DNA from: an uncultured Candidatus Saccharibacteria bacterium
Lineage (GTDB): Bacteria > Patescibacteriota > Minisyncoccia > Phycocordibacterales > UBA918
Direction: 5' to 3'
Assembly: GCA_964493145.1 (NCBI GenBank)
Contig: CAZBMV010000001.1
Coordinates: 54,623 to 118,622 of the forward strand
Length of the DNA: 64,000 nt
Shown here in pieces: positions 1 to 64,000 of the stretch. A program made the translations under genes and the position numbers. The notes below the pieces were generated by a model that saw only the letters and a list, made by a program, of their open reading frames with translations, did no database searches and had not been told where the DNA came from. Positions within the stretch are counted from its first letter, which is position 1. Every line of letters begins with the position of its first letter.

Positions 1-2567
1 GCGTACATGTAGAGATCAGAAATTTCTTTTCCTGAGGTGCCGCTGAAGAAAATGTTGAGCGACTGTGACTGGTCAATCCACTTTCCTCGTGTTGCGCCCG
101 CCTTCATAATCCAGCGCATGTCAATCTCAAACGTCTCCTTGTACTTCTGTTTGAGTTCAACGGGAACACTCGGGATGTCTCTCAGACTTCCATCGTTGTA
201 CTTGATTGCCGAGAGCATTTCAGTATTCCACAAGCCGATTTTTTTGAGATCTTCCACGAGGTACGGGTTCACGATAATGAAGTCTCCGGAAATATTTGAT
301 TTCACGTAGATGTTTTTGTAAATCGGCTCGTTCCCCGGAATGGAACCGGCAATGTTTGCAATGGTTGCCGTCGGCGCAATCGCCATGGTATTTGAATTTC
401 GCATACCGTACTGCTTCACCGCATCGCGTACAACACTCCAGTCAAGTCGCTCGGTGCGGTCAATGCCCGTGGGGATACCACGCTCCTCTTCCACGAGTGC
501 AATGGTATCCACAGGGAAGATTCCTCTGTCCCACTTTGAGCCTCTGAAGCTTTGGTACGCACCGCGTTCGCGTGCGAGATCGGTTGACGCGAGGATGGTG
601 TAGTACGCGATAATCTCCATTGAGGTATCAGAGAATTCTGCACACTCTTCCGACGCAAATGGAATATTGAGCATGTAGAGCGCATCTTGGAAACCCATAA
701 TACCTAAGCCCACGGGACGGTGCTTCATGTTTGAGTTCCGTGCCTCAACCGTTGGATAAAAGTTGAGATCAATGACGTTGTCAAGCATGCGCATCGCTGT
801 CGTTGTCGTCTCGCGAACCATTTCACGATCAAAGGACCCGTTCACGATATGCTTCGGATAGTTGATGGAGCCCAAGTTACATACGGCAGTTTCCTCCGCG
901 GAGGTGTTGAGCGTAATTTCCGTACAGAGGTTGGAGCTATGAATGACGCCAACGTGATCTTGCGGTGAACGAATGTTTGAAGGGTCTTTGAATGTAATCC
1001 ATGGGTGACCAGTTTCAAAGAGCATGGAGAGCATTTTTTTCCAAAGGTCGCGCGCTTTCATTCGCTTCCAAATTTTCATTTCCCCACGACGTGCCATTTC
1101 CTCATACTTCACGTACAGTTCCTCAAACTTCTTTCCGTACGTTTCGGTGAGGTCCACTGCCTCATCGGGTGAAAAGAGTGTCCACTCGGCGTCATCGCGC
1201 ACGCGCTTCATGAAGAGGTCGGAAACCCACGCCGCAGTGTTCATGTCGTGTGTACGACGTCGCTCATCTCCGGTGTTTTTGCGAAGTTCAAGAAAATCCT
1301 CAAAATCAACGTGCCAATTTTCCATGTACACGCACGATGCACCGCGGCGGCGACCAGAGCGGTTGATGGCGACCGTGACGTCGTTTGCAATCTTAAGAAA
1401 CGGAATGACCCCCTGTGAGGTGATGCCCGCCGCCTTGATTTCGGCACCCATACCGCGAAGTTTGCTCCACGCGGTTCCGATGCCGCCCGCCCACTTTGAG
1501 AGCATCGCGTTGTCGCCGTACACCTTGAAAATATGCTTTAGGTCGTCCTCAACAACATTGAGGTAACACGAGGAAAGTTGCGGGTGTGGTGTCCCGGCGT
1601 GGAAGAGTGTCGGTGTAGACGGGACGAAGCGCATGAGCGACATGATGTTGTAAAACTCAACCGCGCGCGTCTCTTTTTCCTGTTCATTGAGCGCGAGTCC
1701 CATGGCGATACGCATCCACATCATCTGTGGTGTCTCTATGAGTTTCCCCTCAACGCGAATGAAGTATCGGTCATTGAGTGTTTCAATGCCAATGTATTTA
1801 AAGAGGTCGTCGCGAGAGGGGTCAATGTGTTCGGCGAGTTTTTCAAGATTGAAGGAGAGCATCGTGGCGTCGTACTTCTTCGCCTCAACGCCTCGGCGCA
1901 TGTTACGGACAAACGCGTCTCGGTATACCTTTACCCGTTCCTCACGCGAAACCGAACTCAGGTTCCCCACCGCCTCATCGGCGATGCGTCGTGCGAGTTG
2001 GCGTGCGGCGACAACCGAGTACGCGGGGTCTTCCTCAATGCGTGAGCGCAACACGAGTGTCACGAGTTTGGATAGTTCTGCTGTCTTAATGCCGTCGTAC
2101 ACCTCTCGCTCCACCTGCGCGACGATGTCTTCGGTGCGGATTTCATTTTCATGCCCTGCGGTAAACTCAGAAAGGTACGCGCGCATTTTTTCGCGAGAGA
2201 ATTGTTCCTTGCTCCCGTCAGATCGTTCCACCGTGAGGCGCTGCTCTTCAATTTCTTTGACCACCTCCTGCTTTCGTTCTTCGCTCTGCTTGAAGCGATA
2301 CAAAATATACGCCTTCGCAACACCGAAGTACCCCTGCTCCATGAGCGCGTTCTCCACGAGGTCTTGCACCTGCTCGACGGTCGGACAATGTTCTTTCCCC
2401 TCGCAGAGAGTACCGAGGTTCGCTACAACCCGCTCAGTCATCTGTTCCAGTGTCACATCATCAACAGACACCTGTTCGGCGGCAAACGCCTTCTTCATGA
2501 CGATGACAATCTTCGTCGGATCAAAGGGGGCCGACATTCCGTTTCGTTTGATAATTGTGGTGATCAT
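1..2567 (-). CDS. ribonucleotide reductase catalytic (large) subunit, partial; C-terminus runs off the window start
   Basis: Minus-strand reading frame open to the window edge, start codon complement at 2565-2567. Translation begins MITTIIKRNGMSAPFDPTKI (ATP-cone-like) and carries SSNLCTEITLN and CNLGSINY motifs typical of RNR large subunits. Missing from the ORF track only because there is no in-window stop. Confidence 0.8.
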   Translation of the reverse strand, partial: MITTIIKRNGMSAPFDPTKIVIVMKKAFAAEQVSVDDVTLEQMTERVVANLGTLCEGKEHCPTVEQVQDLVENALMEQGYFGVAKAYILYRFKQSEERKQEVVKEIEEQRLTVERSDGSKEQFSREKMRAYLSEFTAGHENEIRTEDIVAQVEREVYDGIKTAELSKLVTLVLRSRIEEDPAYSVVAARQLARRIADEAVGNLSSVSREERVKVYRDAFVRNMRRGVEAKKYDATMLSFNLEKLAEHIDPSRDDLFKYIGIETLNDRYFIRVEGKLIETPQMMWMRIAMGLALNEQEKETRAVEFYNIMSLMRFVPSTPTLFHAGTPHPQLSSCYLNVVEDDLKHIFKVYGDNAMLSKWAGGIGTAWSKLRGMGAEIKAAGITSQGVIPFLKIANDVTVAINRSGRRRGASCVYMENWHVDFEDFLELRKNTGDERRRTHDMNTAAWVSDLFMKRVRDDAEWTLFSPDEAVDLTETYGKKFEELYVKYEEMARRGEMKIWKRMKARDLWKKMLSMLFETGHPWITFKDPSNIRSPQDHVGVIHSSNLCTEITLNTSAEETAVCNLGSINYPKHIVNGSFDREMVRETTTTAMRMLDNVIDLNFYPTVEARNSNMKHRPVGLGIMGFQDALYMLNIPFASEECAEFSDTSMEIIAYYTILASTDLARERGAYQSFRGSKWDRGIFPVDTIALVEEERGIPTGIDRTERLDWSVVRDAVKQYGMRNSNTMAIAPTATIANIAGSIPGNEPIYKNIYVKSNISGDFIIVNPYLVEDLKKIGLWNTEMLSAIKYNDGSLRDIPSVPVELKQKYKETFEIDMRWIMKAGATRGKWIDQSQSLNIFFSGTSGKEISDLYMY

Positions 2568-2888
2568 AGCGCTGTATCGTTATGTATAAATAATCCGTTC
2601 GTACATTTTTTTGAGGGCTCTTAAGCACGCCACCTGTCTTGTGGTTTCTGAAATTTCTAATGTGCCCTTTCCGACACACGAAGAGCAAAGGCGTGTGTTA
2701 TACGCATAATAGCATGTCGTGCAAAACTCAAAATTTCGCCTATTCTATGAGACGAGCCGATGCTCTTAAGCAAAATATGGGTTTTTGTGACAGGGTGTAC
2801 AAAACCCACACAAAAGGTGCTGTGGATAGCAATATTTATCTTCGTGGGGCAAGACTTGAAACAGGATTTTTATTGTTTCCGAATGAAC

Positions 2889-2917
2889 AAAACCCCGTGC
2901 CGAAGGCGCGGGGTTTT
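2889..2917. terminator. GC-rich hairpin flanked by A- and T-runs; likely bidirectional intrinsic terminator after mscL
   Basis: AAAACCCCGTGCC-GAAG-GCGCGGGGTTTT, immediately 3' of the mscL stop. Confidence 0.55.
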
Positions 2918-2929
2918 GTTCATCAGCCA

Positions 2930-3298
2930 CTATTTTTTGAGACTGTCTCTGATTTCCCTAAGGAGGAGAATTTCTTCGCTTGGCGAAGGTGCTTCTTGCT
3001 TCTGCGACTTTTGGAAACGATTGAGTGCACGCAGTGTGAGGAAGATAACGAAAGCAATGATGGTGAAATCAATCACCGCCTGAATGAATTTTCCGTACTG
3101 AAGTGATATCGTGCCAACCGATACGGAGAGGCTAGTAAAATCAAGACCACCGAGAAAGATGCCGATGATGGGCATGAACATCGTATCAACGAGCGATGAG
3201 ACGATTTTGCCGAATGCGGTACCGATAATGACCGCAACCGCAAGATCAACAACGTTGCCCCGAATCGCGAACGCTTTAAATTCTTCTAGTATTTTCAT
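2930..3298 (-). CDS. mscL: large-conductance mechanosensitive channel
   Basis: 122 aa. FKAFAIRGNVVDLAVAVIIGTAFGKIVSSLVD...MPIIG matches the MscL N-terminal signature almost residue for residue. Confidence 0.9.
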   Translation of the reverse strand: MKILEEFKAFAIRGNVVDLAVAVIIGTAFGKIVSSLVDTMFMPIIGIFLGGLDFTSLSVSVGTISLQYGKFIQAVIDFTIIAFVIFLTLRALNRFQKSQKQEAPSPSEEILLLREIRDSLKK

Positions 3299-3324
3299 AC
3301 ATAACAGTATACACTTTTCTAAAT

Positions 3325-4107
3325 ATGCTCACATACATTTTCATAGCAACACTCAGCATTGCACTACTTTCCCTCGTTGGAAGTTTTTTCTTTAACACAA
3401 AAGACACCGCAAACAAAACGCACACCTTCGTCCTCCCCGTTGCGGTCGGCGTCTTTCTCGGTGTCGTTTTTTTTGAACTTCTCCCAGAGACGTACGAAGC
3501 TTCTCACGTGTGGGGCCCTGTTGCCATTGCGTGCGGCTTTTTCGGATTTTACATACTCTCGCACATGCTCCACACATTCCATCACCACCATGCACATGAT
3601 GAAGACTCGTGCGTGGGAACCGGTGGCAAGATGCTTCTCATTGGTGATGCAATCCACAACGTGGCCGACGGCGTCGTCATCGCATCTGCATTCATGGTAA
3701 ATCCACTTGCGGGTGTTGTGACAACGGTGGGCATAGCACTCCATGAAATTCCTCAAGAAATTGCAGAGTTTGGCGTGCTCCTCCGTTCGGGATACTCACG
3801 CCAGAAAGCGCGTGTGCTCAATTTCATATCGGCGACAAGCGTTTTTGTCGGTGCGCTTTTCACCTATTTTTTTGCACAAACCACTGAGGGATACGTCTTC
3901 GTCCTCACCGGTATAGCAGCCGGTAACCTTCTTTATATTGCATCCGCTGATCTCATTCCCGAACTTCGCGAATCACACAAAGAGCACTTCGCCGCGACAC
4001 TCGTTGCAACGCTCGCGGGATTCGTACTCATCGGCGGACTTATTTCATACACACACGAGAACTTGCCTGAATACGGTAATTCTTCGGAAGAATTCCACGA
4101 TTTATAG
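3325..4107 (+). CDS. zupT: ZIP-family zinc/metal transporter (ZupT-like)
   Basis: 260 aa polytopic protein with a His-rich loop (HHHHAHDED) and the ZIP motifs HNVADG and HEIPQEIAEFGVLL. Confidence 0.75.
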   Translation: MLTYIFIATLSIALLSLVGSFFFNTKDTANKTHTFVLPVAVGVFLGVVFFELLPETYEASHVWGPVAIACGFFGFYILSHMLHTFHHHHAHDEDSCVGTGGKMLLIGDAIHNVADGVVIASAFMVNPLAGVVTTVGIALHEIPQEIAEFGVLLRSGYSRQKARVLNFISATSVFVGALFTYFFAQTTEGYVFVLTGIAAGNLLYIASADLIPELRESHKEHFAATLVATLAGFVLIGGLISYTHENLPEYGNSSEEFHDL

Positions 4108-4563
4108 ACCCCAAAGAAGACGGGCGATATAGTACCCAAATCCCGCACCTATCACAAAAATGAGAATGGCAGTGCCAATGATATCTGTTGAACTCATTCC
4201 TCCATTATACGTGAATGTATATTTCTGTCTCATTTGTTGACTTTAAAACGGGGTCATAGTATACATATGCCTTTCCATCGTACGAATTTCAGTGAAACAA
4301 CACAGGCAGTGTGCTCGGAACGAACGTTTTTGTCACACTGCCTGTGTGGTTTTGCAGGCATCTGTTCAAACAACAACCTGAGGTACGTTAGATGGAAAAT
4401 ACACAAGAAATAGACCTGAACAAAACCCAAGAACAAGGAGGCCTTGGGAATGGCAACGAGGGGAATCCACAGCACATCTCGCATCACCACGAGTTCGGAA
4501 AAATGCTCGCGGTAACGAGAATGTACTGGGGCATCGTAGAGTAGCCACATCAGGTCAACAGTC

Positions 4564-4592
4564 AAAGCCGGAGCATTCGCTCCGGCTTTTTT
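4564..4592. terminator. intrinsic terminator-like hairpin + T-run
   Basis: AAAGCCGGAGC-ATTC-GCTCCGGCTTTTTT. Confidence 0.5.
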
Positions 4593-4595
4593 ATT

Positions 4596-4613
4596 TGGGC
4601 GGCTACCGGGAAT
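4596..4613 (-). repeat. 18-nt duplicate of the tRNA-His 3' end (TGGGCGGCTACCGGGAAT), att-like
   Basis: Identical to 7335-7352 (the 3' end of the tRNA-His gene). A further 14-nt copy lies at 7061-7074 and an inverted 16-nt copy at 4745-4760. Confidence 0.55.
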
Positions 4614-4755
4614 ATCGGTCATTACATGACCAGTATCCGTTCAGGATATTTTTGTTCGTCTGACGACTCCAAAACTATCTCTGAACAGCTTCGATTCGCG
4701 TTACGGCTTTTCTGTTTCGTTGTCACCTCACAGAAAACCCTACGCCCGGTAGCCG

Positions 4756-4799
4756 CCCAGAATATAAAAAACTCCCGAAGGAGTTTTTTATATTCTGGG
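4756..4799. repeat. 20-bp perfect-stem hairpin (CCCAGAATATAAAAAACTCC-CGAAGG-GGAGTTTTTTATATTCTGGG)
   Basis: Inverted repeat seen directly; abuts the inverted tRNA-His 3' copy. Confidence 0.5.
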
Positions 4800-4888
4800 C
4801 GACGTCGTAGAGGACGTTAGAACTGTGTTTGAGAGGTTGGGGGATGCGAGTATTTATATTCCGACGTTCTTCTCCACCCCTGAGTGCA

Positions 4889-5503
4889 CTATTTCTTGAG
4901 TAGATACTTGAGCCAGACCGTTTTCTTTCCTGGGTTGGTCCAAGCATCTTGTTTGATGACTTTCAAATTATATTGCTGAAAAATTTCTTGCAACTTTTCT
5001 GGTTGCCAGTATGAGAAGAACCTCTGATACTCATACCCGTAATCATTTTCCACAACTACTTTTTCGTCGTCACCCTCTTTAAGAGCAATGTGGAGTATCC
5101 CGCTTGGTTTGAGTATGCGACAAATTTCACCAAAAACAAAATTGATTTTTTCTTTTGGAATATGGAGTAGCGACGCTTTTGCAAACACTCCATCAAAATA
5201 CTCGTCGGCATAAGGCAAGACGGAAAGCATATCTCCTTGCAGAAAAGTTGCTGATGGTAATTTCTCACGAGCAATCTTTAAGAGGCCTTCTGATAAATCA
5301 AACCCCTGTACATCAAAACCTCGGAGCGTGAGTTTCTTTGTTTCAACGCCAGGACCGCAACCTAAATCTAAAACTTTTGCATTTTGGAAAAGTGCTTCAC
5401 TAAAAAAGTCCACGAAGTCATTGTCCCAGCTATCGTTCTCGTGGTCCTTTGAGTAATCGCTGGCAATTTTGTTATATGTATCTGCAAGTATGTTCGTTTC
5501 CAT
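4889..5503 (-). CDS. class I SAM-dependent methyltransferase
   Basis: 204 aa with motif I VLDLGCGPG and the acidic post-I region; small-molecule MTase-like. Confidence 0.75.
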   Translation of the reverse strand: METNILADTYNKIASDYSKDHENDSWDNDFVDFFSEALFQNAKVLDLGCGPGVETKKLTLRGFDVQGFDLSEGLLKIAREKLPSATFLQGDMLSVLPYADEYFDGVFAKASLLHIPKEKINFVFGEICRILKPSGILHIALKEGDDEKVVVENDYGYEYQRFFSYWQPEKLQEIFQQYNLKVIKQDAWTNPGKKTVWLKYLLKK

Positions 5504-5540
5504 TCAAAAAGTATATCAAATTACCCCACACTCTGGTTCA

Positions 5541-6068
5541 CTACACATTAACCTCAATAATCCCTCCATCACCAATTTTGTCAGGAATACTTTTTCCTAA
5601 ATGTGCGAGTATCTGTTTAATTGGTCCACCGTGAGATACGACCGCTATCGTGTTGTATTCCTTCTGTGTTATTTTTCCAAACGTATCTAAAACTCTGTTT
5701 CTAAAATCAGCAAAACTTTCCCCTTCAGGGTCAGTATTCAAAGGGTCCTTGTGTGCCTCAACCACTTCAGGATATTTCTCCAAAGCTTCTGCCTTCGTAA
5801 GACCAGAGAGTACTCCGTAACTCCTTTCTTCAAGTCCATTCACAATCTCAACAGGACACTCTATTTTTGAGCTTATGATTTCGGCACTTTCCCTCGCTCT
5901 AATTAAAGGGCTGACGAAAATAATTTCAATGCCTTTGCCAACTAAATTATCAGCCGTTACGGTGAGCTGTTCCTTTCCCAAGTCAGTAAGGTTGTCATCG
6001 TAGCTCCCGCCGTATCTGTCTTCCACATCACCCGTCGTCTCCCCGTGCCTTACCAAAAATATTTTCAT
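5541..6068 (-). CDS. histidine phosphatase family protein (phosphoglycerate-mutase-like)
   Basis: 175 aa; N-terminal LVRHGET (RHG catalytic motif) and a downstream SHGG. Confidence 0.75.
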   Translation of the reverse strand: MKIFLVRHGETTGDVEDRYGGSYDDNLTDLGKEQLTVTADNLVGKGIEIIFVSPLIRARESAEIISSKIECPVEIVNGLEERSYGVLSGLTKAEALEKYPEVVEAHKDPLNTDPEGESFADFRNRVLDTFGKITQKEYNTIAVVSHGGPIKQILAHLGKSIPDKIGDGGIIEVNV

Positions 6069-6083
6069 ACTTACCTTAACTAT

Positions 6084-6992
6084 TTATTTAATCCAAGAAG
6101 CTAACGCGTCTGCCAAATTTTGCTCAAAACCGTTATACCCGTGGTCAGCATCACCGAGAATATTCGTCTCAACCTTGGGTGAGTTGAGTAAAGCCCCCTT
6201 TATCCTATTCATTGTCTCCTCAATTGAAACTACGAGGGCATCATCTTTCCTTCCCATAATTGCATATGTTGGAATGGTTATCTTTGCGAGGAGTGGGAGT
6301 GTATCACTGGGGTTATGAAAGTTGAATATTGCGACAGGCGAATGTTCTCCGCCAAGACTAATGTACGACTTCGCCGAAAGCGGACTTTCATCCCATAATG
6401 CAGGGTTCGGCAGAAGTTCATCGCCCCTCCCTTCGGCAACCATTTGTTGTGCGGTGTTCATATCTACCTCATAATTTTTATCCAACTTTATGAGACCGAC
6501 CATATCGGAGGGTGAAAGGAAAATGACCGAGGAAAGTCTTTCGTCATTTGCCTCTGCGGAATAATATGCAACCTTCGGAGCACCGAGACTGTGTCCCGAG
6601 AGATGAATGTTTGAGAAACCTCTTGACGAGACAAAATCAATCGCTGTTCGTATATCAATCAGACTGTCTTCAAATTTCTCATATGCGTTTCCAATTCTCA
6701 CAATCGTCCGCTTTCCGTCCATAATTTTCGTTAGGTCCTTCATCAGTTCGCAACCACGATTATTGAAAGCGAGGAATGCAATATTATTGCTTGTTAGAGT
6801 TTCGGCAATAGCATCTAGGAATTTGTTTTCATAAAAATTACCCGCCATTCCGTGAACGTGCACAAGGATTTTGCCAGTTGTCTGCTCTGGTTCATACAAA
6901 AGACCAACTAGCTCTAGACCGTCTTGTGTGACCATCCTATGGAATGATGTTTTCATAATGGTGATAGAAGTATACCAAAAATTAATTCTCAC
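6084..6992 (-). CDS. alpha/beta-fold hydrolase
   Basis: 302 aa; HVHGMAGN oxyanion-region motif and GHSLGA nucleophile elbow. Confidence 0.7.
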   Translation of the reverse strand: MRINFWYTSITIMKTSFHRMVTQDGLELVGLLYEPEQTTGKILVHVHGMAGNFYENKFLDAIAETLTSNNIAFLAFNNRGCELMKDLTKIMDGKRTIVRIGNAYEKFEDSLIDIRTAIDFVSSRGFSNIHLSGHSLGAPKVAYYSAEANDERLSSVIFLSPSDMVGLIKLDKNYEVDMNTAQQMVAEGRGDELLPNPALWDESPLSAKSYISLGGEHSPVAIFNFHNPSDTLPLLAKITIPTYAIMGRKDDALVVSIEETMNRIKGALLNSPKVETNILGDADHGYNGFEQNLADALASWIK

Positions 6993-7009
6993 TAGGGTAT
7001 CGTTTGGCT

Positions 7010-7059
7010 AGAACCAAAATGTCCCCTGTTTAGGGGATATTTTGGTTCTTTTTTTCTTT
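7010..7059 (+). terminator. strong plus-strand intrinsic terminator (11-bp outer + 6-bp inner stem, then TTTTTTCTTT)
   Basis: AGAACCAAAAT GTCCCCT GTTT AGGGGAT ATTTTGGTTCT TTTTTTCTTT. No plus-strand gene lies upstream. Confidence 0.45.
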
Positions 7060-7073
7060 AGGGCGGCTACCGG

Positions 7074-7163
7074 GTGAGAAAGTGCGGGGCACTTTTGCAA
7101 GAGGTTGTCGACAGTTTGAGGACACGAGAACTGTCATACAACCTGAACAGTTCCTGTAAGGAA
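7074..7163. ncRNA. structured repeat element, family 2, copy 1 (candidate small RNA / 3'-UTR element)
   Basis: GTGAGAAAGTGC-GGGG-GCACTTTTGCAAGAGGTTGTCGACAG...CTGTCATACAACCTGAACAG-TTC-CTGTAAGGAA. A second copy at 61283-61379 keeps the stems through compensatory changes. Confidence 0.35.
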
Positions 7164-7289
7164 TCGGCGTCCAACTCTAGTTCACTACGTTCACAAGAGT
7201 TACCTGCCCGCGGTTCGCTGGTTCGTCGCATTATGAGAGCGACTTACATCGCGAACCGTTCGATTCCGGACGCGAGCTCCGCTCGCTTA

Positions 7290-7345
7290 GCCGCCCAGAC
7301 ATGTGAAAAGCCCCTTACGGGGCCTTCACATGTCTGGGCGGCTAC
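7290..7345. repeat. 18-bp perfect inverted repeat (GCCGCCCAGACATGTGAA...TTCACATGTCTGGGCGGC) enclosing a GCCCC/GGGGC inner hairpin; overlaps the tRNA-His 3' end
   Basis: Seen directly. Likely processing or terminator structure downstream of tRNA-His on the minus strand. Confidence 0.5.
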
Positions 7346-7408
7346 CGGGAATCGAACCCGAGACACAAGTGCCACAAACTTGAGTTTTACCACTAAACTA
7401 TAGCCGCC
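7335..7408 (-). tRNA. tRNA-His (anticodon GTG), with extra 5' G
   Basis: RC reads GGCGGCTATAGTTTAGTGGTAAAACTCAAGTTTGTGGCACTTGTGTCTCGGGTTCGATTCCCGGTAGCCGCCCA. Cloverleaf folds, anticodon loop is TTGTGGC, T-loop is TTCGATT. Confidence 0.85.
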
Positions 7409-7437
7409 ATGTGCGCATAGTTATAGCGGTTTTCTTG

Positions 7438-8337
7438 TCACTTGTCGAGGTGTTCCCCTTTCAAAAAGCGCGTGCTGTCTTGAAAGACACTCCCCTCCTT
7501 GAACTCGTTGTGAAATTCGGATGGCAGAAGCTGAATGTCGTCGTCCGGTAAAATCCATCGCACTTCGTCTATTTCGTGCGCGTGAGTCTTCTCTCTTTCA
7601 TCGTGCGTAAGGTAATCAGCACCGTTTGCAATCTCAAAGAAAAATTCAACTGACTGTACTCCGCCGGTATTTACAAATGTGTACACGTATAAGAGTCTGC
7701 CTACCACCGGTTTCACGCCAAGCTCTTCTACGAGTTCCCGTTCTATACACTCTTTCGGATTTTCTCCAACATCAAGATGTCCCCCCGGAAGTGCGTAAAA
7801 ATCTCGCTCCGGGTGATGGACGGCGAGAAGTTTCCCATCGTGAATGATAACCGCGCGACTGCGGACGGTGTGTGTATGCATGGACGTAAGTATACAAGAA
7901 AAACGAGTGCGGGAGCACTCGTTTGATGGACATTCGTTTGGTGACTTTGGTGGAAGATCATTGAGTAAGCTTAAAACCATTGCGCGTTTTTCGGCAAAAT
8001 CAAAATGTGGGTGTGTTTGACTGCACCAATCAATCGCTCGCACCCATGCGCACACGAGGCGCCTCCCTTCCAGGGAGAGCCCTATGTACACTCCGGGGTT
8101 CCGGTAAAACCACTCAATGAAACAGGCCGATGCGTTGCACTCAGCCCGTATTGCCGCGAGTGCATTGTATGCTCTGCAAACGTTACGAAATTCAAACGCC
8201 AAGTACACCGTAATAACGGTAAAGCACACGACTACTCCCTGTATCATGTGAACCTCCCGAGAGAACGAATACTTCATATACTGTACACAATAAAAGAGAA
8301 ACATGGAACAATCTTCCCAAATCCTCTGCCCATACAA
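7438..8337 (-). CDS. NUDIX hydrolase; the functional protein probably starts at the internal Met (7881), giving ~147 aa
   Basis: C-terminal half carries the Nudix box GGHLDVGENPKECIERELVEELG. The N-terminal 150 aa of the long ORF is low-quality sequence running toward tRNA-Leu. Confidence 0.7.
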   Translation of the reverse strand: MYGQRIWEDCSMFLFYCVQYMKYSFSREVHMIQGVVVCFTVITVYLAFEFRNVCRAYNALAAIRAECNASACFIEWFYRNPGVYIGLSLEGRRLVCAWVRAIDWCSQTHPHFDFAEKRAMVLSLLNDLPPKSPNECPSNECSRTRFSCILTSMHTHTVRSRAVIIHDGKLLAVHHPERDFYALPGGHLDVGENPKECIERELVEELGVKPVVGRLLYVYTFVNTGGVQSVEFFFEIANGADYLTHDEREKTHAHEIDEVRWILPDDDIQLLPSEFHNEFKEGSVFQDSTRFLKGEHLDK

Positions 8338-8364
8338 AAAGACCGGCAGAAAGCCGGTCTTTTT
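8336..8364. terminator. hairpin + T-run (AAAAAGACCGGC-AGAA-AGCCGGTCTTTTT)
   Basis: Seen directly, between the tRNA-Leu 3' end and the NUDIX ORF. Confidence 0.5.
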
Positions 8365-8367
8365 GTA

Positions 8368-8454
8368 TGGTGCTCAGGAGAGGATTTGAACCTCCATGCC
8401 CGTGAAGGCGCTACCACCTCAAGGTAGTGCGTCTACCAATTTCGCCACCTGAGC
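8368..8454 (-). tRNA. tRNA-Leu (anticodon GAG), CCA encoded
   Basis: RC reads GCTCAGGTGGCGAAATTGGTAGACGCACTACCTTGAGGTGGTAGCGCCTTCACGGGCATGGAGGTTCAAATCCTCTCCTGAGCACCA. Long variable arm, anticodon loop CTTGAGG. Confidence 0.85.
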
Positions 8455-8511
8455 ATCTTTCAGGAAAAATCCTGAGAACGCAGTATAACTAATATTATCT
8501 TTATTTTCAAC

Positions 8512-8545
8512 AAAAACCGCGCGGCCTTTGGCCGCGCGGTTTTTG
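8512..8545. terminator. bidirectional intrinsic terminator (AAAAACCGCGCGGCC-TTT-GGCCGCGCGGTTTTT)
   Basis: Perfect 12-bp GC stem with an A-run on one side and a T-run on the other; lies 3' of rplS. Confidence 0.65.
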
Positions 8546-8555
8546 TTGGTACGTA

Positions 8556-9200
8556 TTATTTCGCTTCTTCTGTCGTTGCTTCAGTTGCCGGCTCTGTCGC
8601 TTCGGTAACTGGTGTTTCCGGCTCAACTTCTGTTGCGGTGTTTGTCTCTTCTGATGCTTTCGCTTCTTCCGCTACCTTTGCTGCGGCTTCTGCCTCTGCT
8701 TTTACCTTTGCTTCTTCAGCGAGTCGCGCCTCCTCCGCTGCCTTTGCGGCCGCTTCTTCTGCGGCGATACGTTCCCGCTCCGCCTTCATTTCAATTTCTG
8801 ATTCGGAAGAAAGACTCATGAGGCGCATACGACGCATCTGTCGCTTGATTTCACGAGCAACCTTCTCGCGGATGTAGTAGAGTTTCGCGCGTCGGACGGT
8901 GCTTCGTCTCACAATCTCAATCTTATCAATGAGCGGTGAATGGAGTGGGAAAATCTTTTCAACCCCGATGCCGTCCACAACCTTTCGTACCGTAAACGTG
9001 GCACCTGCCTCGCCACCATGCTTGCGCGCGAGCACAATTCCCTCAAACACCTGAATGCGTGTTTTGCCCTTATCCTCAATCTTCTGGTGCACGCGAACGG
9101 TGTCCCCCGCCTTGATGCCGAGATTCTTTCGGTCTTCCATGTTGACGGAAGAAATGGTGATTCCTGCTACGGTATTCATGATACGAATGACTAACTGCAA
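8556..9200 (-). CDS. rplS: 50S ribosomal protein L19 with ~90-aa Ala/Glu-rich C-terminal tail
   Basis: Core region [32 protein letters not shown]...TFTVRK...[13 protein letters not shown]...[10 protein letters not shown] matches L19. The true start may be the Met at 9179 (MNTVAG...). The tail is low-complexity [15 protein letters not shown]. Confidence 0.85.
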
Positions 9201-9242
9201 TTACTGCCTAAAATATAAACGTGCTGTACTCTAACACATGAA

Positions 9243-10004
9243 TCATTGCGTCGCAATAGACGCGAGCGCGCGCGAGAAATCGGGCGGAAGTTCGGCAACG
9301 TACGTTCTTTCTTCCCCTCTGGGGAGCACAAGTGTGAGGCTGTACGCGTGGAGAGCGAGTCGTGAAAAGCCGAGGTTGTCGTTTTGTTCGGTCTCCTTCG
9401 GTGCGTAGAGTGTGTCTCCCACAATCGGCTTTCCTATTGAGCGGAGGTGGACGCGAATCTGGTGCGTACGTCCCGTTTTCGGGAGGACTCGTACGTACGC
9501 ATGTGTGCTTGATTGCCCTAAAAGTTCCCAGTTCGTTGTTGCACTGCGGAGCATCCCACGCGCACCTCGTTCTGCAGAACGCAAGCGAAAATCTCGCGGA
9601 CTCCTCCCGATGGGGCGTTTGATTGTTCCCCATTTTTCTTTCAGTGTTCCGTAGATGAACGCGCGGTACTCCTTCCGAACGAGACGCTCGTGAAACTGCT
9701 CTTTGAGGTGTGTGAATCCACTCGGTGTTTTTGCGAGGATGAGCACTCCGGACGTTTCTCTATCAAGGCGGTGAACGACCCCCGAGCGTTCAAGGGGGGT
9801 CCCATCTTGAGCCAGCCCCGGTTCACCGACCCCACGCGCCGTAGGCGCGTGGGCAAGAAACCAATCAACGACCGTCGGCTCGGTACTTCGGCCATCACCA
9901 TGCACCATAATTCCCGACGGTTTATCAATGACGAGAACGTCCTCATCCTCGTAGAGAATCGTAATGTCACCGACCTTTTCTTCGCTCGCGTGTTGCATAT
10001 TCAT
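9243..10004 (-). CDS. RluA-family pseudouridine synthase (RluD-like)
   Basis: Contains VLVIDKPSGIMVH, HRLDRETSGVLILAKT and a THQIRVHL-like motif. The ORF-track start at 10175 overlaps uppS by ~200 nt; the internal Met near 10004 (MNMQHASEEK) is the likelier start. Confidence 0.7.
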   Translation of the reverse strand: MNMQHASEEKVGDITILYEDEDVLVIDKPSGIMVHGDGRSTEPTVVDWFLAHAPTARGVGEPGLAQDGTPLERSGVVHRLDRETSGVLILAKTPSGFTHLKEQFHERLVRKEYRAFIYGTLKEKWGTIKRPIGRSPRDFRLRSAERGARGMLRSATTNWELLGQSSTHAYVRVLPKTGRTHQIRVHLRSIGKPIVGDTLYAPKETEQNDNLGFSRLALHAYSLTLVLPRGEERTYVAELPPDFSRALASIATQ

Positions 10005-10653
10005 GTAGGATACTCTGAAATTGAGATTCTCCAAAATCGGGCCAGAGTGTTTTTGTAAAAAAGAGTTCACTGTACGCCGATTGCCAGAGGAGAAAATTTG
10101 ATGTGCGCATTTCGCCACTCGTGCGAATGATGAGGTCGGGGTCCGGCATGCCGTGAGTCCACAACATTCCACCAAAAGATTCTTCGCTCACCAAGGTCCC
10201 CGCAGAAACTGCCCTATTTACCGCATCTACGATTTCTCGTCTCCCACCGTACGAGAGCGCAACCCAGACGGTGAGGTCGGGGTCATCATAATTTTTTGAT
10301 TCCGCATCCGTAACCGCCTCGCGCAGTTTTTGTGAGAGTGCACCCAATTCCCCTATTACACGCAAATTTATTTTACCTTTCTTTTGCAAGAGATTGGGAA
10401 GTTCAGCAAGTGCCTGTTCAAGAAGTGACATGAGATACCCGACTTCCTCTTCCGTACGCTTCCAATTTTCCGTTGAGAATGCGTAGCATACCATGTGTGG
10501 AATATGCGCATCGTACACTGCCTCAACAATGTTTTTAAAAGTGGAATACCCCGCCCGGTGACCATCAAGAAGAGACTTTCCTTGCGCAGTCGCCCACCGA
10601 CGATTGCCATCCATGATGAACCCTACGCACTGTGGCACATTGTTTCGTTCCAT
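9967..10653 (-). CDS. uppS: undecaprenyl-diphosphate synthase (cis-prenyltransferase)
   Basis: IMDGNRRWA, ENWKR and RTSGEMRTSNFLLWQ motifs. Confidence 0.85.
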   Translation of the reverse strand: MERNNVPQCVGFIMDGNRRWATAQGKSLLDGHRAGYSTFKNIVEAVYDAHIPHMVCYAFSTENWKRTEEEVGYLMSLLEQALAELPNLLQKKGKINLRVIGELGALSQKLREAVTDAESKNYDDPDLTVWVALSYGGRREIVDAVNRAVSAGTLVSEESFGGMLWTHGMPDPDLIIRTSGEMRTSNFLLWQSAYSELFFTKTLWPDFGESQFQSILHEYATRERRKGR

Positions 10654-10656
10654 ACG

Positions 10657-10968
10657 CTACTGGCTTATAACTCTAAATTCATCAAAATGTTTCTCCGGTG
10701 TCCGCCAATCAATCGCGAGTGATTCAATCTTCGCGAGCGGTGAACCTGTGTTCAGTGCCTCAATACTCCCCTTGAGTTCATCGGTGGTGCCCTGCAAAAC
10801 AACCTCAACCGAACCATCCTCACTATTTCGTACCCACCCGAAGAGGCCGTGTTCACGTGCGTACCGCTCAATGTAATCTCGGTATCCAACCCGCTGCACC
10901 TTCCCCTTTACGACAGCATGAATTTCTAAAAACATACCTGAAGTATACCTGTATTGAAATAATTTCAA
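10657..10968 (-). CDS. acyP: acylphosphatase
   Basis: VKGKVQRVGYR...GLFGWVRNSEDGSVEVVLQG signature; the start could instead be the Met at ~10935. Confidence 0.7.
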   Translation of the reverse strand: MKLFQYRYTSGMFLEIHAVVKGKVQRVGYRDYIERYAREHGLFGWVRNSEDGSVEVVLQGTTDELKGSIEALNTGSPLAKIESLAIDWRTPEKHFDEFRVISQ

Positions 10969-10998
10969 AAAACGGTACTATGGTGCGTACCGTTTTAA

Positions 10999-11071
10999 GG
11001 GCGCTTAGCTCAGTTGGTAGAGCAACTCGTTTACACCGAGAAGGTCAGGGGTTCGAGTCCCTTAGCGCCCA
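10999..11071 (+). tRNA. tRNA-Val (anticodon TAC)
   Basis: GGGCGCTTAGCTCAGTTGGTAGAGCAACTCGTTTACACCGAGAAGGTCAGGGGTTCGAGTCCCTTAGCGCCCA; cloverleaf folds with anticodon loop TTTACAC. Confidence 0.85.
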
Positions 11072-11291
11072 CAAAGAAAACCCGCTCTGTGGGTTTTTGA
11101 CTGGGCGCTAAGCACAGCACCTGCGTGCTGTGCGTGAGGGCTCGAAAAGAATTTGTATATTTTTTCTATACGAAATGAAAAAATACAAATTCTCGGGTAG
11201 AAAAAAGTTATGAACGTAGTGAATTACTTTTTGACACCGAGACCTCCACCGCCCACACATACAAAAAATCGCATCGGCGGTTTTTTGTTTT

Positions 11292-11314
11292 TGTGCCTCG
11301 ACCAGGAATCGAAC
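11292..11314 (-). repeat. 23-nt duplicate of the tRNA-Arg(TCT) 3' end (TGTGCCTCGACCAGGAATCGAAC)
   Basis: Identical to 11438-11460; lies 125 bp beyond the tRNA 3' end and itself sits inside a CCAGGAATCGAA...TTCGATTCCTGG inverted repeat. Confidence 0.55.
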
Positions 11315-11439
11315 ATTACATGTTCAGTACACCTTGTCGCTATTTTGTTTCCTTACGTCACAAAATAGCTGGCAAGGTCTTCGATTCCTGGACCCAATCA
11401 CAGAAAAACCGGCATGGAGCCGGTATTTTTGTGATTGTG

Positions 11440-11512
11440 TGCCTCGACCAGGAATCGAACCTGGAATAACGGCTTAGAAGTCCGCAGTTATATCCATTTA
11501 ACTATCGAGGCA
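11440..11512 (-). tRNA. tRNA-Arg (anticodon TCT), imperfect anticodon stem
   Basis: RC reads GCCTCGATAGTTAAATGGATATAACTGCGGACTTCTAAGCCGTTATTCCAGGTTCGATTCCTGGTCGAGGCA. Acceptor and T-arm are canonical; loop is CTTCTAA. Confidence 0.6.
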
Positions 11513-11569
11513 TAACTTATCTGTTTAGAACGAACGTAGTGTACAGAGGAGACTGGCTCCCCGCAAGAC

Positions 11570-11950
11570 CTACTGCATCTCAATTCTTTCCACAACAACC
11601 TCATCGCTACTTTGTGGTTCTTCGGGCACGACGGGCTTTTCAATATACACGACCTCCTTACGTTCACTTCGCAAACGGTTAAAGATTATTTCCCTCTCCT
11701 TAAACCTGCTACCCTGTTCCCGAACCGCACGTTCGTCGTACTGAAGTGGTGTTTCTGAAACAGTAACGCCTTCTTCGCGTTCAATGATCTGCGTGTGAAA
11801 ATCGTACGCAATGTACGCAATGCCACACACAAGTATGACAAACGCACACGTTAAGCCAATCAACCAATCACGTACTGGGTTTACAAACTCCCGTGCACGA
11901 TACTGCGTCATTCCTTTTTTCTTTTTTAAACCAAGAAAAGCAAACTTCAT
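11570..11950 (-). CDS. hypothetical membrane protein, last gene of the pilMNO operon (PilP position)
   Basis: 126 aa with one TM helix; start overlaps the stop of the preceding gene (translational coupling). Confidence 0.4.
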   Translation of the reverse strand: MKFAFLGLKKKKGMTQYRAREFVNPVRDWLIGLTCAFVILVCGIAYIAYDFHTQIIEREEGVTVSETPLQYDERAVREQGSRFKEREIIFNRLRSERKEVVYIEKPVVPEEPQSSDEVVVERIEMQ

Positions 11951-12477
11951 ACCTTTTTAAATTTTGTTACGCGTACCTCGCACGCCCCCTTCCACAACAG
12001 CCCACTTTCTGTCGCACCCTTTTCCAGCCGAACGGAACTCAACACACCCTGATATGGAAGATGCTCAAGAATTTTAAATGTGTGAAGAACAGCATCATGT
12101 TCGCCCTCAATACTCACATTCACGACGAGCGTTTCAAACGTTTCGTCTATTGGCTGTACCGTGAGCGAGTTTGTCACGAGCGTGACTCGTTGTTCTCGTG
12201 CGATATCCTCAACGAGAGTGAGGAACGTAATAACGTCCGCTTCTTCAAGGATTCTTGAAGCGACAAATTCTCTCTCCGCCTTCGTATTCTCAAGAGCGGT
12301 CGTGAGAGTTGCGAGCGACTTTTTGTGGAACTCAATCTCCGCCTGCTCAGTGCTCTTTGTGTGAAGTACGACTTTTCGTTTCTCCACTTCACGAACAAAG
12401 AACGCTGTTGCAATGATGGTGCCGCAGAGAAAGAGTCCTCCGATAGCAGCAACAATTTTTGAATGGTGTGAAAACAT
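11947..12477 (-). CDS. pilO: type IV pilus assembly protein PilO-like
   Basis: 176 aa: N-terminal TM helix, coiled coil and periplasmic domain; sits between pilN and the last operon gene. Confidence 0.45.
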   Translation of the reverse strand: MFSHHSKIVAAIGGLFLCGTIIATAFFVREVEKRKVVLHTKSTEQAEIEFHKKSLATLTTALENTKAEREFVASRILEEADVITFLTLVEDIAREQRVTLVTNSLTVQPIDETFETLVVNVSIEGEHDAVLHTFKILEHLPYQGVLSSVRLEKGATESGLLWKGACEVRVTKFKKV

Positions 12478-12486
12478 ATGAATGAC

Positions 12487-13020
12487 TTATGGTGCCACGG
12501 TGACGGTAAGGGTGAACGGGAGATTCACATCACGCGCGAGGTCTGCAATGGGAATATTCGCAGCTTCAAAAAGATCGGTATTCTCCACCGCCCGCTTAAA
12601 AGATACGAGTGTCTCACGCGTTGTCGCGGTACCCTGTACTTGGATGGTATCAATTCGCCCCTTGACCTCTTGTATAAGAAACGTCTTAAATGAAATACCC
12701 TGCGGTGCACGTTCTTCAAGAGTTGCAATAGCGTGACTCGGTGATATTGTTTCTTGCTGTTTTTTTAGTTGCGTGAGAATTTTCGTTATATCGCTTATCT
12801 CATGTGTTGCGGTCGCCAACATTTGCTCTTCTATGCGCTCTTTTTCCGACACAAGTGCCATAGAGTGAATTTGTGCACCGACGAGCACATACGTCGGCAC
12901 GTGTGCGACACCAAGAATGACGGCGACACATCCGAAGAGAAACGAGAGTGTCGCTCCTGCGCGGTACATGTACTCCCGCTTAACCACTCTGTGTCCTTCT
13001 GATGGAATGAGATTAATCAT
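12487..13020 (-). CDS. pilN: type IV pilus assembly protein PilN
   Basis: Begins MINLIPSE (canonical PilN INLLP start), followed by a TM helix and coiled coil. Confidence 0.6.
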   Translation of the reverse strand: MINLIPSEGHRVVKREYMYRAGATLSFLFGCVAVILGVAHVPTYVLVGAQIHSMALVSEKERIEEQMLATATHEISDITKILTQLKKQQETISPSHAIATLEERAPQGISFKTFLIQEVKGRIDTIQVQGTATTRETLVSFKRAVENTDLFEAANIPIADLARDVNLPFTLTVTVAP

Positions 13021-14117
13021 AGGTGAGAAAAATTTCTGAGTGCAAGACCGATTGCCGTCGCGTACCCGTACGAGTACCTCCGTGTGATGTCGGGGATATT
13101 CGTTTCAAGTGAGAGAGCGTTCACCCACACCTGCGCACATTCTGCCTTCACGCCGAGTTTTTCGGTGAGATACTCGGGAAGACCGAGAAGGTTCGCGCTC
13201 CCGCCACAGATAATCACCTTTTGTATCTCGCGCGCCTCCCGATCAATATCGCGAGTGTTCCAATAGTGCATGCGGATGCTGAGCTCGTCTATGATGATGT
13301 CCGCATGCTTCATGAGTACTGCGGCAATACGCTCATTCTCCTTTGACCGAATCAGACCGCGAGTATTTTTGATTTTTGTCAGTTCAGATTCTGCGACATC
13401 GCCCAGAATTGCCCGCATGTCTTGACTCATCTGATTCCCCGCGACGTCTATTGTTGACGTGTACATGAGTACCCCGTGATGCACGATACCGATACCCATT
13501 CGCGTCTTCCCAAAATCAACGATCATGTACGTTCCGCTCAGTTCCTCGGGGACCGTCGCCCGTGCAATTGCTTGCGCCTCAATCTCAAACGCGAGGGGGA
13601 TGAGCCCGGCTTTGGTGCACGCCTCATAGTACGTATTGATGGTTGACTGCGCGTACACCGAAACCGCAATGCGCAACGTGCGATTTTCCTCGTCTCTTCC
13701 CACAATCGCGTAGTCAAAGTACGCGTCACGAGGCGAGAGAGGAACATTCTCCTCAAGACGGAACTCGAGGAGTCCCCGAATATCCTTCTCGGGTGTCTGG
13801 ATGGGAAGTGTCGTTTCAAAAAGGTACGCGCGCTCCTCCGGAAGCGATACATTAACGTAGGTGGCATTTGTATGCTTTTTCATTTCCTTGAGTGTCGCAA
13901 TGAGTTTCTCTACATCGTGTACGTTACCGCGTTCAACGACTCCGACAGGAATCTCTATGTCGCCCCACACCTTGAGTGTGAGGTCTGTACTGTATGTGTG
14001 CTCACGAACAAATTGGACATACTTGAGAGAAGTGTCAGAAATATCAACCCCGACACAGGGAAACGACATGAGGCTCGGTGGCGGAAAAACGCGTTGTACG
14101 AGAGAAAGAACCGACAT
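13017..14117 (-). CDS. pilM: type IV pilus assembly ATPase-like protein PilM (actin/FtsA fold)
   Basis: 366 aa; GVDISDTSLKYVQF phosphate-1-like start, MIVDFGKTRMGIGIV second ATPase-fold segment, operon partner of pilN. Confidence 0.7.
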   Translation of the reverse strand: MSVLSLVQRVFPPPSLMSFPCVGVDISDTSLKYVQFVREHTYSTDLTLKVWGDIEIPVGVVERGNVHDVEKLIATLKEMKKHTNATYVNVSLPEERAYLFETTLPIQTPEKDIRGLLEFRLEENVPLSPRDAYFDYAIVGRDEENRTLRIAVSVYAQSTINTYYEACTKAGLIPLAFEIEAQAIARATVPEELSGTYMIVDFGKTRMGIGIVHHGVLMYTSTIDVAGNQMSQDMRAILGDVAESELTKIKNTRGLIRSKENERIAAVLMKHADIIIDELSIRMHYWNTRDIDREAREIQKVIICGGSANLLGLPEYLTEKLGVKAECAQVWVNALSLETNIPDITRRYSYGYATAIGLALRNFSHL

Positions 14118-14177
14118 ACGATGTACTTATATTATACACGTATACGCGGGATTCTCGCCCTTCAATTCCACACAAAA

Positions 14178-14762
14178 CTATGACTTGAGGTAGAGCATGA
14201 CGGCGTATAGCGCCACGCCAGCGCAAACTGCAAACGTGACGAGAGCGAATCGCTTATTCAAGCGCGCGAGAGCGTACTCGCCAAACTTGTGACAAATGTA
14301 TCCGATAAGGATGAAGCGCCCGAATCTCCCTATGATGGACGCGAGGATAAAACTCGCAATGTGTATGTGGAGCATGCCGCCGGCGATTGCGGTGAGTTTA
14401 TACGGAATTGGGGTAAACGCCCCGAGGAGGGTGAACCAAAACGCCCCCTCGTTCATCGCTTCGCTCGCCTTCGCAAAAAGATTCTCAAGGTGGTAGAGAG
14501 TGATAATCTTTGTGCCAATAAGGTCAAAGAAAACCGCACCGATGAGGTACCCGAATATACCCCCGAGAACCGATGCGGTGCCCGCAATGAATATGTACCG
14601 CACCCAGTGGTGAGGCTTCGCAAGCGTCATTGCGAGAAGAAACGGGTCAATGAGCACAGGAAGGAACGATGACTCCGCAAACGAAATGAGACCGAGGAAC
14701 CAGTCACCGTACGTTGCTTTCGGTTTTTTCACCACACCATTGTCTGTTTCCACTTTTTCCAT
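14178..14762 (-). CDS. DedA/YqaA-like integral membrane protein
   Basis: 194 aa, 4-5 TM helices; family assignment is tentative. Confidence 0.4.
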   Translation of the reverse strand: MEKVETDNGVVKKPKATYGDWFLGLISFAESSFLPVLIDPFLLAMTLAKPHHWVRYIFIAGTASVLGGIFGYLIGAVFFDLIGTKIITLYHLENLFAKASEAMNEGAFWFTLLGAFTPIPYKLTAIAGGMLHIHIASFILASIIGRFGRFILIGYICHKFGEYALARLNKRFALVTFAVCAGVALYAVMLYLKS

Positions 14763-14764
14763 AC

Positions 14765-15109
14765 CTATTTTATTTTCGTACCCGACGGCACATCGTTTGT
14801 CGGTTCAAGGAGCGCGAGTACCCCCTCGTGACTTGCCGCGAGTATCATTCCCTGACTCTCAAACCCTCTTATAGTGCGCGGTGCGAGATTCACCACGTAC
14901 GGAAACTTCTTCCCCACGAGGACCTGCGGATCATCAAAGTACTCTCGTATTCCCGAGAGAATTTGTCGTGGAACGCGGTTCCCTTCCGCATCAACATCCC
15001 CCACATCAACCATACACCGGAGCAGTTTATCGGCCCCGTCCACAATCTCAACAGAGAGTATCTCGCCGATGCGAATCTCCACTTTTGTAAAATCGTCGTA
15101 GGTAATCAT
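14765..15109 (-). CDS. csaA: tRNA-binding protein (CsaA/EMAP-like OB fold)
   Basis: YDDFTKVEIRIGEI...NLAPRTIRGFESQGMIL...PSGTKI aligns with B. subtilis CsaA (IDDFEKLDIRTG...PNGTKI). Confidence 0.7.
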   Translation of the reverse strand: MITYDDFTKVEIRIGEILSVEIVDGADKLLRCMVDVGDVDAEGNRVPRQILSGIREYFDDPQVLVGKKFPYVVNLAPRTIRGFESQGMILAASHEGVLALLEPTNDVPSGTKIK

Positions 15110-15111
15110 GT

Positions 15112-15516
15112 TTATTTTTTCTTATTCTGCGTACGCACAATGTAACTGTTGAGAATAACTGAGGCGGCACTCGCGTCCGTCATCTCGTTCCGTCCCTGAA
15201 AACGGATAGCCTCTTGCGTGGTGTACTGCTCGGGCTCAAGTTCAACAGGAATTCCGAGGTTGAGGGTAATGTCCTGAATGAATTCTTCAACCTGCGTGTG
15301 GACCTTGTTGGGCGCGCCGTCTCTCCCCAAGGAGTGACCCATGATGATTTGGGTGACTTTTTCTTTCTCCGCAAGAGAAGAAATATTTTGCAACAGTTTC
15401 GCGTCGTTTGGAAAAACCGTATGTGGAAACGCCATCATTCCCCTATCATCACTGAGCGCAACGCCCACACGTTTCGTTCCATAATCAATTCCCATGAGTC
15501 TCATTGGGAGTAGCAT
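15112..15516 (-). CDS. ruvX: Holliday-junction resolvase-like RNase H fold protein RuvX/YqgF
   Basis: MRLMGIDYGTKRVGVALSD. The ORF-track start (15663) would overlap the tRNA-Ser gene, so an internal Met (15516 or 15504) is assumed. Confidence 0.75.
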   Translation of the reverse strand: MLLPMRLMGIDYGTKRVGVALSDDRGMMAFPHTVFPNDAKLLQNISSLAEKEKVTQIIMGHSLGRDGAPNKVHTQVEEFIQDITLNLGIPVELEPEQYTTQEAIRFQGRNEMTDASAASVILNSYIVRTQNKKK

Positions 15517-15573
15517 AGCACGTTTGGAAGTCTTCGTTTTTTCTGGTACTATCCTTGCTACAAAAGAATACAC

Positions 15574-15660
15574 GGAAGGGTGACAGAGTGGTCGATTGTA
15601 CCTGTCTTGAAAACAGGAGTCTGGGAAACCGGACCGCGAGTTCGAATCTCGCCCCTTCCG
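15574..15660 (+). tRNA. tRNA-Ser (anticodon TGA), long variable arm
   Basis: GGAAGGGTGACAGAGTGGTCGATTGTACCTGTCTTGAAAACAGGAGTCTGGGAAACCGGACCGCGAGTTCGAATCTCGCCCCTTCCG. Confidence 0.85.
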
Positions 15661-15787
15661 CAAAACTAGAAAATTCAGGGTTCTTCCCTGGATTTTTTAG
15701 TTTCTGCGCAGGAGATTCGAAGCTGTTCAGAGATATTTTGGGAGTGATAGCGAACAAAAATATCCTGAACGGGTACTGAAACTGTAA

Positions 15788-15811
15788 GTTTCGAATCTCG
15801 CCCCTTCCGCC
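15788..15811 (+). repeat. near-identical (22/24) duplicate of the tRNA-Ser 3' end, ~130 bp downstream; followed by a terminator hairpin at 15821-15850
   Basis: GTTTCGAATCTCGCCCCTTCCGCC versus the tRNA 3' end AGTTCGAATCTCGCCCCTTCCGCA. Confidence 0.55.
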
Positions 15812-15909
15812 AAAATTGGAAAGCCCATATACGATATGTGGGCTTTTTAGTTTTTCACACTTCAACACAGAGAACAAAATTCACATAGACAGCGTGCTAC
15901 AATACACAC

Positions 15910-16380
15910 ATGAATGAAATGGCTCGTTCGGTGTACTGGGAAGCACCGGAACACAACCACATTGAAAAGACGGGTGATTGGTACTGGATTCTCGGCATCC
16001 TCGCCGTTGCGGGTTCGGTCGCGAGCATGATTTTCAACAACGTCCTCTTTGGCGTGGTCATTCTCCTCGCGGCAATGCTCATGTTTATCACCGGCAACAG
16101 AAAGCCGCGAATGCTTGAGTTTGAGGTGTCGGCAAACGGTGTCCGCATTGAGCACGATCTCTACCCATACGCAACGCTTGAGTCGTACTACCTTGATGAG
16201 TTTAATCTCATGAATCCGCAACTCATTCTGAAGTCACAGAAACTTTTCATGCCTCTCATTATCATTCCTATTCCGGAGGAGTACATTGTGATTATTGAGC
16301 AACTCGTTTCAACACGTCTCCCCGAGGAACACCTGGAGGAACCGCTCGCGCACAAAATACTGGAATTTTTTGGATTTTAA
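15910..16380 (+). CDS. hypothetical membrane protein
   Basis: 156 aa with two central TM helices; no recognisable motif. Confidence 0.4.
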   Translation: MNEMARSVYWEAPEHNHIEKTGDWYWILGILAVAGSVASMIFNNVLFGVVILLAAMLMFITGNRKPRMLEFEVSANGVRIEHDLYPYATLESYYLDEFNLMNPQLILKSQKLFMPLIIIPIPEEYIVIIEQLVSTRLPEEHLEEPLAHKILEFFGF

Positions 16381-16397
16381 TGTATTCTTTTGGTCAC

Positions 16398-16472
16398 GTC
16401 CTCATAGTTTAATGGATAGAACGCGAGTTTGCGGTACTCGTAATCCAGGTTCGATTCCTGGTGAGGGCACCA
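16398..16472 (+). tRNA. tRNA with anticodon GCG (Arg, unusual isoacceptor), CCA encoded
   Basis: GTCCTCATAGTTTAATGGATAGAACGCGAGTTTGCGGTACTCGTAATCCAGGTTCGATTCCTGGTGAGGGCACCA. D- and T-arms closely resemble the tRNA-Arg(TCT) at 11440. Anticodon stem CGAGT/ACTCG, loop TTGCGGT. Confidence 0.55.
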
Positions 16473-16475
16473 CGG

Positions 16476-16517
16476 TATACGAAAAACACGTCACGTATGT
16501 GACGTGTTTTTCGTATA
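16476..16517. terminator. 19-bp perfect palindrome hairpin (TATACGAAAAACACGTCAC-GTAT-GTGACGTGTTTTTCGTATA) directly after the tRNA
   Basis: Seen directly; symmetric A/T runs allow bidirectional termination or processing. Confidence 0.5.
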
Positions 16518-16794
16518 GCACGCAAACTGCTTTGCGTGCGTACAGTGGTGCCAAGTGGAACCATGTTTCGGCTATTACTAATGCCGAAACAGGCGAGCTC
16601 GGGGTGAGAAGCGAATACTTGGAGCTTCGCAAGACCTTGAGCACGCTAGTGCGAAAGGTGTACCGCTTCTGTAAGAAGAAAGTGCTTACTATTTTGGAAA
16701 CGAAGTAGAACAAAATAGTTAGCAACTTGACCCCACCGTGCCCTCATCAGCCGCAACCAAAATCTAGCGTCTATTGCTTGCTTCAAAACTTAGT

Positions 16795-16864
16795 GCGGGA
16801 TGCGAGAATCGAACTCGCGTCTGATGCTTGGGAAGCATCCATCCTGCCACTAAACGAATCCCGC
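16795..16864 (-). tRNA. tRNA-Gly (anticodon CCC)
   Basis: RC reads GCGGGATTCGTTTAGTGGCAGGATGGATGCTTCCCAAGCATCAGACGCGAGTTCGATTCTCGCATCCCGCA. Confidence 0.85.
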
Positions 16865-16910
16865 GCTAAGTTTTGAACTCGGGAAACAAAATGTCTGGGA
16901 GACATTTTGT

Positions 16911-16935
16911 CATCCTGCCACTGAACGATACCCGC
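16911..16935 (-). repeat. 21/25 duplicate of the tRNA-Gly 5' region, next to the palindrome ACAAAATGTC-TGGGA-GACATTTTGT
   Basis: CATCCTGCCACTGAACGATACCCGC versus the tRNA segment CATCCTGCCACTAAACGAATCCCGC. Confidence 0.45.
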
Positions 16936-16968
16936 GTCGCATAATAGTAACGCACGTAAACTATTATG

Positions 16969-17000
16969 CAAAACCCCGTGCTTCGCACGGGGTTTTGTTT
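16969..17000. terminator. intrinsic terminator (AAAACCCCGTGC-TTCG-GCACGGGGTTTTGTTTT) after rpsT
   Basis: Perfect stem, flanking A/T runs, 3 nt from the rpsT stop. Confidence 0.65.
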
Positions 17001-17002
17001 TG

Positions 17003-17269
17003 CTACTTCGCTCCCTTCTTGAGTGAGGCGACGAGGCGGGACTTCTTGCGGTCGGCGGTGTTTGATTTGATGATGCCGCGGTTTGTCGCTTTATCTATTG
17101 CCTTAAATACTTGCGGGAGGAGTGCTTCTGCCTCTTTGGTGTTTCCCTTCGTGACGTGGTCTCGGTACACCTTCACGGTGTCGTGGAGGATTGCCTTTCT
17201 TCGTACGTTGTACACACGCTTCTTAAGAGACGTGCGGTGTGCCTTCTTTGCGTTTGTGGTGATTGCCAT
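17003..17269 (-). CDS. rpsT: 30S ribosomal protein S20
   Basis: 88 aa, MAITTNAKKAHRTSLKKRVYNVRRKA...; basic throughout and matches the S20 pattern. Confidence 0.85.
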   Translation of the reverse strand: MAITTNAKKAHRTSLKKRVYNVRRKAILHDTVKVYRDHVTKGNTKEAEALLPQVFKAIDKATNRGIIKSNTADRKKSRLVASLKKGAK

Positions 17270-17348
17270 ATGTGAGCGATACTATAGCGTATGGTGGGGT
17301 GATTGGCAATCAAATTCAACCTAAATGACACAATCTTGTTACACTCAC

Positions 17349-18170
17349 TTATTTACTCTCAAGCATGCGGATGTTTGATTCAATGGAATTCTGCATCGCC
17401 CTGAACTCGGCTTCGTAGATGTCGGGGTCCACGCTTGGGTATGGAATCTTTGGTTGGTGCTGTGACAGTACGTATGCGGCCTCTTGCGCATTAAAGAGCG
17501 CCTTCTTTGCCTCTTCATACCTTCCGAGACTCAGGAGTACGAGACCGTACGTATTTTGTACCCACGGATTATCCTCGTTGTCCTTAGCGATTGGTTCAAT
17601 GGTCTGAAGTGCCCCGCGGACGTCGCCTGCACGAAATTGCACCCACGCCTTATCGTTTCTTCCCACCCAACTCGTGGAGTACTTTTCAATAAAGATGGAA
17701 AACTCCTCAATCGCTCTCTCGTTGTCACCGAGGTGTCCGTACGCGAGCGCGAGAACGTACCGTGTTTGAGTGTGATCCGGGTACACATCAAGTTCACGTT
17801 CTGCTTCTCTGCGTGAACCTTCAAGATCGCCCAGTATGAAAAGCGTTCGGGAAAGTTGGTGGTGTGCGTATGGCGCCGCCTTCCCAACGGGAGGGTACGA
17901 AGCGTACGTGAAGAGGTATTTTGCAATCTGTACGTTGTAGAGCGAGGGGACTTCTCCAAAAAAAGTGACCCCTGCTTTGTAGTAGAGCGCTGGAGACAAG
18001 AGTCCGTATACGATGAGAATGACGATTGTCGCCACGATCCCGTACCCGACCCAATCCTTGTTTTTGTGTTTTTGACCAAAGGTCATTTGGCTGAGCATGG
18101 GCAAATTGTACCATCTCATGCTGTTTGTGTACCACGAGCGAGGTGCGCTATCATGTACGTATGATTGCAA
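17349..18170 (-). CDS. TPR-repeat protein with N-terminal TM anchor
   Basis: Several 34-aa TPR-like repeats (ALAYGHLGDNERAIEEF etc.). The true start may be the Met at ~18119, avoiding overlap with ruvA. Confidence 0.55.
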   Translation of the reverse strand: MQSYVHDSAPRSWYTNSMRWYNLPMLSQMTFGQKHKNKDWVGYGIVATIVILIVYGLLSPALYYKAGVTFFGEVPSLYNVQIAKYLFTYASYPPVGKAAPYAHHQLSRTLFILGDLEGSRREAERELDVYPDHTQTRYVLALAYGHLGDNERAIEEFSIFIEKYSTSWVGRNDKAWVQFRAGDVRGALQTIEPIAKDNEDNPWVQNTYGLVLLSLGRYEEAKKALFNAQEAAYVLSQHQPKIPYPSVDPDIYEAEFRAMQNSIESNIRMLESK

Positions 18171-18730
18171 AACTCACAGGCGAAGTGGTTGAGGTTATGG
18201 TCGCACAGGTAGTGGTGGACGTCGGTGGTATGGGGTATCTCGTTTCTGTAACAAACGGGAGCGGATACAGTGTGGGGGAACGAATTACGCTTCACACCTA
18301 TCTCGCGGTGCGCGAGAATGCCATGGACCTGTATGGATTCGGAACGCGTGAAGAGCTCCGCATGTTCCAAGAGCTCATCAAGATTCCAAAAATTGGTCCG
18401 AAGACCGCCCTCCAAATACTCTCCCAGACGACACTCGCGATGCTCGCGCACGCCGTGCGAACCGATGACCCGACGTACCTCTCCAAAATGTCCGGCATGG
18501 GCAAGAAGAGCGCGGAAAAAATCGTCTCGGGGCTTCGGGACGTCTTGGGTGATGAGGGAATTTCCGGAGAGTACACGGGAACCAAAAATGGAGACAGTGA
18601 CGTCATTGACGCGCTCATGGTCCTCGGATACTCACAGCGGGACGCGCTTGAGGCGATCCAGCACATCCCGCCTGAAATCACCGAAACGAACGAACGGATC
18701 AGGTACGCGCTCAGGGCGGTCGGTTCCTAA
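18161..18730 (+). CDS. ruvA: Holliday junction branch-migration complex subunit RuvA
   Basis: MIAKLTGEVVEV...VVVDVGGMGYLVSV, HhH region IPKIGPKTALQIL; C-terminal domain III. Start trimmed to the internal Met. Confidence 0.8.
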   Translation: MIAKLTGEVVEVMVAQVVVDVGGMGYLVSVTNGSGYSVGERITLHTYLAVRENAMDLYGFGTREELRMFQELIKIPKIGPKTALQILSQTTLAMLAHAVRTDDPTYLSKMSGMGKKSAEKIVSGLRDVLGDEGISGEYTGTKNGDSDVIDALMVLGYSQRDALEAIQHIPPEITETNERIRYALRAVGS

Positions 18731-18754
18731 TCTTTTTTTGATACGCGGTGAAAA

Positions 18755-20062
18755 ATGGGTATACTGAAGGGATTCTCCATGGACAATATTCTCTATTACA
18801 TAAAGCAACTTATCCCTTCGGGGGTGTTTCGGCTCGTGCAACCTTTTTACCACTACGTCCTCGCGCTCATTGGGGCCGTGTATTACCGCTTCCCCTCAAA
18901 GGAAATCACCGTCATCGGGGTAACCGGGACGAAGGGAAAGTCTACGGTCGTGGAACTCATCAATGCCATCTTTGAGGCCGATGGAAAACGCACCGCAGTC
19001 GCCGGAACCATCCGTTTCAAAATCGGCGAGAAGAGCGAGCGCAACATGTTCAAGATGACGATGCCGGGACGCTTCTTCATGCAAAAATTTCTCCGTGACG
19101 CGGTGAACGCGGGATGTGATGTTGCGATTGTGGAGATGACCTCGCAGGGAGTGCTCCAATCTCGCCACAAGTTCATCCACCTTGATGCGCTCGTGTTCAC
19201 CAACCTCTCACCCGAACACATTGAATCGCACGGTTCGTACGAAAAGTACATCGTCGCAAAACTTGAACTCGCGCGCGCGCTCGAAGAATCACAGAAGCGC
19301 CCTCGGTACATGGTTGCAAACAAGGACGACGAACACGGCGCGCGCTTCCTTGAACGGAGCGTTGAGCACGCTCTCCCCTACGGACTCTCAGACCTTGAAC
19401 TCTACACGCTCAACAAGGAGGATATTAGTCTCGTGATACAGGGATCAACGCTCCGTGTCCCGCTCATCGGTCTCTTCAACGTATACAACACACTCGCGGC
19501 GATAACGTGCGCACGCGCACTCGGCGTACCAATGAAGACGATTCACACCGCACTTACGAACCTTCCGCCTATCAAGGGGCGTGTGGAGCGGTTCAAGTCG
19601 CCAAAGGGTGCAGAACGAAAGGTGACCGCAATTGTTGACTACGCGCACACTCCAGACTCACTTGAGAAACTGTACCTCGCATTTGAAAAAGAAAAGAAAG
19701 TATGCGTACTTGGGAACACCGGTGGGGGGCGAGACACGTGGAAGCGACCGGAAATGGGAAGAATCGCCGATAAGTACTGTGATCGCATTATTTTCACGAA
19801 CGAGGACCCGTACGACGAAGACCCGCGAGAAATCATTGACGACATGGTGCGTGGTATTGAACACGAATCAAAACTCACCATCATTATGGACAGGAGAAAG
19901 GCGATTCGTACGGCACTTGAGGAAGCGCCGGATGGGAGTGTGGTAATTATTTCCGGAAAGGGAACCGACCCGTACATTATGGGCCCGCACAATACCAAAA
20001 CACCTTGGAGCGATGCGAAGGTGGTTCAACAGGAGATGAATGCTCTCTTTGGAGAAGGGTAG
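18755..20062 (+). CDS. murE: Mur ligase family protein (MurE-like, shortened N-domain)
   Basis: P-loop GVTGTKGKST, then GRVERF...VDYAHTPDSLEKL...LGNTGGGRD...TNEDPYDEDP, which follows the MurE C-domain pattern. Substrate specificity cannot be called. Confidence 0.6.
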   Translation: MGILKGFSMDNILYYIKQLIPSGVFRLVQPFYHYVLALIGAVYYRFPSKEITVIGVTGTKGKSTVVELINAIFEADGKRTAVAGTIRFKIGEKSERNMFKMTMPGRFFMQKFLRDAVNAGCDVAIVEMTSQGVLQSRHKFIHLDALVFTNLSPEHIESHGSYEKYIVAKLELARALEESQKRPRYMVANKDDEHGARFLERSVEHALPYGLSDLELYTLNKEDISLVIQGSTLRVPLIGLFNVYNTLAAITCARALGVPMKTIHTALTNLPPIKGRVERFKSPKGAERKVTAIVDYAHTPDSLEKLYLAFEKEKKVCVLGNTGGGRDTWKRPEMGRIADKYCDRIIFTNEDPYDEDPREIIDDMVRGIEHESKLTIIMDRRKAIRTALEEAPDGSVVIISGKGTDPYIMGPHNTKTPWSDAKVVQQEMNALFGEG

Positions 20063-20065
20063 TTC

Positions 20066-20542
20066 CTATTTTCTTTTCGCATCTCGCGCGTGAAAGAGAA
20101 CGATTCCCGCACACACGGAAACGTTGAGGGATTCCTTTGCACCACTCATGGGTATGTGGAGGTGTGTGGTTGCGTCGGTAAGTACTTCACTTTCCACTCC
20201 CGTAATCTCATTCCCAAAAATGAATGCGGTGTCTTCTTTCGTAACGAGCGTTGTATATGGAACGGCGTGTGTCGTTTGCTCTACGGCGACAACGTGGACA
20301 CTTTCCTTCTTCAGTCGTTCTATGAGAGAAACAATACCTTCAACCACCTCGTATGGCACTGTCTCTGTTGCACCGAGCGACGTTTTTTTTATTTCCGCAT
20401 TCTCTCGGCCGAAACGATCCCGCGGAGCGGGTGTGTACCCGGTGATGAAAATTTTGGACACGCCTGCCCCATCCGCAGTCCTGAAAATTGAGCCGACGTT
20501 GTGTGCGCTTCGTATGTTGTGGAGAATGACGTACGTGTGCAT
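20066..20542 (-). CDS. SpoU/TrmH-family RNA 2'-O-methyltransferase
   Basis: The C-terminal 158 aa carry the SPOUT motifs (HNVGSIFRTADGAG, FIFGNEITGV, LHIPMSG). The ORF-track N-terminal 179 aa is charged low-complexity sequence and overlaps the opposite-strand membrane-protein gene. Confidence 0.7.
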   Translation of the reverse strand: MHTYVILHNIRSAHNVGSIFRTADGAGVSKIFITGYTPAPRDRFGRENAEIKKTSLGATETVPYEVVEGIVSLIERLKKESVHVVAVEQTTHAVPYTTLVTKEDTAFIFGNEITGVESEVLTDATTHLHIPMSGAKESLNVSVCAGIVLFHARDAKRK

Positions 20543-20623
20543 GGCTGTGTGTCGCACATCATACACCCATTTTTCGTAGACGCTATTCCTTAACAAGGTT
20601 ACATGGACACGGTACACTGAAGT

Positions 20624-21022
20624 ATGCTCAACATTTTCCCCATTCAGTTTCTCGCTCCGTTTGCATACATGATTCTGCGCGTCGGCATCGGTTTCGTACT
20701 CTTTGTTCTCGGTGTTCGTCACCTTCGTAATCGCTTCGCCCTTCGTGACACGTTCACGTTCCGCCTCTTCCCGTACGGCTTCTTCTTCGCGTGGTATCTC
20801 GCTATTGTGGAAATGGTTATTGGCGTCATGTACCTGCTCGGCCTTTTTACCCAAATCGCCGCTCTCCTCACCATACTCATGTCGCTCAAGTTTCTCATCA
20901 TGCATCGCACTTTCTCGCATCCGCTCATTCCGTCTCGCCTCACATACTTTTTTATGCTCCTTATCTCGGTTTCGCTCCTCATCACCGGCGGTGGCGTGCT
21001 GGGTTTTGATTTGCCGATATAA
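20624..21022 (+). CDS. DoxX-like small membrane protein
   Basis: 132 aa with four TM helices; tentative family. Confidence 0.4.
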   Translation: MLNIFPIQFLAPFAYMILRVGIGFVLFVLGVRHLRNRFALRDTFTFRLFPYGFFFAWYLAIVEMVIGVMYLLGLFTQIAALLTILMSLKFLIMHRTFSHPLIPSRLTYFFMLLISVSLLITGGGVLGFDLPI

Positions 21023-21203
21023 ATAGACATCTGCGGTGCCTGTGGTATAGTTTTGGTGCGCAGGAATGCGCTTTTTCATTTTCTTTTTTGTCTTTACAAA
21101 TTAGAATATAAACATGTTTGGTATATTTCCACACATCCGCCTTACAGGCGCTGTACACCTTTAGGGTATTTTTGTTCGTAAACTCCAATAATTCCACTAA
21201 AGG

Positions 21204-21232
21204 TCCGGAAAAGTGCCCCGCACTTTTCCGCC
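21204..21232. repeat. hairpin AAAAGTGC-CCC-GCACTTTT abutting the tRNA-Lys 5' end; same stem as the first hairpin of the 7074 element, inverted
   Basis: Seen directly. Confidence 0.4.
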
Positions 21233-21237
21233 CATAG

Positions 21238-21310
21238 CTCAGCCGGTAGAGCAGCTCCCTTTTAAGGAGAAGGTCCCAGGTTCGATCCCTGGTGGGCGGA
21301 CAAAATTTTT
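21238..21310 (+). tRNA. tRNA-Lys (anticodon TTT)
   Basis: CCGCCCATAGCTCAGCCGGTAGAGCAGCTCCCTTTTAAGGAGAAGGTCCCAGGTTCGATCCCTGGTGGGCGGA; loop CTTTTAA. Confidence 0.8.
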
Positions 21311-21340
21311 AAAGAAAATTTTGGACGCACAAAAAACTGT

Positions 21341-21366
21341 CCGGGGGACAGTTTTTAAGGGATCGA
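21341..21366 (+). terminator. intrinsic terminator AAAAAACTGTCC-GGG-GGACAGTTTTT
   Basis: Seen directly, 30 nt after tRNA-Lys. Confidence 0.55.
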
Positions 21367-21430
21367 AGACCTTGCGAGATACCTTTGCGAGTGAAGCGAA
21401 GCAAAGTATCCGCAAGGTGTACTGCTCGTG

Positions 21431-21447
21431 TAACGAGAGATACCCTG
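21431..21447 (+). repeat. 17-nt direct duplicate of the tRNA-Lys 3' end (CCCTGGTGGGCGGACAA)
   Basis: Identical to 21297-21313. Confidence 0.5.
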
Positions 21448-21549
21448 GTGGGCGGACAAGCGTTAAGAAACCCTGACCTTCGTCAGGGTTTTAGCTTGTC
21501 CGAGCCGCAGCGATGTTTTGCCGACCGCAAGGAAGCAAAACCGCGAGGC

Positions 21550-22022
21550 GGGGTCGCGAGTGCTTAGATAAATATTTATGAAATTAATATTTAACTTAGC
21601 AACTCGTGACGACAAGGTTTGTTTAGTACGCAAACCACTTTGCGTACGGCGCTTGTCCGAGCCGCAGCGATGTGGCCAGAAAATAACGAGCGTAGCGAAT
21701 ATATTTTCTGAGTCTGTCTTAAAATTCTATTCAAAATGAATTTTAAGACGAAAGCTGTCAAAAAGGCAAAACCGCGAGGCGGGGTCGCGAGTGCTTATGA
21801 GCGAAGCGAATTAGGAACAGCAGTCTGGGAGACTGCTGTTCCGTGACGACAACGCCATTGGGGTCGCGAGTGCTTAACGAACGCAGTGAGTTTAGGAATA
21901 ATAATCTGGGAGATTGTTATTCCGTGACGACAAGATTTGTTTAAGCGAGCTGGGGTCGCGAGTGCTTATGAGCGAAGCGAATTAGGAACAGCAGTCTGGG
22001 AGACTGCTGTTCCGTGACGACA
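21550..22022 (+). repeat. tandem array of four homologous ~66-74-nt structured units (21550-21615, 21781-21852, 21860-21933, 21952-22022)
   Basis: Each unit is GGGGTCGCGAGTGCTTA + variable region ending in a 12-13-bp hairpin + CGTGACGACA(A). Units 2 and 4 are identical; unit 3 keeps its hairpin through compensatory changes. Upstream partial repeats GCAAAACCGCGAGGC x2 and CTTGTCCGAGCCGCAGCGATGT x2. Confidence 0.6.
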
Positions 22023-22107
22023 GGACCAAAGAAGGTTTTGGCACAAAAAGTGATGTCTTTCGCATGGTGGCGAAAAGTGCTACATTTAACTCCATAATCT
22101 AACGTCT

Positions 22108-22848
22108 ATGTTTGAATCCTTTGGCAGTAGTGCGCACGAAAAAAAGGTACTCATTTTATCTCCGGAACGATACGAGGAAACCTTTAAAAAGAACATTGAA
22201 GAGCTACACGATGCGGTTGAGAGTGGCGACACGGAAACCATTGCGAAAGTGCGTTTCTATATTGAAAAACATAAACGCGAGATGTCAGAGTATGTCCGTG
22301 GCATTGATGAAATAGACACCAGCCTTTCAAATGAAATCCTTTCAGATGCCTCAAAAGCAATTCTTATTGACAACCGAATTCTCTTGGAGAAAATTGTTGG
22401 TAACCTTGAACGGTACATTCACGAATACCAAGAAGTGCTCACGGAAAGTACTGATGCGATGTCTTCAGGTGTTTCCAGCGCGGTGGATCCTTTTAAAGAA
22501 CGCGCCGTTCACGTTGAGCGTACCGGCGTTTCTGCACGATACTCACTCGCTGAGGTGCGGCAGTACCGACAAATTTTAAATGACGCGGCGCAAAGTGGTG
22601 ATGCGCAAATACTAAACCTTCTTGAAGAGGCGGTGACAAAGTACACCACAGAAGTGACTTCCTATGAGGTGGCAATCGGCGAAATTGATACTCTGCTTAG
22701 GCGTGAAGAAAATTCGGATGTCACGATTGCCCTCTACACAAACAATAAGATTCTTCTTGAACAAACCATTGCTGAAACGCAACAGCTCATTGATGACTAC
22801 CGAGCGCTTCTCACAAAAGAACTTGGAACGTCAGCATCAACGCTTTAA
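22108..22848 (+). CDS. hypothetical protein with two ~75-aa internal repeats
   Basis: ETIAKVRFYIEKHKREMSEYVRGIDEIDTSL... is repeated as QILNLLEEAVTKYTTEVTSYEVAIGEIDTLL...; both followed by NRILLEK/NKILLEQ. Confidence 0.4.
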   Translation: MFESFGSSAHEKKVLILSPERYEETFKKNIEELHDAVESGDTETIAKVRFYIEKHKREMSEYVRGIDEIDTSLSNEILSDASKAILIDNRILLEKIVGNLERYIHEYQEVLTESTDAMSSGVSSAVDPFKERAVHVERTGVSARYSLAEVRQYRQILNDAAQSGDAQILNLLEEAVTKYTTEVTSYEVAIGEIDTLLRREENSDVTIALYTNNKILLEQTIAETQQLIDDYRALLTKELGTSASTL

Positions 22849-23543
22849 AGCTTGAGCACCCACTGCTCAAGCGCTGTGGCTATGTCGCGCTTTCCGAGAT
22901 GTCCATCGTGGTAGAGCGTGACCAAATTTTTTGTAAGCTCTTCAACCTCACCTGCCTTGAACTTTGTGAGCGCTCGCTTCGCTTTCTGGTATACAAACGG
23001 CTTAAGCCCTGCCTCCTCTGCACCTGCGGTCTTTCCCGCAAGAAGCATTGTCTTCAGTTGCCAAAAAAGAATGCCCACGATTTCCTCCACAGGGACACCT
23101 TCGCGAATATTGGTGATGAGATGCACCCAGAGCACCCTCTTGTCGCGTGCGGCAAGTGCGTCGCTGAGTGCAAACACATTGAGTTTTTCCTCTTCGGCCT
23201 TGCATTCACAGCACACATCGGCAATTTTTGAAAAGATTTTTTTGTCTTCCGCCGGACGTGCGGTCTCAATGACAATGAAATGATGCGAAGACTCCTTGAG
23301 AGCCGCCAAATGTGCGAGAAACGCATCATAAAAGGTGGCGTCTTCGCTCGGTGTATCAAGGAGGATAACTTCCGTTCCTCCGAAGAGCGGCGTGCTCTGC
23401 GCGAGTTCGGAGAGCATACCGTCTTCGTAGGTATCCGCAGTGATGCGAAGCGGTGCTCTATCGCTACCGAGCGTTTCGTGCGCACGTGCAAGTGCCTTCT
23501 GTCGCACCTCGTCGGTATTTTTTCCAAAATAAATATCAAGCAT
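22845..23543 (-). CDS. holA: DNA polymerase III delta subunit-like (short form)
   Basis: PLFGG...VILL segment and C-terminal LSDALAARDKRVLWVHLITNIREGVPVEEIVGILFWQLKTMLLA follow the HolA pattern; immediately downstream of polA. Confidence 0.45.
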   Translation of the reverse strand: MLDIYFGKNTDEVRQKALARAHETLGSDRAPLRITADTYEDGMLSELAQSTPLFGGTEVILLDTPSEDATFYDAFLAHLAALKESSHHFIVIETARPAEDKKIFSKIADVCCECKAEEEKLNVFALSDALAARDKRVLWVHLITNIREGVPVEEIVGILFWQLKTMLLAGKTAGAEEAGLKPFVYQKAKRALTKFKAGEVEELTKNLVTLYHDGHLGKRDIATALEQWVLKL

Positions 23544-25947
23544 GATTCATGTATTCCATCTCATCCCAATTCTTCCCCATTTTCACCTCGGCGGCAATCG
23601 GCACGTCGTGTGTTTCTTCTTTGGTGAGGACTTGCTCCATGATTTCTTTAATTCGGAAAACGACCTCTTTCACGTACGCGTCCTCAATTTCAAACACGAG
23701 CTCGTCGTGTACCTGCAGAAGCATTTTCGCACGTGCACCATTCTTTTCTTTTGCAAGGTAGTCGTGAATTCGTACCATTGCAATGCGAATGATGTCAGCG
23801 GCAGTTCCCTGTACGGGCGCGTTGATTGCCATGCGCTCCGCTTGCGCTCGGATAAAAGGTGCGGAGGAGTTCATGCCGGGGAAATAGCGGCGCCGTCCAA
23901 AGTACGTCTTAGTGTACCCGTGTGCGCGAGCAAATGCTTTTGTCTCTTCAAGGTATTCGGCGAGCCGGGTGAAGGTATTGAAATACGCATTGTAAAACTC
24001 CTGCGCTTCTGCACGCGTCGTCGTATCACCAAGGTTCGCACGGAGCGCATTCACGCCCATGCCGTAGAGAATACCGAAATTAATAACCTTCGCCTCGCGT
24101 CGCATCTCGCGCGTTACCTCCGCAAATGGAACATGGAAAACGCGCGAGGCGACGCCTTGATGCACGTCCTCGCCGTTTTTAAAGATTTCAATCATTTTCT
24201 TGTCGCCGGAGAGAAACGCGGCGATGCGTAACTCAACCTGTGAGTAGTCTATGGAAACGAGCGTGCGCCCATGGTCCGCAATGAATGCTTTTCGTATCTC
24301 GCGACCTTCTTCGGTGCGTACGGGGATGTTTTGAATGTTCGGATTCTGTGATGCCATACGCCCCGTAGTCGTTCCCGCCTGAAGAAACGTCGTGTGGAGT
24401 CGGCCGTCGGCACCGACCATAGTGGGGATGGTGTCCACGTACGTAGATACGAGTTTTTGGATTTCACGGTACCGCAAAATTTCCTCAATGATGGGGTGTG
24501 CGTCTTTCAGTTTTTCCAGTTCCGATTCGCGCGTAGAGCGTTGCCCTGTTGCGGTGTGCTTTTGATTCTTCGGCTTGAGTGCAAGCGTATCGTAGAGAAT
24601 TTCACCGAGCTGTTTCGGCGAATTAACATTGAATTCCTTACCGGCGTGCGCATAGATGCGTTTTTCAAGCTCTGCAATCTCACGATGTATTTTTGCGGAA
24701 AGCGCTTGTAGGTGCGACACATCTATGCGCACTCCCGTTTTCTCCATCTCGCGCAAAACGGGCATGAGTGGCAACTCAATGTCCTCATACACTTTCACAA
24801 GTTCGCGTTTACTGAGTTCCTCTCTGATGTGTGCCTGAATCTGGGAAAAGTCGGAAAGGTTGTGCGCTCGCCCATACTGCACAATGTCGTCGTACGTCGG
24901 ATTTGTCGTTTCGGACGAGAGGAGCCAGAGCGCGAGTGCTGTTTTTTCCACTTCTCCCTCCGGAATCGCACTTTGTTCTTTTGTCGGTACGTCGGTTTTT
25001 ACACTGAAAAGATTTTTCACCCTCGTCGCGAGCGTACGAAAGCCGAGTTCCGCAAAGAGCGTGAGTGCCTTCTCCACATCAAAACCATCTCGCCACGTCT
25101 CCACGGGCAGGGTAAACGTGATGGGCGCATCGCGCCTGATGGTTGCGAGCATTTTAGAAAAGAGCGCCTCTTCTTCATTTGCTTTGAGAAGTTCCACCAT
25201 GCGATCTTTAATTCCCTTTGCGCGGAGCGTTCCTTCGTCTTTCTTGAGCGCGCGATATATTCCCTCAACCGTCTTAAAATGCACAATGAGTTCCGTCGCA
25301 GTCTTCTCTCCCACTCCCTTAATCCCCGGAATATTGTCGGACGGATCACCCCGAAGCCCCTTGTAGTCGGGAATCTGTGAAGGACCGAAGCCGAAGCGTC
25401 CCACAACTCCCCGTTCATCGTAGAGGACGGTGTCGTTTATTCCTTTCTTGAGGGTGTACACGAGCACTCGTTTGTCATCAACGAGTTGGAGTGTGTCCAT
25501 ATCGCCCGATGCAATGATGACGCGCAGGGTTTCGTCTTTTTTCATCTGTTCTGCAATGGTGCCCAAGATATCGTCCGCCTCAAAACCGGGGTACGAGTAC
25601 ACGGGCACGTTGCAGGCATGGAACACATCGTACGAGCGCTGTATCTGTGTGATGAGCGCGTCTTCGGTCTTTGCTCTCCCCGCTTTGTACTCTTTATACA
25701 CTTCGTGGCGGTACGTCGGTTCGGGAAGGTCGTAGCAGGCGACGAGGTAGTCGGGCTTCAGTTCCTCAACGATTTTGAGGAGCATGGCGACAACTCCGTA
25801 GAGTGCACCGGTGGGTTCCCCTGTAGGCGATGCGAAATCGGGAAGCGCGTGGTACGCGCGGTGGAGAATGGCGTGCGCGTCCAGAAGGACAAGTGTCCGT
25901 TCCTTCTCTTCTTTTTTGGTTTTATTTTTTTGCATTTTAAGTTCCAT
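23536..25947 (-). CDS. polA: DNA polymerase I (5'-3' exonuclease + Klenow-like polymerase)
   Basis: 5' nuclease region LVLLDAHAILHRAYHALP and polymerase motifs (DYSQVELRIAAFLSGD, KVINFGILYGMG, QVHDELVFE). Start trimmed to the internal Met; the ORF-track N-terminus overlaps tsaE. Confidence 0.85.
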   Translation of the reverse strand: MELKMQKNKTKKEEKERTLVLLDAHAILHRAYHALPDFASPTGEPTGALYGVVAMLLKIVEELKPDYLVACYDLPEPTYRHEVYKEYKAGRAKTEDALITQIQRSYDVFHACNVPVYSYPGFEADDILGTIAEQMKKDETLRVIIASGDMDTLQLVDDKRVLVYTLKKGINDTVLYDERGVVGRFGFGPSQIPDYKGLRGDPSDNIPGIKGVGEKTATELIVHFKTVEGIYRALKKDEGTLRAKGIKDRMVELLKANEEEALFSKMLATIRRDAPITFTLPVETWRDGFDVEKALTLFAELGFRTLATRVKNLFSVKTDVPTKEQSAIPEGEVEKTALALWLLSSETTNPTYDDIVQYGRAHNLSDFSQIQAHIREELSKRELVKVYEDIELPLMPVLREMEKTGVRIDVSHLQALSAKIHREIAELEKRIYAHAGKEFNVNSPKQLGEILYDTLALKPKNQKHTATGQRSTRESELEKLKDAHPIIEEILRYREIQKLVSTYVDTIPTMVGADGRLHTTFLQAGTTTGRMASQNPNIQNIPVRTEEGREIRKAFIADHGRTLVSIDYSQVELRIAAFLSGDKKMIEIFKNGEDVHQGVASRVFHVPFAEVTREMRREAKVINFGILYGMGVNALRANLGDTTTRAEAQEFYNAYFNTFTRLAEYLEETKAFARAHGYTKTYFGRRRYFPGMNSSAPFIRAQAERMAINAPVQGTAADIIRIAMVRIHDYLAKEKNGARAKMLLQVHDELVFEIEDAYVKEVVFRIKEIMEQVLTKEETHDVPIAAEVKMGKNWDEMEYMNHA

Positions 25948-26374
25948 ACGTAACGGTTCTCGTTTGTTCGTGGAGCGTGAATGAAATGGGGTACGCATCC
26001 TCAGGGATAAGGCGTTCAATTTTTTCCGGCCACTCAATACAGACGAGGCGTGTGGGGTCCTTCAAAAGTTCTTCAAAGCCGAGAACGCGCATCTCGTCGT
26101 CAGACTCAATACGGTACGCATCAATGTGCGTGAGTGTTTTAAAAAATGGGTGGCTTTTAATTGGGTATGATTTCATAATGACGAACGTCGGGCTCGTGAT
26201 TGTCTCTTCAATCGTGAGCACTTTTCCAATCTCCTTCACAAAAGCCGTTTTCCCTGCACCGAGGTCTCCCTGAAGTGCGAGAACGTGTGCATTATTTTTG
26301 AGAGCAAGTCCGTTCACAATTTCATGCGCAAAAGCATACAGCTCATCAATGGTACCGATATCGCGCTTCTCCAT
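25937..26374 (-). CDS. tsaE: tRNA t6A37 biosynthesis ATPase TsaE (YjeE)
   Basis: LALQGDLGAGKTAFVKEI P-loop in a ~145-aa protein. Confidence 0.75.
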   Translation of the reverse strand: MEKRDIGTIDELYAFAHEIVNGLALKNNAHVLALQGDLGAGKTAFVKEIGKVLTIEETITSPTFVIMKSYPIKSHPFFKTLTHIDAYRIESDDEMRVLGFEELLKDPTRLVCIEWPEKIERLIPEDAYPISFTLHEQTRTVTYGT

Positions 26375-26419
26375 TTGGTCATTCTACCATTTTTATCAGA
26401 GAGCGCAGGCAAAAGAAAA

Positions 26420-26455
26420 GGCCGGTTTGCGAGAGTAAACTCTCGCAAACCGGCC
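26420..26455. terminator. 16-bp perfect hairpin GGCCGGTTTGCGAGAG-TAAA-CTCTCGCAAACCGGCC after the lipoprotein gene
   Basis: Seen directly. Confidence 0.55.
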
Positions 26456-26470
26456 CTAGACCAGCCACCA

Positions 26471-26866
26471 TCACCGGATATGGATTCCTCCATATGGGTT
26501 GTGATGCGGCGAAGGAACAGGAATAACCTGTACGCCCTGCCGGCAAACCGGGTGGTAGTCATTGCGATGTGCGTTCCTGTCGTCGCACATCCACGGCACC
26601 GTCTTAGGTGGCACCACCATCATGGGCGGGTAATCATAATGATGATGGTGTCGCGGTTGCCGATATTGCGGCACCACTACCACGGGCGGTGGTGCATACA
26701 TCGGACCGCCACCGTAGTACGGAGGACGCGGCATCGGTTGGGCATTGCTCGCCATCCCGCCAAGGGTGACGTGCTTATCGCGATACGCACCACCGGCGGT
26801 TGCAAGACAGCCCGACATCAGTATCGCCACGAAGGCGATGAAGAGCGTTTTGAAAAGAACGTTCAT
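26471..26866 (-). CDS. Pro/His/Tyr-rich lipoprotein
   Basis: Signal peptide with lipobox LMSGC, then a low-complexity PPYYGGGP...HHHHYDYPP region. Confidence 0.5.
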   Translation of the reverse strand: MNVLFKTLFIAFVAILMSGCLATAGGAYRDKHVTLGGMASNAQPMPRPPYYGGGPMYAPPPVVVVPQYRQPRHHHHYDYPPMMVVPPKTVPWMCDDRNAHRNDYHPVCRQGVQVIPVPSPHHNPYGGIHIR

Positions 26867-26993
26867 GATTTTACCCTCCTTGGTAAAAATTGAATTGTCT
26901 TAATTATACCACAATCACTATTCCTGTCAATAATCCCCAAAAGGGCTTTGTTCTCCGTGCTTTTGGGTATCCTTCGCGTGGTACCATACATAC

Positions 26994-28649
26994 ATGCCCC
27001 AATTTGATGATTCTCTCACCAATGCCCGCCTCGCTTCGCTTCACCGTTCTGAGGAAGAGCGCCTCGTGGAAGCGCTCGCGCCAAAATACGGCTACCGGTA
27101 TGCCAATCTTGAGCGGACCCCCCTCAACGTAGAAGCACTCAAGTTGCTCTCTGAAGAGGAGTCACGAGGTGCGGAACTCGCGATCTTTGCCCGAACAAAC
27201 GAAAAGGTGTCTGTCGCAGTTCGCAACCCTCACAACCCCGACCTTCCCGTCGTTCTCAAAAAACTTGAGGGGATGGGGCTCACCCCAACCGTGTACCTCG
27301 TTTCGCTCCAGAGCGTACTCCACGCGTGGGACCGCTACCACGACGTTGATAGCGCAACCGCTGAGGTGCATGGTGTCCTTGATGTGAATCCGAAAAAAAT
27401 TAAACAAATCGCCGACACCGTCCACTCGTACCTTGATGTGGGCGGAATGGTTACCGCGATTGAAAAGGAGGGTTCTGTCACCCGTACGAGCAGTATCATT
27501 GAAATCGTGTTTGGAGGCGCACTCGCGCTCAACGCATCGGACATTCACATTGAACCTGAAAATCGTACGACGCGTATTCGGTATCGTCTGGACGGCGTCC
27601 TCTTTGACATCTGCGCCATTGAAAAGGGTACGTCGGCACAAATTCTTTCACGTCTGAAACTGCTCTCGGGTCTTAAGTTAAACAGACGGAAGGAATCTCA
27701 AGACGGACGCTTCACGTTTGACGTTGGGACGCGAAAGGTTGAAATTCGTTCCTCACTCATTCCGGGTGCGTACGGAGAATCCATGGTAATGCGCCTCCTT
27801 GACCCCGATGCATCCAGTTTTAAATTGGAGAACCTCGGTCTCAATGCAAAACTCCGCGACATCATTCTCAACGAACTCAGTCGTCCAAATGGCGCGCTCC
27901 TTACTACCGGACCAACCGGGTCGGGAAAGACAACCGCACTTTACTCGTTCCTCATGCACATCCACACGCCTGAACTTAAAATTCTCACCCTTGAGGATCC
28001 TGTTGAGTACAAACTTCCCGGTATTGTGCAGTCGCAGGTGAGCGATGAGTACTCGTTTGCGCAAGGTCTTCGTGCCATGCTCCGCCAAGACCCCGATGTC
28101 ATCCTCATCGGTGAAATTCGCGACCGTGAAGTGGCGGAAACCGCAATTCACGCCGCGCTCACGGGACACCTTGTCTTTTCCACGCTCCACACCAACAGCG
28201 CCGCAGGCGCATTCCCTCGCCTCGTTGATATCGGCGTTGACCCAAGTATGATCGCAAGCGCGGTCAATATCGTCCTCGGGCAACGTCTCGTTCGCCTCCT
28301 CTGTCCCGTGTGTAAAGTGGAGCGAGAAATGACAACTGAAGAACAGGCGCTCATACAACGGGTGCTCGGTGTTCCCGTTGCGATTCACACTGTCTTTGAT
28401 GCGGCGGGGTGTGATGCGTGCGGTATGAGTGGGTACAGGGGACGAGTGGGTGTCTTTGAAGCAATTCGCATTGATACCGCGGTTGAAAATGCCCTCGCAT
28501 CAGACCCGCGCGAACGTGTCATTCTTGAAGCAGCCAAATCTCAGGAGATCCCCACCATGCAACAGGATGCGCTCTATAAGGTGCTCGGCGGCATTACCTC
28601 ACTTGATGAGGCGTCGCGAGTACTTGACCTGTATCACATTGACGACTAG
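26994..28649 (+). CDS. pilB: type IV pilus/type II secretion assembly ATPase (GspE/PilB family)
   Basis: Walker A TTGPTGSGKTT, Asp box LRQDPDVILIGEIRD, His box GHLVFSTLHTN, Walker B, and a CPVCK...C..C tetracysteine. Confidence 0.85.
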   Translation: MPQFDDSLTNARLASLHRSEEERLVEALAPKYGYRYANLERTPLNVEALKLLSEEESRGAELAIFARTNEKVSVAVRNPHNPDLPVVLKKLEGMGLTPTVYLVSLQSVLHAWDRYHDVDSATAEVHGVLDVNPKKIKQIADTVHSYLDVGGMVTAIEKEGSVTRTSSIIEIVFGGALALNASDIHIEPENRTTRIRYRLDGVLFDICAIEKGTSAQILSRLKLLSGLKLNRRKESQDGRFTFDVGTRKVEIRSSLIPGAYGESMVMRLLDPDASSFKLENLGLNAKLRDIILNELSRPNGALLTTGPTGSGKTTALYSFLMHIHTPELKILTLEDPVEYKLPGIVQSQVSDEYSFAQGLRAMLRQDPDVILIGEIRDREVAETAIHAALTGHLVFSTLHTNSAAGAFPRLVDIGVDPSMIASAVNIVLGQRLVRLLCPVCKVEREMTTEEQALIQRVLGVPVAIHTVFDAAGCDACGMSGYRGRVGVFEAIRIDTAVENALASDPRERVILEAAKSQEIPTMQQDALYKVLGGITSLDEASRVLDLYHIDD

Positions 28650-28656
28650 AACACGT

Positions 28657-28760
28657 CCTGAATCCCCATATACTTCGGCGCGCTTCAATCAGAAACACTC
28701 ACCATATATGAAATATGCCTCGTATTTCCTCATTCGCGCTTCTTGTCTCTGGGGTTTCAG
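28657..28760 (+). ncRNA. structured repeat element, family 1, copy A (3' of pilB)
   Basis: Outer stem CTGAATCCCCA/TGGGGTTTCAG around a conserved core (CTTCAATCAGAAACACTCACCATATATGAAATATGCCTCGTATTTCCTCATTCG). Homologous copies at 31913-32029 and 61080-61207. Confidence 0.4.
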
Positions 28761-28805
28761 ACCATGCTCTTGTGGTCAATTTAAAATTTCTAGATATACG
28801 TCATC

Positions 28806-28835
28806 AAAAACCATTCGTTTAAACGAATGGTTTTT
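28806..28835. terminator. intrinsic terminator AAAAACCATTCG-TTTAAA-CGAATGGTTTTT
   Basis: Seen directly. Confidence 0.6.
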
Positions 28836-29205
28836 GCTATGCAACTTGTGTTTGGGTAGGTCAAGGAGACGAGGTGGTGGGGTCATGCTATATTCCCTAC
28901 ATCGTGAGTTACGATACTCACTGTTCCTCACATTGAGCGTATAACCCTTGACGCAATAGCTTCCGTAAGAAGTGACACTCCAAAATTAAGGTATGCTCCA
29001 GTGGTCTCATTCAAAGATGAGCACCAAAGCACCCTCATCTTGAGTACCAAGTATTGCGTAAAGGGTTATCAGTTCAATGACCCTGTTTTTTACTCTCTAA
29101 AAAAGAAAACATTCGGAGTCCCGAATGCAATGAACGATACGCCCACATTGTAGCATACCGACATTTTTTGTCAATCCCCTCCCTTTAGGGGGTTTTTCGG
29201 ATACA

Positions 29206-30198
29206 ATGGTGACTATGAGCGACCAAAAAACTTCATACGAACGTGATACCGCTGGAAATCTTGATCAAACACTTCGTCCGCACACCTGGGATGAGTACGT
29301 CGGACAAGCAAAAACGAAGGAGAACCTGCGCATTCTCCTTACCGCGGCACGTGAGCGCGGTCATGCGGCCGAGCACATTCTTCTCTACGGTCCACCGGGG
29401 CTTGGAAAGACGACGCTCGCCCATCTCATTTCACGAACACTCGGAACGAACATGCGCACAACTTCCGGTCCCGCGATTGAGCGCGTTGGTGATCTCGCCG
29501 CAATTCTCACAAACCTCTCTCCCGGTGACGTACTCTTTATTGATGAAATACACCGACTCAGTAAATCAATTGAGGAGGTGCTCTACCCCGCAATGGAATC
29601 CGGTGTTTTGGATATCATCATCGGCAAGGGACCTTCGGCACGCACGGTGCAACTGGATCTCCCTCCATTCACGCTCGTTGCGGCGACGACGCGAATTTCG
29701 CTCATTTCTTCGCCTCTTCGTTCACGTTTTTCTGGAGGAACGTTTCGCTTGGAGTTTTATTCCGATGACGAAATCGCGCGCATTCTCAAACGTTCAGCGG
29801 AACTCCTCAACGTTCGCGTTGCAGATCCTCTTCTCCTCCACATCGCGAGACGCTGTCGGGCAACACCGCGTACGGCAAACTATCTTTTGAAACGGTGCCG
29901 CGACCTCGCGCAACTTGAAACGTGTGATGTAAATGACGCTATCATTGAAAAAACGTTTGACCTTCTTGAGATTGATTCGCTCGGACTCACGAAGCAAGAC
30001 CGATCCCTCCTCTCACTCCTCATCACAAAGTTTGGTGGAGGTCCTGTAGGGCTCAACACTATGGCGGCGGCGACGGGAGAAGAGATGGCGACAATAGAAG
30101 ACGTTTTTGAGCCATACCTCATTCGGCAGGGACTCATAGAACGAACACCTCGTGGTCGTGTTGCGACAACTGTCGCGTACGAACACATAGAAAAATAG
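29206..30198 (+). CDS. ruvB: Holliday junction DNA helicase RuvB
   Basis: LRPHTWDEYVGQ, Walker A GPPGLGKTTLA, Walker B VLFIDEIHRL, sensor TTR...SPLRSRF. Confidence 0.9.
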   Translation: MVTMSDQKTSYERDTAGNLDQTLRPHTWDEYVGQAKTKENLRILLTAARERGHAAEHILLYGPPGLGKTTLAHLISRTLGTNMRTTSGPAIERVGDLAAILTNLSPGDVLFIDEIHRLSKSIEEVLYPAMESGVLDIIIGKGPSARTVQLDLPPFTLVAATTRISLISSPLRSRFSGGTFRLEFYSDDEIARILKRSAELLNVRVADPLLLHIARRCRATPRTANYLLKRCRDLAQLETCDVNDAIIEKTFDLLEIDSLGLTKQDRSLLSLLITKFGGGPVGLNTMAAATGEEMATIEDVFEPYLIRQGLIERTPRGRVATTVAYEHIEK

Positions 30199-30290
30199 TG
30201 TTTGAACGTTAAAAAGTGCGTATAATACTTAGGACCTACCTCACTCTGTGTGGTTCAATGTGAAATGGGTTCTAACAACATATATTCCGT

Positions 30291-30836
30291 ATGAGTGGAC
30301 ACAATAAGTGGAGCAAAATTAAGCACAAAAAAGCCGCGAGCGACGCTCAAAAGAGTAAGGTTTTTTCAAAGCATGCAAGTCTTATCGCAATGGAATCACG
30401 AAAGGCGCGGGGTGACGTAGGTGCCCCGGGTCTCATCGCCGCAATTGAGCGTGCGAAAAAAGATTCAATGCCAAAGGAAAACATTGACCGCGCAGTTTCC
30501 AAAGGAGCTGGTGCCGACGGTGCGTCATTCACTGAGGTGGTGTACGAAATGTATGGCCCGGGAGGAACCGCGATGATTGTTACCGCGGTTACCGACAACC
30601 CAAACAGAACCACCCCGGAAATTAAACACCTCCTCACAAAAAACGGATACCAGCTCGGTGGGAGTGGGTCATCTCTGTGGGCGTTTACAAAAACCGCTGA
30701 TGGGTATGTCCCCAACACCCCAATGACACTCTCTGACGAAGATGGCGAAAAACTCGCAAGTCTTATTGAGGCGCTGGAGACACATGACGACGTGCAAGAT
30801 ATTTTCACCACAGCGGACGACCCAAGTGGTGAATAA
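30291..30836 (+). CDS. yebC: YebC/PmpR-family transcriptional regulator (short form)
   Basis: MSGHNKWSKIKHKKAASDAQKSKVFSK matches the YebC N-terminal consensus. Confidence 0.8.
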   Translation: MSGHNKWSKIKHKKAASDAQKSKVFSKHASLIAMESRKARGDVGAPGLIAAIERAKKDSMPKENIDRAVSKGAGADGASFTEVVYEMYGPGGTAMIVTAVTDNPNRTTPEIKHLLTKNGYQLGGSGSSLWAFTKTADGYVPNTPMTLSDEDGEKLASLIEALETHDDVQDIFTTADDPSGE

Positions 30837-30840
30837 GGGT

Positions 30841-31317
30841 ATGAAAGTTCTCGCCTTTGATCCGGGGTATGATCGTTTAGGAGTCGCGGTACTTGAGCGA
30901 GATGCAGGAAAGGAAAAACTTCTCTTTTCCGAGTGTTTGGAAACCGACAGGAACACCTCTCTCTCTGAACGCTTGTTCCGTGTGGGGCAACATGTTGAGT
31001 TCCTTCTCAAAGAACACGCCCCGACCATCGTTGCACTGGAAACGCTCTTCTTTAATAAAAATGTAAAGACGGCAATTGGTGTTGCCGAGGTACGGGGTAT
31101 TATCCTTTTCCTCGCGCAGAGCGCTGGGTGTTCTGTTGCGGAGTTTGGTCCGCAAGAAATAAAAGTTGCGGTGACCGGCTACGGAAACAGTGATAAGACC
31201 GCTGTTTTCACCATGGTGAAGCGCCTCGTCGGCGGAGTGCCTGAGGGCGCATTGGACGACGAATACGACGCAATTGCGGTGGGTATTACGGCCCTCGCGC
31301 ACAAAAAACATTTGTAA
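30841..31317 (+). CDS. ruvC: crossover junction endodeoxyribonuclease RuvC
   Basis: MKVLAFDPGYDRLGVAV; the ORF-track N-terminal 33 aa would overlap yebC in another frame. Confidence 0.75.
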   Translation: MKVLAFDPGYDRLGVAVLERDAGKEKLLFSECLETDRNTSLSERLFRVGQHVEFLLKEHAPTIVALETLFFNKNVKTAIGVAEVRGIILFLAQSAGCSVAEFGPQEIKVAVTGYGNSDKTAVFTMVKRLVGGVPEGALDDEYDAIAVGITALAHKKHL

Positions 31318-31540
31318 AAACATTCGCCTGCAATACCTCATGAAGCCTGTGGGGTACTCTGGACGAACTGGTAAAAGTCCGCTCCTCCATCCTCCGAGCT
31401 AACGCCCAGGGTATTACGCGGGAGGAATCGGGGATTTTTTCTCGCAGAAGAAATGGCTCTGCCGTTGCTACATTACAGGTTCATTCATCCCCGCCCTGAC
31501 AGGTGGACGAACGAGTAAACAGCATCCCCATTTCACCCTG

Positions 31541-31912
31541 TTGCAGAATGGGCAAAGTTTTGATACAAAAGACCCTAATAAAAAGTTAAGTAAAAAATTG
31601 AATCATATGATCCTTTTTGTCGCCACCAATTATGCAGCCCGTCATGATGATGAGGAAGAAAATGAAAATGAAGACGAGGTGGAAACTGCGGATATTGATG
31701 ATGAGCTTTTGAGTGAACTTGCTGATGATGAAATAGGTGATGATCTTCTTGATGAAGAAATTGATCCTCTCCTTAAGGAAAGTGAGTTCCCACCCAACGA
31801 AGAAACGCCGGAGGGTGTTGTTGATGACGAAGCGAAGCCGTTTGTTGACGATGAAGAAGACGATGAGGAAGATATGGACTATGATTCGTTTGACGACCAC
31901 GACGAACTATAA
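31541..31912 (+). CDS. highly acidic small protein (Asp/Glu ~50% of the C-terminal 90 aa)
   Basis: DDEEENENEDEVETADIDDELLSELADDEIGDDLLDEE...; could start at MILFVATNYAAR. DNA-mimic-like or anti-sigma-like composition. Confidence 0.5.
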   Translation: MQNGQSFDTKDPNKKLSKKLNHMILFVATNYAARHDDEEENENEDEVETADIDDELLSELADDEIGDDLLDEEIDPLLKESEFPPNEETPEGVVDDEAKPFVDDEEDDEEDMDYDSFDDHDEL

Positions 31913-32029
31913 ACTTTTTAAAACAATCTCATACTTTGTTGTCCTTCAATCGGAAACGCTCATCGTATATTGAATACGCCTCGCATTTCCTCATTCGGAC
32001 GCCTCGTCTGAACTTGTTTTGAAAAAGTT
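31913..32029 (+). ncRNA. structured repeat element, family 1, copy B
   Basis: Outer stem ACTTTTAAAACAA/TTGTTTTGAAAAAGT; core CTTCAATCGGAAACGCTCATCGTATATTGAATACGCCTCGCATTTCCTCATTCGG. Confidence 0.4.
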
Positions 32030-32051
32030 TAATAAACCTTTTCAAGGAAAC

Positions 32052-32084
32052 AAAACCGCCGGCATGAAGTGCCGGCGGTTTTGT
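32052..32084. terminator. bidirectional intrinsic terminator AAAACCGCCGGCA-TGAAG-TGCCGGCGGTTTT, 3' of tyrS
   Basis: Seen directly. Confidence 0.65.
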
Positions 32085-32098
32085 GTACCCCCTCTCTC

Positions 32099-33304
32099 TT
32101 ATGGGAGCAGTCGCACAAACCTGCGCTTGCCGATTTTGAGCGTGCGCGGTGTCTCAACTCGTTCCGGAATTGTTTCAAGTTTTTCTCCTGTCTCCGCGTC
32201 GCGTACCCCGCCCGCATCAAGGAGTCGTCTGAGTTCTGTTTTTGAAGAAACTATTCCCTCCTTAAGAATTGTCTCAACGTACCCTCCGGCGATCTCAAGA
32301 ACGTCTTCGGGGACACCGTGGTTTTGAAATGTTTCAATAAATGTTTGCTCTGCCTCGTGTGCCGCTGTGTCTCCGTGATACATTCGTGTAATTTCTCGTG
32401 CGAGCTTCATCTTGATGTCACGAGGGTTTGTGTTGCCGGATGAGAGCGCGTCTCGTATTTCCAAAACTTCTGCCATAGGGAGTCGTGTGCACATCGTAAA
32501 GTATTCGTTTATGTTTGCATCGCTCATGCTCATAACCTTCCCGTACATATCATTGGGAGGCATGGTGAGCGTTATGGTGTTCCCCCAACTTGAGCTCATT
32601 TTGCGTCCGTCCGTTCCTTGAATGATTGGCGTCATGAGAATGTCTTGCGCTTCTTGCCCAAAGTGCGGTTGCAGTACACGCCCCGCGAGCATATTGAAGC
32701 GTTGGTCCGTGCCACCGAGTTCAACGTCTGCGTGAATTGCGACGCTATCGTACCCCTGCATGAGTGGGTAGAGTGTTTCGCGAAGCGACACGCGCTTCCC
32801 CGCATCCAACCGTCGCCTTATGTTGTCTCTCGCAATGAAGTCCGAGACGGAGAAGAGGTCTGCGTGCTCGCCGATTTCCCGATACGTGAGTTTTTCAAGC
32901 CACTCTGAATTGTAGCGAAACTCCACCGCACCAATATCAAGTATTTTCCCAACCTGCTCATAGTACGTTTTTTTATTCTCTTCCACGATGTCCCGCGTGA
33001 GCATTGGGCGCTCGCTATCCTTGTCGGACGTGTCGCCAATGAGTCCTGTGAAGTCACCGACAATGAGAACGATTTGGTGCCCAAGTTCCTGAAAATCACG
33101 AAGTTTAAGGAGGGGGATAGATCGTCCGAGGTGGAGACTCGCGCTCGTTGGGTCAATCCCAAGTTTGACGCGAAGTTGTTTCCCTGAGAGCAATTTTTTC
33201 TTTAGGCTGTCTTTATGGATGACTTCATCAACTCCGCGTGTAAGGAGTTCGTCTATTTTTTGTTCGTGTGTATCAACGCCCATAGTATGCATACTGTACC
33301 ACAT
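32099..33304 (-). CDS. tyrS: tyrosine--tRNA ligase
   Basis: HIGH-class motif region LKLGIDPTSASLHLGRSIPL, KMSSS (KMSKS), C-terminal S4-like domain. Confidence 0.9.
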   Translation of the reverse strand: MWYSMHTMGVDTHEQKIDELLTRGVDEVIHKDSLKKKLLSGKQLRVKLGIDPTSASLHLGRSIPLLKLRDFQELGHQIVLIVGDFTGLIGDTSDKDSERPMLTRDIVEENKKTYYEQVGKILDIGAVEFRYNSEWLEKLTYREIGEHADLFSVSDFIARDNIRRRLDAGKRVSLRETLYPLMQGYDSVAIHADVELGGTDQRFNMLAGRVLQPHFGQEAQDILMTPIIQGTDGRKMSSSWGNTITLTMPPNDMYGKVMSMSDANINEYFTMCTRLPMAEVLEIRDALSSGNTNPRDIKMKLAREITRMYHGDTAAHEAEQTFIETFQNHGVPEDVLEIAGGYVETILKEGIVSSKTELRRLLDAGGVRDAETGEKLETIPERVETPRTLKIGKRRFVRLLP

Positions 33305-33386
33305 TCAATATTTTTTTGGAAAAAACCGAATTGTGTAGCCACCCTTTGCTGTTTATCAATGTGCCATACAGTGCTACTATGGGCAC

Positions 33387-35573
33387 ATGACAACGATACG
33401 AACGTGGGTGCGCGCACACACGCGAGAACTCTTGGTAGATGTGTGCATTGGCGTATTCGTCCTTGGTCTCATTGGAGCGGGGGTGCTTCTCATCTGGGTA
33501 GCGACACTGGACATTCCCGACCTTTCTTCGTTTGAGGAGCGTCGCATCCAACAATCAACAAAAATTTACGATCGCACGGGAGAAATTCTCCTTTACGACC
33601 TCCACCAGGATGTCCGTAGAACGGTCGTTCCCTATGAAGAAATATCGCGCCATATAAAAAATGCGACCGTTGCAATTGAAGATGACACGTTCTTTGAGCA
33701 TCAGGGCGTTCGGCCTCTCGCCATTCTTCGTGCCGCATACGACAACCTTATTGGTGGCAATCTTCTCGGTGGGCGCGGCGGATCAACGATAACCCAGCAG
33801 GTCATTAAGAACTCTGTGCTTGCGCGAGAAAAAACACTCACGAGAAAAATCAAAGAAATGATTCTCGCGTTTCGCCTTGAGCAGGTGCTCACAAAAGAAG
33901 AGATTCTCTCCCACTACCTCAATGAGTCTCCGTACGGCGGGACCATTTATGGAGTAGAGGAGGCGAGTCTCTCGTTTTTTGGAAAGCCGGCATCTGATGT
34001 GACGCTCGCGGAAGCCGCCTACCTTGCCTCGCTCCCACAACTCCCAACGTACTACTCTCCGTACGGAAGTCACATTGATGATTTGGAAAAACGAAAAAAT
34101 CTCGTGCTCCAAAAAATGTTAGAACATGGTTTTATCTCGCAAGAAGAGTATGACGGAGCGATGGGGGAACGAGTTGAATTCAAACCGCAGGTGGCAACCG
34201 GAATTCGTGCGCCGCATTTTGTTTTTTATATCCGAGACTACCTCATAGAAAAGTACGGGGAGGAATCTCTCGCGGAGCGTGGTCTCAAGGTTATCACAAC
34301 GCTTGATTGGGAGTTGCAGGAAAAGGCGGAAGAGATTGTGAAAGAAAAGGCGCTTTTTAACGCAAAAACATACAATGCGGAAAACGCGTCCCTTGTTGCC
34401 GCCGACCCAACAAATGGCGATATTCTGGTTATGGTTGGGTCGCGCGACTACTTTGATACGGAGATAGACGGTAACTACAACATCGCCCTCGCAGAACGTC
34501 AGCCTGGGTCGTCCTTCAAGCCGTTTGTGTACGCAGCCGCGTTTAAAAAAGGATACACCCCCGACACGGTCGTGTTTGATCTAAAAACACAATTTTCAAC
34601 CGCGTGCGCTCCGGACAACTTTACCTCTGTAGACAACTGCTATTCTCCTGAAAACTACGATCACAAATTCCGTGGTCCGGTTTCCTTCAGAAACGCGTTG
34701 GCGCAATCTCTCAACATTCCGGCAGTGAAGGTGCTTTACCTTGCGGGCATTCCTGAGTCCATCAAACTCGCACGGTCACTCGGCATCACGACGCTCATTG
34801 ATCCAAACAAGTACGGGCTCACGCTCGTCCTCGGTGGTGGTGAGGTACGACTCCTTGAAATGGTGGGGGCGTATGGAACATTCGCAAATGAGGGGGTGCG
34901 CAACGAGTTGCGCGGTGTATTACGAATTGAGGATGCGAGTGGTGTCGCACTTGAAGAAACGACACCTGAACCGAAGCATGTGCTTGATAGGAACATTACC
35001 CTTCAAATTTCCGACATTCTTTCTGACAATACTGCACGCACGCCACTCTTTGGTGCAAATTCTCCCCTCTATTTTCCCGGCCGTGATGTCGCGGCAAAAA
35101 CGGGTACTACAAACGATAAGCGAGATGCGTGGGTAGTGGGGTACACTCCAAACCTCGTTGTGGGCGCGTGGGCTGGAAATAATGACAATAGATCAATGAG
35201 TGAGATCTCCGGACTAATCATCACACCATTGTGGCGAGCGTTCATGGATGTGGCACTCCAAAAAATAGAGCCTCGTACGTTTGCCGAGCCACCACAAACA
35301 CCAAACACCATTAAGCCGATTCTCCAGGGGGTGTGGTTTGATCCCCTCTCTCTCATTCCCAACGACGGGGAGGAAGGTGTTCCGCTCAATATTGAAAATG
35401 CTGTTGCGGGGGCACACTCAATTTTATATTTTGTTGATAAAGATAATCCGCTCGGACCGCAACCAACTAACCAGACAGACCCTCAGTTTCCCTTATGGGA
35501 ATACCCGGTGTCTCTATGGAAGAGCTCTCTCATGGGTGTGCCGGGTGTAGATGGAAGTGGGGAAAACGATTAG
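33387..35573 (+). CDS. bifunctional class A penicillin-binding protein (PBP1A)
   Basis: N-terminal TM; GT51 motifs (EDDTFFEHQGV, GGSTITQQ, RKIKEMILAFRLEQ); transpeptidase SSFKP and KTGTT. Confidence 0.85.
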   Translation: MTTIRTWVRAHTRELLVDVCIGVFVLGLIGAGVLLIWVATLDIPDLSSFEERRIQQSTKIYDRTGEILLYDLHQDVRRTVVPYEEISRHIKNATVAIEDDTFFEHQGVRPLAILRAAYDNLIGGNLLGGRGGSTITQQVIKNSVLAREKTLTRKIKEMILAFRLEQVLTKEEILSHYLNESPYGGTIYGVEEASLSFFGKPASDVTLAEAAYLASLPQLPTYYSPYGSHIDDLEKRKNLVLQKMLEHGFISQEEYDGAMGERVEFKPQVATGIRAPHFVFYIRDYLIEKYGEESLAERGLKVITTLDWELQEKAEEIVKEKALFNAKTYNAENASLVAADPTNGDILVMVGSRDYFDTEIDGNYNIALAERQPGSSFKPFVYAAAFKKGYTPDTVVFDLKTQFSTACAPDNFTSVDNCYSPENYDHKFRGPVSFRNALAQSLNIPAVKVLYLAGIPESIKLARSLGITTLIDPNKYGLTLVLGGGEVRLLEMVGAYGTFANEGVRNELRGVLRIEDASGVALEETTPEPKHVLDRNITLQISDILSDNTARTPLFGANSPLYFPGRDVAAKTGTTNDKRDAWVVGYTPNLVVGAWAGNNDNRSMSEISGLIITPLWRAFMDVALQKIEPRTFAEPPQTPNTIKPILQGVWFDPLSLIPNDGEEGVPLNIENAVAGAHSILYFVDKDNPLGPQPTNQTDPQFPLWEYPVSLWKSSLMGVPGVDGSGEND

Positions 35574-35578
35574 AAAGA

Positions 35579-35872
35579 TTATATAATCTCTTTTGGTGCA
35601 CTCTTCTTTCCCAACCGCTCTTCTAGTTTGGTGATGATTTTCTTCTTATAAAGAATGATCTCTGTTTTTAACATCCCTGATGTGTGTATAGAAAGTGTTT
35701 TTGTGGTTGTGTTGTATGTACACACTTCTTTTTTTACAGTGAGGTTGAGTGTTTCTTCCACAATAGAAATAAATGTTTGTATAATCGCTCCTTGTGGGGC
35801 CCTAAGAGAATCGGTATATTTTTTAAAAAGGTTAGAAACATGAATAATTCCTTTCCCTCGCTTCTTTTCCAT
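35579..35872 (-). CDS. DUF721-like small protein downstream of dnaN
   Basis: 97 aa basic protein; family assignment rests on position, not motifs. Confidence 0.35.
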   Translation of the reverse strand: MEKKRGKGIIHVSNLFKKYTDSLRAPQGAIIQTFISIVEETLNLTVKKEVCTYNTTTKTLSIHTSGMLKTEIILYKKKIITKLEERLGKKSAPKEII

Positions 35873-35873
35873 A

Positions 35874-36965
35874 CTATTTGTTCATTGGCATGACGAGATA
35901 CCTAAGTGAATTATCATGTACTCCTTCAATAACCATTGGCCGTCCAAACCCGGCACATTTAAGGATAATGCTCTCGCTCTGTATGTGGGGGAGTGCCTCA
36001 CTAATGTACCGTTGATTGAAGTTAAGGGTTATATCCTCTCCCTCCACAGTCGCTTGGATTGATTCTGTTGTTGCGCCCGCCTCCCCGCTCTGTGCTGAGA
36101 GGGTAAATGTACCACCGGAAATTGTAATGGTGAGCTGAAGAAATTTATTGAGGAAAATGTTTGTTTTCTTTAGTGCTTGTGAAAGGTTGTTTGTGAGGAG
36201 GGTTGTGTTTGTTTTGTACTCTTTAGGAATAATTTGTGTGTAGTCTGGAAACGAGCCGGTGATGAGACGAGAGGTGATGTAGATATTATCAACAGAGAGA
36301 GCGCATTGGTTTTCTGTAATAAAAATTTGTACATCTCCCTGCACCTCTTCAACAACACGCGCGAGCTCAAGTGCGTTTTTATATGGAATTAGAATTGGTT
36401 CCTCAAGGGTAATGTTCTTTTGTGGAATTGTTTTCTCCATTAACCTAAAAGAGTCTGTTGCCACAAATGTGAGGGTATGCTCTTTTTTTTGGTGAATATA
36501 AATACTTCCTAATTCAGGCTTAATTGATGATTGGGACGCGGTAAACGCTGTTGTTTTTATTCCCAGGGCAAAAAGAGATCCTTGGATGGTGTGTGGGGTG
36601 CTCTGTATGTGTGGAATTGTTGGAAAATCCTCAATTGGAATACTTTTAATTTCTGTTCGCGACGCTTTTGATTCAACAACCAACACATCTCCTTCTTTAT
36701 AGAGGGTAACTGTTGGTTGTGTAATAAGATTTATTGTTTGTACAAGAATGTTTGCTGGAACGGCGATACTACCATCCTCTTGTTGTGTCACGTCAACATA
36801 CCCCTCAATTCCAATTTCAAGATTTGTTGCCTTAATGGTGAGTTTTGTGTTTTTTACCTCAAGGAGTACACATTGGAGTATGGGGAGAGTTATGTGTTTT
36901 GTGCATACTTTAGAAACACTCTCAAGTGTTTGTTTAAATTTTTTTATATCAAGTGAGATGTGCAT
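35874..36965 (-). CDS. dnaN: DNA polymerase III beta sliding clamp
   Basis: 363 aa; MHISLDIKKFKQTLESVSKV...LLEVKNTKLTIKATNLEIGIE is the typical domain-I start; directly downstream of dnaA. Confidence 0.8.
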   Translation of the reverse strand: MHISLDIKKFKQTLESVSKVCTKHITLPILQCVLLEVKNTKLTIKATNLEIGIEGYVDVTQQEDGSIAVPANILVQTINLITQPTVTLYKEGDVLVVESKASRTEIKSIPIEDFPTIPHIQSTPHTIQGSLFALGIKTTAFTASQSSIKPELGSIYIHQKKEHTLTFVATDSFRLMEKTIPQKNITLEEPILIPYKNALELARVVEEVQGDVQIFITENQCALSVDNIYITSRLITGSFPDYTQIIPKEYKTNTTLLTNNLSQALKKTNIFLNKFLQLTITISGGTFTLSAQSGEAGATTESIQATVEGEDITLNFNQRYISEALPHIQSESIILKCAGFGRPMVIEGVHDNSLRYLVMPMNK

Positions 36966-37244
36966 ATGTGTGTTTTTCTTTTTTTAAAACCGGACTACGT
37001 TTTACTATTATGTATGTGAATGTGTTGATAGTGCGATAAAAGTACGTAATTGTAGTATTTTTTGTAATATTTTTTTGTATAATTCTGTGTATAGGGTGGT
37101 TATTTTTTCACATAAATATATTTTCTATGTGAATATCTTTTACATTAAAAAATAACGATACTTTTTTTCATACCTATACACACAGTACGATAATACTTTT
37201 CCTATTTTATAAAGAACTTTTCAACACACTTCCCCACCACCCAT
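36966..37244. promoter_or_regulatory. AT-rich dnaA-dnaN intergenic region; candidate oriC/DUE with weak DnaA-box-like 9-mers
   Basis: About 75% A+T with many T/A runs. Degenerate TTATNCACA-like sites: TATTCACAT (complement of ATGTGAATA), ATTCACATA. Confidence 0.45.
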
Positions 37245-38624
37245 CTACTTGAGAAGTAAACGAATTTGAGAAATTTCTTCCTCTAACTCCGTACTCTCTT
37301 TCACCTCATGTTTTATTTTTTCACACGAGTGGATGACGGTGGTGTGGTCACGACCCCCCAACTTTTGCCCAATTGCCGGGTATGAAACTTGAAAATCCTC
37401 TCGGAGGATGTACATGATAAGTTGACGTGGCTTCACAACCTCCTTCCTACGCGTCTTTTCGTAAATACTTGCAGGATCAATGTCATAAAATCGTGCAATT
37501 TTATCCACCACATCAGAAACCGCAAGTGATTTGCGTGGGCGGGTACTGTTTTTTATAAGTACCTTCACCTCATCAAGCGAGAGCGCTCGTCCGAGGAGTT
37601 GTGATTGGCATAAAATGGTATTGAGTGCACCCTCCAACTCACGAACGTTTCCCTCTATGGTCTGTGAGAGGTGTTCAACCACATCCTCACCGAGGACGAG
37701 ACTATTTTGCGCCGCTTTTGATTTGAGAATGGCGCCCCGCGATTCAAAGTCAGGTTCAGGAATATCAACAATCATTCCCTGTGAAAAACGGGAACGGAGA
37801 CGTTCTTCCATATTTGACATGAGTGCCGGGTGAACATCACTTGAGAAGACAATCTGCTTGTTATTGTCATGCATGGCGTTGAAGAGGTGGAAGAGTTCTT
37901 CCTGCGTCTTCTCCTTATTCATAAGAAACTGCACATCGTCCATAATGAGAACGTCATACTGGCGGTACTTGTCCTTAAAATTATTTGCCGTTCCGTTCTG
38001 AAGTGAATTCATGTAGTCAACGGTAAAACGCTCACTTGTGACGTAGTACACCTTCTTCCCCGCCCGCTTCAATTGATTTCCGACAGCCTGAATGAGGTGT
38101 GTTTTTCCATGTCCCGTTTTCCCGTACACAAAGAGTGGGTTGTACGCAATGCCGGGTTTGTTTACGACCGTTCGTGCCGCAGCATGCGCGAGCTCGTTAA
38201 ACGGACCAACGACAAAATTATCAAACACATACTTCGGGTTAAGATTGTCACTCTTATTTATGTAGTACTCCTCAAGAGGAAGCGCGGCATTCACCGTTTG
38301 CTTTCGTGAAGATTCGTGTCGCTTGTCGTTTCGTTGCACAACAATATACTCTATGCTCCGCGCATAAGGAGTGAGGTCGCGAAGTGTTTTTAAAATCAAC
38401 GTCTGAAATTTATCCGCAACCCAGTCACGAACAAAAACACTTGGAACACCAAGCGTTACCGTCCCGTCTTCAAGTGAAACAATGTGTGTATCACGGAACC
38501 ACGTTTTAAAATTTGCGGAGGTTATGGAGAGTTCTATATTGACGAGCGCATCATCCCACAATTTCTTCACATCAATCTGTTCCGTCTGAATAATGTTGGT
38601 AGAGATGTTTGAAATAGAACTCAT
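37245..38624 (-). CDS. dnaA: chromosomal replication initiator DnaA
   Basis: AAA+ motifs GKTGHGKTHL and VLIMDDVQF; C-terminal DNA-binding domain (...IGQKLGGRDHTTVIH). Confidence 0.9.
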   Translation of the reverse strand: MSSISNISTNIIQTEQIDVKKLWDDALVNIELSITSANFKTWFRDTHIVSLEDGTVTLGVPSVFVRDWVADKFQTLILKTLRDLTPYARSIEYIVVQRNDKRHESSRKQTVNAALPLEEYYINKSDNLNPKYVFDNFVVGPFNELAHAAARTVVNKPGIAYNPLFVYGKTGHGKTHLIQAVGNQLKRAGKKVYYVTSERFTVDYMNSLQNGTANNFKDKYRQYDVLIMDDVQFLMNKEKTQEELFHLFNAMHDNNKQIVFSSDVHPALMSNMEERLRSRFSQGMIVDIPEPDFESRGAILKSKAAQNSLVLGEDVVEHLSQTIEGNVRELEGALNTILCQSQLLGRALSLDEVKVLIKNSTRPRKSLAVSDVVDKIARFYDIDPASIYEKTRRKEVVKPRQLIMYILREDFQVSYPAIGQKLGGRDHTTVIHSCEKIKHEVKESTELEEEISQIRLLLK

Positions 38625-38842
38625 AGAAGACGTGTTAAATGACAGAGAGAATTATACCCACCTGTGGAGAAGTGTAAATACGTGAGAAAAAACGGCGCAT
38701 TTAATATCGTGTGTGTACAGGGGATGTGCACAACGTGTGGAGAGAACTGTATACGCAAAGAGTCAATACCACAGACCAAAGCGAAGGTCCCCGCTGTTGA
38801 TTAAATGTGTTTTTTGGTGTAGAGTGTCACGCACATAATCAT
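38625..38842. promoter_or_regulatory. dnaA/rpmH divergent promoter region with DnaA-box-like TGTGGAGAA/TGTGGAGAG (= TTCTCCACA)
   Basis: Two copies of an 8/9 DnaA-box match 50 bp apart, upstream of dnaA. Confidence 0.45.
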
Positions 38843-38980
38843 ATGCCAAAAAGAACGTATCAACCAAAGAAGCGAAAGCGAGCGACAACGCACGGTTTCC
38901 TCGTTCGTGCAAAATCAAGCACAGGCGCAAACGTATTAAAAGCACGCCGACGAAAAGGACGTGCAAAATTAAGCGTTTAA
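38843..38980 (+). CDS. rpmH: 50S ribosomal protein L34
   Basis: 45 aa [45 protein letters not shown]; canonical position before rnpA; below the ORF-track length cutoff. Confidence 0.85.
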
Positions 38981-38995
38981 GATACACTTGTAGAG

Positions 38996-39322
38996 ATGCT
39001 TCCACGAAAAGAACGATTGAGTAGGAAAGAATTCAATCGGTTTTTTTCTTTTGGGAAAAAGGTACACTCGGCATCATTCACACTCGTGTACGCTCCCCAT
39101 GAGGAACTCCACGTATCCGTCGTTGTTTCAAAAAAAGTGGCACCGACAGCAGTTGTGCGAAACAAGGTGCGTCGGAGGGTGTACGACATTGTGAGAAGAG
39201 CGCGCGACGAACGAAACATTCACGGAGTATACATCTTTCTTACAAAACCATCGGTGGCACGCACAGACTACACAACACTCAAGGAAGAGGTTCGCAAGCA
39301 CCTCCACACCATTATAAAGTAA
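38996..39322 (+). CDS. rnpA: ribonuclease P protein component
   Basis: RLSRKEFNRFF...FTLVY... basic 108 aa, immediately after rpmH. Confidence 0.8.
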   Translation: MLPRKERLSRKEFNRFFSFGKKVHSASFTLVYAPHEELHVSVVVSKKVAPTAVVRNKVRRRVYDIVRRARDERNIHGVYIFLTKPSVARTDYTTLKEEVRKHLHTIIK

Positions 39323-39332
39323 CCAACAGACC

Positions 39333-40079
39333 ATGACGTACATTTGGCATACATTTTTCTTTGACCCAATCTATAACAGTCTCATTTTTTTTATTGATGT
39401 TGTTCGCGGAGGCGACGTGGGCGTTGCCATCATTTGTACCGTTGTTCTTGTAAAAACCATCATTCTTCCCCTCTCGCTCAAAGCGGCACGAACGCAACTC
39501 GTCATGCGTGACATAGAACCAAAACTCACTGAAATAAAAGAAAAGTATAAAGACCAACGAGAAACACAGGCACTGAAGACCATGGAGCTATTCCGTGAAG
39601 CAAAGATCAACCCACTCACGAGCATACTTCTCCTGTTCATTCAAATTCCAATCATCATCGCACTCTATTTTTCCGTGTATTCAGGTGGGGGTGTCAAACT
39701 GCCTGAAATAAATGTTGCAATCCTCTACTCGTTTATTCCCACCCCAGAAACGGTCAGTATGATTTTTCTCGGCTTCATGGACATTACCGCAAAGAGCCTC
39801 CCGCTCGCCTTCATTGCCGGCCTCACACAATTCATACACACACACCTCTCACTCCCACCGCAAAAGCCACGAGATCCAAAAGCCGAACCGAATTTTAAAG
39901 ATGACTTTGCGCGAAGTATGCACATACAAATGAAGTACGTCATGCCGATACTCATCTTCGTTGTTGCGTACACCATTTCAGCGGCAATCGCCCTCTACTT
40001 CACCGTGAGCAACCTCATGGCTATCGCACAAGAGTACGTCGTCCGCCACAAAGGCCTTAAGGTAACACACACAAATTAG
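39333..40079 (+). CDS. yidC: membrane protein insertase YidC (short form)
   Basis: 248 aa with 5 TM helices and conserved NPLTS, following rnpA. Confidence 0.75.
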   Translation: MTYIWHTFFFDPIYNSLIFFIDVVRGGDVGVAIICTVVLVKTIILPLSLKAARTQLVMRDIEPKLTEIKEKYKDQRETQALKTMELFREAKINPLTSILLLFIQIPIIIALYFSVYSGGGVKLPEINVAILYSFIPTPETVSMIFLGFMDITAKSLPLAFIAGLTQFIHTHLSLPPQKPRDPKAEPNFKDDFARSMHIQMKYVMPILIFVVAYTISAAIALYFTVSNLMAIAQEYVVRHKGLKVTHTN

Positions 40080-40108
40080 AAATTTAGAAATACAAAAACC
40101 AACACTTT

Positions 40109-40142
40109 TATATTATAATTCCCCATGGGGAATTATAATATA
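40109..40142. repeat. perfect 34-bp palindrome TATATTATAATTCCCCATGGGGAATTATAATATA (copy 1; dyad extends to 40105-40146)
   Basis: Exact copies at 40758-40791 and 53597-53630, each with its own extra dyad-symmetric flanks. Confidence 0.8.
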
Positions 40143-40154
40143 AAAGTGTAATGT

Positions 40155-40724
40155 ATGGAGAAAAAGGAAAAAAAGAATGAGAGAATAAAACTGGGACCAA
40201 TTGGTGAAGCAATACTCGGAGTGGTTGCGGTTACAGGCATGGTTACTGTTTTTGCGGTATTCCCTGGTGTGACAACAGTTATCGCCCCCTTTTTAAAAAA
40301 GAAAAAATACTCACCAAAGCAAGCGATTGAAAGAAATATTAACTCACTCATCAAAAAAGGAGTTCTCAAAAAAGTAACTGACTCATCAGGAAACGAAAAA
40401 CTTGAACTCACAAAACGAGGACGATGGGAGGCCGCTCTCCGGTTTACTTCTCAAGATAGAAAGCAAACAAAATGGGATGGAGTTTGGAGAGTGGTGATAT
40501 TTGACGTACCACAATCAAAAGCAAAAGAACGAGGAGAACTTCGCAGGGCAATGCGTTTTTTCGGATTCAAACTTCTTCAAAAAAGCGTGTGGGTATATCC
40601 TTTTGCATGTGATGACTTCATTACACTTCTCAAAGATCATTTCGGTGTCTCGCGCGATGTTCTCTATATGAAAGTGTCACACATTGAAAACGACAAGCAT
40701 CTTAGGAGAGAGTTTGGTTTGTAA
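40155..40724 (+). CDS. membrane-anchored PaaX-family-like regulator (TM helix + wHTH-like + PaaX_C-like domain)
   Basis: TM helix IGEAILGVVAVTGMVTVFAVF; LIKKGVLKKVTDSSGNEKLELTKRG resembles the PaaX wHTH wing; TKWDGVWRVVIFDVPQSKAKERGELRRAMRFFGFKLLQKSVWVYP resembles the PaaX WDGxW...GFG core. Bracketed by the 34-bp palindromes. Confidence 0.45.
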   Translation: MEKKEKKNERIKLGPIGEAILGVVAVTGMVTVFAVFPGVTTVIAPFLKKKKYSPKQAIERNINSLIKKGVLKKVTDSSGNEKLELTKRGRWEAALRFTSQDRKQTKWDGVWRVVIFDVPQSKAKERGELRRAMRFFGFKLLQKSVWVYPFACDDFITLLKDHFGVSRDVLYMKVSHIENDKHLRREFGL

Positions 40725-40757
40725 ATAAGCCAGCGCAACTTATTTTGTAACACAACT

Positions 40758-40791
40758 TATATTATAATTCCCCATGGGGAATTATAATATA
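40758..40791. repeat. perfect 34-bp palindrome, copy 2 (dyad extends to 40751-40798)
   Basis: CACAACTTA-[core]-TAAGTTGTG. Confidence 0.8.
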
Positions 40792-40844
40792 AGTTGTGTT
40801 CAACGGGAGCATTGGAACAATAGGTATGATTGTTTGAAAACAAG

Positions 40845-41993
40845 TTATTGCAGATCAAACATCCAGAGCGCATTGTCGTTCTTGTTGATGAAGTAGAGCG
40901 CCGATTCATCCGGTGCAATGCCAATCGTGAGCACGTCAACCTCTCGTCCCGTTTCCGTAAGAAAATTGCTTAATACCGTTGCTTTGCCTTCTCTAATATC
41001 AATTCGCCAGAGCACGTCACTGTAGGAGATGCTCCCCATGTACCAATCATCAGGAAATCGCTTCCCTGCACCGAGGTCTTCAGGTGCAGAACAGTACAGG
41101 TATGAAGAACCACTGATACACTTTTCCGGAATGACAGTAATCGGAACAACGGAAGGGTTCCCCTCAGAAAGGTTTGCGAGAGAGTAGACAACACCATCAG
41201 CAAGCACCGTTGTAATCGGTGTTGCGTGGTGCACAATACCCATAAGGCCATACCCACCCGCGGTTACGTACCGAAGCCTATTTTTAGACACTTCATAAAG
41301 TGACCCTCGCTGCATTGCTGTTGGAACAGTGTACACGTACGTTGTCTCGCCCCAAATTACGTGGATATCCCGAAGCGGGATGCTAAACAACTGCACGGTC
41401 GTTTCTTTTTGCACATCGTATGCGTACCCCACAGAACCACTTTCATCCTTGAGTAGGTAGTACAACGTGCTCGTCGCTTCTCCAAAATGTATTTCAGTTG
41501 CTCCTGCCGGTAATTTTTTTCCTACGAATGAGCCACCCTGTGCTGATGCAAGTGTTCCAACGAGCGTTTCTGTATTAAGTTGAGACAGAAGCGTGATCGC
41601 AACAGAAGCGCCGTTTCGTGAAAATACTGCCTCGCGTGCACCAGGGAGCGTTGTGCCACTGATGAGTGACTCAGAACCATTCGCGGTGTTGATTTGGTAG
41701 ATGTGTCCGGTCCCCTGCTCCACGTAACGTATACCACCATCAACAAAACTCGCTCCCGCGACAGGGCGAACGGTAAGTTGTTTCAACTTCTGTATCTTAC
41801 CTGCGATGTTTATATCCTGAACATCAACGACCGAGTCATGAACTGCGACATCAGACGAATTTCCTCCAATACCAAAGTTTGAAAAAACTTCCGAACCATT
41901 CTTGGGAGACCCGAAGGTGAAAAGGTACGCCCACACACCTAGAATGATGAGAATGAGAAGGGTTCCTATAATAATGAGAATTGTTTTTTTCAT
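40845..41993 (-). CDS. secreted/membrane-anchored repeat-rich protein (beta-propeller-like), first gene after the T4SS-like cluster
   Basis: N-terminal TM/signal, Gly/Ser/Thr-rich repeats, no catalytic motifs. Confidence 0.4.
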   Translation of the reverse strand: MKKTILIIIGTLLILIILGVWAYLFTFGSPKNGSEVFSNFGIGGNSSDVAVHDSVVDVQDINIAGKIQKLKQLTVRPVAGASFVDGGIRYVEQGTGHIYQINTANGSESLISGTTLPGAREAVFSRNGASVAITLLSQLNTETLVGTLASAQGGSFVGKKLPAGATEIHFGEATSTLYYLLKDESGSVGYAYDVQKETTVQLFSIPLRDIHVIWGETTYVYTVPTAMQRGSLYEVSKNRLRYVTAGGYGLMGIVHHATPITTVLADGVVYSLANLSEGNPSVVPITVIPEKCISGSSYLYCSAPEDLGAGKRFPDDWYMGSISYSDVLWRIDIREGKATVLSNFLTETGREVDVLTIGIAPDESALYFINKNDNALWMFDLQ

Positions 41994-42736
41994 TGTGGCA
42001 TACCTTGATTTCCGTCATTACCGTAAGACGCATCTCCATAAGTACATTCTCCAACTGAAGCACTTATTATTGTGAACGTACCACTACGTGCGCTACATTG
42101 CGCGCGCGCACCACTATCATCGTAATCAACGATGTTATAACACGAAGGACAAACAGGATCAAAAATAGGAGTAAGTGAGTAACGCTCCGTTTGTATGGTA
42201 ACGTTTGTGTTTCGAATCGCCTCATCGGCAAGTTGTTCTGACGTTCTACCTTCGCCCGTATCGATGCCACCTGCTCCTGTTCCCCGCGAAGACTGATTAA
42301 GTTGAACTTTCGTTGCGTTTTCCAACACATTCAATTTCGTGAGTTCCGGGTTGATGGTGTAGAGCACGATGTACGGGAGGAGGAGTATGGCAAGTCCCAT
42401 GAGCACGCCTTTAATATCATCTTTAGCAGAAGATTTACCAGTCACCACTTCAGTTGTCGCATATTTAACACCCGCGATGGCTATTTTTACAACACCGAAA
42501 AGCGCACCGATGGAAATGAGGAGAATGTATATTTTGTTTATGTAATCAGGAAGGCTCGTCGCACCAGATGTATTGAGTCCGGGGACGTTCACGAGGGGCG
42601 TGTATTTTGCCGTCTGTGCGAGAGTGGGAGTCGCAAAAACAGCAACAAAGAAAAAAACTAAAAAGACAAGAGAAAAAACGCGGGCGAGATGAGTTTTTGT
42701 TGTACATGAAGAAAACATACGCTTATTCAAAAACAA
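41990..42736 (-). CDS. TrbC/VirB2-like pilin candidate with Cys-rich C-terminal extension
   Basis: Signal peptide, then two hydrophobic helices (ILLISIGALFGVVKIAIAGV and VLMGLAILLLPYIVLYTI) separated by a short polar loop, as in VirB2/TrbC. Confidence 0.4.
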   Translation of the reverse strand: MFLNKRMFSSCTTKTHLARVFSLVFLVFFFVAVFATPTLAQTAKYTPLVNVPGLNTSGATSLPDYINKIYILLISIGALFGVVKIAIAGVKYATTEVVTGKSSAKDDIKGVLMGLAILLLPYIVLYTINPELTKLNVLENATKVQLNQSSRGTGAGGIDTGEGRTSEQLADEAIRNTNVTIQTERYSLTPIFDPVCPSCYNIVDYDDSGARAQCSARSGTFTIISASVGECTYGDASYGNDGNQGMPQ

Positions 42737-43733
42737 GATTCAGTGCCTTTTCAATAAATTGTGGGACAGTACCTTTTGTGACCACCCGATACTCCACCTG
42801 TGCGGAGCCCGCCCCGCCCGTGCGTGCCAAAACGAGCGCGTTGGGGATACCTGTCTTTGATTGTACCTCGGTACCGTCAAGTTTCCACACAAAATCAGCA
42901 CTCTGTGCCGTTAAAGCGGTATTGAGGAAAAAGGGCTCACCGAAAAGGGTTGTTTCGTCACTCACAAACGAGAACGGATTTCGCACTTCACGGAGGAGGA
43001 GCCCGAGGAGCGGACTGTGTTCGTAAAAGTGTACCTCGGGTTCAACAAGATTTATTTCCACTTCCCCCCTTCCCACAGAGCGCCCATCATTCGCAAAAAC
43101 TTCAACGGAGATCTCTTCTTCACCAAACAGGGACGACGTGATGGTTACGGCATACCTTCCCTTAACCGGCCCCCCAAAAAGAACAGATCCCGCACGACTC
43201 CATTTATACGTGTACGCGGAGAGGGGCATGCTTGAGCCGTCGTCAACAACAGCGACGAGTTTCATTGGGGTGTTGTGTGTGGGGAGGCGGCGACCTTTGT
43301 AGAATGTGGGAACGTACGAATCTGTTTCAACAACAACATCCACGACGGAAGGTGTAAGGGTAATTTCTTTTGAGAGCGAAGGCGCTCCCGTTTTTGTGAG
43401 GACGACACGAACGGAAAGTTTTTCACCCACGTCACCCGTACGAAGAGAAATGGAGCGTTCGTTCTCAAGGTCAGACCGCCTTTCTCCGTCCACAAACCAT
43501 GAAACAGTCGCACCTATCGCATCTACCGAATAGTCATCAAGCGAAACAACGACAGTTGAGTGGGGGGCGGGGTACGATGGACGTGTGGTGAGCTGAACCC
43601 CAGCGCCGCCCAGTGCGGCAAATTGCGCATGGGCAGGAGAAAAGGAAACAAGAAACAAACCGAAAGCCAACCCAAAAAACCATAGAGAGTGAAGACGTTT
43701 CATGTTCCCAACCATATACAGTAAGTGTATCAC
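42723..43733 (-). CDS. secreted hypothetical protein (signal peptide)
   Basis: 336 aa with signal peptide, beta-rich; coupled to the neighbouring genes by overlaps. Confidence 0.4.
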   Translation of the reverse strand: MIHLLYMVGNMKRLHSLWFFGLAFGLFLVSFSPAHAQFAALGGAGVQLTTRPSYPAPHSTVVVSLDDYSVDAIGATVSWFVDGERRSDLENERSISLRTGDVGEKLSVRVVLTKTGAPSLSKEITLTPSVVDVVVETDSYVPTFYKGRRLPTHNTPMKLVAVVDDGSSMPLSAYTYKWSRAGSVLFGGPVKGRYAVTITSSLFGEEEISVEVFANDGRSVGRGEVEINLVEPEVHFYEHSPLLGLLLREVRNPFSFVSDETTLFGEPFFLNTALTAQSADFVWKLDGTEVQSKTGIPNALVLARTGGAGSAQVEYRVVTKGTVPQFIEKALNLVFE

Positions 43734-43794
43734 GCTACAGACATTCTCTGCTTAACTAATAAACAAAAGAGAGTTATTCCCAGGGTAGTCCTCA

Positions 43795-44490
43795 TTACCG
43801 CACAGCCTTTGTATTTTTGCTAAACAAAATATAACACACCCAAATAACAAGCCACGGAAAGAGATTTGTTACAGGGAAGATATTAAGCGCTAAACAAACA
43901 GCGGTCACAAATGTTGTCATTGTTGTTGCTAGGGGGTCAATTTCAAACAAATAAAATACAAACATGTAACAAATGAAAAGCACAAGAGTCATAACAACAA
44001 CTACAATCCAGAGCGCATACCCGAGAGGTTCAAAAAACAGCCAGTCTTGGAAATCAAACATCTTTCCAAGAAGTTTTCCGTACCACGTTTCATGTCGCAC
44101 ATGCAATACCACGCCATGGAGACCAAAACCAACAAGAGAACCCAATGCACAAACCAACTGGATGACGTACGCAAACAGAATTATTGAAATTGTAAAACGA
44201 AATGCTGTTTTCGTAACAACGCCAGCCGGTTTCATTTTTTTGGTAAGACTCCTTTTCAGGTTTCGTCTAACGTACTCATTCTTTGCCACACGAAGCGCTT
44301 CTGCCGTTTGGGACACAGTCCCCTCGGTACGTTCACCAGGTTCTTCCACAGGAATTTCATTCGTTTCAACACCCCTTTCTTTTTTTTCCCAATAATCAGC
44401 AAGGAGGCGTTCGTCGGTTGTTTGGCGTGATGGTAAGGAAGAAACCTTCTCATTCCAATCCTTTTGCTTGGCTTCATCAATATGTGGCAT
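43795..44490 (-). CDS. polytopic membrane protein of the T4SS-like cluster
   Basis: 231 aa, charged N-terminus plus 4 TM helices. Confidence 0.4.
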   Translation of the reverse strand: MPHIDEAKQKDWNEKVSSLPSRQTTDERLLADYWEKKERGVETNEIPVEEPGERTEGTVSQTAEALRVAKNEYVRRNLKRSLTKKMKPAGVVTKTAFRFTISIILFAYVIQLVCALGSLVGFGLHGVVLHVRHETWYGKLLGKMFDFQDWLFFEPLGYALWIVVVVMTLVLFICYMFVFYLFEIDPLATTMTTFVTAVCLALNIFPVTNLFPWLVIWVCYILFSKNTKAVR

Positions 44491-44495
44491 AGTGT

Positions 44496-46292
44496 CTATG
44501 TACTACCTCGTGCAAGTTCCGCACGCGCTTGCTGTATCTGGAGGAGTTGCGATGGGTCGGACGTGATGATTTGGTCTTCCGTGTATGACGCCATGACCTT
44601 AATCGCGACGTGCTTAAGGCCGACGAAGAAGATACCCTCCCCCACCCCTGACTCTAAAAGCATGAACTTTTCTTCATCGGTGAGGTTGAACACGCTCTGG
44701 AGTGTGTCAATCGCCGTCGGTGATTGCTTCATGAGAAGCTGAATGGATGAATTCGTGATCATCGGAACGCCGTACGGTGAGCGAAGGAAATCGTCCACGT
44801 CTTGTGTGATTGTTGAGAGGCCGAGGTAGTACTTTCGTCCGCGCTTTGCGACATTGTGGAGAAAGGCGGCCGTGTCGGGGGATTTGAGCATCCACCACGC
44901 CTCATCAATGACGAGGAGGCGCTTTTTGAGTTCACGACGAACCGCACCCCAGATGTGGTTCGTGATGATGTACATGGCGATGGTCTTCAACTCCTCCTCC
45001 ATGTCACGGAGAGAGAAGACGATGAACTTTTGATTGATGTCCACATTTGTCGGTTCGTTCATGAAGCCCGCCCACGTACCCGATGTGTACTTTGTGAGGC
45101 GTTGTACCAATGATTCGCTCCCCTCCATTCCCGCGAGTACCATTTCAAAATCCGAGAGGAGGGGTGGCGGGAGGTCGCGATAGTCACCGTTTCCCGTGAT
45201 GTCCTTGAGGGCATACACCTCGTGAAGCGCCGCATCAATGATGGCGTCTTCTTCCGGCGTGAGTCCGCCGAGCATGAGACGCATGAGCCCCACGAGTTCA
45301 ATAATGTGCGAGCGGAGAAGTTCCTTCGGATTTTCATCGGCTTGCGGTACGGGGAGATCAAACGGATTGATGTGGTGACTTGAGGAGAGCGAGATGTTGA
45401 AGAAGCGACCACCGGTTGCTTCCGCGAGGTACTCGTACTCACGTTCCGGATCAATGACGATGACTTCCGTACCGAACATGAGCGAGCGGAGAATTTCCAG
45501 CTTTGTCGTGTACGACTTTCCCGCGCCGGATGTTGCGAAGGTGACCGAGTTGTAGTTTGTGAGCTTGAAGCGATCAAAGAGCACGAGGGAACTGTTGTGA
45601 CGATTGATGCCATAGAGAATGCCGTTGTCCGAGGTGAGATCAAACGAGGTGAACGGGAAAAAACTGGAGAGTGGCGAAGAGTTGAACTTCGTGTGCACGA
45701 GGAGCATGTCGGAAACGGTGGGAATGACACTCAAGAACCCCTCTTCTTGCTGGAAAAGTGCCGGCTTAATGTAGACGAGCCGTGCATCAAGAATACCCTT
45801 TACTTCAGTTTCCATTTTGTTGAGAGTCGCCTCATTGTCGGCGTAGAGCGCAATGTAGAGGCCGACGTTAAAAAGCTTCTCTTCCGCTTGCTGAAGTTTG
45901 TCACGGAGGTCCTCAAGGTTGCGGTATGCGGCATCAAGTTGCGGGTCGCGAACCATCCCCTTCTCGGCACGCTCATTGATTTGGCTCTGAACCTCAGCGA
46001 CCTTTTTTTGGAATTTCTTAAGAGTCTCTGTCGTGTTGATAGGGTGCACAACGATAGACACATCAATTTCCCGCTCAAGGTTGAGGACAGGTTCAAGCCA
46101 CCCGTCATTGAGGTACCGCGGGTACGACACCGCAAAAAAGACACGTGAGAGGCGTCCGCTCACATTGAGACTGCGCGGATTTATACTTATTGCGGACGGA
46201 GCAACAACATCGGTGAGCGAGAGCGGAGTGTTCGCCGGCGTTGCTTCTGTAGCATCTTTCTTTTTTTGTTGTATAAAATCAAAAAGACTCAT
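44496..46292 (-). CDS. virB4: VirB4/TrbE/CagE-family type IV secretion ATPase
   Basis: Walker A FATSGAGKSYTT, Walker B LLVIDEAWWML, the GRKYY motif, and the N-terminal FFAVSYPRYLNDGWL region typical of VirB4. Confidence 0.8.
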   Translation of the reverse strand: MSLFDFIQQKKKDATEATPANTPLSLTDVVAPSAISINPRSLNVSGRLSRVFFAVSYPRYLNDGWLEPVLNLEREIDVSIVVHPINTTETLKKFQKKVAEVQSQINERAEKGMVRDPQLDAAYRNLEDLRDKLQQAEEKLFNVGLYIALYADNEATLNKMETEVKGILDARLVYIKPALFQQEEGFLSVIPTVSDMLLVHTKFNSSPLSSFFPFTSFDLTSDNGILYGINRHNSSLVLFDRFKLTNYNSVTFATSGAGKSYTTKLEILRSLMFGTEVIVIDPEREYEYLAEATGGRFFNISLSSSHHINPFDLPVPQADENPKELLRSHIIELVGLMRLMLGGLTPEEDAIIDAALHEVYALKDITGNGDYRDLPPPLLSDFEMVLAGMEGSESLVQRLTKYTSGTWAGFMNEPTNVDINQKFIVFSLRDMEEELKTIAMYIITNHIWGAVRRELKKRLLVIDEAWWMLKSPDTAAFLHNVAKRGRKYYLGLSTITQDVDDFLRSPYGVPMITNSSIQLLMKQSPTAIDTLQSVFNLTDEEKFMLLESGVGEGIFFVGLKHVAIKVMASYTEDQIITSDPSQLLQIQQARAELARGST

Positions 46293-46297
46293 AGGTG

Positions 46298-46918
46298 TTA
46301 CCGTTGCGGTGCTTGTGAAAGGTCCTCGGGATTAAAAATGTGGTAGTACAGTTCGGTGAGTTCGTCTGTTCCCAGAGGCGCGGTACGGATGCCGATGCGC
46401 GCGAGCCCCTGCTCCACGACAGACACGCGCTGTTCCAACTGCATGCGGTCTTCAAAAAATTTATCTGAGACACCTCCCCCCTTTTTTGTTTTCGGCTTAA
46501 GGAATTTCCCTATACCCTCAACCTCAAGCGACGCTGACCTATACGGCACAATGACAAAGAAATTCTTTGTCATAATTTCCACTTCGCTCGTAAAGGTGGT
46601 AATGAACTCCATGTACTCTCGCAACTGAATGCGCATGAGGTCGTTGTCTTGATGCGATTCTCTCTCTTTGAGGATTTCTAGGTACGGCCGTATATCAAGA
46701 CGTCGCGACTGAGCGTATATTTGGAGAGAAAAGTCCACCGCATTAAGAAATGCCTGAAATTGAGAGAGAATCGCCTGCTGTTCTTCGGATGCTTTGAGCG
46801 CAAAGTTTATGGAAGAGGCGAGGAGCACCATACACATTTGCCCATCTTTAAGAATGACGACATCATCGTGAATGTCTGCAATGGGAACAAATTGTTGCGT
46901 TGCGTTTTGTGTTGTCAT
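46298..46918 (-). CDS. T4SS-associated protein resembling the extreme N-terminus of Gram-positive VirB4 (possible split VirB4 N-fragment)
   Basis: VPIADIHDDVVILKDGQMCMVLLASSINFALKASEEQ resembles the DG.I.KDG...L.V..INF.L.S.EEQ start of TraE/TcpF-type VirB4. Stops 5 nt before the VirB4 start. Confidence 0.4.
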   Translation of the reverse strand: MTTQNATQQFVPIADIHDDVVILKDGQMCMVLLASSINFALKASEEQQAILSQFQAFLNAVDFSLQIYAQSRRLDIRPYLEILKERESHQDNDLMRIQLREYMEFITTFTSEVEIMTKNFFVIVPYRSASLEVEGIGKFLKPKTKKGGGVSDKFFEDRMQLEQRVSVVEQGLARIGIRTAPLGTDELTELYYHIFNPEDLSQAPQR

Positions 46919-46920
46919 AA

Positions 46921-47322
46921 TTAACGTTCGGTTTGATTGAGCTCAAGTTTTTTAGTCAGCGCCGAAATGGAATTTTGGTGAACGGAAGAAAGATCTGATG
47001 TTTGCTGGGCTTCTTCCCCGTAGCCGTTTGTCACCGTCTGTGAGGATTCGCGTTTCCAAAGGTACAGTTTATTCTTTGTCGTATACCGCGCCGCTGACTC
47101 AAGGAAGAGTGAGAACGGGCGATTGTTGACGCGGTGAAATGCGAGCGAAAAAGAGAGGGCGGCAATCGGGAGGCCAAAGAGAATCGCCAAAATAAAAGGA
47201 GCGCTCAAAAAAAGAATGACGAGGATGCCCACTCCACCGGCGAGGTACACGAACTGGCGCCACGTAAGGGGGCCAATAACCTTGTCTTCAATCTCAATGA
47301 ATTGAGGAACCTCAAAGCGCAT
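46921..47322 (-). CDS. PrgI/VirB3-like small membrane protein
   Basis: MRFEVPQFIEIEDKVIGPLTWRQFVYLAGGVGILVILFL...; hydrophobic hairpin, positioned before VirB4 as in Gram-positive T4SS. Confidence 0.45.
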   Translation of the reverse strand: MRFEVPQFIEIEDKVIGPLTWRQFVYLAGGVGILVILFLSAPFILAILFGLPIAALSFSLAFHRVNNRPFSLFLESAARYTTKNKLYLWKRESSQTVTNGYGEEAQQTSDLSSVHQNSISALTKKLELNQTER

Positions 47323-47378
47323 ATATCAGTATTGTACCTTATCCGCACGCCCGCTCCCCCACGGGCGTGCGGATAAAA

Positions 47379-47930
47379 CTACTCACCCGCCCTTTTCCCC
47401 TCCTCGTATGCTTCGTACCCTCGTACGGGAGAGGAGGCACCGGACTCGTCTTTGATAGACGCAATATCTTTTTGCATGGTGCGTGTTGGCGCAATTGCCC
47501 TAAGCACCTCTTCGCGTGTGAGCGGACGCGGGCTATTCTCGTTTGTACCACTCGCGTTCTCAATTCCTTCGGGACGGAGCTCAAGTTTTTCACGAGTGTC
47601 TTTATTTGCACTCGGTAACACAACTGTTTCAGCAGTAGCATTCAGCGAATTAAAAAAGACACCAATAGTTTTTTCAATTTCAGGTATATGCGCAGAATCA
47701 ATTCCCAAAGCAGAAAGTTCATTTTTAAAATCTTCAGGCGACTTAAAACCAAGAATTGTATCGCCAATTAAGTCAATGAAAGCAAGTCTTTTTTGCTCAT
47801 CAAAATTATTTTTTGTTACCAATACACCAATAACTTCTCCTAGCTCTAGGCTACCGTATAGATTTTTTACCGGCACACTAGCATTTCGGTATGCAAGAAG
47901 CCTTTTTTCAGAGGTGATAGTGTCGTTCAT
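47379..47930 (-). CDS. hypothetical protein of the T4SS-like cluster
   Basis: 183 aa, no motif; stop abuts the start of the upstream gene. Confidence 0.35.
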   Translation of the reverse strand: MNDTITSEKRLLAYRNASVPVKNLYGSLELGEVIGVLVTKNNFDEQKRLAFIDLIGDTILGFKSPEDFKNELSALGIDSAHIPEIEKTIGVFFNSLNATAETVVLPSANKDTREKLELRPEGIENASGTNENSPRPLTREEVLRAIAPTRTMQKDIASIKDESGASSPVRGYEAYEEGKRAGE

Positions 47931-47931
47931 A

Positions 47932-50199
47932 TTAGAATCTTGAACCTGCCGGAGTACTAAAGAAATTATTAAATGCGTTATTCCCGTGGATCATTTGAAC
48001 ATTTCGTTTAATGTTCGCTCTCGCCGTGTCGTCAATTGAATCATTATCAAGTATTTTTGTGAGTACATTTGCGTTTAGATGCTGCGCTGCTTTAACATCA
48101 GTAAGAATTTGAACAGGAAGATTTGCTCTCTCAGAATCATTACGAATTCTTCCAAACAAACGTGTTGCTGAAGCGGGGGTTGAAACACCTGCGGGCGCAA
48201 ATTCTGTAATAAGTGAAGTGTTTCGGGCATTTTTGAGAACAGATTTTTCGCTGGGGGTGAGGTTCTTCATGTCGTGGATCTGTTTTGATGTCAAGTGACC
48301 GGCATGTTGGACAAGTGTGTTGAAGTCCATTGCATCAAGATCACTTGCATCTGCTTTGCTAATATTCCCAGCATTTCCTCCTGCGCCTCCCGATACCCCA
48401 TGTTTATTTTGAACGTGAATTGAGCGAGCAGAGCGTAATTTCGCTTTCTTCTCATCGTCAAGGTCTTCAGACTTTGCTTTCATTAAGGATTCAAACTGAG
48501 AAGAAGACATATTTTCCACGAGAGCATTATATTCGGGAGTTCCCTCTTTATGTTTTTCAAGAAGTTTCAAAAGTTGTTCATTTGAAGCGTTTGTGATGGA
48601 ACGTTCCATGTCAATTCTTTGTTGGCTTCCAGTAGGTGCCGAATGACCTGCGGCAATATTGGCACCAATATTACTGACTTGGGCACTTTGTGCCCTAGCT
48701 CTCTTAATTTCTTTTGTTTCATCTTTTTTGTCCTTGAATGTTTTACTGCCACCGTAATTACTTTTCGCCGCTTTTGTTGCAACTGCGTTTATTCCAGTGG
48801 CACGCATAGCTAGGGCACCAATTTGCGCGCCTCTAGTATTGCTTTTGCGTAATGAATCCTGTTTGTCGGCGACCCACTGACCAGCACGACCAATCGTGTT
48901 GCGTCCCATCCACCCGGTAGCACCTTTACGAAGATTATCACCGGCGCCAATCATCATTCCCGCACCCTCAACCCCAAGCTTCTTTGCCACGAGTAGAGAT
49001 TGGATGAGGAAGAAAATGATGACGGAAAAGTTTAGGAACATGTAGTATGAATCCGCCTGTTCCCCATTGGTCATCGCTTTCATGAAACTTCCACCTGAAC
49101 CAATAAGGTTGAGCCCACCAATGAGTGTGAGTGAAATGAGTGTGAGAAAAAGGTAAATTGGTGCGAAAAAAGCTTGTGCAAGCAGTTTTCCCCAAAGTGA
49201 GGACGCCATGCTTGCCGTTTTTGGGAAAATAGTTGCGGCAAAAAGAATCGGTGAGGCAACCATAATGAGAATGAGAATCACAAACCGAATCACGAGCAGT
49301 ACCGCAGCAGCGAAGAACACAAATGCCGCAATGAAGAGAACTAATGCGCCGAGAACGTAGAACCAAACCATGCCAGCTTTTGTTACGTTGTTGAAAGTGT
49401 TCGGGTCAGGTGCTTTGAAAATGGTTGTAATTCCAAGACGATCAGCAACAGCAGCGGAAATGGTACCCCCCCCGTCTGTCATGGAGGTATAAATTTGGTA
49501 TGAAGTATAGTTTCCGAAATCAACAACAAATTTCACAATGAAGAGACTGAAGTTGATGAGGAGCGCACCGATGATGATGCGTGAGAGTGTTTGCTTTATA
49601 AAGTGACTATCCGGGTCAATAATGGCTCTGATGCCGAGGTAGATGAATCCGAAAATAAAAGCCAGGTTTGCAAAGTCACGAACGAGTTTCCACGCGTTAT
49701 CTATCGCCAAACCAAATGATTGTGTATTGACCATGTCGCCCATACCAAAAACAAATTTTTGGAGTGCAGCATCAAGAAGCGTCCCTCCTACCCACGTAAA
49801 CGCGGACGCCATTGTGAGAATGAGGTTACCGATGTACTGACCAACTTGTGACCAAAAACCACCGTCCTCTTTTTTCTTGTCTTTCGCTGTAGCAGCTTGG
49901 TTTTTTGCTTCCGCTTCTCTCCGCACCTCTTCTTGCCACTGTTGGTTGAGGGCGTCGTTTTCAGCCTGTCTTTCATCATAAGTCTGTGTATCGTTTTGAT
50001 CTGCGATAGCGCCAAGATCTACATTTGAGGTATCAACCCCTTGAGTATTGCCGCGCGTATAGTCAACAGCAGTAGGATCAGCGTCTTGAGCAAAACCAAC
50101 ACGCACCATTCCAAAAAAAGAAAAGAGGAAAAGAAGTGCAATCGCCAAAAGGGTTGTTCTCTCCCCGAGCGTATTTTTTTGTTGATGCAGAGAAGTCAT
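47932..50199 (-). CDS. VirB6/TrbL-like polytopic membrane protein with long hydrophilic C-terminal extension
   Basis: Signal-like N-terminus (MTSLHQQKNTLGERTTLLAIALLFLFSFFGMV), ~8 TM helices, then a ~330-aa polar tail. The ORF-track start (50400) overlaps the upstream gene by 200 nt and is trimmed. Confidence 0.45.
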   Translation of the reverse strand: MTSLHQQKNTLGERTTLLAIALLFLFSFFGMVRVGFAQDADPTAVDYTRGNTQGVDTSNVDLGAIADQNDTQTYDERQAENDALNQQWQEEVRREAEAKNQAATAKDKKKEDGGFWSQVGQYIGNLILTMASAFTWVGGTLLDAALQKFVFGMGDMVNTQSFGLAIDNAWKLVRDFANLAFIFGFIYLGIRAIIDPDSHFIKQTLSRIIIGALLINFSLFIVKFVVDFGNYTSYQIYTSMTDGGGTISAAVADRLGITTIFKAPDPNTFNNVTKAGMVWFYVLGALVLFIAAFVFFAAAVLLVIRFVILILIMVASPILFAATIFPKTASMASSLWGKLLAQAFFAPIYLFLTLISLTLIGGLNLIGSGGSFMKAMTNGEQADSYYMFLNFSVIIFFLIQSLLVAKKLGVEGAGMMIGAGDNLRKGATGWMGRNTIGRAGQWVADKQDSLRKSNTRGAQIGALAMRATGINAVATKAAKSNYGGSKTFKDKKDETKEIKRARAQSAQVSNIGANIAAGHSAPTGSQQRIDMERSITNASNEQLLKLLEKHKEGTPEYNALVENMSSSQFESLMKAKSEDLDDEKKAKLRSARSIHVQNKHGVSGGAGGNAGNISKADASDLDAMDFNTLVQHAGHLTSKQIHDMKNLTPSEKSVLKNARNTSLITEFAPAGVSTPASATRLFGRIRNDSERANLPVQILTDVKAAQHLNANVLTKILDNDSIDDTARANIKRNVQMIHGNNAFNNFFSTPAGSRF

Positions 50200-50200
50200 A

Positions 50201-51706
50201 TTAGAAATTTGTCTCCTGACATGCGTTATCAATGGAACCGGTGAAGGACGAAATTTCGGTTTGCAAGTTCGGAATGGTTTGCAATTCAACGGACACGAGT
50301 TGTGGAGCGGAATGCAAATTATTTCCGTCGCGGAACGCCATAAATCGTTCCATAATACGTGATTGTGCTGCGGGGATTGATGTTGCATTGTACTTTTCAA
50401 GGAGTGAGTTTATCGTCGCACCGGGAGTTGATGAATTTTCCAGTGCAGAGTAATCGGCGAGCCAGACGTTAAGTGTTGCAATAACTGTTTGCGCTGAAGC
50501 AATCGCAGTTTGCGCTGAGCTCAGTTGACTTTGGAGCGACGAGGTGAGGTTGCCGGGGGTACAGACCTCGTACACCTCATTTCCGCTATCGTCGGTTGTT
50601 GTCGCTCCGGGGTACACTCGTTCTCGGTACGTTGAGGCATCAGTGATGAGATTGACAATTTGTTGCTGAAGACCGAGGTAGCGTTCCTCATTTGTTATGG
50701 CGGTTCTCAGTGCGGAGTTTGCACCCTCAGAAGCACCGGTAACATCGGTTGAATCTTGCATTGGCTCATCACGCATTCGGTCAAAGTAATCTCCGGAAGA
50801 ACCGTTCCCCGGTTCGGTGAGACCGAGGAGCCCACCGACACCACCTAACGCTTCACCTACGAGTTGTGCAAAGAGAGCTCCGACGAGCTCATTGATCTCA
50901 TCCGCGGCAGCAATTCGTTGGTTCGTAAGACCCAGAGCACTGTTTAATTGGTCTTCAATAACAGAACCGGGAGTGATAATGTTTCCATAATCGTCTTCCC
51001 TGGAGAGAAATCCCTTACCAAACTCAAGAAGTTTAATTTCTTGCCCCTGCGCATTGCTGATGCTTGCGTACATTGCCGTGTTTGCCTCAAGGTATGCACT
51101 GTATGGGTTGTTCCCCGGCATGAGTGCCATTTCGTACCACCCATCCCAGCCACCCGCGAGGAAGTTTCCGTTCATAAAACTTTCCATATTGCTCACGACG
51201 CCACTCAGCGTACATTGCGCTTGGTAGTTGCGACGTTGGTTGTACTGCATCTGGAGTGCAAGTTGAACGTTAAGCTTAAACGGCGAACAGAGAAACTTGA
51301 GCGGTGAACCCCAAATGAAATCACCCGCTACTCTGTCAGCGATATTCATGAGGAATCCCTCAAGGTCGGTCACAAAGGCGGGGCTCCCCTGAAAGCCCGA
51401 GTTCACCCACTTGGTCGTACTCTTGATCATTTGTTGAATAGTGAGGTTGACGAGTTGCCACGCGATTTTATCAAGGACATACTCCTTTGTCGCCAGACTT
51501 TGAATGGAGGCGGACGTTATGGCATCAAACGCCGCGGAGATTGCACTTTGCACCCACGCGCCTATTTCTCCGACGATATTATCATCAAACGAGTGCGCCT
51601 TTTGAACCGTTAACGACTGCGAGACCGGAGCAAAAACAAAACTTGAAACAAGAACAAAGGAGGTGGCGATGAGGGTTACTTTTTTAAGAAATGAAGGCGA
51701 CATCAT
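50201..51706 (-). CDS. secreted hypothetical protein (501 aa)
   Basis: Signal peptide; Gly/Ser/Asn-rich; no motif. Confidence 0.4.
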   Translation of the reverse strand: MMSPSFLKKVTLIATSFVLVSSFVFAPVSQSLTVQKAHSFDDNIVGEIGAWVQSAISAAFDAITSASIQSLATKEYVLDKIAWQLVNLTIQQMIKSTTKWVNSGFQGSPAFVTDLEGFLMNIADRVAGDFIWGSPLKFLCSPFKLNVQLALQMQYNQRRNYQAQCTLSGVVSNMESFMNGNFLAGGWDGWYEMALMPGNNPYSAYLEANTAMYASISNAQGQEIKLLEFGKGFLSREDDYGNIITPGSVIEDQLNSALGLTNQRIAAADEINELVGALFAQLVGEALGGVGGLLGLTEPGNGSSGDYFDRMRDEPMQDSTDVTGASEGANSALRTAITNEERYLGLQQQIVNLITDASTYRERVYPGATTTDDSGNEVYEVCTPGNLTSSLQSQLSSAQTAIASAQTVIATLNVWLADYSALENSSTPGATINSLLEKYNATSIPAAQSRIMERFMAFRDGNNLHSAPQLVSVELQTIPNLQTEISSFTGSIDNACQETNF

Positions 51707-52575
51707 ATGTCAAAAAGATAAAAGAACGCGCCGAGTTCGTCGTTTGCATAGGTAATACCGTTTTCACCGAGAGCTTCGCCCATAGCCTTGAAGGAATTTG
51801 CCATAGCGGTTACATCATCATAGTACTTTCGTACGCGCGCGAGGGCGTAGAGTGGGTCATCAAACGCCTTTTCCATTGCTTCTATGTCGGTGAGAATTGC
51901 TTCGTACGCATTGAGGAGCGCGAGGTGTTCATTGACGAACGAATCCGGCACGCTCATTTTAAGCATGTCATTAATCATGCCGACGTACGCCTCGCGTATG
52001 GGTGCGAGTTTTGCGAGCACGGCGGGGTCGTTCGTATCAAGCGCTTGTTTTAAAATTGTCACCTCATTCACCCCTCCCGTTTGATACTTCACGACGATTT
52101 CCGGTATGCGATTTCCATACTCGCGCATCGCTTCAAAGGTCGCAGGAACGATGGTGAGTTCAAGACGAGAGCGACGTTTGCTCTGTGTGTTTTCTTCAAT
52201 GGCGGTGACGGCATTCCCGACGAGCAGAGACGGGTCGCTGAAATCTTGACCGTTTATTTTCCCCTGAAGGTAGTCTTGAAAAAATGCTTCAGAAAATTTT
52301 CCCGTGAAGGTGGTTGGTTCCTCGTACGGTTCCGCACCCTCTGCTTCATTGTTTGGCGCGGGTGGCGTTATTGCTTTGATACCAAGACTTTCCTCCCAAT
52401 CTTTAATGCCATCATTGTCCGAGTCGGTCGCTTCAATATACGTTCGTTCGGGTGCCACCGCGACGACGACTTGTGCTTCCTGTGGTTGTGCCGTCGTCGC
52501 ATTCACGTGCAAAGCGCCAAGGATGATGACGATCCCCATTGCGACTGCTCCTCCTATACGAATACTCCCTTTCAC
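51703..52575 (-). CDS. secreted/anchored hypothetical protein, first gene of the T4SS-like cluster
   Basis: N-terminal TM/signal and a DSDNDGIKDWEE (calcium-binding-like) segment. Confidence 0.4.
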   Translation of the reverse strand: MKGSIRIGGAVAMGIVIILGALHVNATTAQPQEAQVVVAVAPERTYIEATDSDNDGIKDWEESLGIKAITPPAPNNEAEGAEPYEEPTTFTGKFSEAFFQDYLQGKINGQDFSDPSLLVGNAVTAIEENTQSKRRSRLELTIVPATFEAMREYGNRIPEIVVKYQTGGVNEVTILKQALDTNDPAVLAKLAPIREAYVGMINDMLKMSVPDSFVNEHLALLNAYEAILTDIEAMEKAFDDPLYALARVRKYYDDVTAMANSFKAMGEALGENGITYANDELGAFFYLFDI

Positions 52576-52649
52576 ACGAAGGTGGATTACTCATGTAGTA
52601 TAGCAAGATGTGTGTAAAAACATGTGATTTTTGTGCACACAACGTGTGG

Positions 52650-53531
52650 TTAACTCTGTGGAGAGAGAGGTTGATTTTGATGTGTGTAGAGTTTGTGCGC
52701 GAGCGCGAGCCACTTCTCAAGAGGAACGTCTTCCCCGCGGACGTCTTCCCTAAGGCCGAGTGTGGAAAAAGTGGGGGTAAGAACATCGCGCGCAACCATA
52801 CCGGAAAGATTTCCAATGAGTTGCTTCCGCCTTGACTTGAACCCACAGTGGAGCACCGAGAAGAAAAATTCCTGAAAAGAAGGTGTCTCCCCCGCATTCC
52901 CTAGGGTTCCCCTAGGGAATGCGGGGGGAGACAGGCGGTCTTTTGAAATGTGCTGAACTGCGAGAATGGCCGAATCAATCTTTGGAGGAGGCATGAAATT
53001 GCCTTTTGTGACGGTTTTTACGTACCGTGGTTCACCAAAAACCTTTACAGAGAGCGACAAAACCGACTCCTTCTCGCTTCGTGCAATGCGCTCGGCGACC
53101 TCTTTTTGTACAAGAAAAACGAGAGTTAATGGGGGTATGTCATGCTCAAGAAAATGGCGAAAAAGAAAGCCGGAAATGTAGTAGGGGATGTTTGCTATGA
53201 GTTTGTAGGCACTCGGCCGAAGGCCGAGTGCCCCGAGGTCAACATTCCGTACATCATCATGCACAATAACAAGCTTTTTAGCCGTAATTTCCTCCTCAAA
53301 GGTTTTTTGAAGTGCTTCAACGGCACGTATGTCTGCCTCTATGGCGACAACATTTGCCCCACGAATGAGAAGTTCACGAGTGAGCATGCCGGTCCCGGGG
53401 CCTACCTCAAGCACTACATCACCCCTTTTTACCTCTCCCGCTTCCGCCATTGCCTCTGAAATACGGGGATTTTTGAGAAAATGCTGCCCCAAAGACTTTT
53501 TTGCATCAATCTTTCCTATCCTTTTTTTCAT
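52650..53531 (-). CDS. ksgA: 16S rRNA (adenine1518/1519-N6)-dimethyltransferase
   Basis: LGQHFL, VLEVGPGTGMLT (motif I), NIPYYIS; contains a 46-nt palindromic in-frame segment (see repeat at 52885). Confidence 0.85.
   Translation of the reverse strand: MKKRIGKIDAKKSLGQHFLKNPRISEAMAEAGEVKRGDVVLEVGPGTGMLTRELLIRGANVVAIEADIRAVEALQKTFEEEITAKKLVIVHDDVRNVDLGALGLRPSAYKLIANIPYYISGFLFRHFLEHDIPPLTLVFLVQKEVAERIARSEKESVLSLSVKVFGEPRYVKTVTKGNFMPPPKIDSAILAVQHISKDRLSPPAFPRGTLGNAGETPSFQEFFFSVLHCGFKSRRKQLIGNLSGMVARDVLTPTFSTLGLREDVRGEDVPLEKWLALAHKLYTHQNQPLSPQS
52885..52930. repeat. 21-bp inverted repeat with 3-nt spacer embedded in-frame in ksgA (TCTCCCCCGCATTCCCTAGGG-TTC-CCCTAGGGAATGCGGGGGGAGA)
   Basis: Seen directly; encodes the PAFPRGTLGNAGETPS segment of KsgA. 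Confidence 0.7.
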
Positions 53532-53585
53532 AAAGACAGTATAGGTGTAGGGATATCAAACTGCAAAACATAAACGTAAGCTCAC

Positions 53586-53639
53586 TTCCGCCGCTTATAT
53601 TATAATTCCCCATGGGGAATTATAATATAAGCGGCGGAA
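53586..53639. repeat. 54-nt perfect palindrome containing the third copy of the 34-bp core; abuts the pcrA stop, ~50 nt upstream of the ksgA start
   Basis: TTCCGCCGCTTA-[34-bp core]-TAAGCGGCGGAA. Confidence 0.8.
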
Positions 53640-53640
53640 A

Positions 53641-55593
53641 CTAATCCAAGTACACCGTCCGTTCATAGCCGGATTCGCTCGGGTTTGTACTCTCAAGGAG
53701 TTCTTCGCGGATGTCGCGCAAAAAAGAAGACGGGGCGTTGACGCGTTGGCTTCCAAAAATAGTACGCATGTGCGCGTAGGAGAGAAAAACCTTTTTTTGC
53801 GCGCGCGTGAGCGCAACGTAAAAGAGGCGGCGCTCCTCTTCTTCATCAACACCCTCGTCACTCAAGCGCTCGTGTGGGAAGAGACCATCTTCAAGTCCGG
53901 TGATGAATACGTACGGGAACTCAAGACCTTTGGATGCGTGGATGGTCATGAGACGTACCGCGTCCAGTTCGTCCTTGTCTTTGAGTTCATCCTGGTCGCT
54001 CCCGAGTGCGGAATCTTCAAGGAGGTGCTCTATCGCTTCTTCGGGTTCATACTCGCAATACTTCGTTCCGAGGGAGACGAGTTCGCGTACGTTTTCAAGA
54101 CGTTCAAGCCCCTCTTCTCCATTCTGTCGATACTCCCCCTCCATCCCCGTTCGTTTCATGATGAACGCGAGCGTCTCGTGGACGGGATGACCTTTCGCGT
54201 ACGTCGCGATTTCATCTATGAGTGCATAAAACGCGTCAACTTTCTCACGCGTTTTTGCAGGAAGATCATCGCGCTTCCCCTCCACCACCTTGAGAACGGT
54301 TACCTTGCCTATGCCCCGCGGAGGTGTGTTGATGATACGTACCAGGTCCCCCGTTCCTTCCGGGTTGAGCGCAAAGCGCAGGAACGCGAGAACATCCTTC
54401 ACCTCCTTCCGTTCAAAAAACTTCGTGCCGAGCATTTGGTACGGCACATCGTAGTTGATGAAGGCTTCCTCAAGCGCACGCGACTGAAAGTTGGTACGGA
54501 AGAGAACGGCGATGTGCGAAGGAGACACCCCTTTTTTTATGAGGTCCTTTGCGGTCATGGCAACGTACTCCGCCTCCTCCTGTCCTCCCATCGCGGCGTA
54601 AAGCGAAATGAGTTCCCCGGGGTGATTTTTTGTAAACACTTTTTTCAGAGGGCGGTTCACATTCTTTCCGATGATGTCATTGGACGCCGCAATGATGGTT
54701 TGCGTGGAGCGGTAGTTTTCCTCCAGCATGATTATTTTTGCCTGTGGAAAGTGACGTTCAAATTGCAAAATATTTTTGATGTCAGCACCCCTCCACGAGT
54801 AAATGTTTTGATCCACGTCACCAACGACGCAGAGGTTTGCGCGCTCTCCCACAATGAGCCGTGCAATTTCATACTGGACACGGTTCGTGTCTTGGTACTC
54901 GTCTATGTGGACGTACGTAAAGCGATCGCGGTACTCGGCAACAATTTCGGGGTGACTCTTGAGCATGGAAAGCGTCTTTGCGAGGAGGTCATCAAAATCA
55001 AGTGCGTGTTCGTCTTTGAGAATCGTGTCGTAGTGCGCCCACACTTCCGCCGCCACACGCTCAGGGTACGTGCGGCTTTCTCCCGCGAAGTCGCTACGTG
55101 TCTGTGCGTCTCCCTTCGCGCGTGAAATAATGGAAAGAATTTTACGCGGTTCAAACTGTTTTGGGTCGTGCCCCGCGCGCTCCATCGCCTTTTTTATCGC
55201 ACCTATGGAGTCACTGCGATCGTATATGGCGAACTGCTTTTTGAGTCCGAACACCCCATGGTGCTCTCTGAGCATACGAACGCCGAGAGAGTGGAAGGTA
55301 GTCACGAGGGGGACACCGCCATCGGTACTGCGTGCGCTCCCGTGAAACACCTCTATAAGGTGCATGACACGTTCGCGCATTTCTTTTGCCGCTTTGTTGG
55401 TAAAGGTGACGGCGAGAATTCGCTCAGGTGGTATACCGCTCAGTATGAGGTGGATGATGCGGTGCGTGATGACTCTCGTTTTCCCTGAGCCGGCACCCGC
55501 GAGCACGAGAAGCGGACCCTCGGTTGTCATCACCGCATTTTTTTGTGCCTCGTTGAGACCTTCAAGGTGTTTTTTGGAAAAAGTGTCGTCCAT
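53641..55593 (-). CDS. pcrA: UvrD/PcrA/Rep-family ATP-dependent DNA helicase
   Basis: Motif I GAGSGKTRVITHRI, Ia, II (DEYQDTN), and VGDVDQNIYSWRGA. Confidence 0.9.
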   Translation of the reverse strand: MDDTFSKKHLEGLNEAQKNAVMTTEGPLLVLAGAGSGKTRVITHRIIHLILSGIPPERILAVTFTNKAAKEMRERVMHLIEVFHGSARSTDGGVPLVTTFHSLGVRMLREHHGVFGLKKQFAIYDRSDSIGAIKKAMERAGHDPKQFEPRKILSIISRAKGDAQTRSDFAGESRTYPERVAAEVWAHYDTILKDEHALDFDDLLAKTLSMLKSHPEIVAEYRDRFTYVHIDEYQDTNRVQYEIARLIVGERANLCVVGDVDQNIYSWRGADIKNILQFERHFPQAKIIMLEENYRSTQTIIAASNDIIGKNVNRPLKKVFTKNHPGELISLYAAMGGQEEAEYVAMTAKDLIKKGVSPSHIAVLFRTNFQSRALEEAFINYDVPYQMLGTKFFERKEVKDVLAFLRFALNPEGTGDLVRIINTPPRGIGKVTVLKVVEGKRDDLPAKTREKVDAFYALIDEIATYAKGHPVHETLAFIMKRTGMEGEYRQNGEEGLERLENVRELVSLGTKYCEYEPEEAIEHLLEDSALGSDQDELKDKDELDAVRLMTIHASKGLEFPYVFITGLEDGLFPHERLSDEGVDEEEERRLFYVALTRAQKKVFLSYAHMRTIFGSQRVNAPSSFLRDIREELLESTNPSESGYERTVYLD

Positions 55594-56002
55594 TCGGCAT
55601 CAACTATACCACGGGGTCCTCAGGGGGAGATTTTGTGGATAAAAGAGAGGGAGAAATATTACACAATAAAAAAACACCCTGTAAATACTCCAAAAATGCT
55701 TGTTTTGAGGGCTTAAACTACCCTCACCAGCGCACTGTGGAAAAGGCAAAAAAGCAAGGTTGACCCCCCTTCTCCCTCCGCTATCATGGTAATCGTACCC
55801 TCAAATGAGGATACCGCATGGAGCGTCAATGACCGCTCTTTTTGTTTCAGGCAGACGCCTCACACTTCGCGATACATAATAATGTGTGAGACTAAGCTTC
55901 CCGATTGACCGTAGTGGATGAATTGCGGTGAGACCATAACACACGTATATAAAACAGTTTTTCAAGGACTCTTTTTCACCAAGGATACAAAATGGTGAAA
56001 GG

Positions 56003-57037
56003 ATGACATACATTCATACTCCGTGGTTCGCTCTGGAACTCGGAATTTTTGCTGTGGCGGTTGTTCTTCCCCTCTCGGTCTCGGCTGGCTTCCTAGCCCC
56101 ATTCTTTGGTACGGCGTCAGCAGATACTGAGGAGTGGGCTCCGATGTCTACTCGCACAAACTCACAAACGGTACCCCTCCTCCGTGCCGCACTCAACATT
56201 GATCCGAATCCTGCGAAAGGAGGGGGTGACATCATCATTTCAGAGGGTGCACTCGTTGCGAATGGTGACATTGACGGAGTCGGTGATGTGGCAAACACAA
56301 AAACCATGAATGGCGAGATTAGCGTGTACGTTGTTCGCGAGGGAGACACGCTCTCGCAGATTGCGCAGATGTTTGATATCAGTTCAAAGACGATTCTCTG
56401 GGCAAATGACATTTCAAATCCCTCAAAAATTCGCCCCGGCGACTCACTCCTCATCCTTCCGATTACCGGCGTGCGCCACGTGGTAAAGAAGGGAGACACT
56501 ATTGCATCAATCGCGAAAAAGTACGAGGGTGATGTGGATGACATTCTCGCGTACAATCAGCTCGCGTCGGCAAACGATGTGAGTGTTGGTGACACGATCG
56601 TTGTTCCGGGTGGTACGATTGCGACTCCCGCACCAGCGAAGAAGACCGCGCCATCGTACGCGGGGAGCAGGATTGTGGCAACAGGAAACGGTAGTTCGGG
56701 ATACACACATCCACTCCCAGGAGCGGTACGCACCCAAGGGCTCCACGGATACAACGGTGTTGATTACGGGGCGCCTGCAGGCACACCTATATACGCAGCT
56801 GCGGATGGAGAGGTCATCGTTGCAAAAAATTCGGGATGGAATGGAGGGTACGGGCTCTACGTTGTCGTGAAGCATGCGAACGGCACACAAACCCTCTACG
56901 CGCACAACTCACGAAATGCGGTCGCCGTAGGAGAGGTTGTCTCGGCGGGACAGGTTATCGGATACGTCGGAAGCACCGGTAAGTCTACGGGTAATCATCT
57001 CCACTTTGAGGTACGTGGTGCGAAAAATCCTTTCTAA
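56003..57037 (+). CDS. LysM-domain M23 peptidoglycan DD-metalloendopeptidase
   Basis: Two LysM repeats (YVVREGDTLSQIAQMF, HVVKKGDTIASIAKKY) and M23 motifs HNGVDYGAPAGTPIYAAADG and HLHFEV. Confidence 0.85.
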   Translation: MTYIHTPWFALELGIFAVAVVLPLSVSAGFLAPFFGTASADTEEWAPMSTRTNSQTVPLLRAALNIDPNPAKGGGDIIISEGALVANGDIDGVGDVANTKTMNGEISVYVVREGDTLSQIAQMFDISSKTILWANDISNPSKIRPGDSLLILPITGVRHVVKKGDTIASIAKKYEGDVDDILAYNQLASANDVSVGDTIVVPGGTIATPAPAKKTAPSYAGSRIVATGNGSSGYTHPLPGAVRTQGLHGYNGVDYGAPAGTPIYAAADGEVIVAKNSGWNGGYGLYVVVKHANGTQTLYAHNSRNAVAVGEVVSAGQVIGYVGSTGKSTGNHLHFEVRGAKNPF

Positions 57038-57073
57038 ATCCGGAAACGCCGCGGCTTCACCCACGGCGTTTTG

Positions 57074-57712
57074 CTATTTTTTGTTCTGAATAAAAAACAG
57101 TGCGGTGGCGGTTACGGCACCGAGCGTATCGGCGAGCATGTCTTTCTGCGCGTCCCACATGTCGCCTTGACTTCCGAGGTACGCCGCGCCAAGTTCAGGT
57201 GCGGCGTTTGCGGCATACAGCCACTCTATGAGTTCGTATCCCATCGCGATTGTCGCAATGGTGAAAATGGGATAGGTAAAGAGGAGAAAACGATTCGCAA
57301 CAAGTTTCTTTACAGAGAGCCACTCGGCAATCGCGTACGCATAGAACCCAACCGAAAAGTGCGCAATCCGGTCAAAGTGGTTTCGCTCAAAATCAAAGAG
57401 GTCGGTAACAAAGCCGAAGGGAACCTGTGCAAACGTCCAGTGCCCGCCGATGGTGTGGAGGTAGATGAGCACAAACATGAGCCCGTACGCCGCCTTTGAA
57501 AACGTCACACCGCGCGCATAGAGAATCAAAATAATTCCGACGATGATCCACACCGTAAGATTTTCAACAAACCACGTCGCGCGGTCGGTGGGGTGGAATG
57601 CGAGAACGGTAAAGAGAATAGAATAAATGATAAGCAGTGTTCGTAAAAAAGTATGTTGAAGCATGCTTGTAGTATATAACGCCGCCAGCCACTTTTTATA
57701 ATAAAACCGCAA
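57074..57712 (-). CDS. polytopic membrane protein (YjdF/DUF2238-like)
   Basis: 212 aa, 6 TM helices; tentative family. Confidence 0.4.
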   Translation of the reverse strand: MRFYYKKWLAALYTTSMLQHTFLRTLLIIYSILFTVLAFHPTDRATWFVENLTVWIIVGIILILYARGVTFSKAAYGLMFVLIYLHTIGGHWTFAQVPFGFVTDLFDFERNHFDRIAHFSVGFYAYAIAEWLSVKKLVANRFLLFTYPIFTIATIAMGYELIEWLYAANAAPELGAAYLGSQGDMWDAQKDMLADTLGAVTATALFFIQNKK

Positions 57713-57779
57713 GCCATTCGGGCTTTTTCTTTTTCAACGGTCAGTACTTTCTCTCCCAAAAAATTAGGAAAATCACATT

Positions 57780-57813
57780 TATACCATAACGCGCATATGC
57801 GCGTTATGGTATA
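57780..57813. promoter_or_regulatory. perfect 34-bp palindrome TATACCATAACGCGCAT|ATGCGCGTTATGGTATA between the TrmB-like regulator gene and the membrane-protein gene; candidate operator
   Basis: Seen directly; 8 nt after the regulator stop and ~70 nt before the downstream start. Confidence 0.45.
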
Positions 57814-57821
57814 AACGGTGG

Positions 57822-58610
57822 TTACGGGAGTTTGATATGTTTTGGTTTCTCAAATTCCCCGCGAGTCCGTTCCCAGAGTATCTCAAAGATGTCTTTCATT
57901 GCGCGGGCGAGCTTTTCACTTTCAATAATGAGTGCTTGCTTTGAACCTGGGATAACAATGCGGACTCCCCATTCAAACATCTCAAACGAAGTATCTGCCG
58001 CATAGAGATTTGTTGGGAGAAAGCGTGCAACTATGCCACCGTCACCGGTGAGAAATTTTTCATACGATGCAAGCGAGGCGTCATCAGGAGTAAAGGCACG
58101 TACCGCGATGTTGTGTTTTTGCTTATATTCATTCCACGGTAAAAAAACAGATTTCTCAAGTTCAACATCAACATCGGTTGCACGTGCAAAAAACCCGACG
58201 ATTTCTTTCCCGTGAAATTCTTTGAGGCGGTAGTCGTATGCCTGCTTGAGACCATCAGTTCCCTCAAAGTAGAGGATATTCGGCTTTTCACTGGTTTTTC
58301 GTTGAAGCGCCATGAGTTCCGGAAGTGCGCGCTTCACCGAGCGGAGTTTCTGTTCGGCGTCCTCAACATACGCTTCCGGTGATCGTGCCATGTATAGTTT
58401 ATTTTTCTCTCCGGTCACCTGTATGATGAGTCCTTTCTCAACAAGTTCCTCTGCGATGACGTAGGCGGTCGGCCGCTTGAGCCGCGCACGCTTGGCGATT
58501 TTATAAGGAGTTGATGGACCAAGTTCAAGGAGCGCGAGGTACACACGTGCCGCTTTATCACTCAAGTTTAGATTCTTCAGTTGTTCAACGAGATCTTCCA
58601 TATAGCGCAC
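57822..58610 (-). CDS. TrmB-family transcriptional regulator
   Basis: N-terminal wHTH LSDKAARVYLALLELGPSTPYKIAKRARLKRPTAYVIAEELVEKGLI plus TrmB-like C-domain. Confidence 0.7.
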   Translation of the reverse strand: MRYMEDLVEQLKNLNLSDKAARVYLALLELGPSTPYKIAKRARLKRPTAYVIAEELVEKGLIIQVTGEKNKLYMARSPEAYVEDAEQKLRSVKRALPELMALQRKTSEKPNILYFEGTDGLKQAYDYRLKEFHGKEIVGFFARATDVDVELEKSVFLPWNEYKQKHNIAVRAFTPDDASLASYEKFLTGDGGIVARFLPTNLYAADTSFEMFEWGVRIVIPGSKQALIIESEKLARAMKDIFEILWERTRGEFEKPKHIKLP

Positions 58611-58728
58611 ATGGTACTACAGAGTAATATTATAGTCAATAAAATTGACAAATACAAACTAAAGCACAAATTATCCTTATGATAAAACAAAAAATAAAGA
58701 AAGCAGATAAAATAGATAGTCAGATATA

Positions 58729-58757
58729 TTGACGAGAATGATACCGTGTGGTAGTAT
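58729..58757 (+). promoter_or_regulatory. sigma70-like promoter TTGACG-N17-TAGTAT
   Basis: Near-consensus -35 and -10 with 17-nt spacer, ~90 nt upstream of the small ORF whose RBS is AAGGAGAG. Confidence 0.5.
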
Positions 58758-58844
58758 ATACGCAGATGATACGGAAGTATCAAGAACTTTGAATCCGCGA
58801 AATTCTTCGCACCGCACCTCGGGCACTGGGGTAAGGAGAGACAA

Positions 58845-59105
58845 ATGGATATCTACTTGGTAAGGAATACATACGGATGGGATGGCGCCGAGATGTGGGG
58901 GCGAACTGTCGGCGATGTGGCACACGGACCTGTTGGTGTGTTTTTCACCCCAGAACTTGCCGCAGATGCCTGCATCGCCATGAGAATGAAATTCGTTTTC
59001 TCCGGCGATTGGTCATATCCCGAAATCCGTCCTGAATGGAAAGATTGGTTTGACGACAAATACCATAATGTTTACATAGAAAAATGGAACATTATGGGTT
59101 CGTAA
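58845..59105 (+). CDS. hypothetical small protein (86 aa)
   Basis: Strong SD (TAAGGAGAG) 6 nt before the ATG, with the promoter upstream. Confidence 0.55.
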   Translation: MDIYLVRNTYGWDGAEMWGRTVGDVAHGPVGVFFTPELAADACIAMRMKFVFSGDWSYPEIRPEWKDWFDDKYHNVYIEKWNIMGS

Positions 59106-59378
59106 TCAATCTTTCCACGCAGACCCCAGTCTGACTGCGTGTAATAAATGAATGGGACGCTCGTAGAGAATACAAGTACGAGCATGGTGGGGCATAAAAG
59201 ACCGAACCCCTTCCAAAAGCTTTTCCGGTAGATACGCTTAGACTACCCGTTCGCCCTTACGTGAAAGTGGTCTGGCGAGTTGAGTGAATTCACCTCCTCG
59301 CCATCTTTATACAGTTTTTAAGGAAACTTGAAAACTTTTAGAGATTTGTTCCTTCAAAATCAACCTGAGGAGACGAAC

Positions 59379-59651
59379 ATGAGTGAACAGCAACCGAGAA
59401 TGAGCGTTTCGGGAACCATTGTTGAGGTTCTCAACGAGGGGCTTGCCACCTTCAAGGTGAAGACGAAACTGGGTTTCGCATTCGTCTGGGTGTGGGAGGA
59501 AGTTGAAGTGAACTTCCGCGTCGGTTCGGCCTTTGAGGTCACCGATGCGCCGGTCACATTTGACGGCGGCTACCCCATAGCGACAATCAAGCCCGGTACC
59601 ATGTTCTTCCTCAACGGAACGAGGTACGAGACACATGACCCCGAGGCCTAA
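59379..59651 (+). CDS. hypothetical small protein (90 aa)
   Basis: SD GAGGAG 6 nt upstream of ATG (MSEQQPRM...); beta-rich. Confidence 0.5.
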   Translation: MSEQQPRMSVSGTIVEVLNEGLATFKVKTKLGFAFVWVWEEVEVNFRVGSAFEVTDAPVTFDGGYPIATIKPGTMFFLNGTRYETHDPEA

Positions 59652-59910
59652 CATGGAGCAGGTTCCGAGGCGACCTGAACAAAACGTCTCAAACAACACG
59701 CCCGAATGGTGGAATCACTTTCACCCTTCGGGCTTTTTCTTTTTGGGCACGTATACCATAAGTTCCGATCGGAACTTATGGTATAAATATTTTTTGTGGA
59801 ATCTTAAGTGCAAACCGTTACACGTCCCGCGTATCCTACGCACACCCGTATGTCTATTGACGGTAATATATAAATTTGCTACACTTTATATACAGTAAAT
59901 TCATATATTT

Positions 59911-61053
59911 ATGAAACCAATAATTAAGCGATTTTACACGAGCAAAATCAATTCCCTTCTTGAACCCGGCAAGGTGCTTGTGGTGTACGGACCGCGTCAG
60001 GTTGGGAAAACGACACTCATTCATGGGTTCCTTGAGGGGTATGAGGGAAGGGTGTACCAAGGAACCGGCGAGAACGCTCCTCTCGCCGAAGTGCTTGAGT
60101 CACACGACGTGGCAAAGATAACGTCGTATTTCAGTGGGTACGACCTCATCTTTATAGATGAGGCACAACGGATAGAGAAGATCGGTCTCGCACTCAAACT
60201 CATTGTCGACCATCTTCCTCATGTGCGTGTCATCGCGACCGGCTCATCGTCGTTCGAACTCTCAAACAAGATTGGCGAACCACTCGTTGGAAGACAGCGC
60301 ATTGTCACACTGTTTCCGCTCTCCGTCATGGAACTCGTCGGACATTTCGGCGGAGCATTCCCGCATGAACGGCTCGGTGAGCTTCTCGTTTTCGGCGCGT
60401 ACCCTGAGGTACTCACCACGCTGTCGCTTGAGAAGAAAAAAGAAACCCTCGCGCTCCTCCGTGACGGGTATCTGTATCGAGACATTCTGGAGCTTGAGAA
60501 TCTGCGCAACAGCAAAAAGGTACTCGACCTTCTTCGACTCATCGCGTTTCAGATCGGGAAAGAGGTGTCAATTCAAGAACTTGGAACGATGCTCGGCATG
60601 AGTCGGAAAACGGTTGAACGGTACCTGGATCTTTTGGAGAAGGCGTTTGTCCTGTTTAATGTGCGCGGATTTTCAAGGAACCTTCGCAATGAAGTGACGA
60701 AGACATCGCGGTACTACTTCTACGATATCGGCGTTCGCAACGCGGTGATTGATAATTTTAACGCCATCAACGTTCGCTCGGGTGATGATGTCGGCATGCT
60801 CTGGGAAAACTTTGTCATCGCTGAGCGCATGAAAAAAAGAATGTACCACGGCATTCACGCCAACATGCATTTTTGGCGCACATGGCAGCAGCAGGAGATC
60901 GACCTCGTGGAAGAGCGCGATGGAAAATTGTTCGGATATGAACTGAAGTATGCAAAACGTAAAACAAAAATTCCGCCACAGTGGAGGGAAACGTACCCCG
61001 CCGCCTTTTTTGAAACAATCAGTACGGACAACTATCTTCCGTTCATTACGTGA
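59911..61053 (+). CDS. AAA-family ATPase with DUF4143-like C-terminal domain
   Basis: Walker A GPRQVGKTT, Walker B LIFIDEAQ, and a C-terminal helix-turn-helix-like segment. Confidence 0.7.
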   Translation: MKPIIKRFYTSKINSLLEPGKVLVVYGPRQVGKTTLIHGFLEGYEGRVYQGTGENAPLAEVLESHDVAKITSYFSGYDLIFIDEAQRIEKIGLALKLIVDHLPHVRVIATGSSSFELSNKIGEPLVGRQRIVTLFPLSVMELVGHFGGAFPHERLGELLVFGAYPEVLTTLSLEKKKETLALLRDGYLYRDILELENLRNSKKVLDLLRLIAFQIGKEVSIQELGTMLGMSRKTVERYLDLLEKAFVLFNVRGFSRNLRNEVTKTSRYYFYDIGVRNAVIDNFNAINVRSGDDVGMLWENFVIAERMKKRMYHGIHANMHFWRTWQQQEIDLVEERDGKLFGYELKYAKRKTKIPPQWRETYPAAFFETISTDNYLPFIT

Positions 61054-61079
61054 TGAGGGCGAACGATGTTTTGAAACGT

Positions 61080-61207
61080 TCTAGAACTCATTTCAAACCC
61101 CATCTGCTTTGTTGCGTTCGTCGCTCAAACACTCATCGTATATTGAATACGCCTCGTGTTCTCGCTTCTCCGCGTCTCGCATCTTAGGTTTTGAAATGAG
61201 TTCTAGG
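61080..61207 (+). ncRNA. structured repeat element, family 1, copy C
   Basis: 20-bp outer inverted repeat TCTAGAACTCATTTCAAACC/GGTTTTGAAATGAGTTCTAG around the core CTCAAACACTCATCGTATATTGAATACGCCTCG. Confidence 0.4.
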
Positions 61208-61282
61208 TCTTCATTCTGAAGCTGGGCGCTTCAAGCACGTGTGACTCTTTCAGTGCATCGGATTCTTCAAGGTCGGCTATCG

Positions 61283-61379
61283 TGAGAAAGTCCGGGGGAC
61301 TTTCGCAAGAGGTTGTCGACAAATTTTGGTTTGTGTAAACCAAAATTTGTCATACAACCTGAACAGGTTCTGTAAGAAA
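61283..61379. ncRNA. structured repeat element, family 2, copy 2
   Basis: GTGAGAAAGTCC-GGGG-GGACTTTCGCAAGAGGTTGTCGACAA-[hairpin AATTTTGGTTT-GTGTA-AACCAAAATTT]-GTCATACAACCTGAACAG-GTT-CTGTAAGAAA. Outer stem GGTCGGCTATC/GATAGCCGACC overlaps the comM stop. Confidence 0.4.
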
Positions 61380-61389
61380 GATAGCCGAC

Positions 61390-62913
61390 CTATGTTTTGG
61401 CGCGATAGTGGAGTGCTTCAAGAACGTGCGCTTCCTTGAGGTCGGGCGAATCGTCCAAGTCAGCGATTGTCTGCGAAACTTTAATGAGGCGATGGTAACT
61501 TCGCGGGGAGAGTCCAAGTTTTTCTGCTGAGCGCTTGAGAAGGTCGCGAACCGCGGGTGTCATGTGCACGCGTTCATCAATATCACGTGACGACATTTCT
61601 CCGTTTGCGTTGATGCCACTTCCCCTGAATCGCTCGTACTGGCGTTTGCGCGCGTGCATGATTTGTTCACGTGCACGGTCAGTTTCACCACGAGTTCCAG
61701 GAGAGGATACCCTCTTTTCCGTGAGCGTATTGTAGTCAACGTGCGGTACCGAGAGCCAGAGATCAATACGGTCAAGAATTGGCCCGGAAATTTTGTGCTT
61801 GTACGTTTGGAGCATCTGTTGCGTGTAGTCGCCGCGCTCATCGCCACCGCGAGTTGGGTTCATTGCCGCGACGAGAATAAAATCTGCGGGAAAAAGTGCG
61901 CTCGCCTGAACACGAGAAATGGACACGACCCTGTCCTCAAGCGGTTGACGGAGCGCATCTATCGCACGTCGCTCAAATTCGGGAAACTCATCCAGAAAGA
62001 GCACCCCCTTATGGGCGAGGGTCACCTCTCCCGGACGCGGGTGCGTACCGCCACCGACGAGCGCGGTGTATGACGCGGTGTGATGTGGTGCACGAAAGGG
62101 CGGGCAGAGTGAAACGCTCTCCCCAGTTCCTGCAACCGAGTGAATGGAAGTCACCTCGAGCGCCTCTTCGCGCGTGAGTGGCGGAAGAATTCCTCGGAGT
62201 GCTCTCGCGAGCATCGTCTTCCCCGTCCCCGGTGGACCGACCATGATGACGTTGTGCCTCCCGGCGGCAGCGATCATAAGTCCGCGCTTCGCAGACTCTT
62301 GCCCGCGAACGTCTTCAAGACGGACGGCACTTTCACTCCAGAGTGTCTCAATTTGGGTTGGTGGTATTTCGGGTATGCGTGCGTGATCATCACGCGTCGT
62401 ATCAATGTGCCTGATAACCTCGGTGAGCGTGCGCGCAGGCGTGATGCGTATTCCTGAAATGAGTGCCGCCTCCTCTCTGTTCTCATAGGGGACAACGACT
62501 TCGGAAAAGTGTGCGGATAGCGCTTTGCGCACAATGGGGAGGACACCGCGTACCGGGCGGAGTGTACCATCAAGGGAGAGTTCACCAATGAAGCAGATAC
62601 TTGAGACATCGGCGCGCAGTTCTTCTTTCGCCATGAGGTACGAAATCGCAATGGGCAAATCAAAGAGAGGACCTTCCTTCTTGAGGTCTGCGGGAGCGAG
62701 CGAAATAACCACTTTGTGATTCTCGCCCTTTGGTGCGGAGAAGCCGGAATTCTTAAGGGCGCTGTTCACCCTGTCGCGCGCTTCCTCCACCGCCTTCCCC
62801 GGAAGACCGACAATGGTAAACGCAAACAGACCTCGCGAGAGGTCTGTCTCCACCGTAACGATGTCGGCGCTCGTGAGCGAAGGCTGTGCGGAGTGAACAC
62901 GTGCGATCGCCAT
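61390..62913 (-). CDS. comM: YifB/ComM-family Mg-chelatase-like AAA+ ATPase
   Basis: N-terminal Lon-protease-like region, Walker A GPPGTGKTMLA, and a C-terminal Mg-chelatase subunit ChlI-like domain. Confidence 0.8.
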   Translation of the reverse strand: MAIARVHSAQPSLTSADIVTVETDLSRGLFAFTIVGLPGKAVEEARDRVNSALKNSGFSAPKGENHKVVISLAPADLKKEGPLFDLPIAISYLMAKEELRADVSSICFIGELSLDGTLRPVRGVLPIVRKALSAHFSEVVVPYENREEAALISGIRITPARTLTEVIRHIDTTRDDHARIPEIPPTQIETLWSESAVRLEDVRGQESAKRGLMIAAAGRHNVIMVGPPGTGKTMLARALRGILPPLTREEALEVTSIHSVAGTGESVSLCPPFRAPHHTASYTALVGGGTHPRPGEVTLAHKGVLFLDEFPEFERRAIDALRQPLEDRVVSISRVQASALFPADFILVAAMNPTRGGDERGDYTQQMLQTYKHKISGPILDRIDLWLSVPHVDYNTLTEKRVSSPGTRGETDRAREQIMHARKRQYERFRGSGINANGEMSSRDIDERVHMTPAVRDLLKRSAEKLGLSPRSYHRLIKVSQTIADLDDSPDLKEAHVLEALHYRAKT

Positions 62914-62922
62914 ACCCTTTTA

Positions 62923-63294
62923 CTACGCGAGCGTCCCCTCTTCTTCGCGGTGCGCGATGCACGTGCGCGCAGTAGGATTTATCATGAGACGCTTCTCTTC
63001 AATTGCGCCTCCACAAATTTCACACGCACCGAATTTCCCCTCTTCAATTTTTGCGAGCGCGCGAAGGATGCCGTTGTATCGCTTCTCAAGCACCGCGACG
63101 AGTGCGGTGCGTTCATCCCACGCCTCCACACTGTCGGCGGCGAGATTTTGGTCCGGCTCTTCCGCATCCAATTCTTCGGGAACCGCAATCCAGTCGCTCG
63201 GATTTTCCGGGTTGTGAATGCCAATGACGGAAAGTTCATTGGTAATGTCCGCAAGCATTCCTTGAAGTTGTGTTTTGTAGTCGTGTGTACTCAT
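62923..63294 (-). CDS. DksA/TraR-family zinc-finger protein
   Basis: C-terminal CEICGGAI...TARTCIAH zinc-finger-like motif. Confidence 0.5.
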   Translation of the reverse strand: MSTHDYKTQLQGMLADITNELSVIGIHNPENPSDWIAVPEELDAEEPDQNLAADSVEAWDERTALVAVLEKRYNGILRALAKIEEGKFGACEICGGAIEEKRLMINPTARTCIAHREEEGTLA

Positions 63295-63324
63295 GGTAAA
63301 AAGTATACCACTTTTCAGAATCTA

Positions 63325-63978
63325 TTAGAATCGTTCTATGATTTCTGTGAGCGCGCCACTTCCCGCTGTAATCACAACGGTGTCTTGGTTAACGAACGAG
63401 TATACGACAACCTCGTTCCCCACGTCGTCATAGAGGACGCGGGCGGGTTTGTTGTTCACAATCGTGTCCCTGAAGAACATGCTCGTAATCGGCGACGAGG
63501 AGGTAAAGAGCGGCGTGAGGTCGGCAAACATGTACTTTTCCCACGTGAGAAGTCCCACAAAGAGTGCGTCAAAGTTGTACGATCTGATGACGATGAACGG
63601 AACTTTTTCATTCATGGCAACGCCACCAATCATGAGGGCTGGTTCAAGTGCGCGTATTGTTTCTTCACTGAGCCGTGTCCCGAGGAAAGCAAACAACTCC
63701 TCTGCAGTCGCAACGTGTGAAACGGGATCACCCATCACGACCGGGTAGAGTTGAACCGACGCGTGAGAAGAATGCGCAACTTCATTTTTAAGTGCGGTGA
63801 GAAACGAAACAGGGTCAGATTCAAGTGCGATTGAAAGTTGCTCCTCGGTTTTGAAAAAGGCGGGAATGGTGAGTGTCTCTTGTGCACCGTCACCGGTCTC
63901 ACCGCGGAACAGCATGACGGATACGCTCGCGCCAATCGCGAGAATAATTCCCACAACAACGGCACCCCCGAGCATCAT
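63325..63978 (-). CDS. membrane-anchored hypothetical protein
   Basis: N-terminal TM helix; the reading frame stays open to the window end, so the true start may lie beyond 64000. Confidence 0.4.
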   Translation of the reverse strand: MMLGGAVVVGIILAIGASVSVMLFRGETGDGAQETLTIPAFFKTEEQLSIALESDPVSFLTALKNEVAHSSHASVQLYPVVMGDPVSHVATAEELFAFLGTRLSEETIRALEPALMIGGVAMNEKVPFIVIRSYNFDALFVGLLTWEKYMFADLTPLFTSSSPITSMFFRDTIVNNKPARVLYDDVGNEVVVYSFVNQDTVVITAGSGALTEIIERF

Positions 63979-64000
63979 CCATGTTGTTTGGGAAAGTTCA

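What the first reader, a model, noticed from the sequence alone, without database searches (positions are those of the whole stretch)
4596..7408. 2.7-kb three-gene islet bounded by duplicated tRNA-His 3' ends (att-like), with no integrase
- tRNA-His lies at 7335-7408 on the minus strand.
- Exact direct copies of its 3' end lie at 7061-7074 (14 nt) and 4596-4613 (18 nt, TGGGCGGCTACCGGGAAT), and an inverted 16-nt copy at 4745-4760.
- The segment between the distal copy and the tRNA carries only a SAM methyltransferase, a histidine-phosphatase-family protein and an alpha/beta hydrolase, all on the minus strand and all accessory-type functions.
- It also contains copy 1 of the family-2 element and strong hairpins (4756-4799, 7290-7345, and a plus-strand terminator at 7010-7059 with no plus-strand gene upstream).
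- This layout is the classic footprint of integrase-mediated insertion into a tRNA gene, here without a recognisable integrase. It may be a decayed island or an element mobilised in trans.
Basis: partly seen in the sequence, partly recalled or inferred. Interest (0 to 1): 0.55.

Follow-up and report, generated by a model that had tools for sequence, protein, structure and literature searches.

The report
Cargo cassette beside tRNA-His, no integrase
In this tiny-genome (CPR) bacterium, three foreign-looking accessory genes sit in a swap-prone slot after the tRNA-His gene; the slot is bracketed by small folded DNA modules that copy the tRNA's 3' end, and no integrase was found, which suggests an undescribed way of exchanging genes.

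Summary
The 14-mer GGGCGGCTACCGGG occurs four times, all within 2.8 kb of tRNA-His (0 of 100 shuffles reach this count).

The repeats are not the two ends of one decayed island. They are arms of two small structured "tail modules", M1 (7061-7335) and M2 (4596-4801). Each module carries an inverted and a direct copy of the tRNA 3' tail around a folded core.

Such modules follow 35% of tRNAs in this Kaiserbacteria/Paceibacterota clade, and their tail copies match each genome's own tRNA. They are near-absent in more distant Patescibacteria and match no Rfam family.

The three genes form a low-GC cargo cassette (4796-7060). It ends in a conserved 74-nt element, CE, whose last bases (CGCCCA) equal the tRNA-His 3' end. 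All 11 CE copies found lie 3' of tRNA-His, after unrelated cargo genes, sometimes in arrays of two or three.

The closest relative with sequence at this site (L007) keeps the flanks but carries different cargo. No recombinase was found in the window or in any of the islands examined.

Most likely this is recombination at the tRNA tail end, with the enzyme encoded elsewhere (integron-like logic). Homologous, Campbell-type exchange is not excluded.

The parts
7336..7408 (-). tRNA-His(gtg), with G-1 encoded and no CCA. Its last 24 nt (the 'tail', from the T-loop to the discriminator base) is the sequence that is copied downstream.
   Evidence: ARAGORN; Rfam tRNA model, 64.3 bits; sequence read.
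7298..7335 (-). Intrinsic terminator hairpin directly after the tRNA. Its stem extends into the tRNA tail and the following anti-tail (inverted-repeat arms 7288-7307 and 7325-7344).
   Evidence: (I4).
7258..7297 (-). Anti-tail of module M1, in two parts. TGGGCGGCTA (7288-7297) and TCCGGAATCGAAC (7258-7270) together complement the whole tRNA tail. They are separated by a 17-nt hairpin (7271-7287).
   Evidence: The same layout is 82.5% conserved in L007 4180-4258.
7167..7257 (-). Type-2 structured core of module M1.
   Evidence: Homologous cores follow tRNA-His in L001 and L007, and other tRNAs in L003, L009, L011, L025 and L031; blastn match to L011.
7160..7166 (-). 5' part (CGATTCC) of the direct tail copy 'd' of M1.
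   Evidence: The uninterrupted d, CGATTCCCG(A/G)TAG.., is seen in L001, L007 and L014.
7075..7159 (+). Nested 85-nt element, a type-1b relative of the type-1 core, inserted into d of M1 in the opposite orientation. Its boundary is ambiguous by up to 2 C.
   Evidence: 91-93% identical copy at 61282-61379 with unrelated flanks. The same family interrupts the CE of L082.
7061..7074 (-). 3' part (CCCGGTAGCCGCCC) of d of M1.
6993..7060 (-). Cassette leader: an A-run, the hairpin 7010-7049 and the hydrolase 5' region. The last ~55 nt before the hydrolase start ATG (6958) are homologous to the hydrolase leader in L082 and L083, where the gene directly follows tRNA-His.
6084..6992 (-). Alpha/beta hydrolase (ABH); likely start at the ATG at 6958.
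   Evidence: Pfam. Homologues of 78-88% identity in metagenome contigs; several homologues lie directly 3' of tRNA-His, tRNA-Ser or tRNA-Gln.
5541..6068 (-). Histidine-phosphatase-family protein (HP).
   Evidence: Pfam His_Phos_1, E = 7e-42. ABH and HP are adjacent at 84% nucleotide identity in L096.
4889..5503 (-). SAM-dependent methyltransferase (MT).
   Evidence: Pfam. A homologue of 79% amino-acid / 76% nucleotide identity in L009 lies between tRNA-Arg and tRNA-Val, a different tRNA-flank site.
4796..4869 (-). Cassette-end element (CE), 74 nt, ending in CGCCCA, which equals the 3' end of tRNA-His. Proposed right junction of the cassette.
   Evidence: Alignment A1. nhmmer finds 11 copies, all 1.0-2.8 kb 3' of a same-strand tRNA-His wherever a tRNA is on the contig.
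4754..4801 (-). Terminator hairpin (22-bp stem). Its base pairs the CE end (CGCCCA) with the anti-tail (TGGGCG).
   Evidence: I2. 85% similar to the post-CE terminator of L007.
4745..4759 (-). Anti-tail (TGGGCGGCTACCGGG) of module M2.
4614..4696 (-). Type-1 structured core of M2: GAATCGAAG, then long hairpin P2, then GATAC, then hairpin P3 (5-bp stem GGTCA/TGACC, loop TGTAA).
   Evidence: Covariance-model hit, 76.2 bits, E = 2.8e-15; covariation across the family.
4596..4613 (-). Direct tail copy d2 (ATTCCCGGTAGCCGCCCA) of M2.
61270..61391 (+). Orphan module. A type-1b core lies between 12-bp inverted arms AGGTCGGCTATC / GATAGCCGACCT, which resemble a tRNA-His tail. It holds the paralogue of the nested element at 7075-7159.
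11293..11438 (-). Type-1 tail module of tRNA-Arg(tct): anti-tail 11380-11391, core 11308-11386, 22-nt direct copy 11293-11314. Shown as context for the family.
15662..15810 (+). Type-1 tail module of tRNA-Ser(tga): core 15715-15795, 21-nt direct copy 15790-15810. Its P2 hairpin is ~88% identical to that of M2, although the tRNA tail it carries is different.
21302..21457 (+). Type-1 tail module of tRNA-Lys(ttt): core 21361-21441, 15-nt direct copy 21443-21457.

Best explanation
**What is there.** The 3' flank of tRNA-His is a gene-exchange slot. Read in the direction of the tRNA, it holds:
1. the tRNA;
2. tail module M1;
3. one cargo cassette (hydrolase, phosphatase, methyltransferase) that ends in a conserved 74-nt cassette-end element, CE;
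4. tail module M2.

**Tail modules.** They are small (about 130-270 nt), non-coding and structured. Each consists of a terminator hairpin, a sequence complementary to the tRNA tail, a folded core and a direct copy of the tail. They home to the 3' ends of many tRNA genes in this clade.

**The cassette.** It belongs to a shared pool of [ORF(s)+CE] units that are found only downstream of tRNA-His.

**Most likely mechanism (inferred).**
- Recombination takes place at the very end of a tail sequence (...GCCGCCC/A) and at the matching end of CE (...GTCGCCCA), each of which is followed by a hairpin.
- It is carried out by an enzyme encoded elsewhere in the genome.
- New units enter next to a tail copy and push older ones outward. 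This is integron-like logic, with the tRNA tail playing the part of attI and CE the part of attC.

**Shown:** the anatomy, the clade-wide distribution, the structural covariation, the foreign composition, the cargo swap between relatives, and the absence of a recombinase in cis.

**Inferred:** the crossover site, a circular or single-stranded intermediate, and the enzyme.
For: **1. The repeats are real and local**.

**2. The tail copies are specific and clade-wide.**
- Among 109 tRNAs of the window and relatives L001-L031, 38 have a direct and 26 an inverted exact copy (12 nt or more) of their own tail within 400 nt downstream; 20 have both.
- With tails of other tRNAs the expected numbers are 0.6 and 0.8.
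- In outgroup Patescibacteria the counts are 5/191 and 1/191.
- The copies follow each genome's own tRNA sequence.

**3. The type-1 core has a conserved fold with compensatory changes.**
- 93.6% of cells are paired, against 67% in shuffles (0 of 500 reach the observed value).
- 12 of 15 pairs show changes on both sides; slid controls give 24-45%.
- A covariance model finds 47 copies, all in the clade. 32 lie within 400 nt 3' of a same-strand tRNA, against 2.2 expected at random.

**4. The small elements move.**
- Copies at 7075-7159 and 61282-61379 are 91-93% identical but have unrelated flanks.
- One copy splits the direct tail copy of M1; another splits the CE of L082.
- Different core types occupy the same tRNA in different genomes.

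**5. CE marks a pool of cassettes tied to tRNA-His.**
- All 11 copies lie 3' of tRNA-His, after unrelated ORFs, in arrays of 2 (L012) and 3 (L029), and in two different synteny backgrounds.
- Within-array CE identity (71-85%) is no higher than between genomes (up to 89%).
- The CE end covaries with the tRNA-His end in L029 (CACCCA).

**6. The cargo is swapped.** L007 keeps the M1 flank (82.5% identity) and the CE/terminator flank (85%) but carries a different gene. L011, L014 and L021 have yet other cargo before the conserved far-flank genes, homologues of window ORFs 1024-1566 and 1687-2589.

**7. The cassette looks foreign.** GC is 0.418 against 0.485 for the window; GC3 is 0.39-0.42 against 0.48-0.63 in core genes.

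**8. No recombinase was found.** Pfam gave no integrase or transposase domain in the islet genes, the 50 largest window ORFs scanned, or about 30 island-region ORFs in relatives.
Against: - No recombinase candidate was identified. Only 64 kb of this genome and contig fragments of relatives could be read.
- CE has no stable consensus hairpin, unlike attC sites.
- In L012 and L029 the cassette nearest the tRNA is flanked by perfect direct repeats of 55 and 66 nt. These fit homologous (Campbell-type) or duplicative insertion at least as well as a short-core site-specific exchange.
- In the window itself the two proposed junctions share only GGGCG/GCCC.
- No strain-level empty site or circular junction was seen.
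- The enrichment of hydrolase homologues next to tRNAs is modest (6/65 against 10/441, p = 0.01; two pairs are near-duplicates).
- The covariation test used instances partly chosen for pairing, so it overstates the paired fraction.
- All relatives are metagenome-assembled contigs.
Confidence: 0.5

Rival explanations
1. Homologous-recombination cassette exchange. DNA taken up from relatives replaces or adds cargo by RecA/RuvABC-dependent crossover between conserved anchors (the tRNA-His gene and tail modules on one side, CE and its terminator on the other), or by Campbell-type integration of circles through a shared 55-66-nt leader. No dedicated recombinase is needed. The tail modules are separate selfish elements.
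For: - Perfect direct repeats of 55 nt (L012) and 66 nt (L029) flank the cassette nearest the tRNA.
- The flanks are conserved while the cargo is swapped between the window and L007.
- RuvA, RuvB and RuvC, together with type IV pilus/secretion genes of the kind that can take up DNA, are present in the window.
- No recombinase was found anywhere.
Against: - The anchors are short (about 70 nt) and only 70-89% identical between genomes, which is poor substrate for homologous recombination.
- CE is strongly conserved as a non-coding sequence after unrelated genes in two synteny backgrounds. An anchor role alone does not explain that.
- Junctions fall precisely at the tail end or CE end.
- CE copies within an array are not homogenised.
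Confidence: 0.22
2. One reading: one classical tyrosine-integrase island inserted into tRNA-His, bounded by att duplicates at 4596-4613 and the tRNA, whose integrase has since been lost (a decayed island).
For: - Direct repeats of the tRNA 3' end flank accessory, low-GC genes.
- The segment is absent from relatives.
Against: - There is no integrase remnant in the islet. Pfam gave no integrase or transposase match for the three islet genes or the two small ORFs scanned in its non-coding flanks (4626-4820, 7074-7403).
- The repeats are arms of small structured modules that also occur at tRNAs with no island at all.
- There is an inverted copy, which a simple att duplication does not produce.
- The same integrase-less layout with other cargo recurs in L007, L012, L018, L029 and L081-L083.
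- The 14-nt copy is part of an arm split by a nested element.
Confidence: 0.08
3. The tail modules and CE are functional RNAs rather than recombination sites. Examples would be trailers that control folding or processing of CCA-less tRNA precursors through alternative tail/anti-tail pairing, or 3'-UTR elements of the cargo mRNAs. The islet would then simply lie in a fast-evolving intergenic region.
For: - Strong structural covariation.
- The tRNA-sense strand folds better than its complement (mean -2.7 kcal/mol, p = 0.002; 28 against 19 G-U pairs).
- Position and orientation after tRNAs are fixed.
- In this window the tRNAs with a full tail module (a direct tail copy) lack an encoded CCA, whereas the two with an encoded CCA (Leu, Arg-gcg) have no direct tail copy.
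Against: - Strong terminators separate the tRNA from each module.
- No conserved promoter was found: the -10-like part lies in a variable stem.
- There are nested insertions, orphan copies and near-identical copies at unrelated sites.
- Core types turn over at orthologous tRNAs.
- No Rfam family matches.
- It does not explain why unrelated cargo genes each end in CE, and only at tRNA-His.
Confidence: 0.12
4. Chance or assembly artefact: short repeats that arise by coincidence or by mis-assembly around conserved tRNA sequence.
For: Several relatives' contigs break just after tRNA-His (L001, L003, L006, L008), which shows that the locus is hard to assemble.
Against: - 0 of 100 shuffles reach the observed count.
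- The same architecture is seen in more than 30 independent assemblies, with genome-specific tail sequences.
- Compensatory changes in the stems.
Confidence: 0.02

Closest known systems
Tycheposons and tRNA-seeded genomic islands of Prochlorococcus (Hackl et al., bioRxiv 10.1101/2020.12.28.424599)
   Same: - Streamlined genomes in which variable cargo accumulates next to tRNA genes.
- Repeated partial tRNAs mark successive insertions, with newer elements pushing older ones outward.
- Many cargo stretches lack an integrase (read).
   Different: - Tycheposons encode their own tyrosine recombinase and replication genes, and use roughly 40-nt partial-tRNA att sites.
- Here no recombinase was found in any island examined.
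- The tail repeats come with an inverted partner and a folded core.
- Cassettes are single ORFs or small operons that end in a conserved 74-nt element.
Integrons and CALINs (attI, attC, IntI)
   Same: - Arrays of co-oriented, mostly single-ORF cassettes.
- Each cassette ends in a recognisable 3' element.
- Arrays are anchored at one fixed site.
- The cassettes carry no recombinase.
- The 3' elements within an array are as divergent as those between genomes.
   Different: - No intI gene next to the anchor.
- The anchor is the end of a tRNA gene.
- CE is conserved in primary sequence and has no stable imperfect hairpin, whereas attC is conserved in structure and not in sequence.
- No GTTRRRY core.
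- Long (55-66 nt) direct repeats flank some cassettes.
IMEX elements such as CTX-phi, which integrate at dif using host XerCD and a folded single-stranded att site
   Same: - The enzyme is supplied in trans.
- An element-borne inverted pair that mimics the target duplex would leave two direct copies and one inverted copy of the target. That is what is seen at each tail module (the tRNA tail, the anti-tail, and the direct copy d).
   Different: - The target is a tRNA tail, not dif.
- No phage genes, and no hits in IMG/VR.
- The analogy is recalled from the literature and was not tested here.
REPINs/REP elements and other small structured repeats mobilised in trans (RAYT), and IS200/IS605-derived PATEs
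   Same: Short non-coding hairpin-forming repeats, multiple diverged copies per genome, no transposase in cis, and a conserved short motif next to a hairpin (here GTAC followed by hairpin P3).
   Different: - The outer inverted arms are not a fixed terminal repeat. They are copied from whichever tRNA the module follows.
- The association with tRNA 3' ends is strict.
- No RAYT or TnpA was seen in the window.

Membership tests
tRNA-integrating genomic island (tyrosine integrase, attL/attR) | Direct repeat of the tRNA 3' segment at both ends of the inserted DNA | tested here: met
   14- and 18-nt exact copies at 7061-7074 and 4596-4613. They are, however, arms of small modules that also exist where there is no island.
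tRNA-integrating genomic island (tyrosine integrase, attL/attR) | Integrase gene (or a recognisable remnant) inside the element, usually next to the tRNA | tested here: not met
   Pfam on all islet ORFs and the small ORFs scanned in its flanks gave no recombinase. None in the other window ORFs scanned or in about 30 island-region ORFs of relatives.
tRNA-integrating genomic island (tyrosine integrase, attL/attR) | Presence/absence polymorphism among relatives, and deviating composition | tested here: met
   The three genes are absent after tRNA-His in L001-L031, which carry other cargo there. GC is 0.418 against 0.485; GC3 is 0.39-0.42.
Integron / CALIN | intI integrase gene adjacent to the attachment site | tested here: not met
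   The upstream neighbour of tRNA-His is a NUDIX hydrolase (window, L007, L012, L018) or a cobalamin adenosyltransferase (L029, L083).
Integron / CALIN | attC: an imperfect hairpin conserved in structure (R''-L''/L'-R') with a GTTRRRY core | tested here: not met
   CE is conserved in sequence but has no consensus fold (alifold -1.7 kcal/mol). It ends in CGCCCA, not GTTRRRY.
Integron / CALIN | Array of co-oriented cassettes, each an ORF plus a 3' recombination element | tested here: met
   L029 has three and L012 two ORF+CE units on the tRNA strand. The window has one unit with three ORFs.
Tycheposon | Element-encoded tyrosine recombinase plus replication/packaging module | tested here: not met
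   No such domains in any island ORF scanned.
MITE (miniature inverted-repeat transposable element) | Terminal inverted repeats shared by all copies, and a short fixed-length target-site duplication | tested here: not met
   The outer inverted arms differ between copies and equal the local tRNA tail. No fixed target-site duplication was seen at the nested insertions.
Any Rfam RNA family | Match to a curated covariance model | tested here: not met
   Only the 8 tRNAs reach gathering score. No module or CE is matched by any non-miRNA family at E <= 10 over 3800-8600, or by any family at E <= 0.05 over 10900-22200.
IMEX-type folded single-strand att site using a host recombinase | Host Xer-type recombinase acts on a hairpin that mimics the target duplex; the integration intermediate is single-stranded | not testable with these tools
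   Only the footprint (two direct copies and one inverted copy) is compatible. No enzyme or intermediate could be examined.

The most novel reading that the evidence does not exclude
Kaiserbacteria-like CPR bacteria possess a previously undescribed gene-cassette system anchored on the 3' end of tRNA genes.
- Single-ORF cassettes marked by a conserved 74-nt end element are inserted and exchanged at the tRNA-His tail.
- A superfamily of small folded 'tail modules' presents a hairpin copy of the tRNA tail as the recombination substrate.
- All of this is driven by a recombinase encoded elsewhere, or by a host enzyme.

This would be an integron-like platform built on tRNA genes, in organisms thought to be almost free of mobile elements.
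Probability: 0.3. Interest if true: 0.85.

Novelty: new variant of a known kind. Interest (0 to 1): 0.6.

Why it matters
CPR/Patescibacteria have very small genomes and few recognised mobile elements, so how they gain accessory genes is an open question.

This locus points to a concrete and testable route. A fixed slot at a tRNA 3' end receives interchangeable cargo that is tagged by a conserved end element and carries no integrase of its own. A clade-wide family of structured repeats copies tRNA tails around the same sites.

If the recombination is site-specific, the enzyme and its short tRNA-end target would be a new recombination system, and possibly a useful tool.

If it is homologous exchange, the locus shows how tRNA genes and small repeats act as portable homology anchors in reduced genomes.

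Either way, tRNA-flank annotation in these lineages needs to account for these modules.

Tried and rejected
1. **The conserved 38-nt repeat next to the tail copies (D6) as a promoter** (TTACA, 17 nt, TAnnTTTG). Rejected: the -10-like part lies in a covarying stem and is absent in several copies, for example L028. The conserved parts are GTAC and the P3 loop.
2. **CE as a decayed tRNA-His pseudogene or partial-tRNA attP.** Global alignment to tRNA-His is no better than shuffles (z about 0). Only the terminal hexamer matches.
3. **CE as a hairpin like attC.** No consensus fold.
4. **Phage or plasmid carriers.** The type-1 junction pattern gave 76 matches in IMG/VR, as expected by chance, and none passed the structure filter. 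The CE pattern gave 0 matches.
5. **Known RNA families.** None.
6. **Exact-protein look-ups** for the NUDIX, phosphatase and methyltransferase proteins, to find the source genome or strain variants: not on record.
7. **Integrase search** in the islet, the window and the relatives' islands: nothing.
8. **A conserved neighbour of the hydrolase** that might be the mobilising enzyme. Only a 107-aa ORF recurs (8 loci), and no recombinase family.
9. **Literature searches** for tRNA-tail repeats or cassettes in CPR found nothing relevant.
10. **Small-ribozyme, T-box and bridge-RNA resemblances** were considered from memory. They were dropped because the defining motifs are absent.

Full report
**1. 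Observation**

ARAGORN and the Rfam tRNA model place tRNA-His(gtg) at 7336-7407 on the minus strand. G-1 is encoded at 7408 and there is no encoded CCA. The 14-mer GGGCGGCTACCGGG, the complement of the tRNA's last 14 nt, occurs exactly at 4597-4610, 7061-7074 and 7336-7349, and inverted at 4745-4758. It occurs nowhere else in the 64 kb. Allowing two mismatches there are 5 matches against 0.18 expected, and 0 of 100 shuffles reach 5.

The three minus-strand ORFs are a SAM methyltransferase (4889-5503), a His_Phos_1 phosphatase (5541-6068) and an alpha/beta hydrolase (6084-6992; probable start at the ATG at 6958). The segment 7074-7163 has a 91-93% identical copy at 61282-61379.

**2. The pattern is not unique to tRNA-His**

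In the same window, three other tRNAs carry exact direct copies of their own 3' ends 125-142 nt downstream: tRNA-Arg(tct) (22 nt), tRNA-Ser(tga) (21 nt) and tRNA-Lys(ttt) (15 nt). Arg also has an exact 12-nt inverted partial copy; Ser and Lys have shorter 10-nt ones.

Ribosomal protein L19 identifies the organism as a member of Candidatus Kaiserbacteria/Paceibacterota in the CPR/Patescibacteria, with 85-93% identity to several metagenome-assembled genomes. The order L19, tRNA-Leu, NUDIX, tRNA-His is conserved in many relatives.

| Group | tRNAs with at least 250 nt downstream | Direct tail copy (12 nt or more, within 400 nt) | Inverted copy | Both |
|---|---|---|---|---|
| Window + L001-L031 | 109 | 38 | 26 | 20 |
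| Same, control with tails of other tRNAs (expected) | | 0.6 | 0.8 | |
| More distant Patescibacteria (L032-L080) | 191 | 5 | 1 | 1 |

The copies track each genome's own tRNA sequence. For tRNA-His the copied tail reads CCCGGTAGCCGCCC in the window, CCCTGTAGGCACCC in L011, TCCCGGTGGTCGCCC in L024 and TCCCGATAGTCACCC in L029.

**3. Anatomy of a tail module**

On the tRNA-sense strand a module reads as follows:
1. the tRNA;
2. an intrinsic terminator hairpin;
3. an anti-tail, the complement of the T-loop, the 3' strand of the T-stem and often the acceptor strand, frequently split by a small hairpin;
4. a structured core;
5. a direct tail copy, 'd';
6. a second hairpin.

Several core types exist. 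The best defined is type 1. It consists of ..TCGAA(G/A), a long hairpin P2, GGTGTAC(T), and a 5-bp hairpin P3 with loop YGTAR. The 3' strand of P3 is the start of d.

Evidence for type 1:
- A strict pattern search gave 15 hits against 0 in shuffled sequence.
- On a 22-sequence alignment, 93.6% of cells pair, against 67% in shuffles (0 of 500 reach the observed value). 12 of 15 pairs show changes on both sides, and slid controls give 24-45%. The caveat is that the instances were partly selected for pairing.
- A covariance model finds 47 copies at E <= 0.01, all in the window or L001-L031. 32 lie within 400 nt 3' of a same-strand tRNA (random expectation 2.2; maximum 8 in 1000 trials).
- The tRNA-sense strand folds better than its complement (mean -2.7 kcal/mol, p = 0.002).
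- No Rfam family matches any module.

**4. The modules behave as mobile DNA**

- The 85-nt element at 7075-7159 is a near-copy of 61282-61379, and the flanks of the two copies are unrelated.
- At tRNA-His this element sits inside the direct tail copy of module M1, splitting CGATTCC | CCCGGTAGCCGCCC. In L001, L007 and L014 that arm is uninterrupted.
- A member of the same family splits the cassette-end element of L082.
- Different core types occupy the same tRNA in different genomes. For Arg-tct, type 1 is found in the window, L003, L011, L021 and L029, and other types in L009 and L024.
- The P2 hairpins of the M2 module (His tail) and the tRNA-Ser module are about 88% identical. Their arms and P3 stems nevertheless match different tRNAs, with compensatory changes.

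- 7061-7074 is the 3' part of the split direct arm of M1 (7061-7335).
- 4745-4759 is the anti-tail of M2, and 4596-4613 is its direct arm (M2 spans 4596-4801).

**5. The cargo unit**

A blastn search of the locus against the relatives showed that 4796-4869, just after the methyltransferase stop codon, is a conserved element, here called CE (alignment).

- A profile search finds 11 copies in all sequence held. Every copy lies 1.0-2.8 kb 3' of a same-strand tRNA-His (10 of 10 where a tRNA is on the contig), directly after the stop codon of unrelated ORFs.
- L012 has two ORF+CE units and L029 has three.
- CE arrays occur in two synteny backgrounds. The gene upstream of tRNA-His is NUDIX in the window, L007, L012 and L018, and a cobalamin adenosyltransferase in L029 and L083.
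- CE ends in CGCCCA, the last bases of tRNA-His plus the following A. In L029 both the tRNA end and the first CE read CACCCA.
- CE has no detectable similarity to the rest of tRNA-His and no stable consensus fold.
- CE copies within an array (71-85% identity) are no more alike than copies from different genomes (up to 89%).

The window cassette is therefore best delimited as 4796-7060: a leader hairpin, the hydrolase, the phosphatase, the methyltransferase and CE. It lies between the tail copy at 7061 and the terminator/anti-tail of M2.

**6. Comparative evidence that the cargo is exchangeable and foreign**

- None of L001-L031 has the three genes after tRNA-His. L011, L014 and L021 have 3.5-3.8 kb of other genes there, before the conserved far-flank genes (homologues of window ORFs 1024-1566 and 1687-2589). 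Their cargo includes an MsrA/B fusion, DUF305, a MauE/glutaredoxin protein, a photolyase-related protein and a flavin reductase.
- L007 is the closest relative with sequence at this site. It has the same M1 flank (82.5% over 157 nt) and the same CE/terminator flank (85%), but a different 221-aa cargo gene.
- L018 and L012 show the same layout (cargo, then CE, a terminator and a type-1 module with a His tail) with other cargo: DUF7689 and an SRPBCC-like protein in L018, an unknown protein and a patatin in L012. L018 also keeps a first tail module between the tRNA and the cargo, whereas in L012 the cargo follows the tRNA directly.
- Hydrolase homologues of 78-88% identity exist in metagenome contigs. 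In L082 and L083 the gene directly follows tRNA-His, is followed by CE, and shares about 55 nt of leader with the window.
- In L096 the hydrolase and phosphatase are adjacent at 84% nucleotide identity.
- More distant hydrolase homologues sit directly after tRNA-Ser or tRNA-Gln: 6 of 65 against 10 of 441 background ORFs, p = 0.01.
- The methyltransferase has a homologue of 79% amino-acid identity in L009, between tRNA-Arg and tRNA-Val.
- The cassette has GC 0.418 against 0.485 for the window, in the lowest 3% of same-size windows; only the oriC region is lower. Its GC3 is 0.39-0.42 against 0.48-0.63 in core genes.

**7. No recombinase**

Pfam scans found no integrase, resolvase or transposase domain in any of these sets:
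- the islet ORFs;
- the 50 largest window ORFs scanned;
- about 30 ORFs from the tRNA-flank islands and their immediate neighbourhoods in relatives.

 The window otherwise carries housekeeping genes, including dnaA/dnaN, polA and ruvABC, and a type IV secretion-like cluster.

**8. Mechanism**

*Shown.* There is a fixed slot after tRNA-His. Junctions fall precisely at a tail end or a CE end, and each such end is followed by a hairpin. Cassettes come from a shared pool. Small structured modules copy tRNA tails.

*Inferred.* Recombination between the tail end (...GCCGCCC/A) and the CE end (...GTCGCCCA) is catalysed in trans, with new units entering next to a tail copy. The footprint of two direct copies and one inverted copy of the target is what a folded hairpin att site would leave, as for integron attC or CTX-phi. 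This point rests on knowledge of those systems and was not tested here.

*Counter-evidence.*
- In L012 and L029 the cassette nearest the tRNA is flanked by perfect repeats of 55 and 66 nt that start exactly at the tail or CE end. In L082 there is a comparable repeat of about 50 nt at roughly 78% identity. These fit homologous (Campbell-type) or duplicative insertion as well.
- CE is not hairpin-like.
- No enzyme, circle or empty site was seen.

I therefore give 0.5 to the trans-acting, tail-end recombination model, 0.22 to homologous exchange, 0.12 to a purely RNA-functional reading of the modules, 0.08 to the decayed-integrase-island reading and 0.02 to artefact.

**9. Comparison with known systems**

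The closest described system is the tycheposon / tRNA-seeded island of Prochlorococcus. It shares tRNA anchoring, partial-tRNA repeats and stacked insertions, but those elements encode their own recombinases. Integrons share the cassette-array logic, but intI, the attC structure and the core site were each tested here and not met. REPIN and PATE-type repeats share the trans-mobilised structured-repeat idea, but they have fixed termini. Five literature searches found no description of tRNA-tail modules or tRNA-His cassette arrays in CPR. The library is incomplete, so absence from it is weak evidence.

**10. Verdict**

The locus is more structured and more widespread in kind than a single att scar. 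I classify it as a new variant of a known kind (tRNA-anchored accessory islands), with a realistic chance (about 0.3) that it represents a distinct integrase-in-trans cassette system of CPR bacteria.

Noticed in passing
window 40845-52575: Type IV secretion-like gene cluster on the minus strand: VirB4/TraG-type ATPase (44496-46292) and TrbL/VirB6-like protein (47932-50400), surrounded by several ORFs with no Pfam match (40845-41993, 42723-43733, 50201-51706, 51703-52575). It could be relevant to DNA transfer in this organism.
   Followed up: partly
window 35000-39500: Likely chromosomal origin region. dnaN (35874-36965) and dnaA (37245-38624) lie here, together with the lowest GC of the window (0.38-0.42).
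   Followed up: partly
window 21528-22025: Tandem array of partial type-2-like module pieces just beyond the tRNA-Lys tail module. The unit GGGGTCGCGAGTGCTTA..GAATTAGGAACAGCAGTCTGGGAGACTGCTGTTCCGTGACGACA is repeated 3-4 times (repeat families D3-D5).
   Followed up: no
window 21136-21210 (minus strand): A type-1 core copy (41.4 bits) lies upstream of tRNA-Lys in the opposite orientation and follows no tRNA. It ends in the hairpin GGAAAAGTGCCCCGCACTTTTCC, which abuts the 5' end of tRNA-Lys. The reverse complement of that hairpin also starts the nested element at 7077-7097.
   Followed up: partly
window 11073-11259: The module after tRNA-Val is degenerate. Its arms (GAGGGCTCGAA / CGAGACCTCCACCGCCCAC) match the tRNA-Val tail of other genomes (L009 and L010: TTCGAGCCCTCCATCGCCCAC) better than the window's own tRNA-Val tail.
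   Followed up: partly
window 16473-16792 and 16911-16936: The space between the convergent tRNA-Arg(gcg) and tRNA-Gly holds further module pieces, including a type-1 hit at 16624-16682 and an anti-tail TGGTGCC for the CCA-bearing Arg tail. A 26-nt copy of the 5' part of tRNA-Gly lies 71 nt upstream of that gene.
   Followed up: no
window 28670-28748, 31931-32009, 61104-61182: A 79-nt repeat family (62-77% identity). Each copy sits just after the 3' end of a plus-strand gene, and the third is next to the orphan module at 61270-61391. It may be another gene-end element.
   Followed up: no
window 40107-40144, 40756-40793, 53594-53631, 59750-59787: Family of 38-nt perfect or near-perfect palindromes (CTTATATTATAATTCCCCATGGGGAATTATAATATAAG) in intergenic positions.
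   Followed up: no
window 3285-4595: The variable region after tRNA-His extends beyond the finding. The ZIP transporter (3325-4107, plus strand) and the non-coding stretch with hairpin 4295-4352 also have no counterpart in relatives. Conserved sequence resumes at about 3284 (matches in L011 and L021).
   Followed up: partly
L001, L003, L006, L008 (contig ends): Several relatives' contigs end from under 100 nt to about 700 nt after tRNA-His. This is as expected if the locus is heterogeneous within populations and breaks assemblies.
   Followed up: no
L029 13355-13420 and 14325-14390; L012 11873-11927 and 13016-13070: Perfect direct repeats of 66 nt (L029) and about 55 nt (L012) begin exactly at a tRNA-tail end or a CE end and flank the cassette nearest the tRNA. 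They are unexplained by a simple short-core site-specific exchange.
   Followed up: partly

What the first reader, a model, noticed from the sequence alone, without database searches (positions are those of the whole stretch)
7074..7163. Family-2 structured element with compensatory base changes in two copies
- The two copies lie at 7074-7163 and 61283-61379.
- Shared blocks are GTGAGAAAGT, CTTT(T/C)GCAAGAGGTTGTCGACA, GTCATACAACCTGAACAG and CTGTAAG.
- The first hairpin covaries: GTGC-GGGG-GCAC in copy 1 and GTCC-GGGG-GGAC in copy 2.
- The inner hairpin covaries: CAGTT...AACTG versus AATTTTGGTTT...AACCAAAATTT.
- The ACAG-loop-CTGT hairpin has different loops in the two copies.
- Copy 2 sits inside a further 11-bp stem that overlaps the last codons of comM.
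- Copy 1 sits between a tRNA-His 3'-end duplicate and the terminator hairpins downstream of tRNA-His.
- The first-hairpin stem also occurs inverted immediately 5' of tRNA-Lys (21204-21232).
- This is probably a small structured RNA or a structured 3'-UTR/terminator module; I could not match it to any known family.
Basis: seen in the sequence. Interest (0 to 1): 0.6.

Follow-up and report, generated by a model that had tools for sequence, protein, structure and literature searches.

The report
Structured insertion repeat of Patescibacteria genomes
The two look-alike stretches are real members of a large, undescribed family of about 92-base three-hairpin repeats found only in a group of ultra-small (Patescibacteria) bacteria. 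They behave more like small insertion modules sitting in partial copies of neighbouring tRNA, 5S rRNA and comM genes than like an ordinary small RNA gene or terminator.

Summary
Windows 7074-7165 and 61282-61381 are two copies of one element: exact 17- and 18-mers occur only at these two sites, and my covariance model scores them at 94 and 77 bits.

No Rfam family matches, and I found no paper describing the element.

Essentially all are Patescibacteria MAGs, with several copies per genome and some head-to-tail arrays.

Across 138 distinct sequences, three hairpins covary strongly. 93% of cells are paired, and 485 double changes compare with 113±8 in shuffles.

It is NNN-CUGUAAG-N'N'N'.

Several features argue against a terminator or a plain sRNA gene:
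- Orientation relative to neighbouring genes is mixed.
- No promoter or terminator frames the window copies.
- Wobble pairs give no strand signal.
- No neighbouring protein is conserved.

About one copy in six sits inside a short partial copy of the adjacent gene. The targets include tRNA halves, 5S rRNA, the comM 3' end and protein N-termini. The intact gene lies 40-210 nt away on the element's 3' side.

My best reading is the conserved core of small non-autonomous insertion modules. The mechanism and the enzyme are unknown.

The parts
7061..7074 (.). Displaced copy of the tRNA-His 3' end (GGGCGGCTACCGGG, the reverse complement of the T-stem and acceptor 3' strand). It directly abuts the 5' edge of copy 1.
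   Evidence: Direct-repeat family D12 (4587-4610, 7051-7074, 7326-7349); sequence.
7074..7165 (+). Element copy 1 (the finding). It begins G|TGAGAA. P2 hairpin is 7075-7099, P3 long hairpin is 7102-7144, linker GAACAG follows, and the P4 stem 7150-7164 carries the loop CUGUAAG at 7154-7160.
   Evidence: cmsearch 94.1 bits, E 4e-20; fold; family covariation.
7166..7287 (+). Copy-specific spacer with further hairpins. It contains a degenerate, forward-oriented copy of the tRNA-His T-arm (GTTCGATTCCGG, 7258-7269).
   Evidence: Sequence; fold.
7288..7344 (.). Hairpin of about 20 base pairs. Its left arm (TAGCCGCCCAGACATGTGAA) is a forward copy of the tRNA-His acceptor 3' strand. Its right arm is the real 3' end of tRNA-His. 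TAGCCGCCC could alternatively pair with 7061-7069 to close the module.
   Evidence: (hairpin alignment).
7336..7407 (-). Intact tRNA-His(GTG), the gene whose 3' end is duplicated.
   Evidence: ARAGORN; Rfam tRNA 64 bits.
61203..61283 (-). Displaced, diverged duplicate of the last 26 codons plus stop of comM (TIADLEESDALKESHVLEAPSFRMKT*, against TIADLDDSPDLKEAHVLEALHYRAKT* in the intact gene). It abuts the 5' edge of copy 2.
   Evidence: ORF 61203..61343(-); motif scan.
61270..61281 (+). 5' arm of the 12-bp closing stem (AGGTCGGCTATC), lying in the displaced comM codons.
   Evidence: MFE -60.5 kcal/mol, z = -9.7.
61282..61381 (+). Element copy 2. P2 is 61283-61307 and P3 is 61310-61360. The loop CUGUAAG is at 61370-61376. 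The P4 stem is weak, with two standard pairs.
   Evidence: cmsearch 76.6 bits; fold.
61380..61391 (+). 3' arm of the closing stem (GATAGCCGACCT). It overlaps the comM stop codon by 2 nt.
61390..62913 (-). Intact comM (ChlI, Mg_chelatase and Mg_chelatase_C domains).
   Evidence: Pfam scan.
21136..21231 (-). Third, diverged family copy. Its P2 is the same as in copy 1. It has the GACCUUU...AAAGGUGUACAG variant. Its 5' edge overlaps the first bases of tRNA-Lys in the divergent orientation.
   Evidence: cmsearch 44.2 bits; sequence.
16604..16680 (+). Fourth family copy, between tRNA-Arg(gcg) and tRNA-Gly.
   Evidence: cmsearch 29.8 bits, E 4e-5; sequence.
15695..15793 (+). 'Family-1' relative downstream of tRNA-Ser. 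The order is tRNA, terminator, antisense T-loop fragment, core, then a displaced tRNA-Ser 3' end (15790-15822).
   Evidence: cmsearch 20.5 bits; family D8.
11310..11393 (-). 'Family-1' relative downstream of tRNA-Arg(tct), followed by a displaced tRNA-Arg 3' end (11281-11314).
   Evidence: cmsearch 24.1 bits; family D19.
21331..21439 (+). Weak 'family-1' relative downstream of tRNA-Lys, followed by a displaced tRNA-Lys 3' end.
   Evidence: cmsearch 16 bits, E 0.06; sequence.
4597..4704 (-). Third copy of the tRNA-His 3' end (4597-4613) plus a weak 'family-1' core (4616-4704). This is the far end of a 2.4-kb three-gene islet.
   Evidence: Family D12; cmsearch 10.9 bits, E 0.9, so weak.

Best explanation
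**What it is**

The finding is one copy of a previously undescribed family of structured repeats about 92 nt long. The family is confined to a clade of Patescibacteria (Kaiserbacteria, Paceibacteria, Nomurabacteria-type MAGs).

The core consists of:
- G|UGAGAA
- P2 hairpin
- UUYGCAAGAGG
- P3, a long and length-variable hairpin
- CCUGAACAG
- P4, three to four pairs closing the loop CUGUAAG

**How I think it works**

I read it as the conserved core of small, non-autonomous insertion modules rather than as a host RNA gene.

Shown:
- The core has a sharp 5' edge after G(G/A)G and a ragged 3' side.
- It sits in intergenic DNA in either orientation.
- It forms arrays and nests inside other repeats.
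- About one copy in six lies inside a short partial copy of the adjacent gene. The 11-68 nt 5' of the core recur 40-210 nt downstream as part of the intact gene.

Inferred:
- A module made of core, spacer and a replacement gene end recombines with the chromosome across the shared gene segment. This could be a Campbell-type single crossover or copy-choice.
- The resident gene end is displaced, and the gene stays intact with the end the module supplies, including a promoter or terminator where needed.
- The three hairpins would act in a single-stranded intermediate, DNA or RNA, as the structure recognised by a trans-acting enzyme that has not been identified.
For: **Family and structure**
- cmsearch found 140 matches in 757 kb.
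- 93.1% of cells are paired, against 72.0% in shuffles.
- 485 double changes compare with 113±7.7 in shuffles (0 of 500 shuffles reach the observed value). Slid controls reach at most 48% paired.

**Insertion-like behaviour**
- Orientation is mixed.
- No neighbouring protein is conserved.
- Head-to-tail arrays occur in L107, L092 and L034. Truncated units occur in L106 and L044.
- Only 1 of 80 comM loci from metagenomes carries the element, the closest at 68% identity. The comM-linked copies are limited to the window, L106 (78%), L122 (68%) and L014 (about 60%).

**Gene-end duplication**
- The upstream flank is repeated downstream in 16 of 90 copies, against 5 of 90 upstream.
- tRNA-Asn, Val and Tyr 5' parts are duplicated. 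The intact tRNAs were confirmed.
- 5S rRNA is a target (L018).
- comM is a target. L106 has an exact 68-nt repeat.
- The RNase HII and P-loop kinase N-termini are targets. The displaced copies differ from the intact genes mostly at synonymous sites.
- The element is enriched near tRNA genes: 23 of 126 copies lie within 300 nt, against 5.1±2.0 for random placement.
- In the window, the tRNA-His locus is a tandem array of two such modules, one carrying three cargo genes.
- In L170 a toxin-antitoxin islet sits at the same comM site with an 85-nt repeat.

**Strand**
- Wobble pairs are strand-symmetric and rare.
Against: - No transposase, integrase or reverse transcriptase lies within 3 kb of any of 118 loci. 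The exact motif is absent from 2.9 million viral contigs.
- There are no terminal inverted repeats and no fixed-length target duplication.
- More than 80% of copies show no flanking repeat.
- The partial gene copy continues 5-20 nt beyond the core, with 2-4 target bases missing. Neither a simple att duplication nor a target-site duplication predicts this.
- I have no filled-versus-empty comparison between close strains. The comparison is only between genomes whose ComM is at most 78% identical.
- The core stays nearly unchanged while ComM diverges to 60-78% identity. That could instead mean purifying selection for a host function.
- The linker blocks look invariant partly because the scan pattern required them.
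Confidence: 0.5

Rival explanations
1. It is a host-functional structured RNA: a stand-alone sRNA, or an RNA processed out of tRNA leader or trailer transcripts. Its P4 hairpin mimics a GUN-type anticodon arm (C-U-G-U-A-A-G, with U33-G34-U35 in a 7-nt loop) and binds a tRNA-recognising protein or a tRNA. The repeats are gene copies kept by selection.
For: - Covariation is strong in all three helices.
- The core is conserved across genomes whose ComM is only 60-78% identical.
- One base pair shows the path GC (98), GU (19), AU (12) on the plus strand.
- 11 of the 23 tRNA-linked copies lie upstream of the tRNA and in the same orientation, so they would be part of pre-tRNA leaders.
- CTGTAAG-loop hairpins number 144 in 895 kb, against 7 or fewer for control loops.
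- In L044, L059 and L060 a second hairpin 3' of the core, which in L044 and L060 corresponds to the anticodon arm of the pseudo-tRNA, also reads CTGTAAG. The intact tRNAs read CTGTTAA in L044 and CTGTAAA in L060. No intact tRNA was found in L059.
Against: - No promoter or terminator frames the window copies.
- Orientation relative to neighbouring genes is mixed.
- G-U counts are equal on the two strands, 116 versus 121.
- At one pair, 70 sequences have C.A on the plus strand, which would be G.U on the minus strand.
- Head-to-tail arrays, truncated units, nesting in other repeats and embedding in partial gene copies are not expected of an RNA gene.
Confidence: 0.25
2. It is a junction scar. The element is the conserved end (an arm-type or accessory site) of a family of classical integrase-dependent islands or prophages that integrate into tRNA and comM ends. 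What we see are att-proximal remnants left after the body of the island was deleted.
For: - Direct repeats made of the target gene's end, with the gene restored, are the classical signature.
- The window's tRNA-His array includes a 2.4-kb three-gene islet.
- L170 has a 1.4-kb toxin-antitoxin islet at the comM end with an 85-nt repeat.
- From established knowledge, comM and tRNA genes are common integration sites.
Against: - No integrase was found next to any of 118 loci.
- Junctions fall at many positions: after tRNA nt 7, in the D-loop, at nt 24-26, in the T-stem, in 5S rRNA and in protein N-termini. This is more variety than one site-specific recombinase is expected to handle.
- 5'-end targets need a promoter to be supplied.
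- Most copies have no repeat at all.
- The L170 islet lacks the element.
- Arrays contain whole units without any spacer.
Confidence: 0.15
3. It is a structured 3'-UTR or terminator module, or a neutral chance similarity.
For: - Copy 2 lies just past the comM stop codon and copy 1 lies downstream of tRNA-His.
- Some copies sit inside terminator-like GC stems (L076, L112).
Against: - Both window copies are antisense to the gene they follow.
- There is no T-run after the element.
- Orientation is mixed.
- Chance is excluded.
Confidence: 0.05

Closest known systems
REP/BIME, BOX and Correia-type structured intergenic repeats (REPINs, MITE-like elements)
   Same: - Short, non-coding and multi-copy.
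- Intergenic and hairpin-forming.
- Found in either orientation.
- Combined in mosaics with other repeat modules.
- No enzyme encoded within the element.
   Different: - The core is much more elaborate: three covarying helices with invariant linkers and a 7-nt signature loop.
- There are no terminal inverted repeats.
- There is no short fixed target duplication.
- It is frequently embedded in 11-85 nt partial copies of the adjacent gene.
- It is enriched at tRNA and 5S genes.
- No RAYT-like or transposase partner was seen.
Integrase-type genomic islets at tRNA or comM ends
   Same: - The insert is flanked by a direct repeat made of the target gene's end.
- The gene remains intact.
- Tandem arrays form at one site, as at tRNA-His in the window.
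   Different: - Inserts are only about 150-300 nt and carry no integrase.
- Targets include gene 5' ends and many different junction positions.
- The displaced fragment continues a few bases beyond the element.
Folded single-strand recombination sites (integron attC; CTX-phage attP; IS200/IS605 end hairpins)
   Same: - The structure is conserved rather than the sequence of the stems.
- There is little tolerance of wobble pairs.
- In some copies a closing stem pairs target-like sequence with its complement (window copy 2, L106, L014).
   Different: - No R''/R' core sites (RYYYAAC...GTTRRRY).
- Three hairpins rather than one bulged hairpin.
- The closing stem is present in only about 8-11% of copies.
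- There is no conserved 4-5 nt target, only G at -1 and a G bias at -3.
- No IntI, Xer or TnpA link has been shown.

Membership tests
Any Rfam 15 family (4227 models) | Covariance-model score at or above the family's gathering threshold. | tested here: not met
   Only tRNAs are found in the window at gathering score. At E<=10 around both copies there are only chance hairpin matches, such as miRNA precursors and flavi_FSE at 17.6 bits against a threshold of 43.
tRNA / tRNA-like RNA | Cloverleaf with a T-loop, a D-arm and an anticodon arm, detectable by ARAGORN or Rfam RF00005. | tested here: not met
   No tRNA call overlaps either copy. Only the P4 loop (CUGUAAG) resembles a Tyr-type anticodon loop.
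Intrinsic terminator / 3'-UTR module | GC-rich hairpin followed by a T-run, on the sense strand downstream of a gene. | tested here: not met
   No terminator-like site lies at or after either copy. Both copies are antisense to the gene they follow. Orientation is mixed family-wide.
MITE | Short, non-coding, multi-copy. | tested here: met
   About 92 nt, with at least 140 copies in 757 kb of positive loci. Stem lengths vary by non-multiples of 3, so there is no conserved ORF.
MITE | Terminal inverted repeats and a short target duplication of fixed length. | tested here: not met
   The ends GTGAGAA... and ...CTGTAAGNNN are not inverted repeats. Flanking repeats are absent in more than 80% of copies and measure 11-68 nt in the rest.
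MITE | A related autonomous element that encodes a transposase. | tested here: inconclusive
   No enriched protein family was found within 3 kb of 118 loci. Whole genomes were not searched.
REP/BIME-like mosaic repeats | Intergenic palindromic units combined with other short motifs. | tested here: met
   Copies are inserted at fixed points inside other repeat families...CGTCTTTGCGAG|core|...GCAATCCA, and AAACCGCGAGG..GGG|core|AGTGCTTA, the latter matching window repeats at 21528-22025.
REP/BIME-like mosaic repeats | A single-copy RAYT (HUH) gene flanked by the repeats. | not testable with these tools
   This needs complete genomes. None was seen in the fetched loci.
Integrase-type island at a tRNA or gene end | A direct repeat of the target gene's end flanks the insert, and the gene is restored. 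| tested here: met
   Seen in 13 exact cases, plus diverged ones including both window copies. The intact tRNA and 5S genes were confirmed.
Integrase-type island at a tRNA or gene end | A tyrosine or serine recombinase gene inside the insert. | tested here: not met
   Inserts of 150-300 nt have no room for one. None lies within 3 kb either.
Integron attC | R''/L''...L'/R' single bulged hairpin with RYYYAAC and GTTRRRY cores. | tested here: not met
   The sequence shows three separate helices and no such core sites at the ends.
IS200/IS605-derived PATE | Subterminal hairpins, insertion 3' of a conserved 4-5 nt target, no target duplication, and a TnpA somewhere in the genome. | tested here: inconclusive
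   P2 and P4 are subterminal hairpins. The upstream bias is only G 99% at -1 and G 63% at -3. The flanking gene-end repeats do not fit. The presence of TnpA could not be tested.
Self-cleaving ribozyme (hammerhead, twister, hatchet, pistol, hairpin, HDV-like) | A match to the class consensus, and cleavage activity. | tested here: not met
   There are no Rfam ribozyme hits. Manual comparison with the hammerhead and hairpin cores fails, because the AGAA segment is Watson-Crick paired and covaries. Activity of a new ribozyme class cannot be tested here.

The most novel reading that the evidence does not exclude
The element is the cis-acting core of a new kind of bacterial mobile unit, a roughly 100-300 nt protein-less module. 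It would propagate through a folded single-stranded intermediate, possibly circular, of DNA or RNA. It would integrate into the ends of essential, highly conserved genes (tRNA, 5S rRNA, comM) by pairing with, or recombining across, a short gene segment that it carries. That step would replace the gene end and keep the host viable.

The spacer-less head-to-tail arrays and the sharp G|UGAGAA edge would then reflect multimers of a circular monomer and a precise processing site. That site might even be a new self-cleaving motif.
Probability: 0.15. Interest if true: 0.9.

Novelty: new variant of a known kind. Interest (0 to 1): 0.64.

Why it matters
Patescibacteria have tiny, streamlined genomes, yet this clade carries many copies of an elaborate structured repeat, eight family members in 64 kb here. 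No database or paper available to me describes it.

If it is mobile, it shows a way of invading essential genes without killing the host, by bringing a replacement gene end. It would also explain the many tRNA-end and gene-end duplicates in these genomes.

If it is an RNA, it is a new, well-supported structured RNA class with an anticodon-arm-like loop.

In practical terms:
- The covariance model gives annotators a handle on sequence that is currently unannotated.
- It helps explain apparent pseudo-tRNA fragments next to intact tRNA genes in these genomes.

Tried and rejected
- **Rfam.** Searches at gathering score and at E<=10 found nothing relevant.
- **Viral contigs.** The junction pattern gave 0 hits. 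The 17-mer gave 3 unrelated coding-sequence hits.
- **Neighbour-protein clustering.** Around 118 loci there is no recombinase and no enriched family; the largest real cluster covers 7 loci.
- **Strand assignment from wobble pairs.** The result is symmetric overall, and two individual sites conflict.
- **Promoter and terminator scan.** Nothing frames the window copies.
- **Look-up of the exact ComM protein.** It is not on record.
- **Hammerhead and hairpin ribozyme cores.** I compared by eye and rejected both. There is no CUGAUGA, and the AGAA segment lies in a covarying helix.
- **Retron msr/msd, DGR template repeat, group I/II intron fragment, integron attC, Tn7-like ends, TIGR arrays.** I considered these from knowledge of their anatomy and rejected them. 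There is no adjacent RT, no adenine-specific differences, no Intron_gpI hit on the element itself, no core sites, and the unit size is wrong.
- **An orthologous group.** L050, L084, L101, L102, L104 and L016 turned out not to be syntenic. They share only the element, an extended 3' motif (GCAnnnnGTACGGCTC) and copy-specific closing stems.
- **Literature.** Five full-text searches found no description. PMC13011429 concerns group I introns in Patescibacteria tRNAs, not this element.

Full report
**1. The observation**

The two stretches are there and are clearly related.
- The 17-mer GCAAGAGGTTGTCGACA and the 18-mer GTCATACAACCTGAACAG each occur only at these two sites in 64 kb, even with three mismatches allowed. 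Chance expectation is 0.22 and 0.04.
- Each copy folds into the same set of hairpins.
- Copy 2 plus its flanks folds at -60.5 kcal/mol, against -27.4±3.4 for shuffles.
- ARAGORN and Rfam find eight tRNAs in the window and nothing on the element.
- Permissive Rfam searches around both copies return only chance hairpin matches.

**2. A large family**

I scanned one genome per species for the linker motif GCAAGAGG-N25-55-CCTGAACAG-N3-5-CTGTAAG.
- Record titles are almost all Patescibacteria: Kaiserbacteria, Paceibacteria/Paceibacterota, Nomurabacteria, Parcubacteria, Minisyncoccia, and 'Saccharibacteria'-labelled third-party assemblies.
- The few records labelled otherwise come from the same binning studies and may be mis-binned.
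- Several MAGs contribute five or more loci.
- The same motif is absent from 2.9 million viral contigs.

A caveat applies. The three linker blocks look invariant among these hits because the pattern demanded them.

**3. Structure**

I built a covariance model from 15 seeds. It finds 140 matches at E<0.001 in 757 kb. On the resulting alignment:
- 93.1% of cells form standard pairs, against 72.0±0.5% in shuffles.
- 485 cells carry changes on both sides, against 113±7.7 in shuffles (0 of 500 shuffles reach this).
- Sliding the partners by 1-3 columns drops pairing to 48% or less.
- All nine P2 pairs, six of seven basal P3 pairs and three of four P4 pairs show double changes.

The alignment is fitted to the model, which favours the structure. 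The slid controls and the size of the effect make the helices secure all the same.

The distal part of P3 varies from 25 to 51 nt and is paired in each copy.

The three bases before CUGUAAG covary with the three after it (57, 43 and 58 double changes). CUGUAAG is therefore a 7-nt loop. Hairpins with this loop and three perfect closing pairs number 144 in 895 kb, and 137 of them are in family context. Control loops give 7 or fewer.

**4. More copies in the window**

The model also finds:
- 21136-21231 on the minus strand (44 bits), which explains the 'inverted first hairpin' 5' of tRNA-Lys.
- 16604-16680 on the plus strand (30 bits).
- More weakly, the units next to tRNA-Arg(tct), tRNA-Ser, tRNA-Lys and the far tRNA-His repeat.

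These weaker units carry GACCUUG...CAAGGUGUAC in place of GAGGUUG...CAACCUGAAC, a double compensatory swap. They belong to the same superfamily.

Seven of the eight copies lie within about 150 nt of a tRNA gene. The eighth lies at comM.

**5. Context: not a terminator, probably not an sRNA gene**

- Using a greedy longest-ORF proxy for genes, the flanking-gene orientations are 33 (+,+), 21 (+,-), 21 (-,-) and 17 (-,+).
- No protein family is enriched within 3 kb.
- No promoter-like or terminator-like site frames either window copy, and both are antisense to the gene they follow.
- G-U pairs in minimum-energy folds number 116 on the plus strand and 121 on the minus strand.
- At most pairs G-U makes up about 1% of cells.
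- One site (GC 98, GU 19, AU 12) favours the plus strand. Another (UA 56, C.A 70) would be a wobble on the minus strand.
- The strand, and whether the acting molecule is RNA or DNA, is unresolved.

**6. The key pattern**

*The window copies.* Copy 1 is preceded by a 14-nt copy of the tRNA-His 3' end, which recurs 275 nt to the right as the real tRNA end. Copy 2 is preceded by a diverged copy of the last 26 comM codons. The displaced copy reads TIADLEESDALKESHVLEAPSFRMKT* and the intact gene reads TIADLDDSPDLKEAHVLEALHYRAKT*.

*Across the family.* The sequence directly 5' of the element is repeated downstream in 16 of 90 copies with full flanks, and upstream in only 5. Thirteen exact cases abut the element's first base. 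In every case read in detail, the downstream partner is part of an intact gene:
- tRNA-Asn, tRNA-Val and tRNA-Tyr 5' parts, and an intron-containing, initiator-like tRNA
- 5S rRNA
- comM
- the N-termini of RNase HII and a P-loop kinase

*The layout.* In the element's orientation the order is X, element, Z' (5-20 nt of continuing target, with 2-4 target bases missing), spacer, then X-n-Z and the rest of the intact gene.

*Signs of recurrent events.*
- For protein genes, the displaced and intact ends differ mostly at synonymous sites or encode different N-termini. L064 has MFRFEVGVDEVG against MVKKIRYIVGVDEVG.
- L069 carries two successive modules, each with its own gene start.
- The events are therefore recurrent and involve alleles that were once functional.

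*Edge of the element.* The base before TGAGAA is G in 99% of copies and lies inside every repeat. Position -3 is G in 63%.

*tRNA proximity.* Proximity is 4.5-fold above random placement, 23 of 126 against 5.1±2.0.

**7. The comM site**

- Of 80 comM loci fetched from metagenomes at 45-68% identity, only the closest (L122) has the element, directly after the stop codon and antisense.
- With L106 (78% ComM identity) and L014 (about 60%), four genomes share the arrangement.
- The junction in L122 lies 19 nt deeper in comM, at a GGTGA microhomology.
- L106 has 1.4 tandem units with an exact 68-nt gene-end repeat and a truncated older unit.
- L170 has no element, but a 1.4-kb toxin-antitoxin islet sits at the same place, flanked by an 85-nt repeat of the comM end.
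- In the window, a 2.4-kb islet with three enzyme genes lies between two tRNA-His end copies.

Gene-end duplication around small inserts is therefore a general habit of these genomes. This element is the recurrent minimal passenger or agent.

**8. Closing stem**

The 12-bp stem around copy 2 pairs displaced comM codons with sequence just past the stop codon.
- L106 and L014 have the same stem. L106 has a G.U on the plus strand.
- Family-wide, 9 of 112 copies have a perfect stem of at least 8 bp within 30 nt of the core, against 0.8 expected.
- It is real but is a minority feature.
- In L076 and L112 it looks like a terminator hairpin split by the element.

**9. Interpretation**

- Shown: a new, clade-restricted, strongly structured repeat family with insertion-like context.
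- Inferred: it is the core of non-autonomous modules that enter gene ends by recombination across a carried gene segment, with the hairpins serving as the recognition structure in a single-stranded intermediate.
- Not explained: the enzyme, the Z' continuation, the directionality, and the arrays without spacers.
- The main rival is a host-functional RNA with an anticodon-arm-like P4. It keeps a quarter of my belief, because the core is so well conserved across diverged genomes.

**10. Comparison with what is known**

The element is closest in kind to REP/BIME, BOX and Correia-type structured repeats, and in context to integrase-type islets. It fails defining tests for MITEs, attC sites, terminators, tRNAs and every Rfam family. 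Five full-text searches found no description.

Noticed in passing
window 4597-7407: The tRNA-His locus is a tandem array. In order it contains: intact tRNA-His (7336-7407, minus strand); the 260-nt module holding the finding; a 3'-end copy (7061-7074); a plus-strand terminator hairpin (7010-7058); three cargo genes (alpha/beta hydrolase, histidine phosphatase, SAM methyltransferase); a 'family-1' unit (4616-4800); and a third 3'-end copy (4597-4613).
   Followed up: partly
window 11281-11511; 15574-15822; 21228-21500: tRNA-Arg(tct), tRNA-Ser and tRNA-Lys are each followed by the same layout: a new terminator, an antisense T-loop fragment, a 'family-1' core ending in a (C/A)TGTAA(G/T/C) loop, a displaced tRNA 3' end, and the original terminator. 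Here the intact gene is on the 5' side of the core, the mirror image of the finding.
   Followed up: partly
window 28670-28748, 31931-32009, 61104-61182: A second dispersed repeat family of 79 nt. The copy at 61104 is enclosed by an inverted repeat of about 20 bp (61082-61101 with 61189-61210) and lies between the AAA/DUF4143 ATPase gene and the displaced comM fragment. Relatives in other genomes host copies of the finding's element (L023, L100).
   Followed up: no
window 40107-40144, 40756-40793, 53594-53631, 59750-59787: Near-perfect 38-nt palindromes (CTTATATTATAATTCCCCATGGGGAATTATAATATAAG) occur at four intergenic sites. They may be bidirectional terminators or a further repeat family.
   Followed up: no
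window 21528-22025: An array of units made of GGGGTCGCGAGTGCTTA plus the hairpin TTAGGAACAGCAGTCTGGGAGACTGCTGTTCC. In L119 and at window 16560-16700, the finding's element is inserted inside a relative of this unit, between ...GGG and AGTGCTTA.
   Followed up: no
L044 4478-4500; L059; L060 6492-6520: 3' of the element there is a second hairpin whose loop also reads CTGTAAG. In L044 and L060 it corresponds to the anticodon arm of the pseudo-tRNA. The intact tRNAs have CTGTTAA (Asn, L044) and CTGTAAA (Tyr, L060); no intact tRNA was found in L059. The loop has U-G-U at the positions that tRNA-guanine transglycosylase and colicin-E5-type nucleases recognise. That last point is from my own knowledge and was not tested.
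   Followed up: partly
L170 2400-3900: A 1.4-kb islet is inserted in the comM 3' end, flanked by an 85-nt direct repeat of the gene end. It carries a Gp49/HigB-like toxin (judged by eye), an XRE-type antitoxin and a 153-aa ORF. It has no integrase and no copy of the element.
   Followed up: partly
L007 7319-7578; L012 4876-5065: The intact tRNA genes next to the element carry group I introns (Rfam Intron_gpI, 88 and 62 bits). This matches the report of anticodon-loop introns in Patescibacteria tRNAs (PMC13011429). ARAGORN therefore misses these tRNAs.
   Followed up: partly
L107 (minus strand, four units), L092, L034, L005: Head-to-tail arrays of whole units (94-114 nt period) with no spacer. 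The P4 3' strand overlaps the next unit's GTGAGAA.
   Followed up: partly
window 8556-9200: An ORF resembling ribosomal protein L19 carries a long Ala/Glu/Lys-rich C-terminal extension. This is read from the translation only.
   Followed up: no
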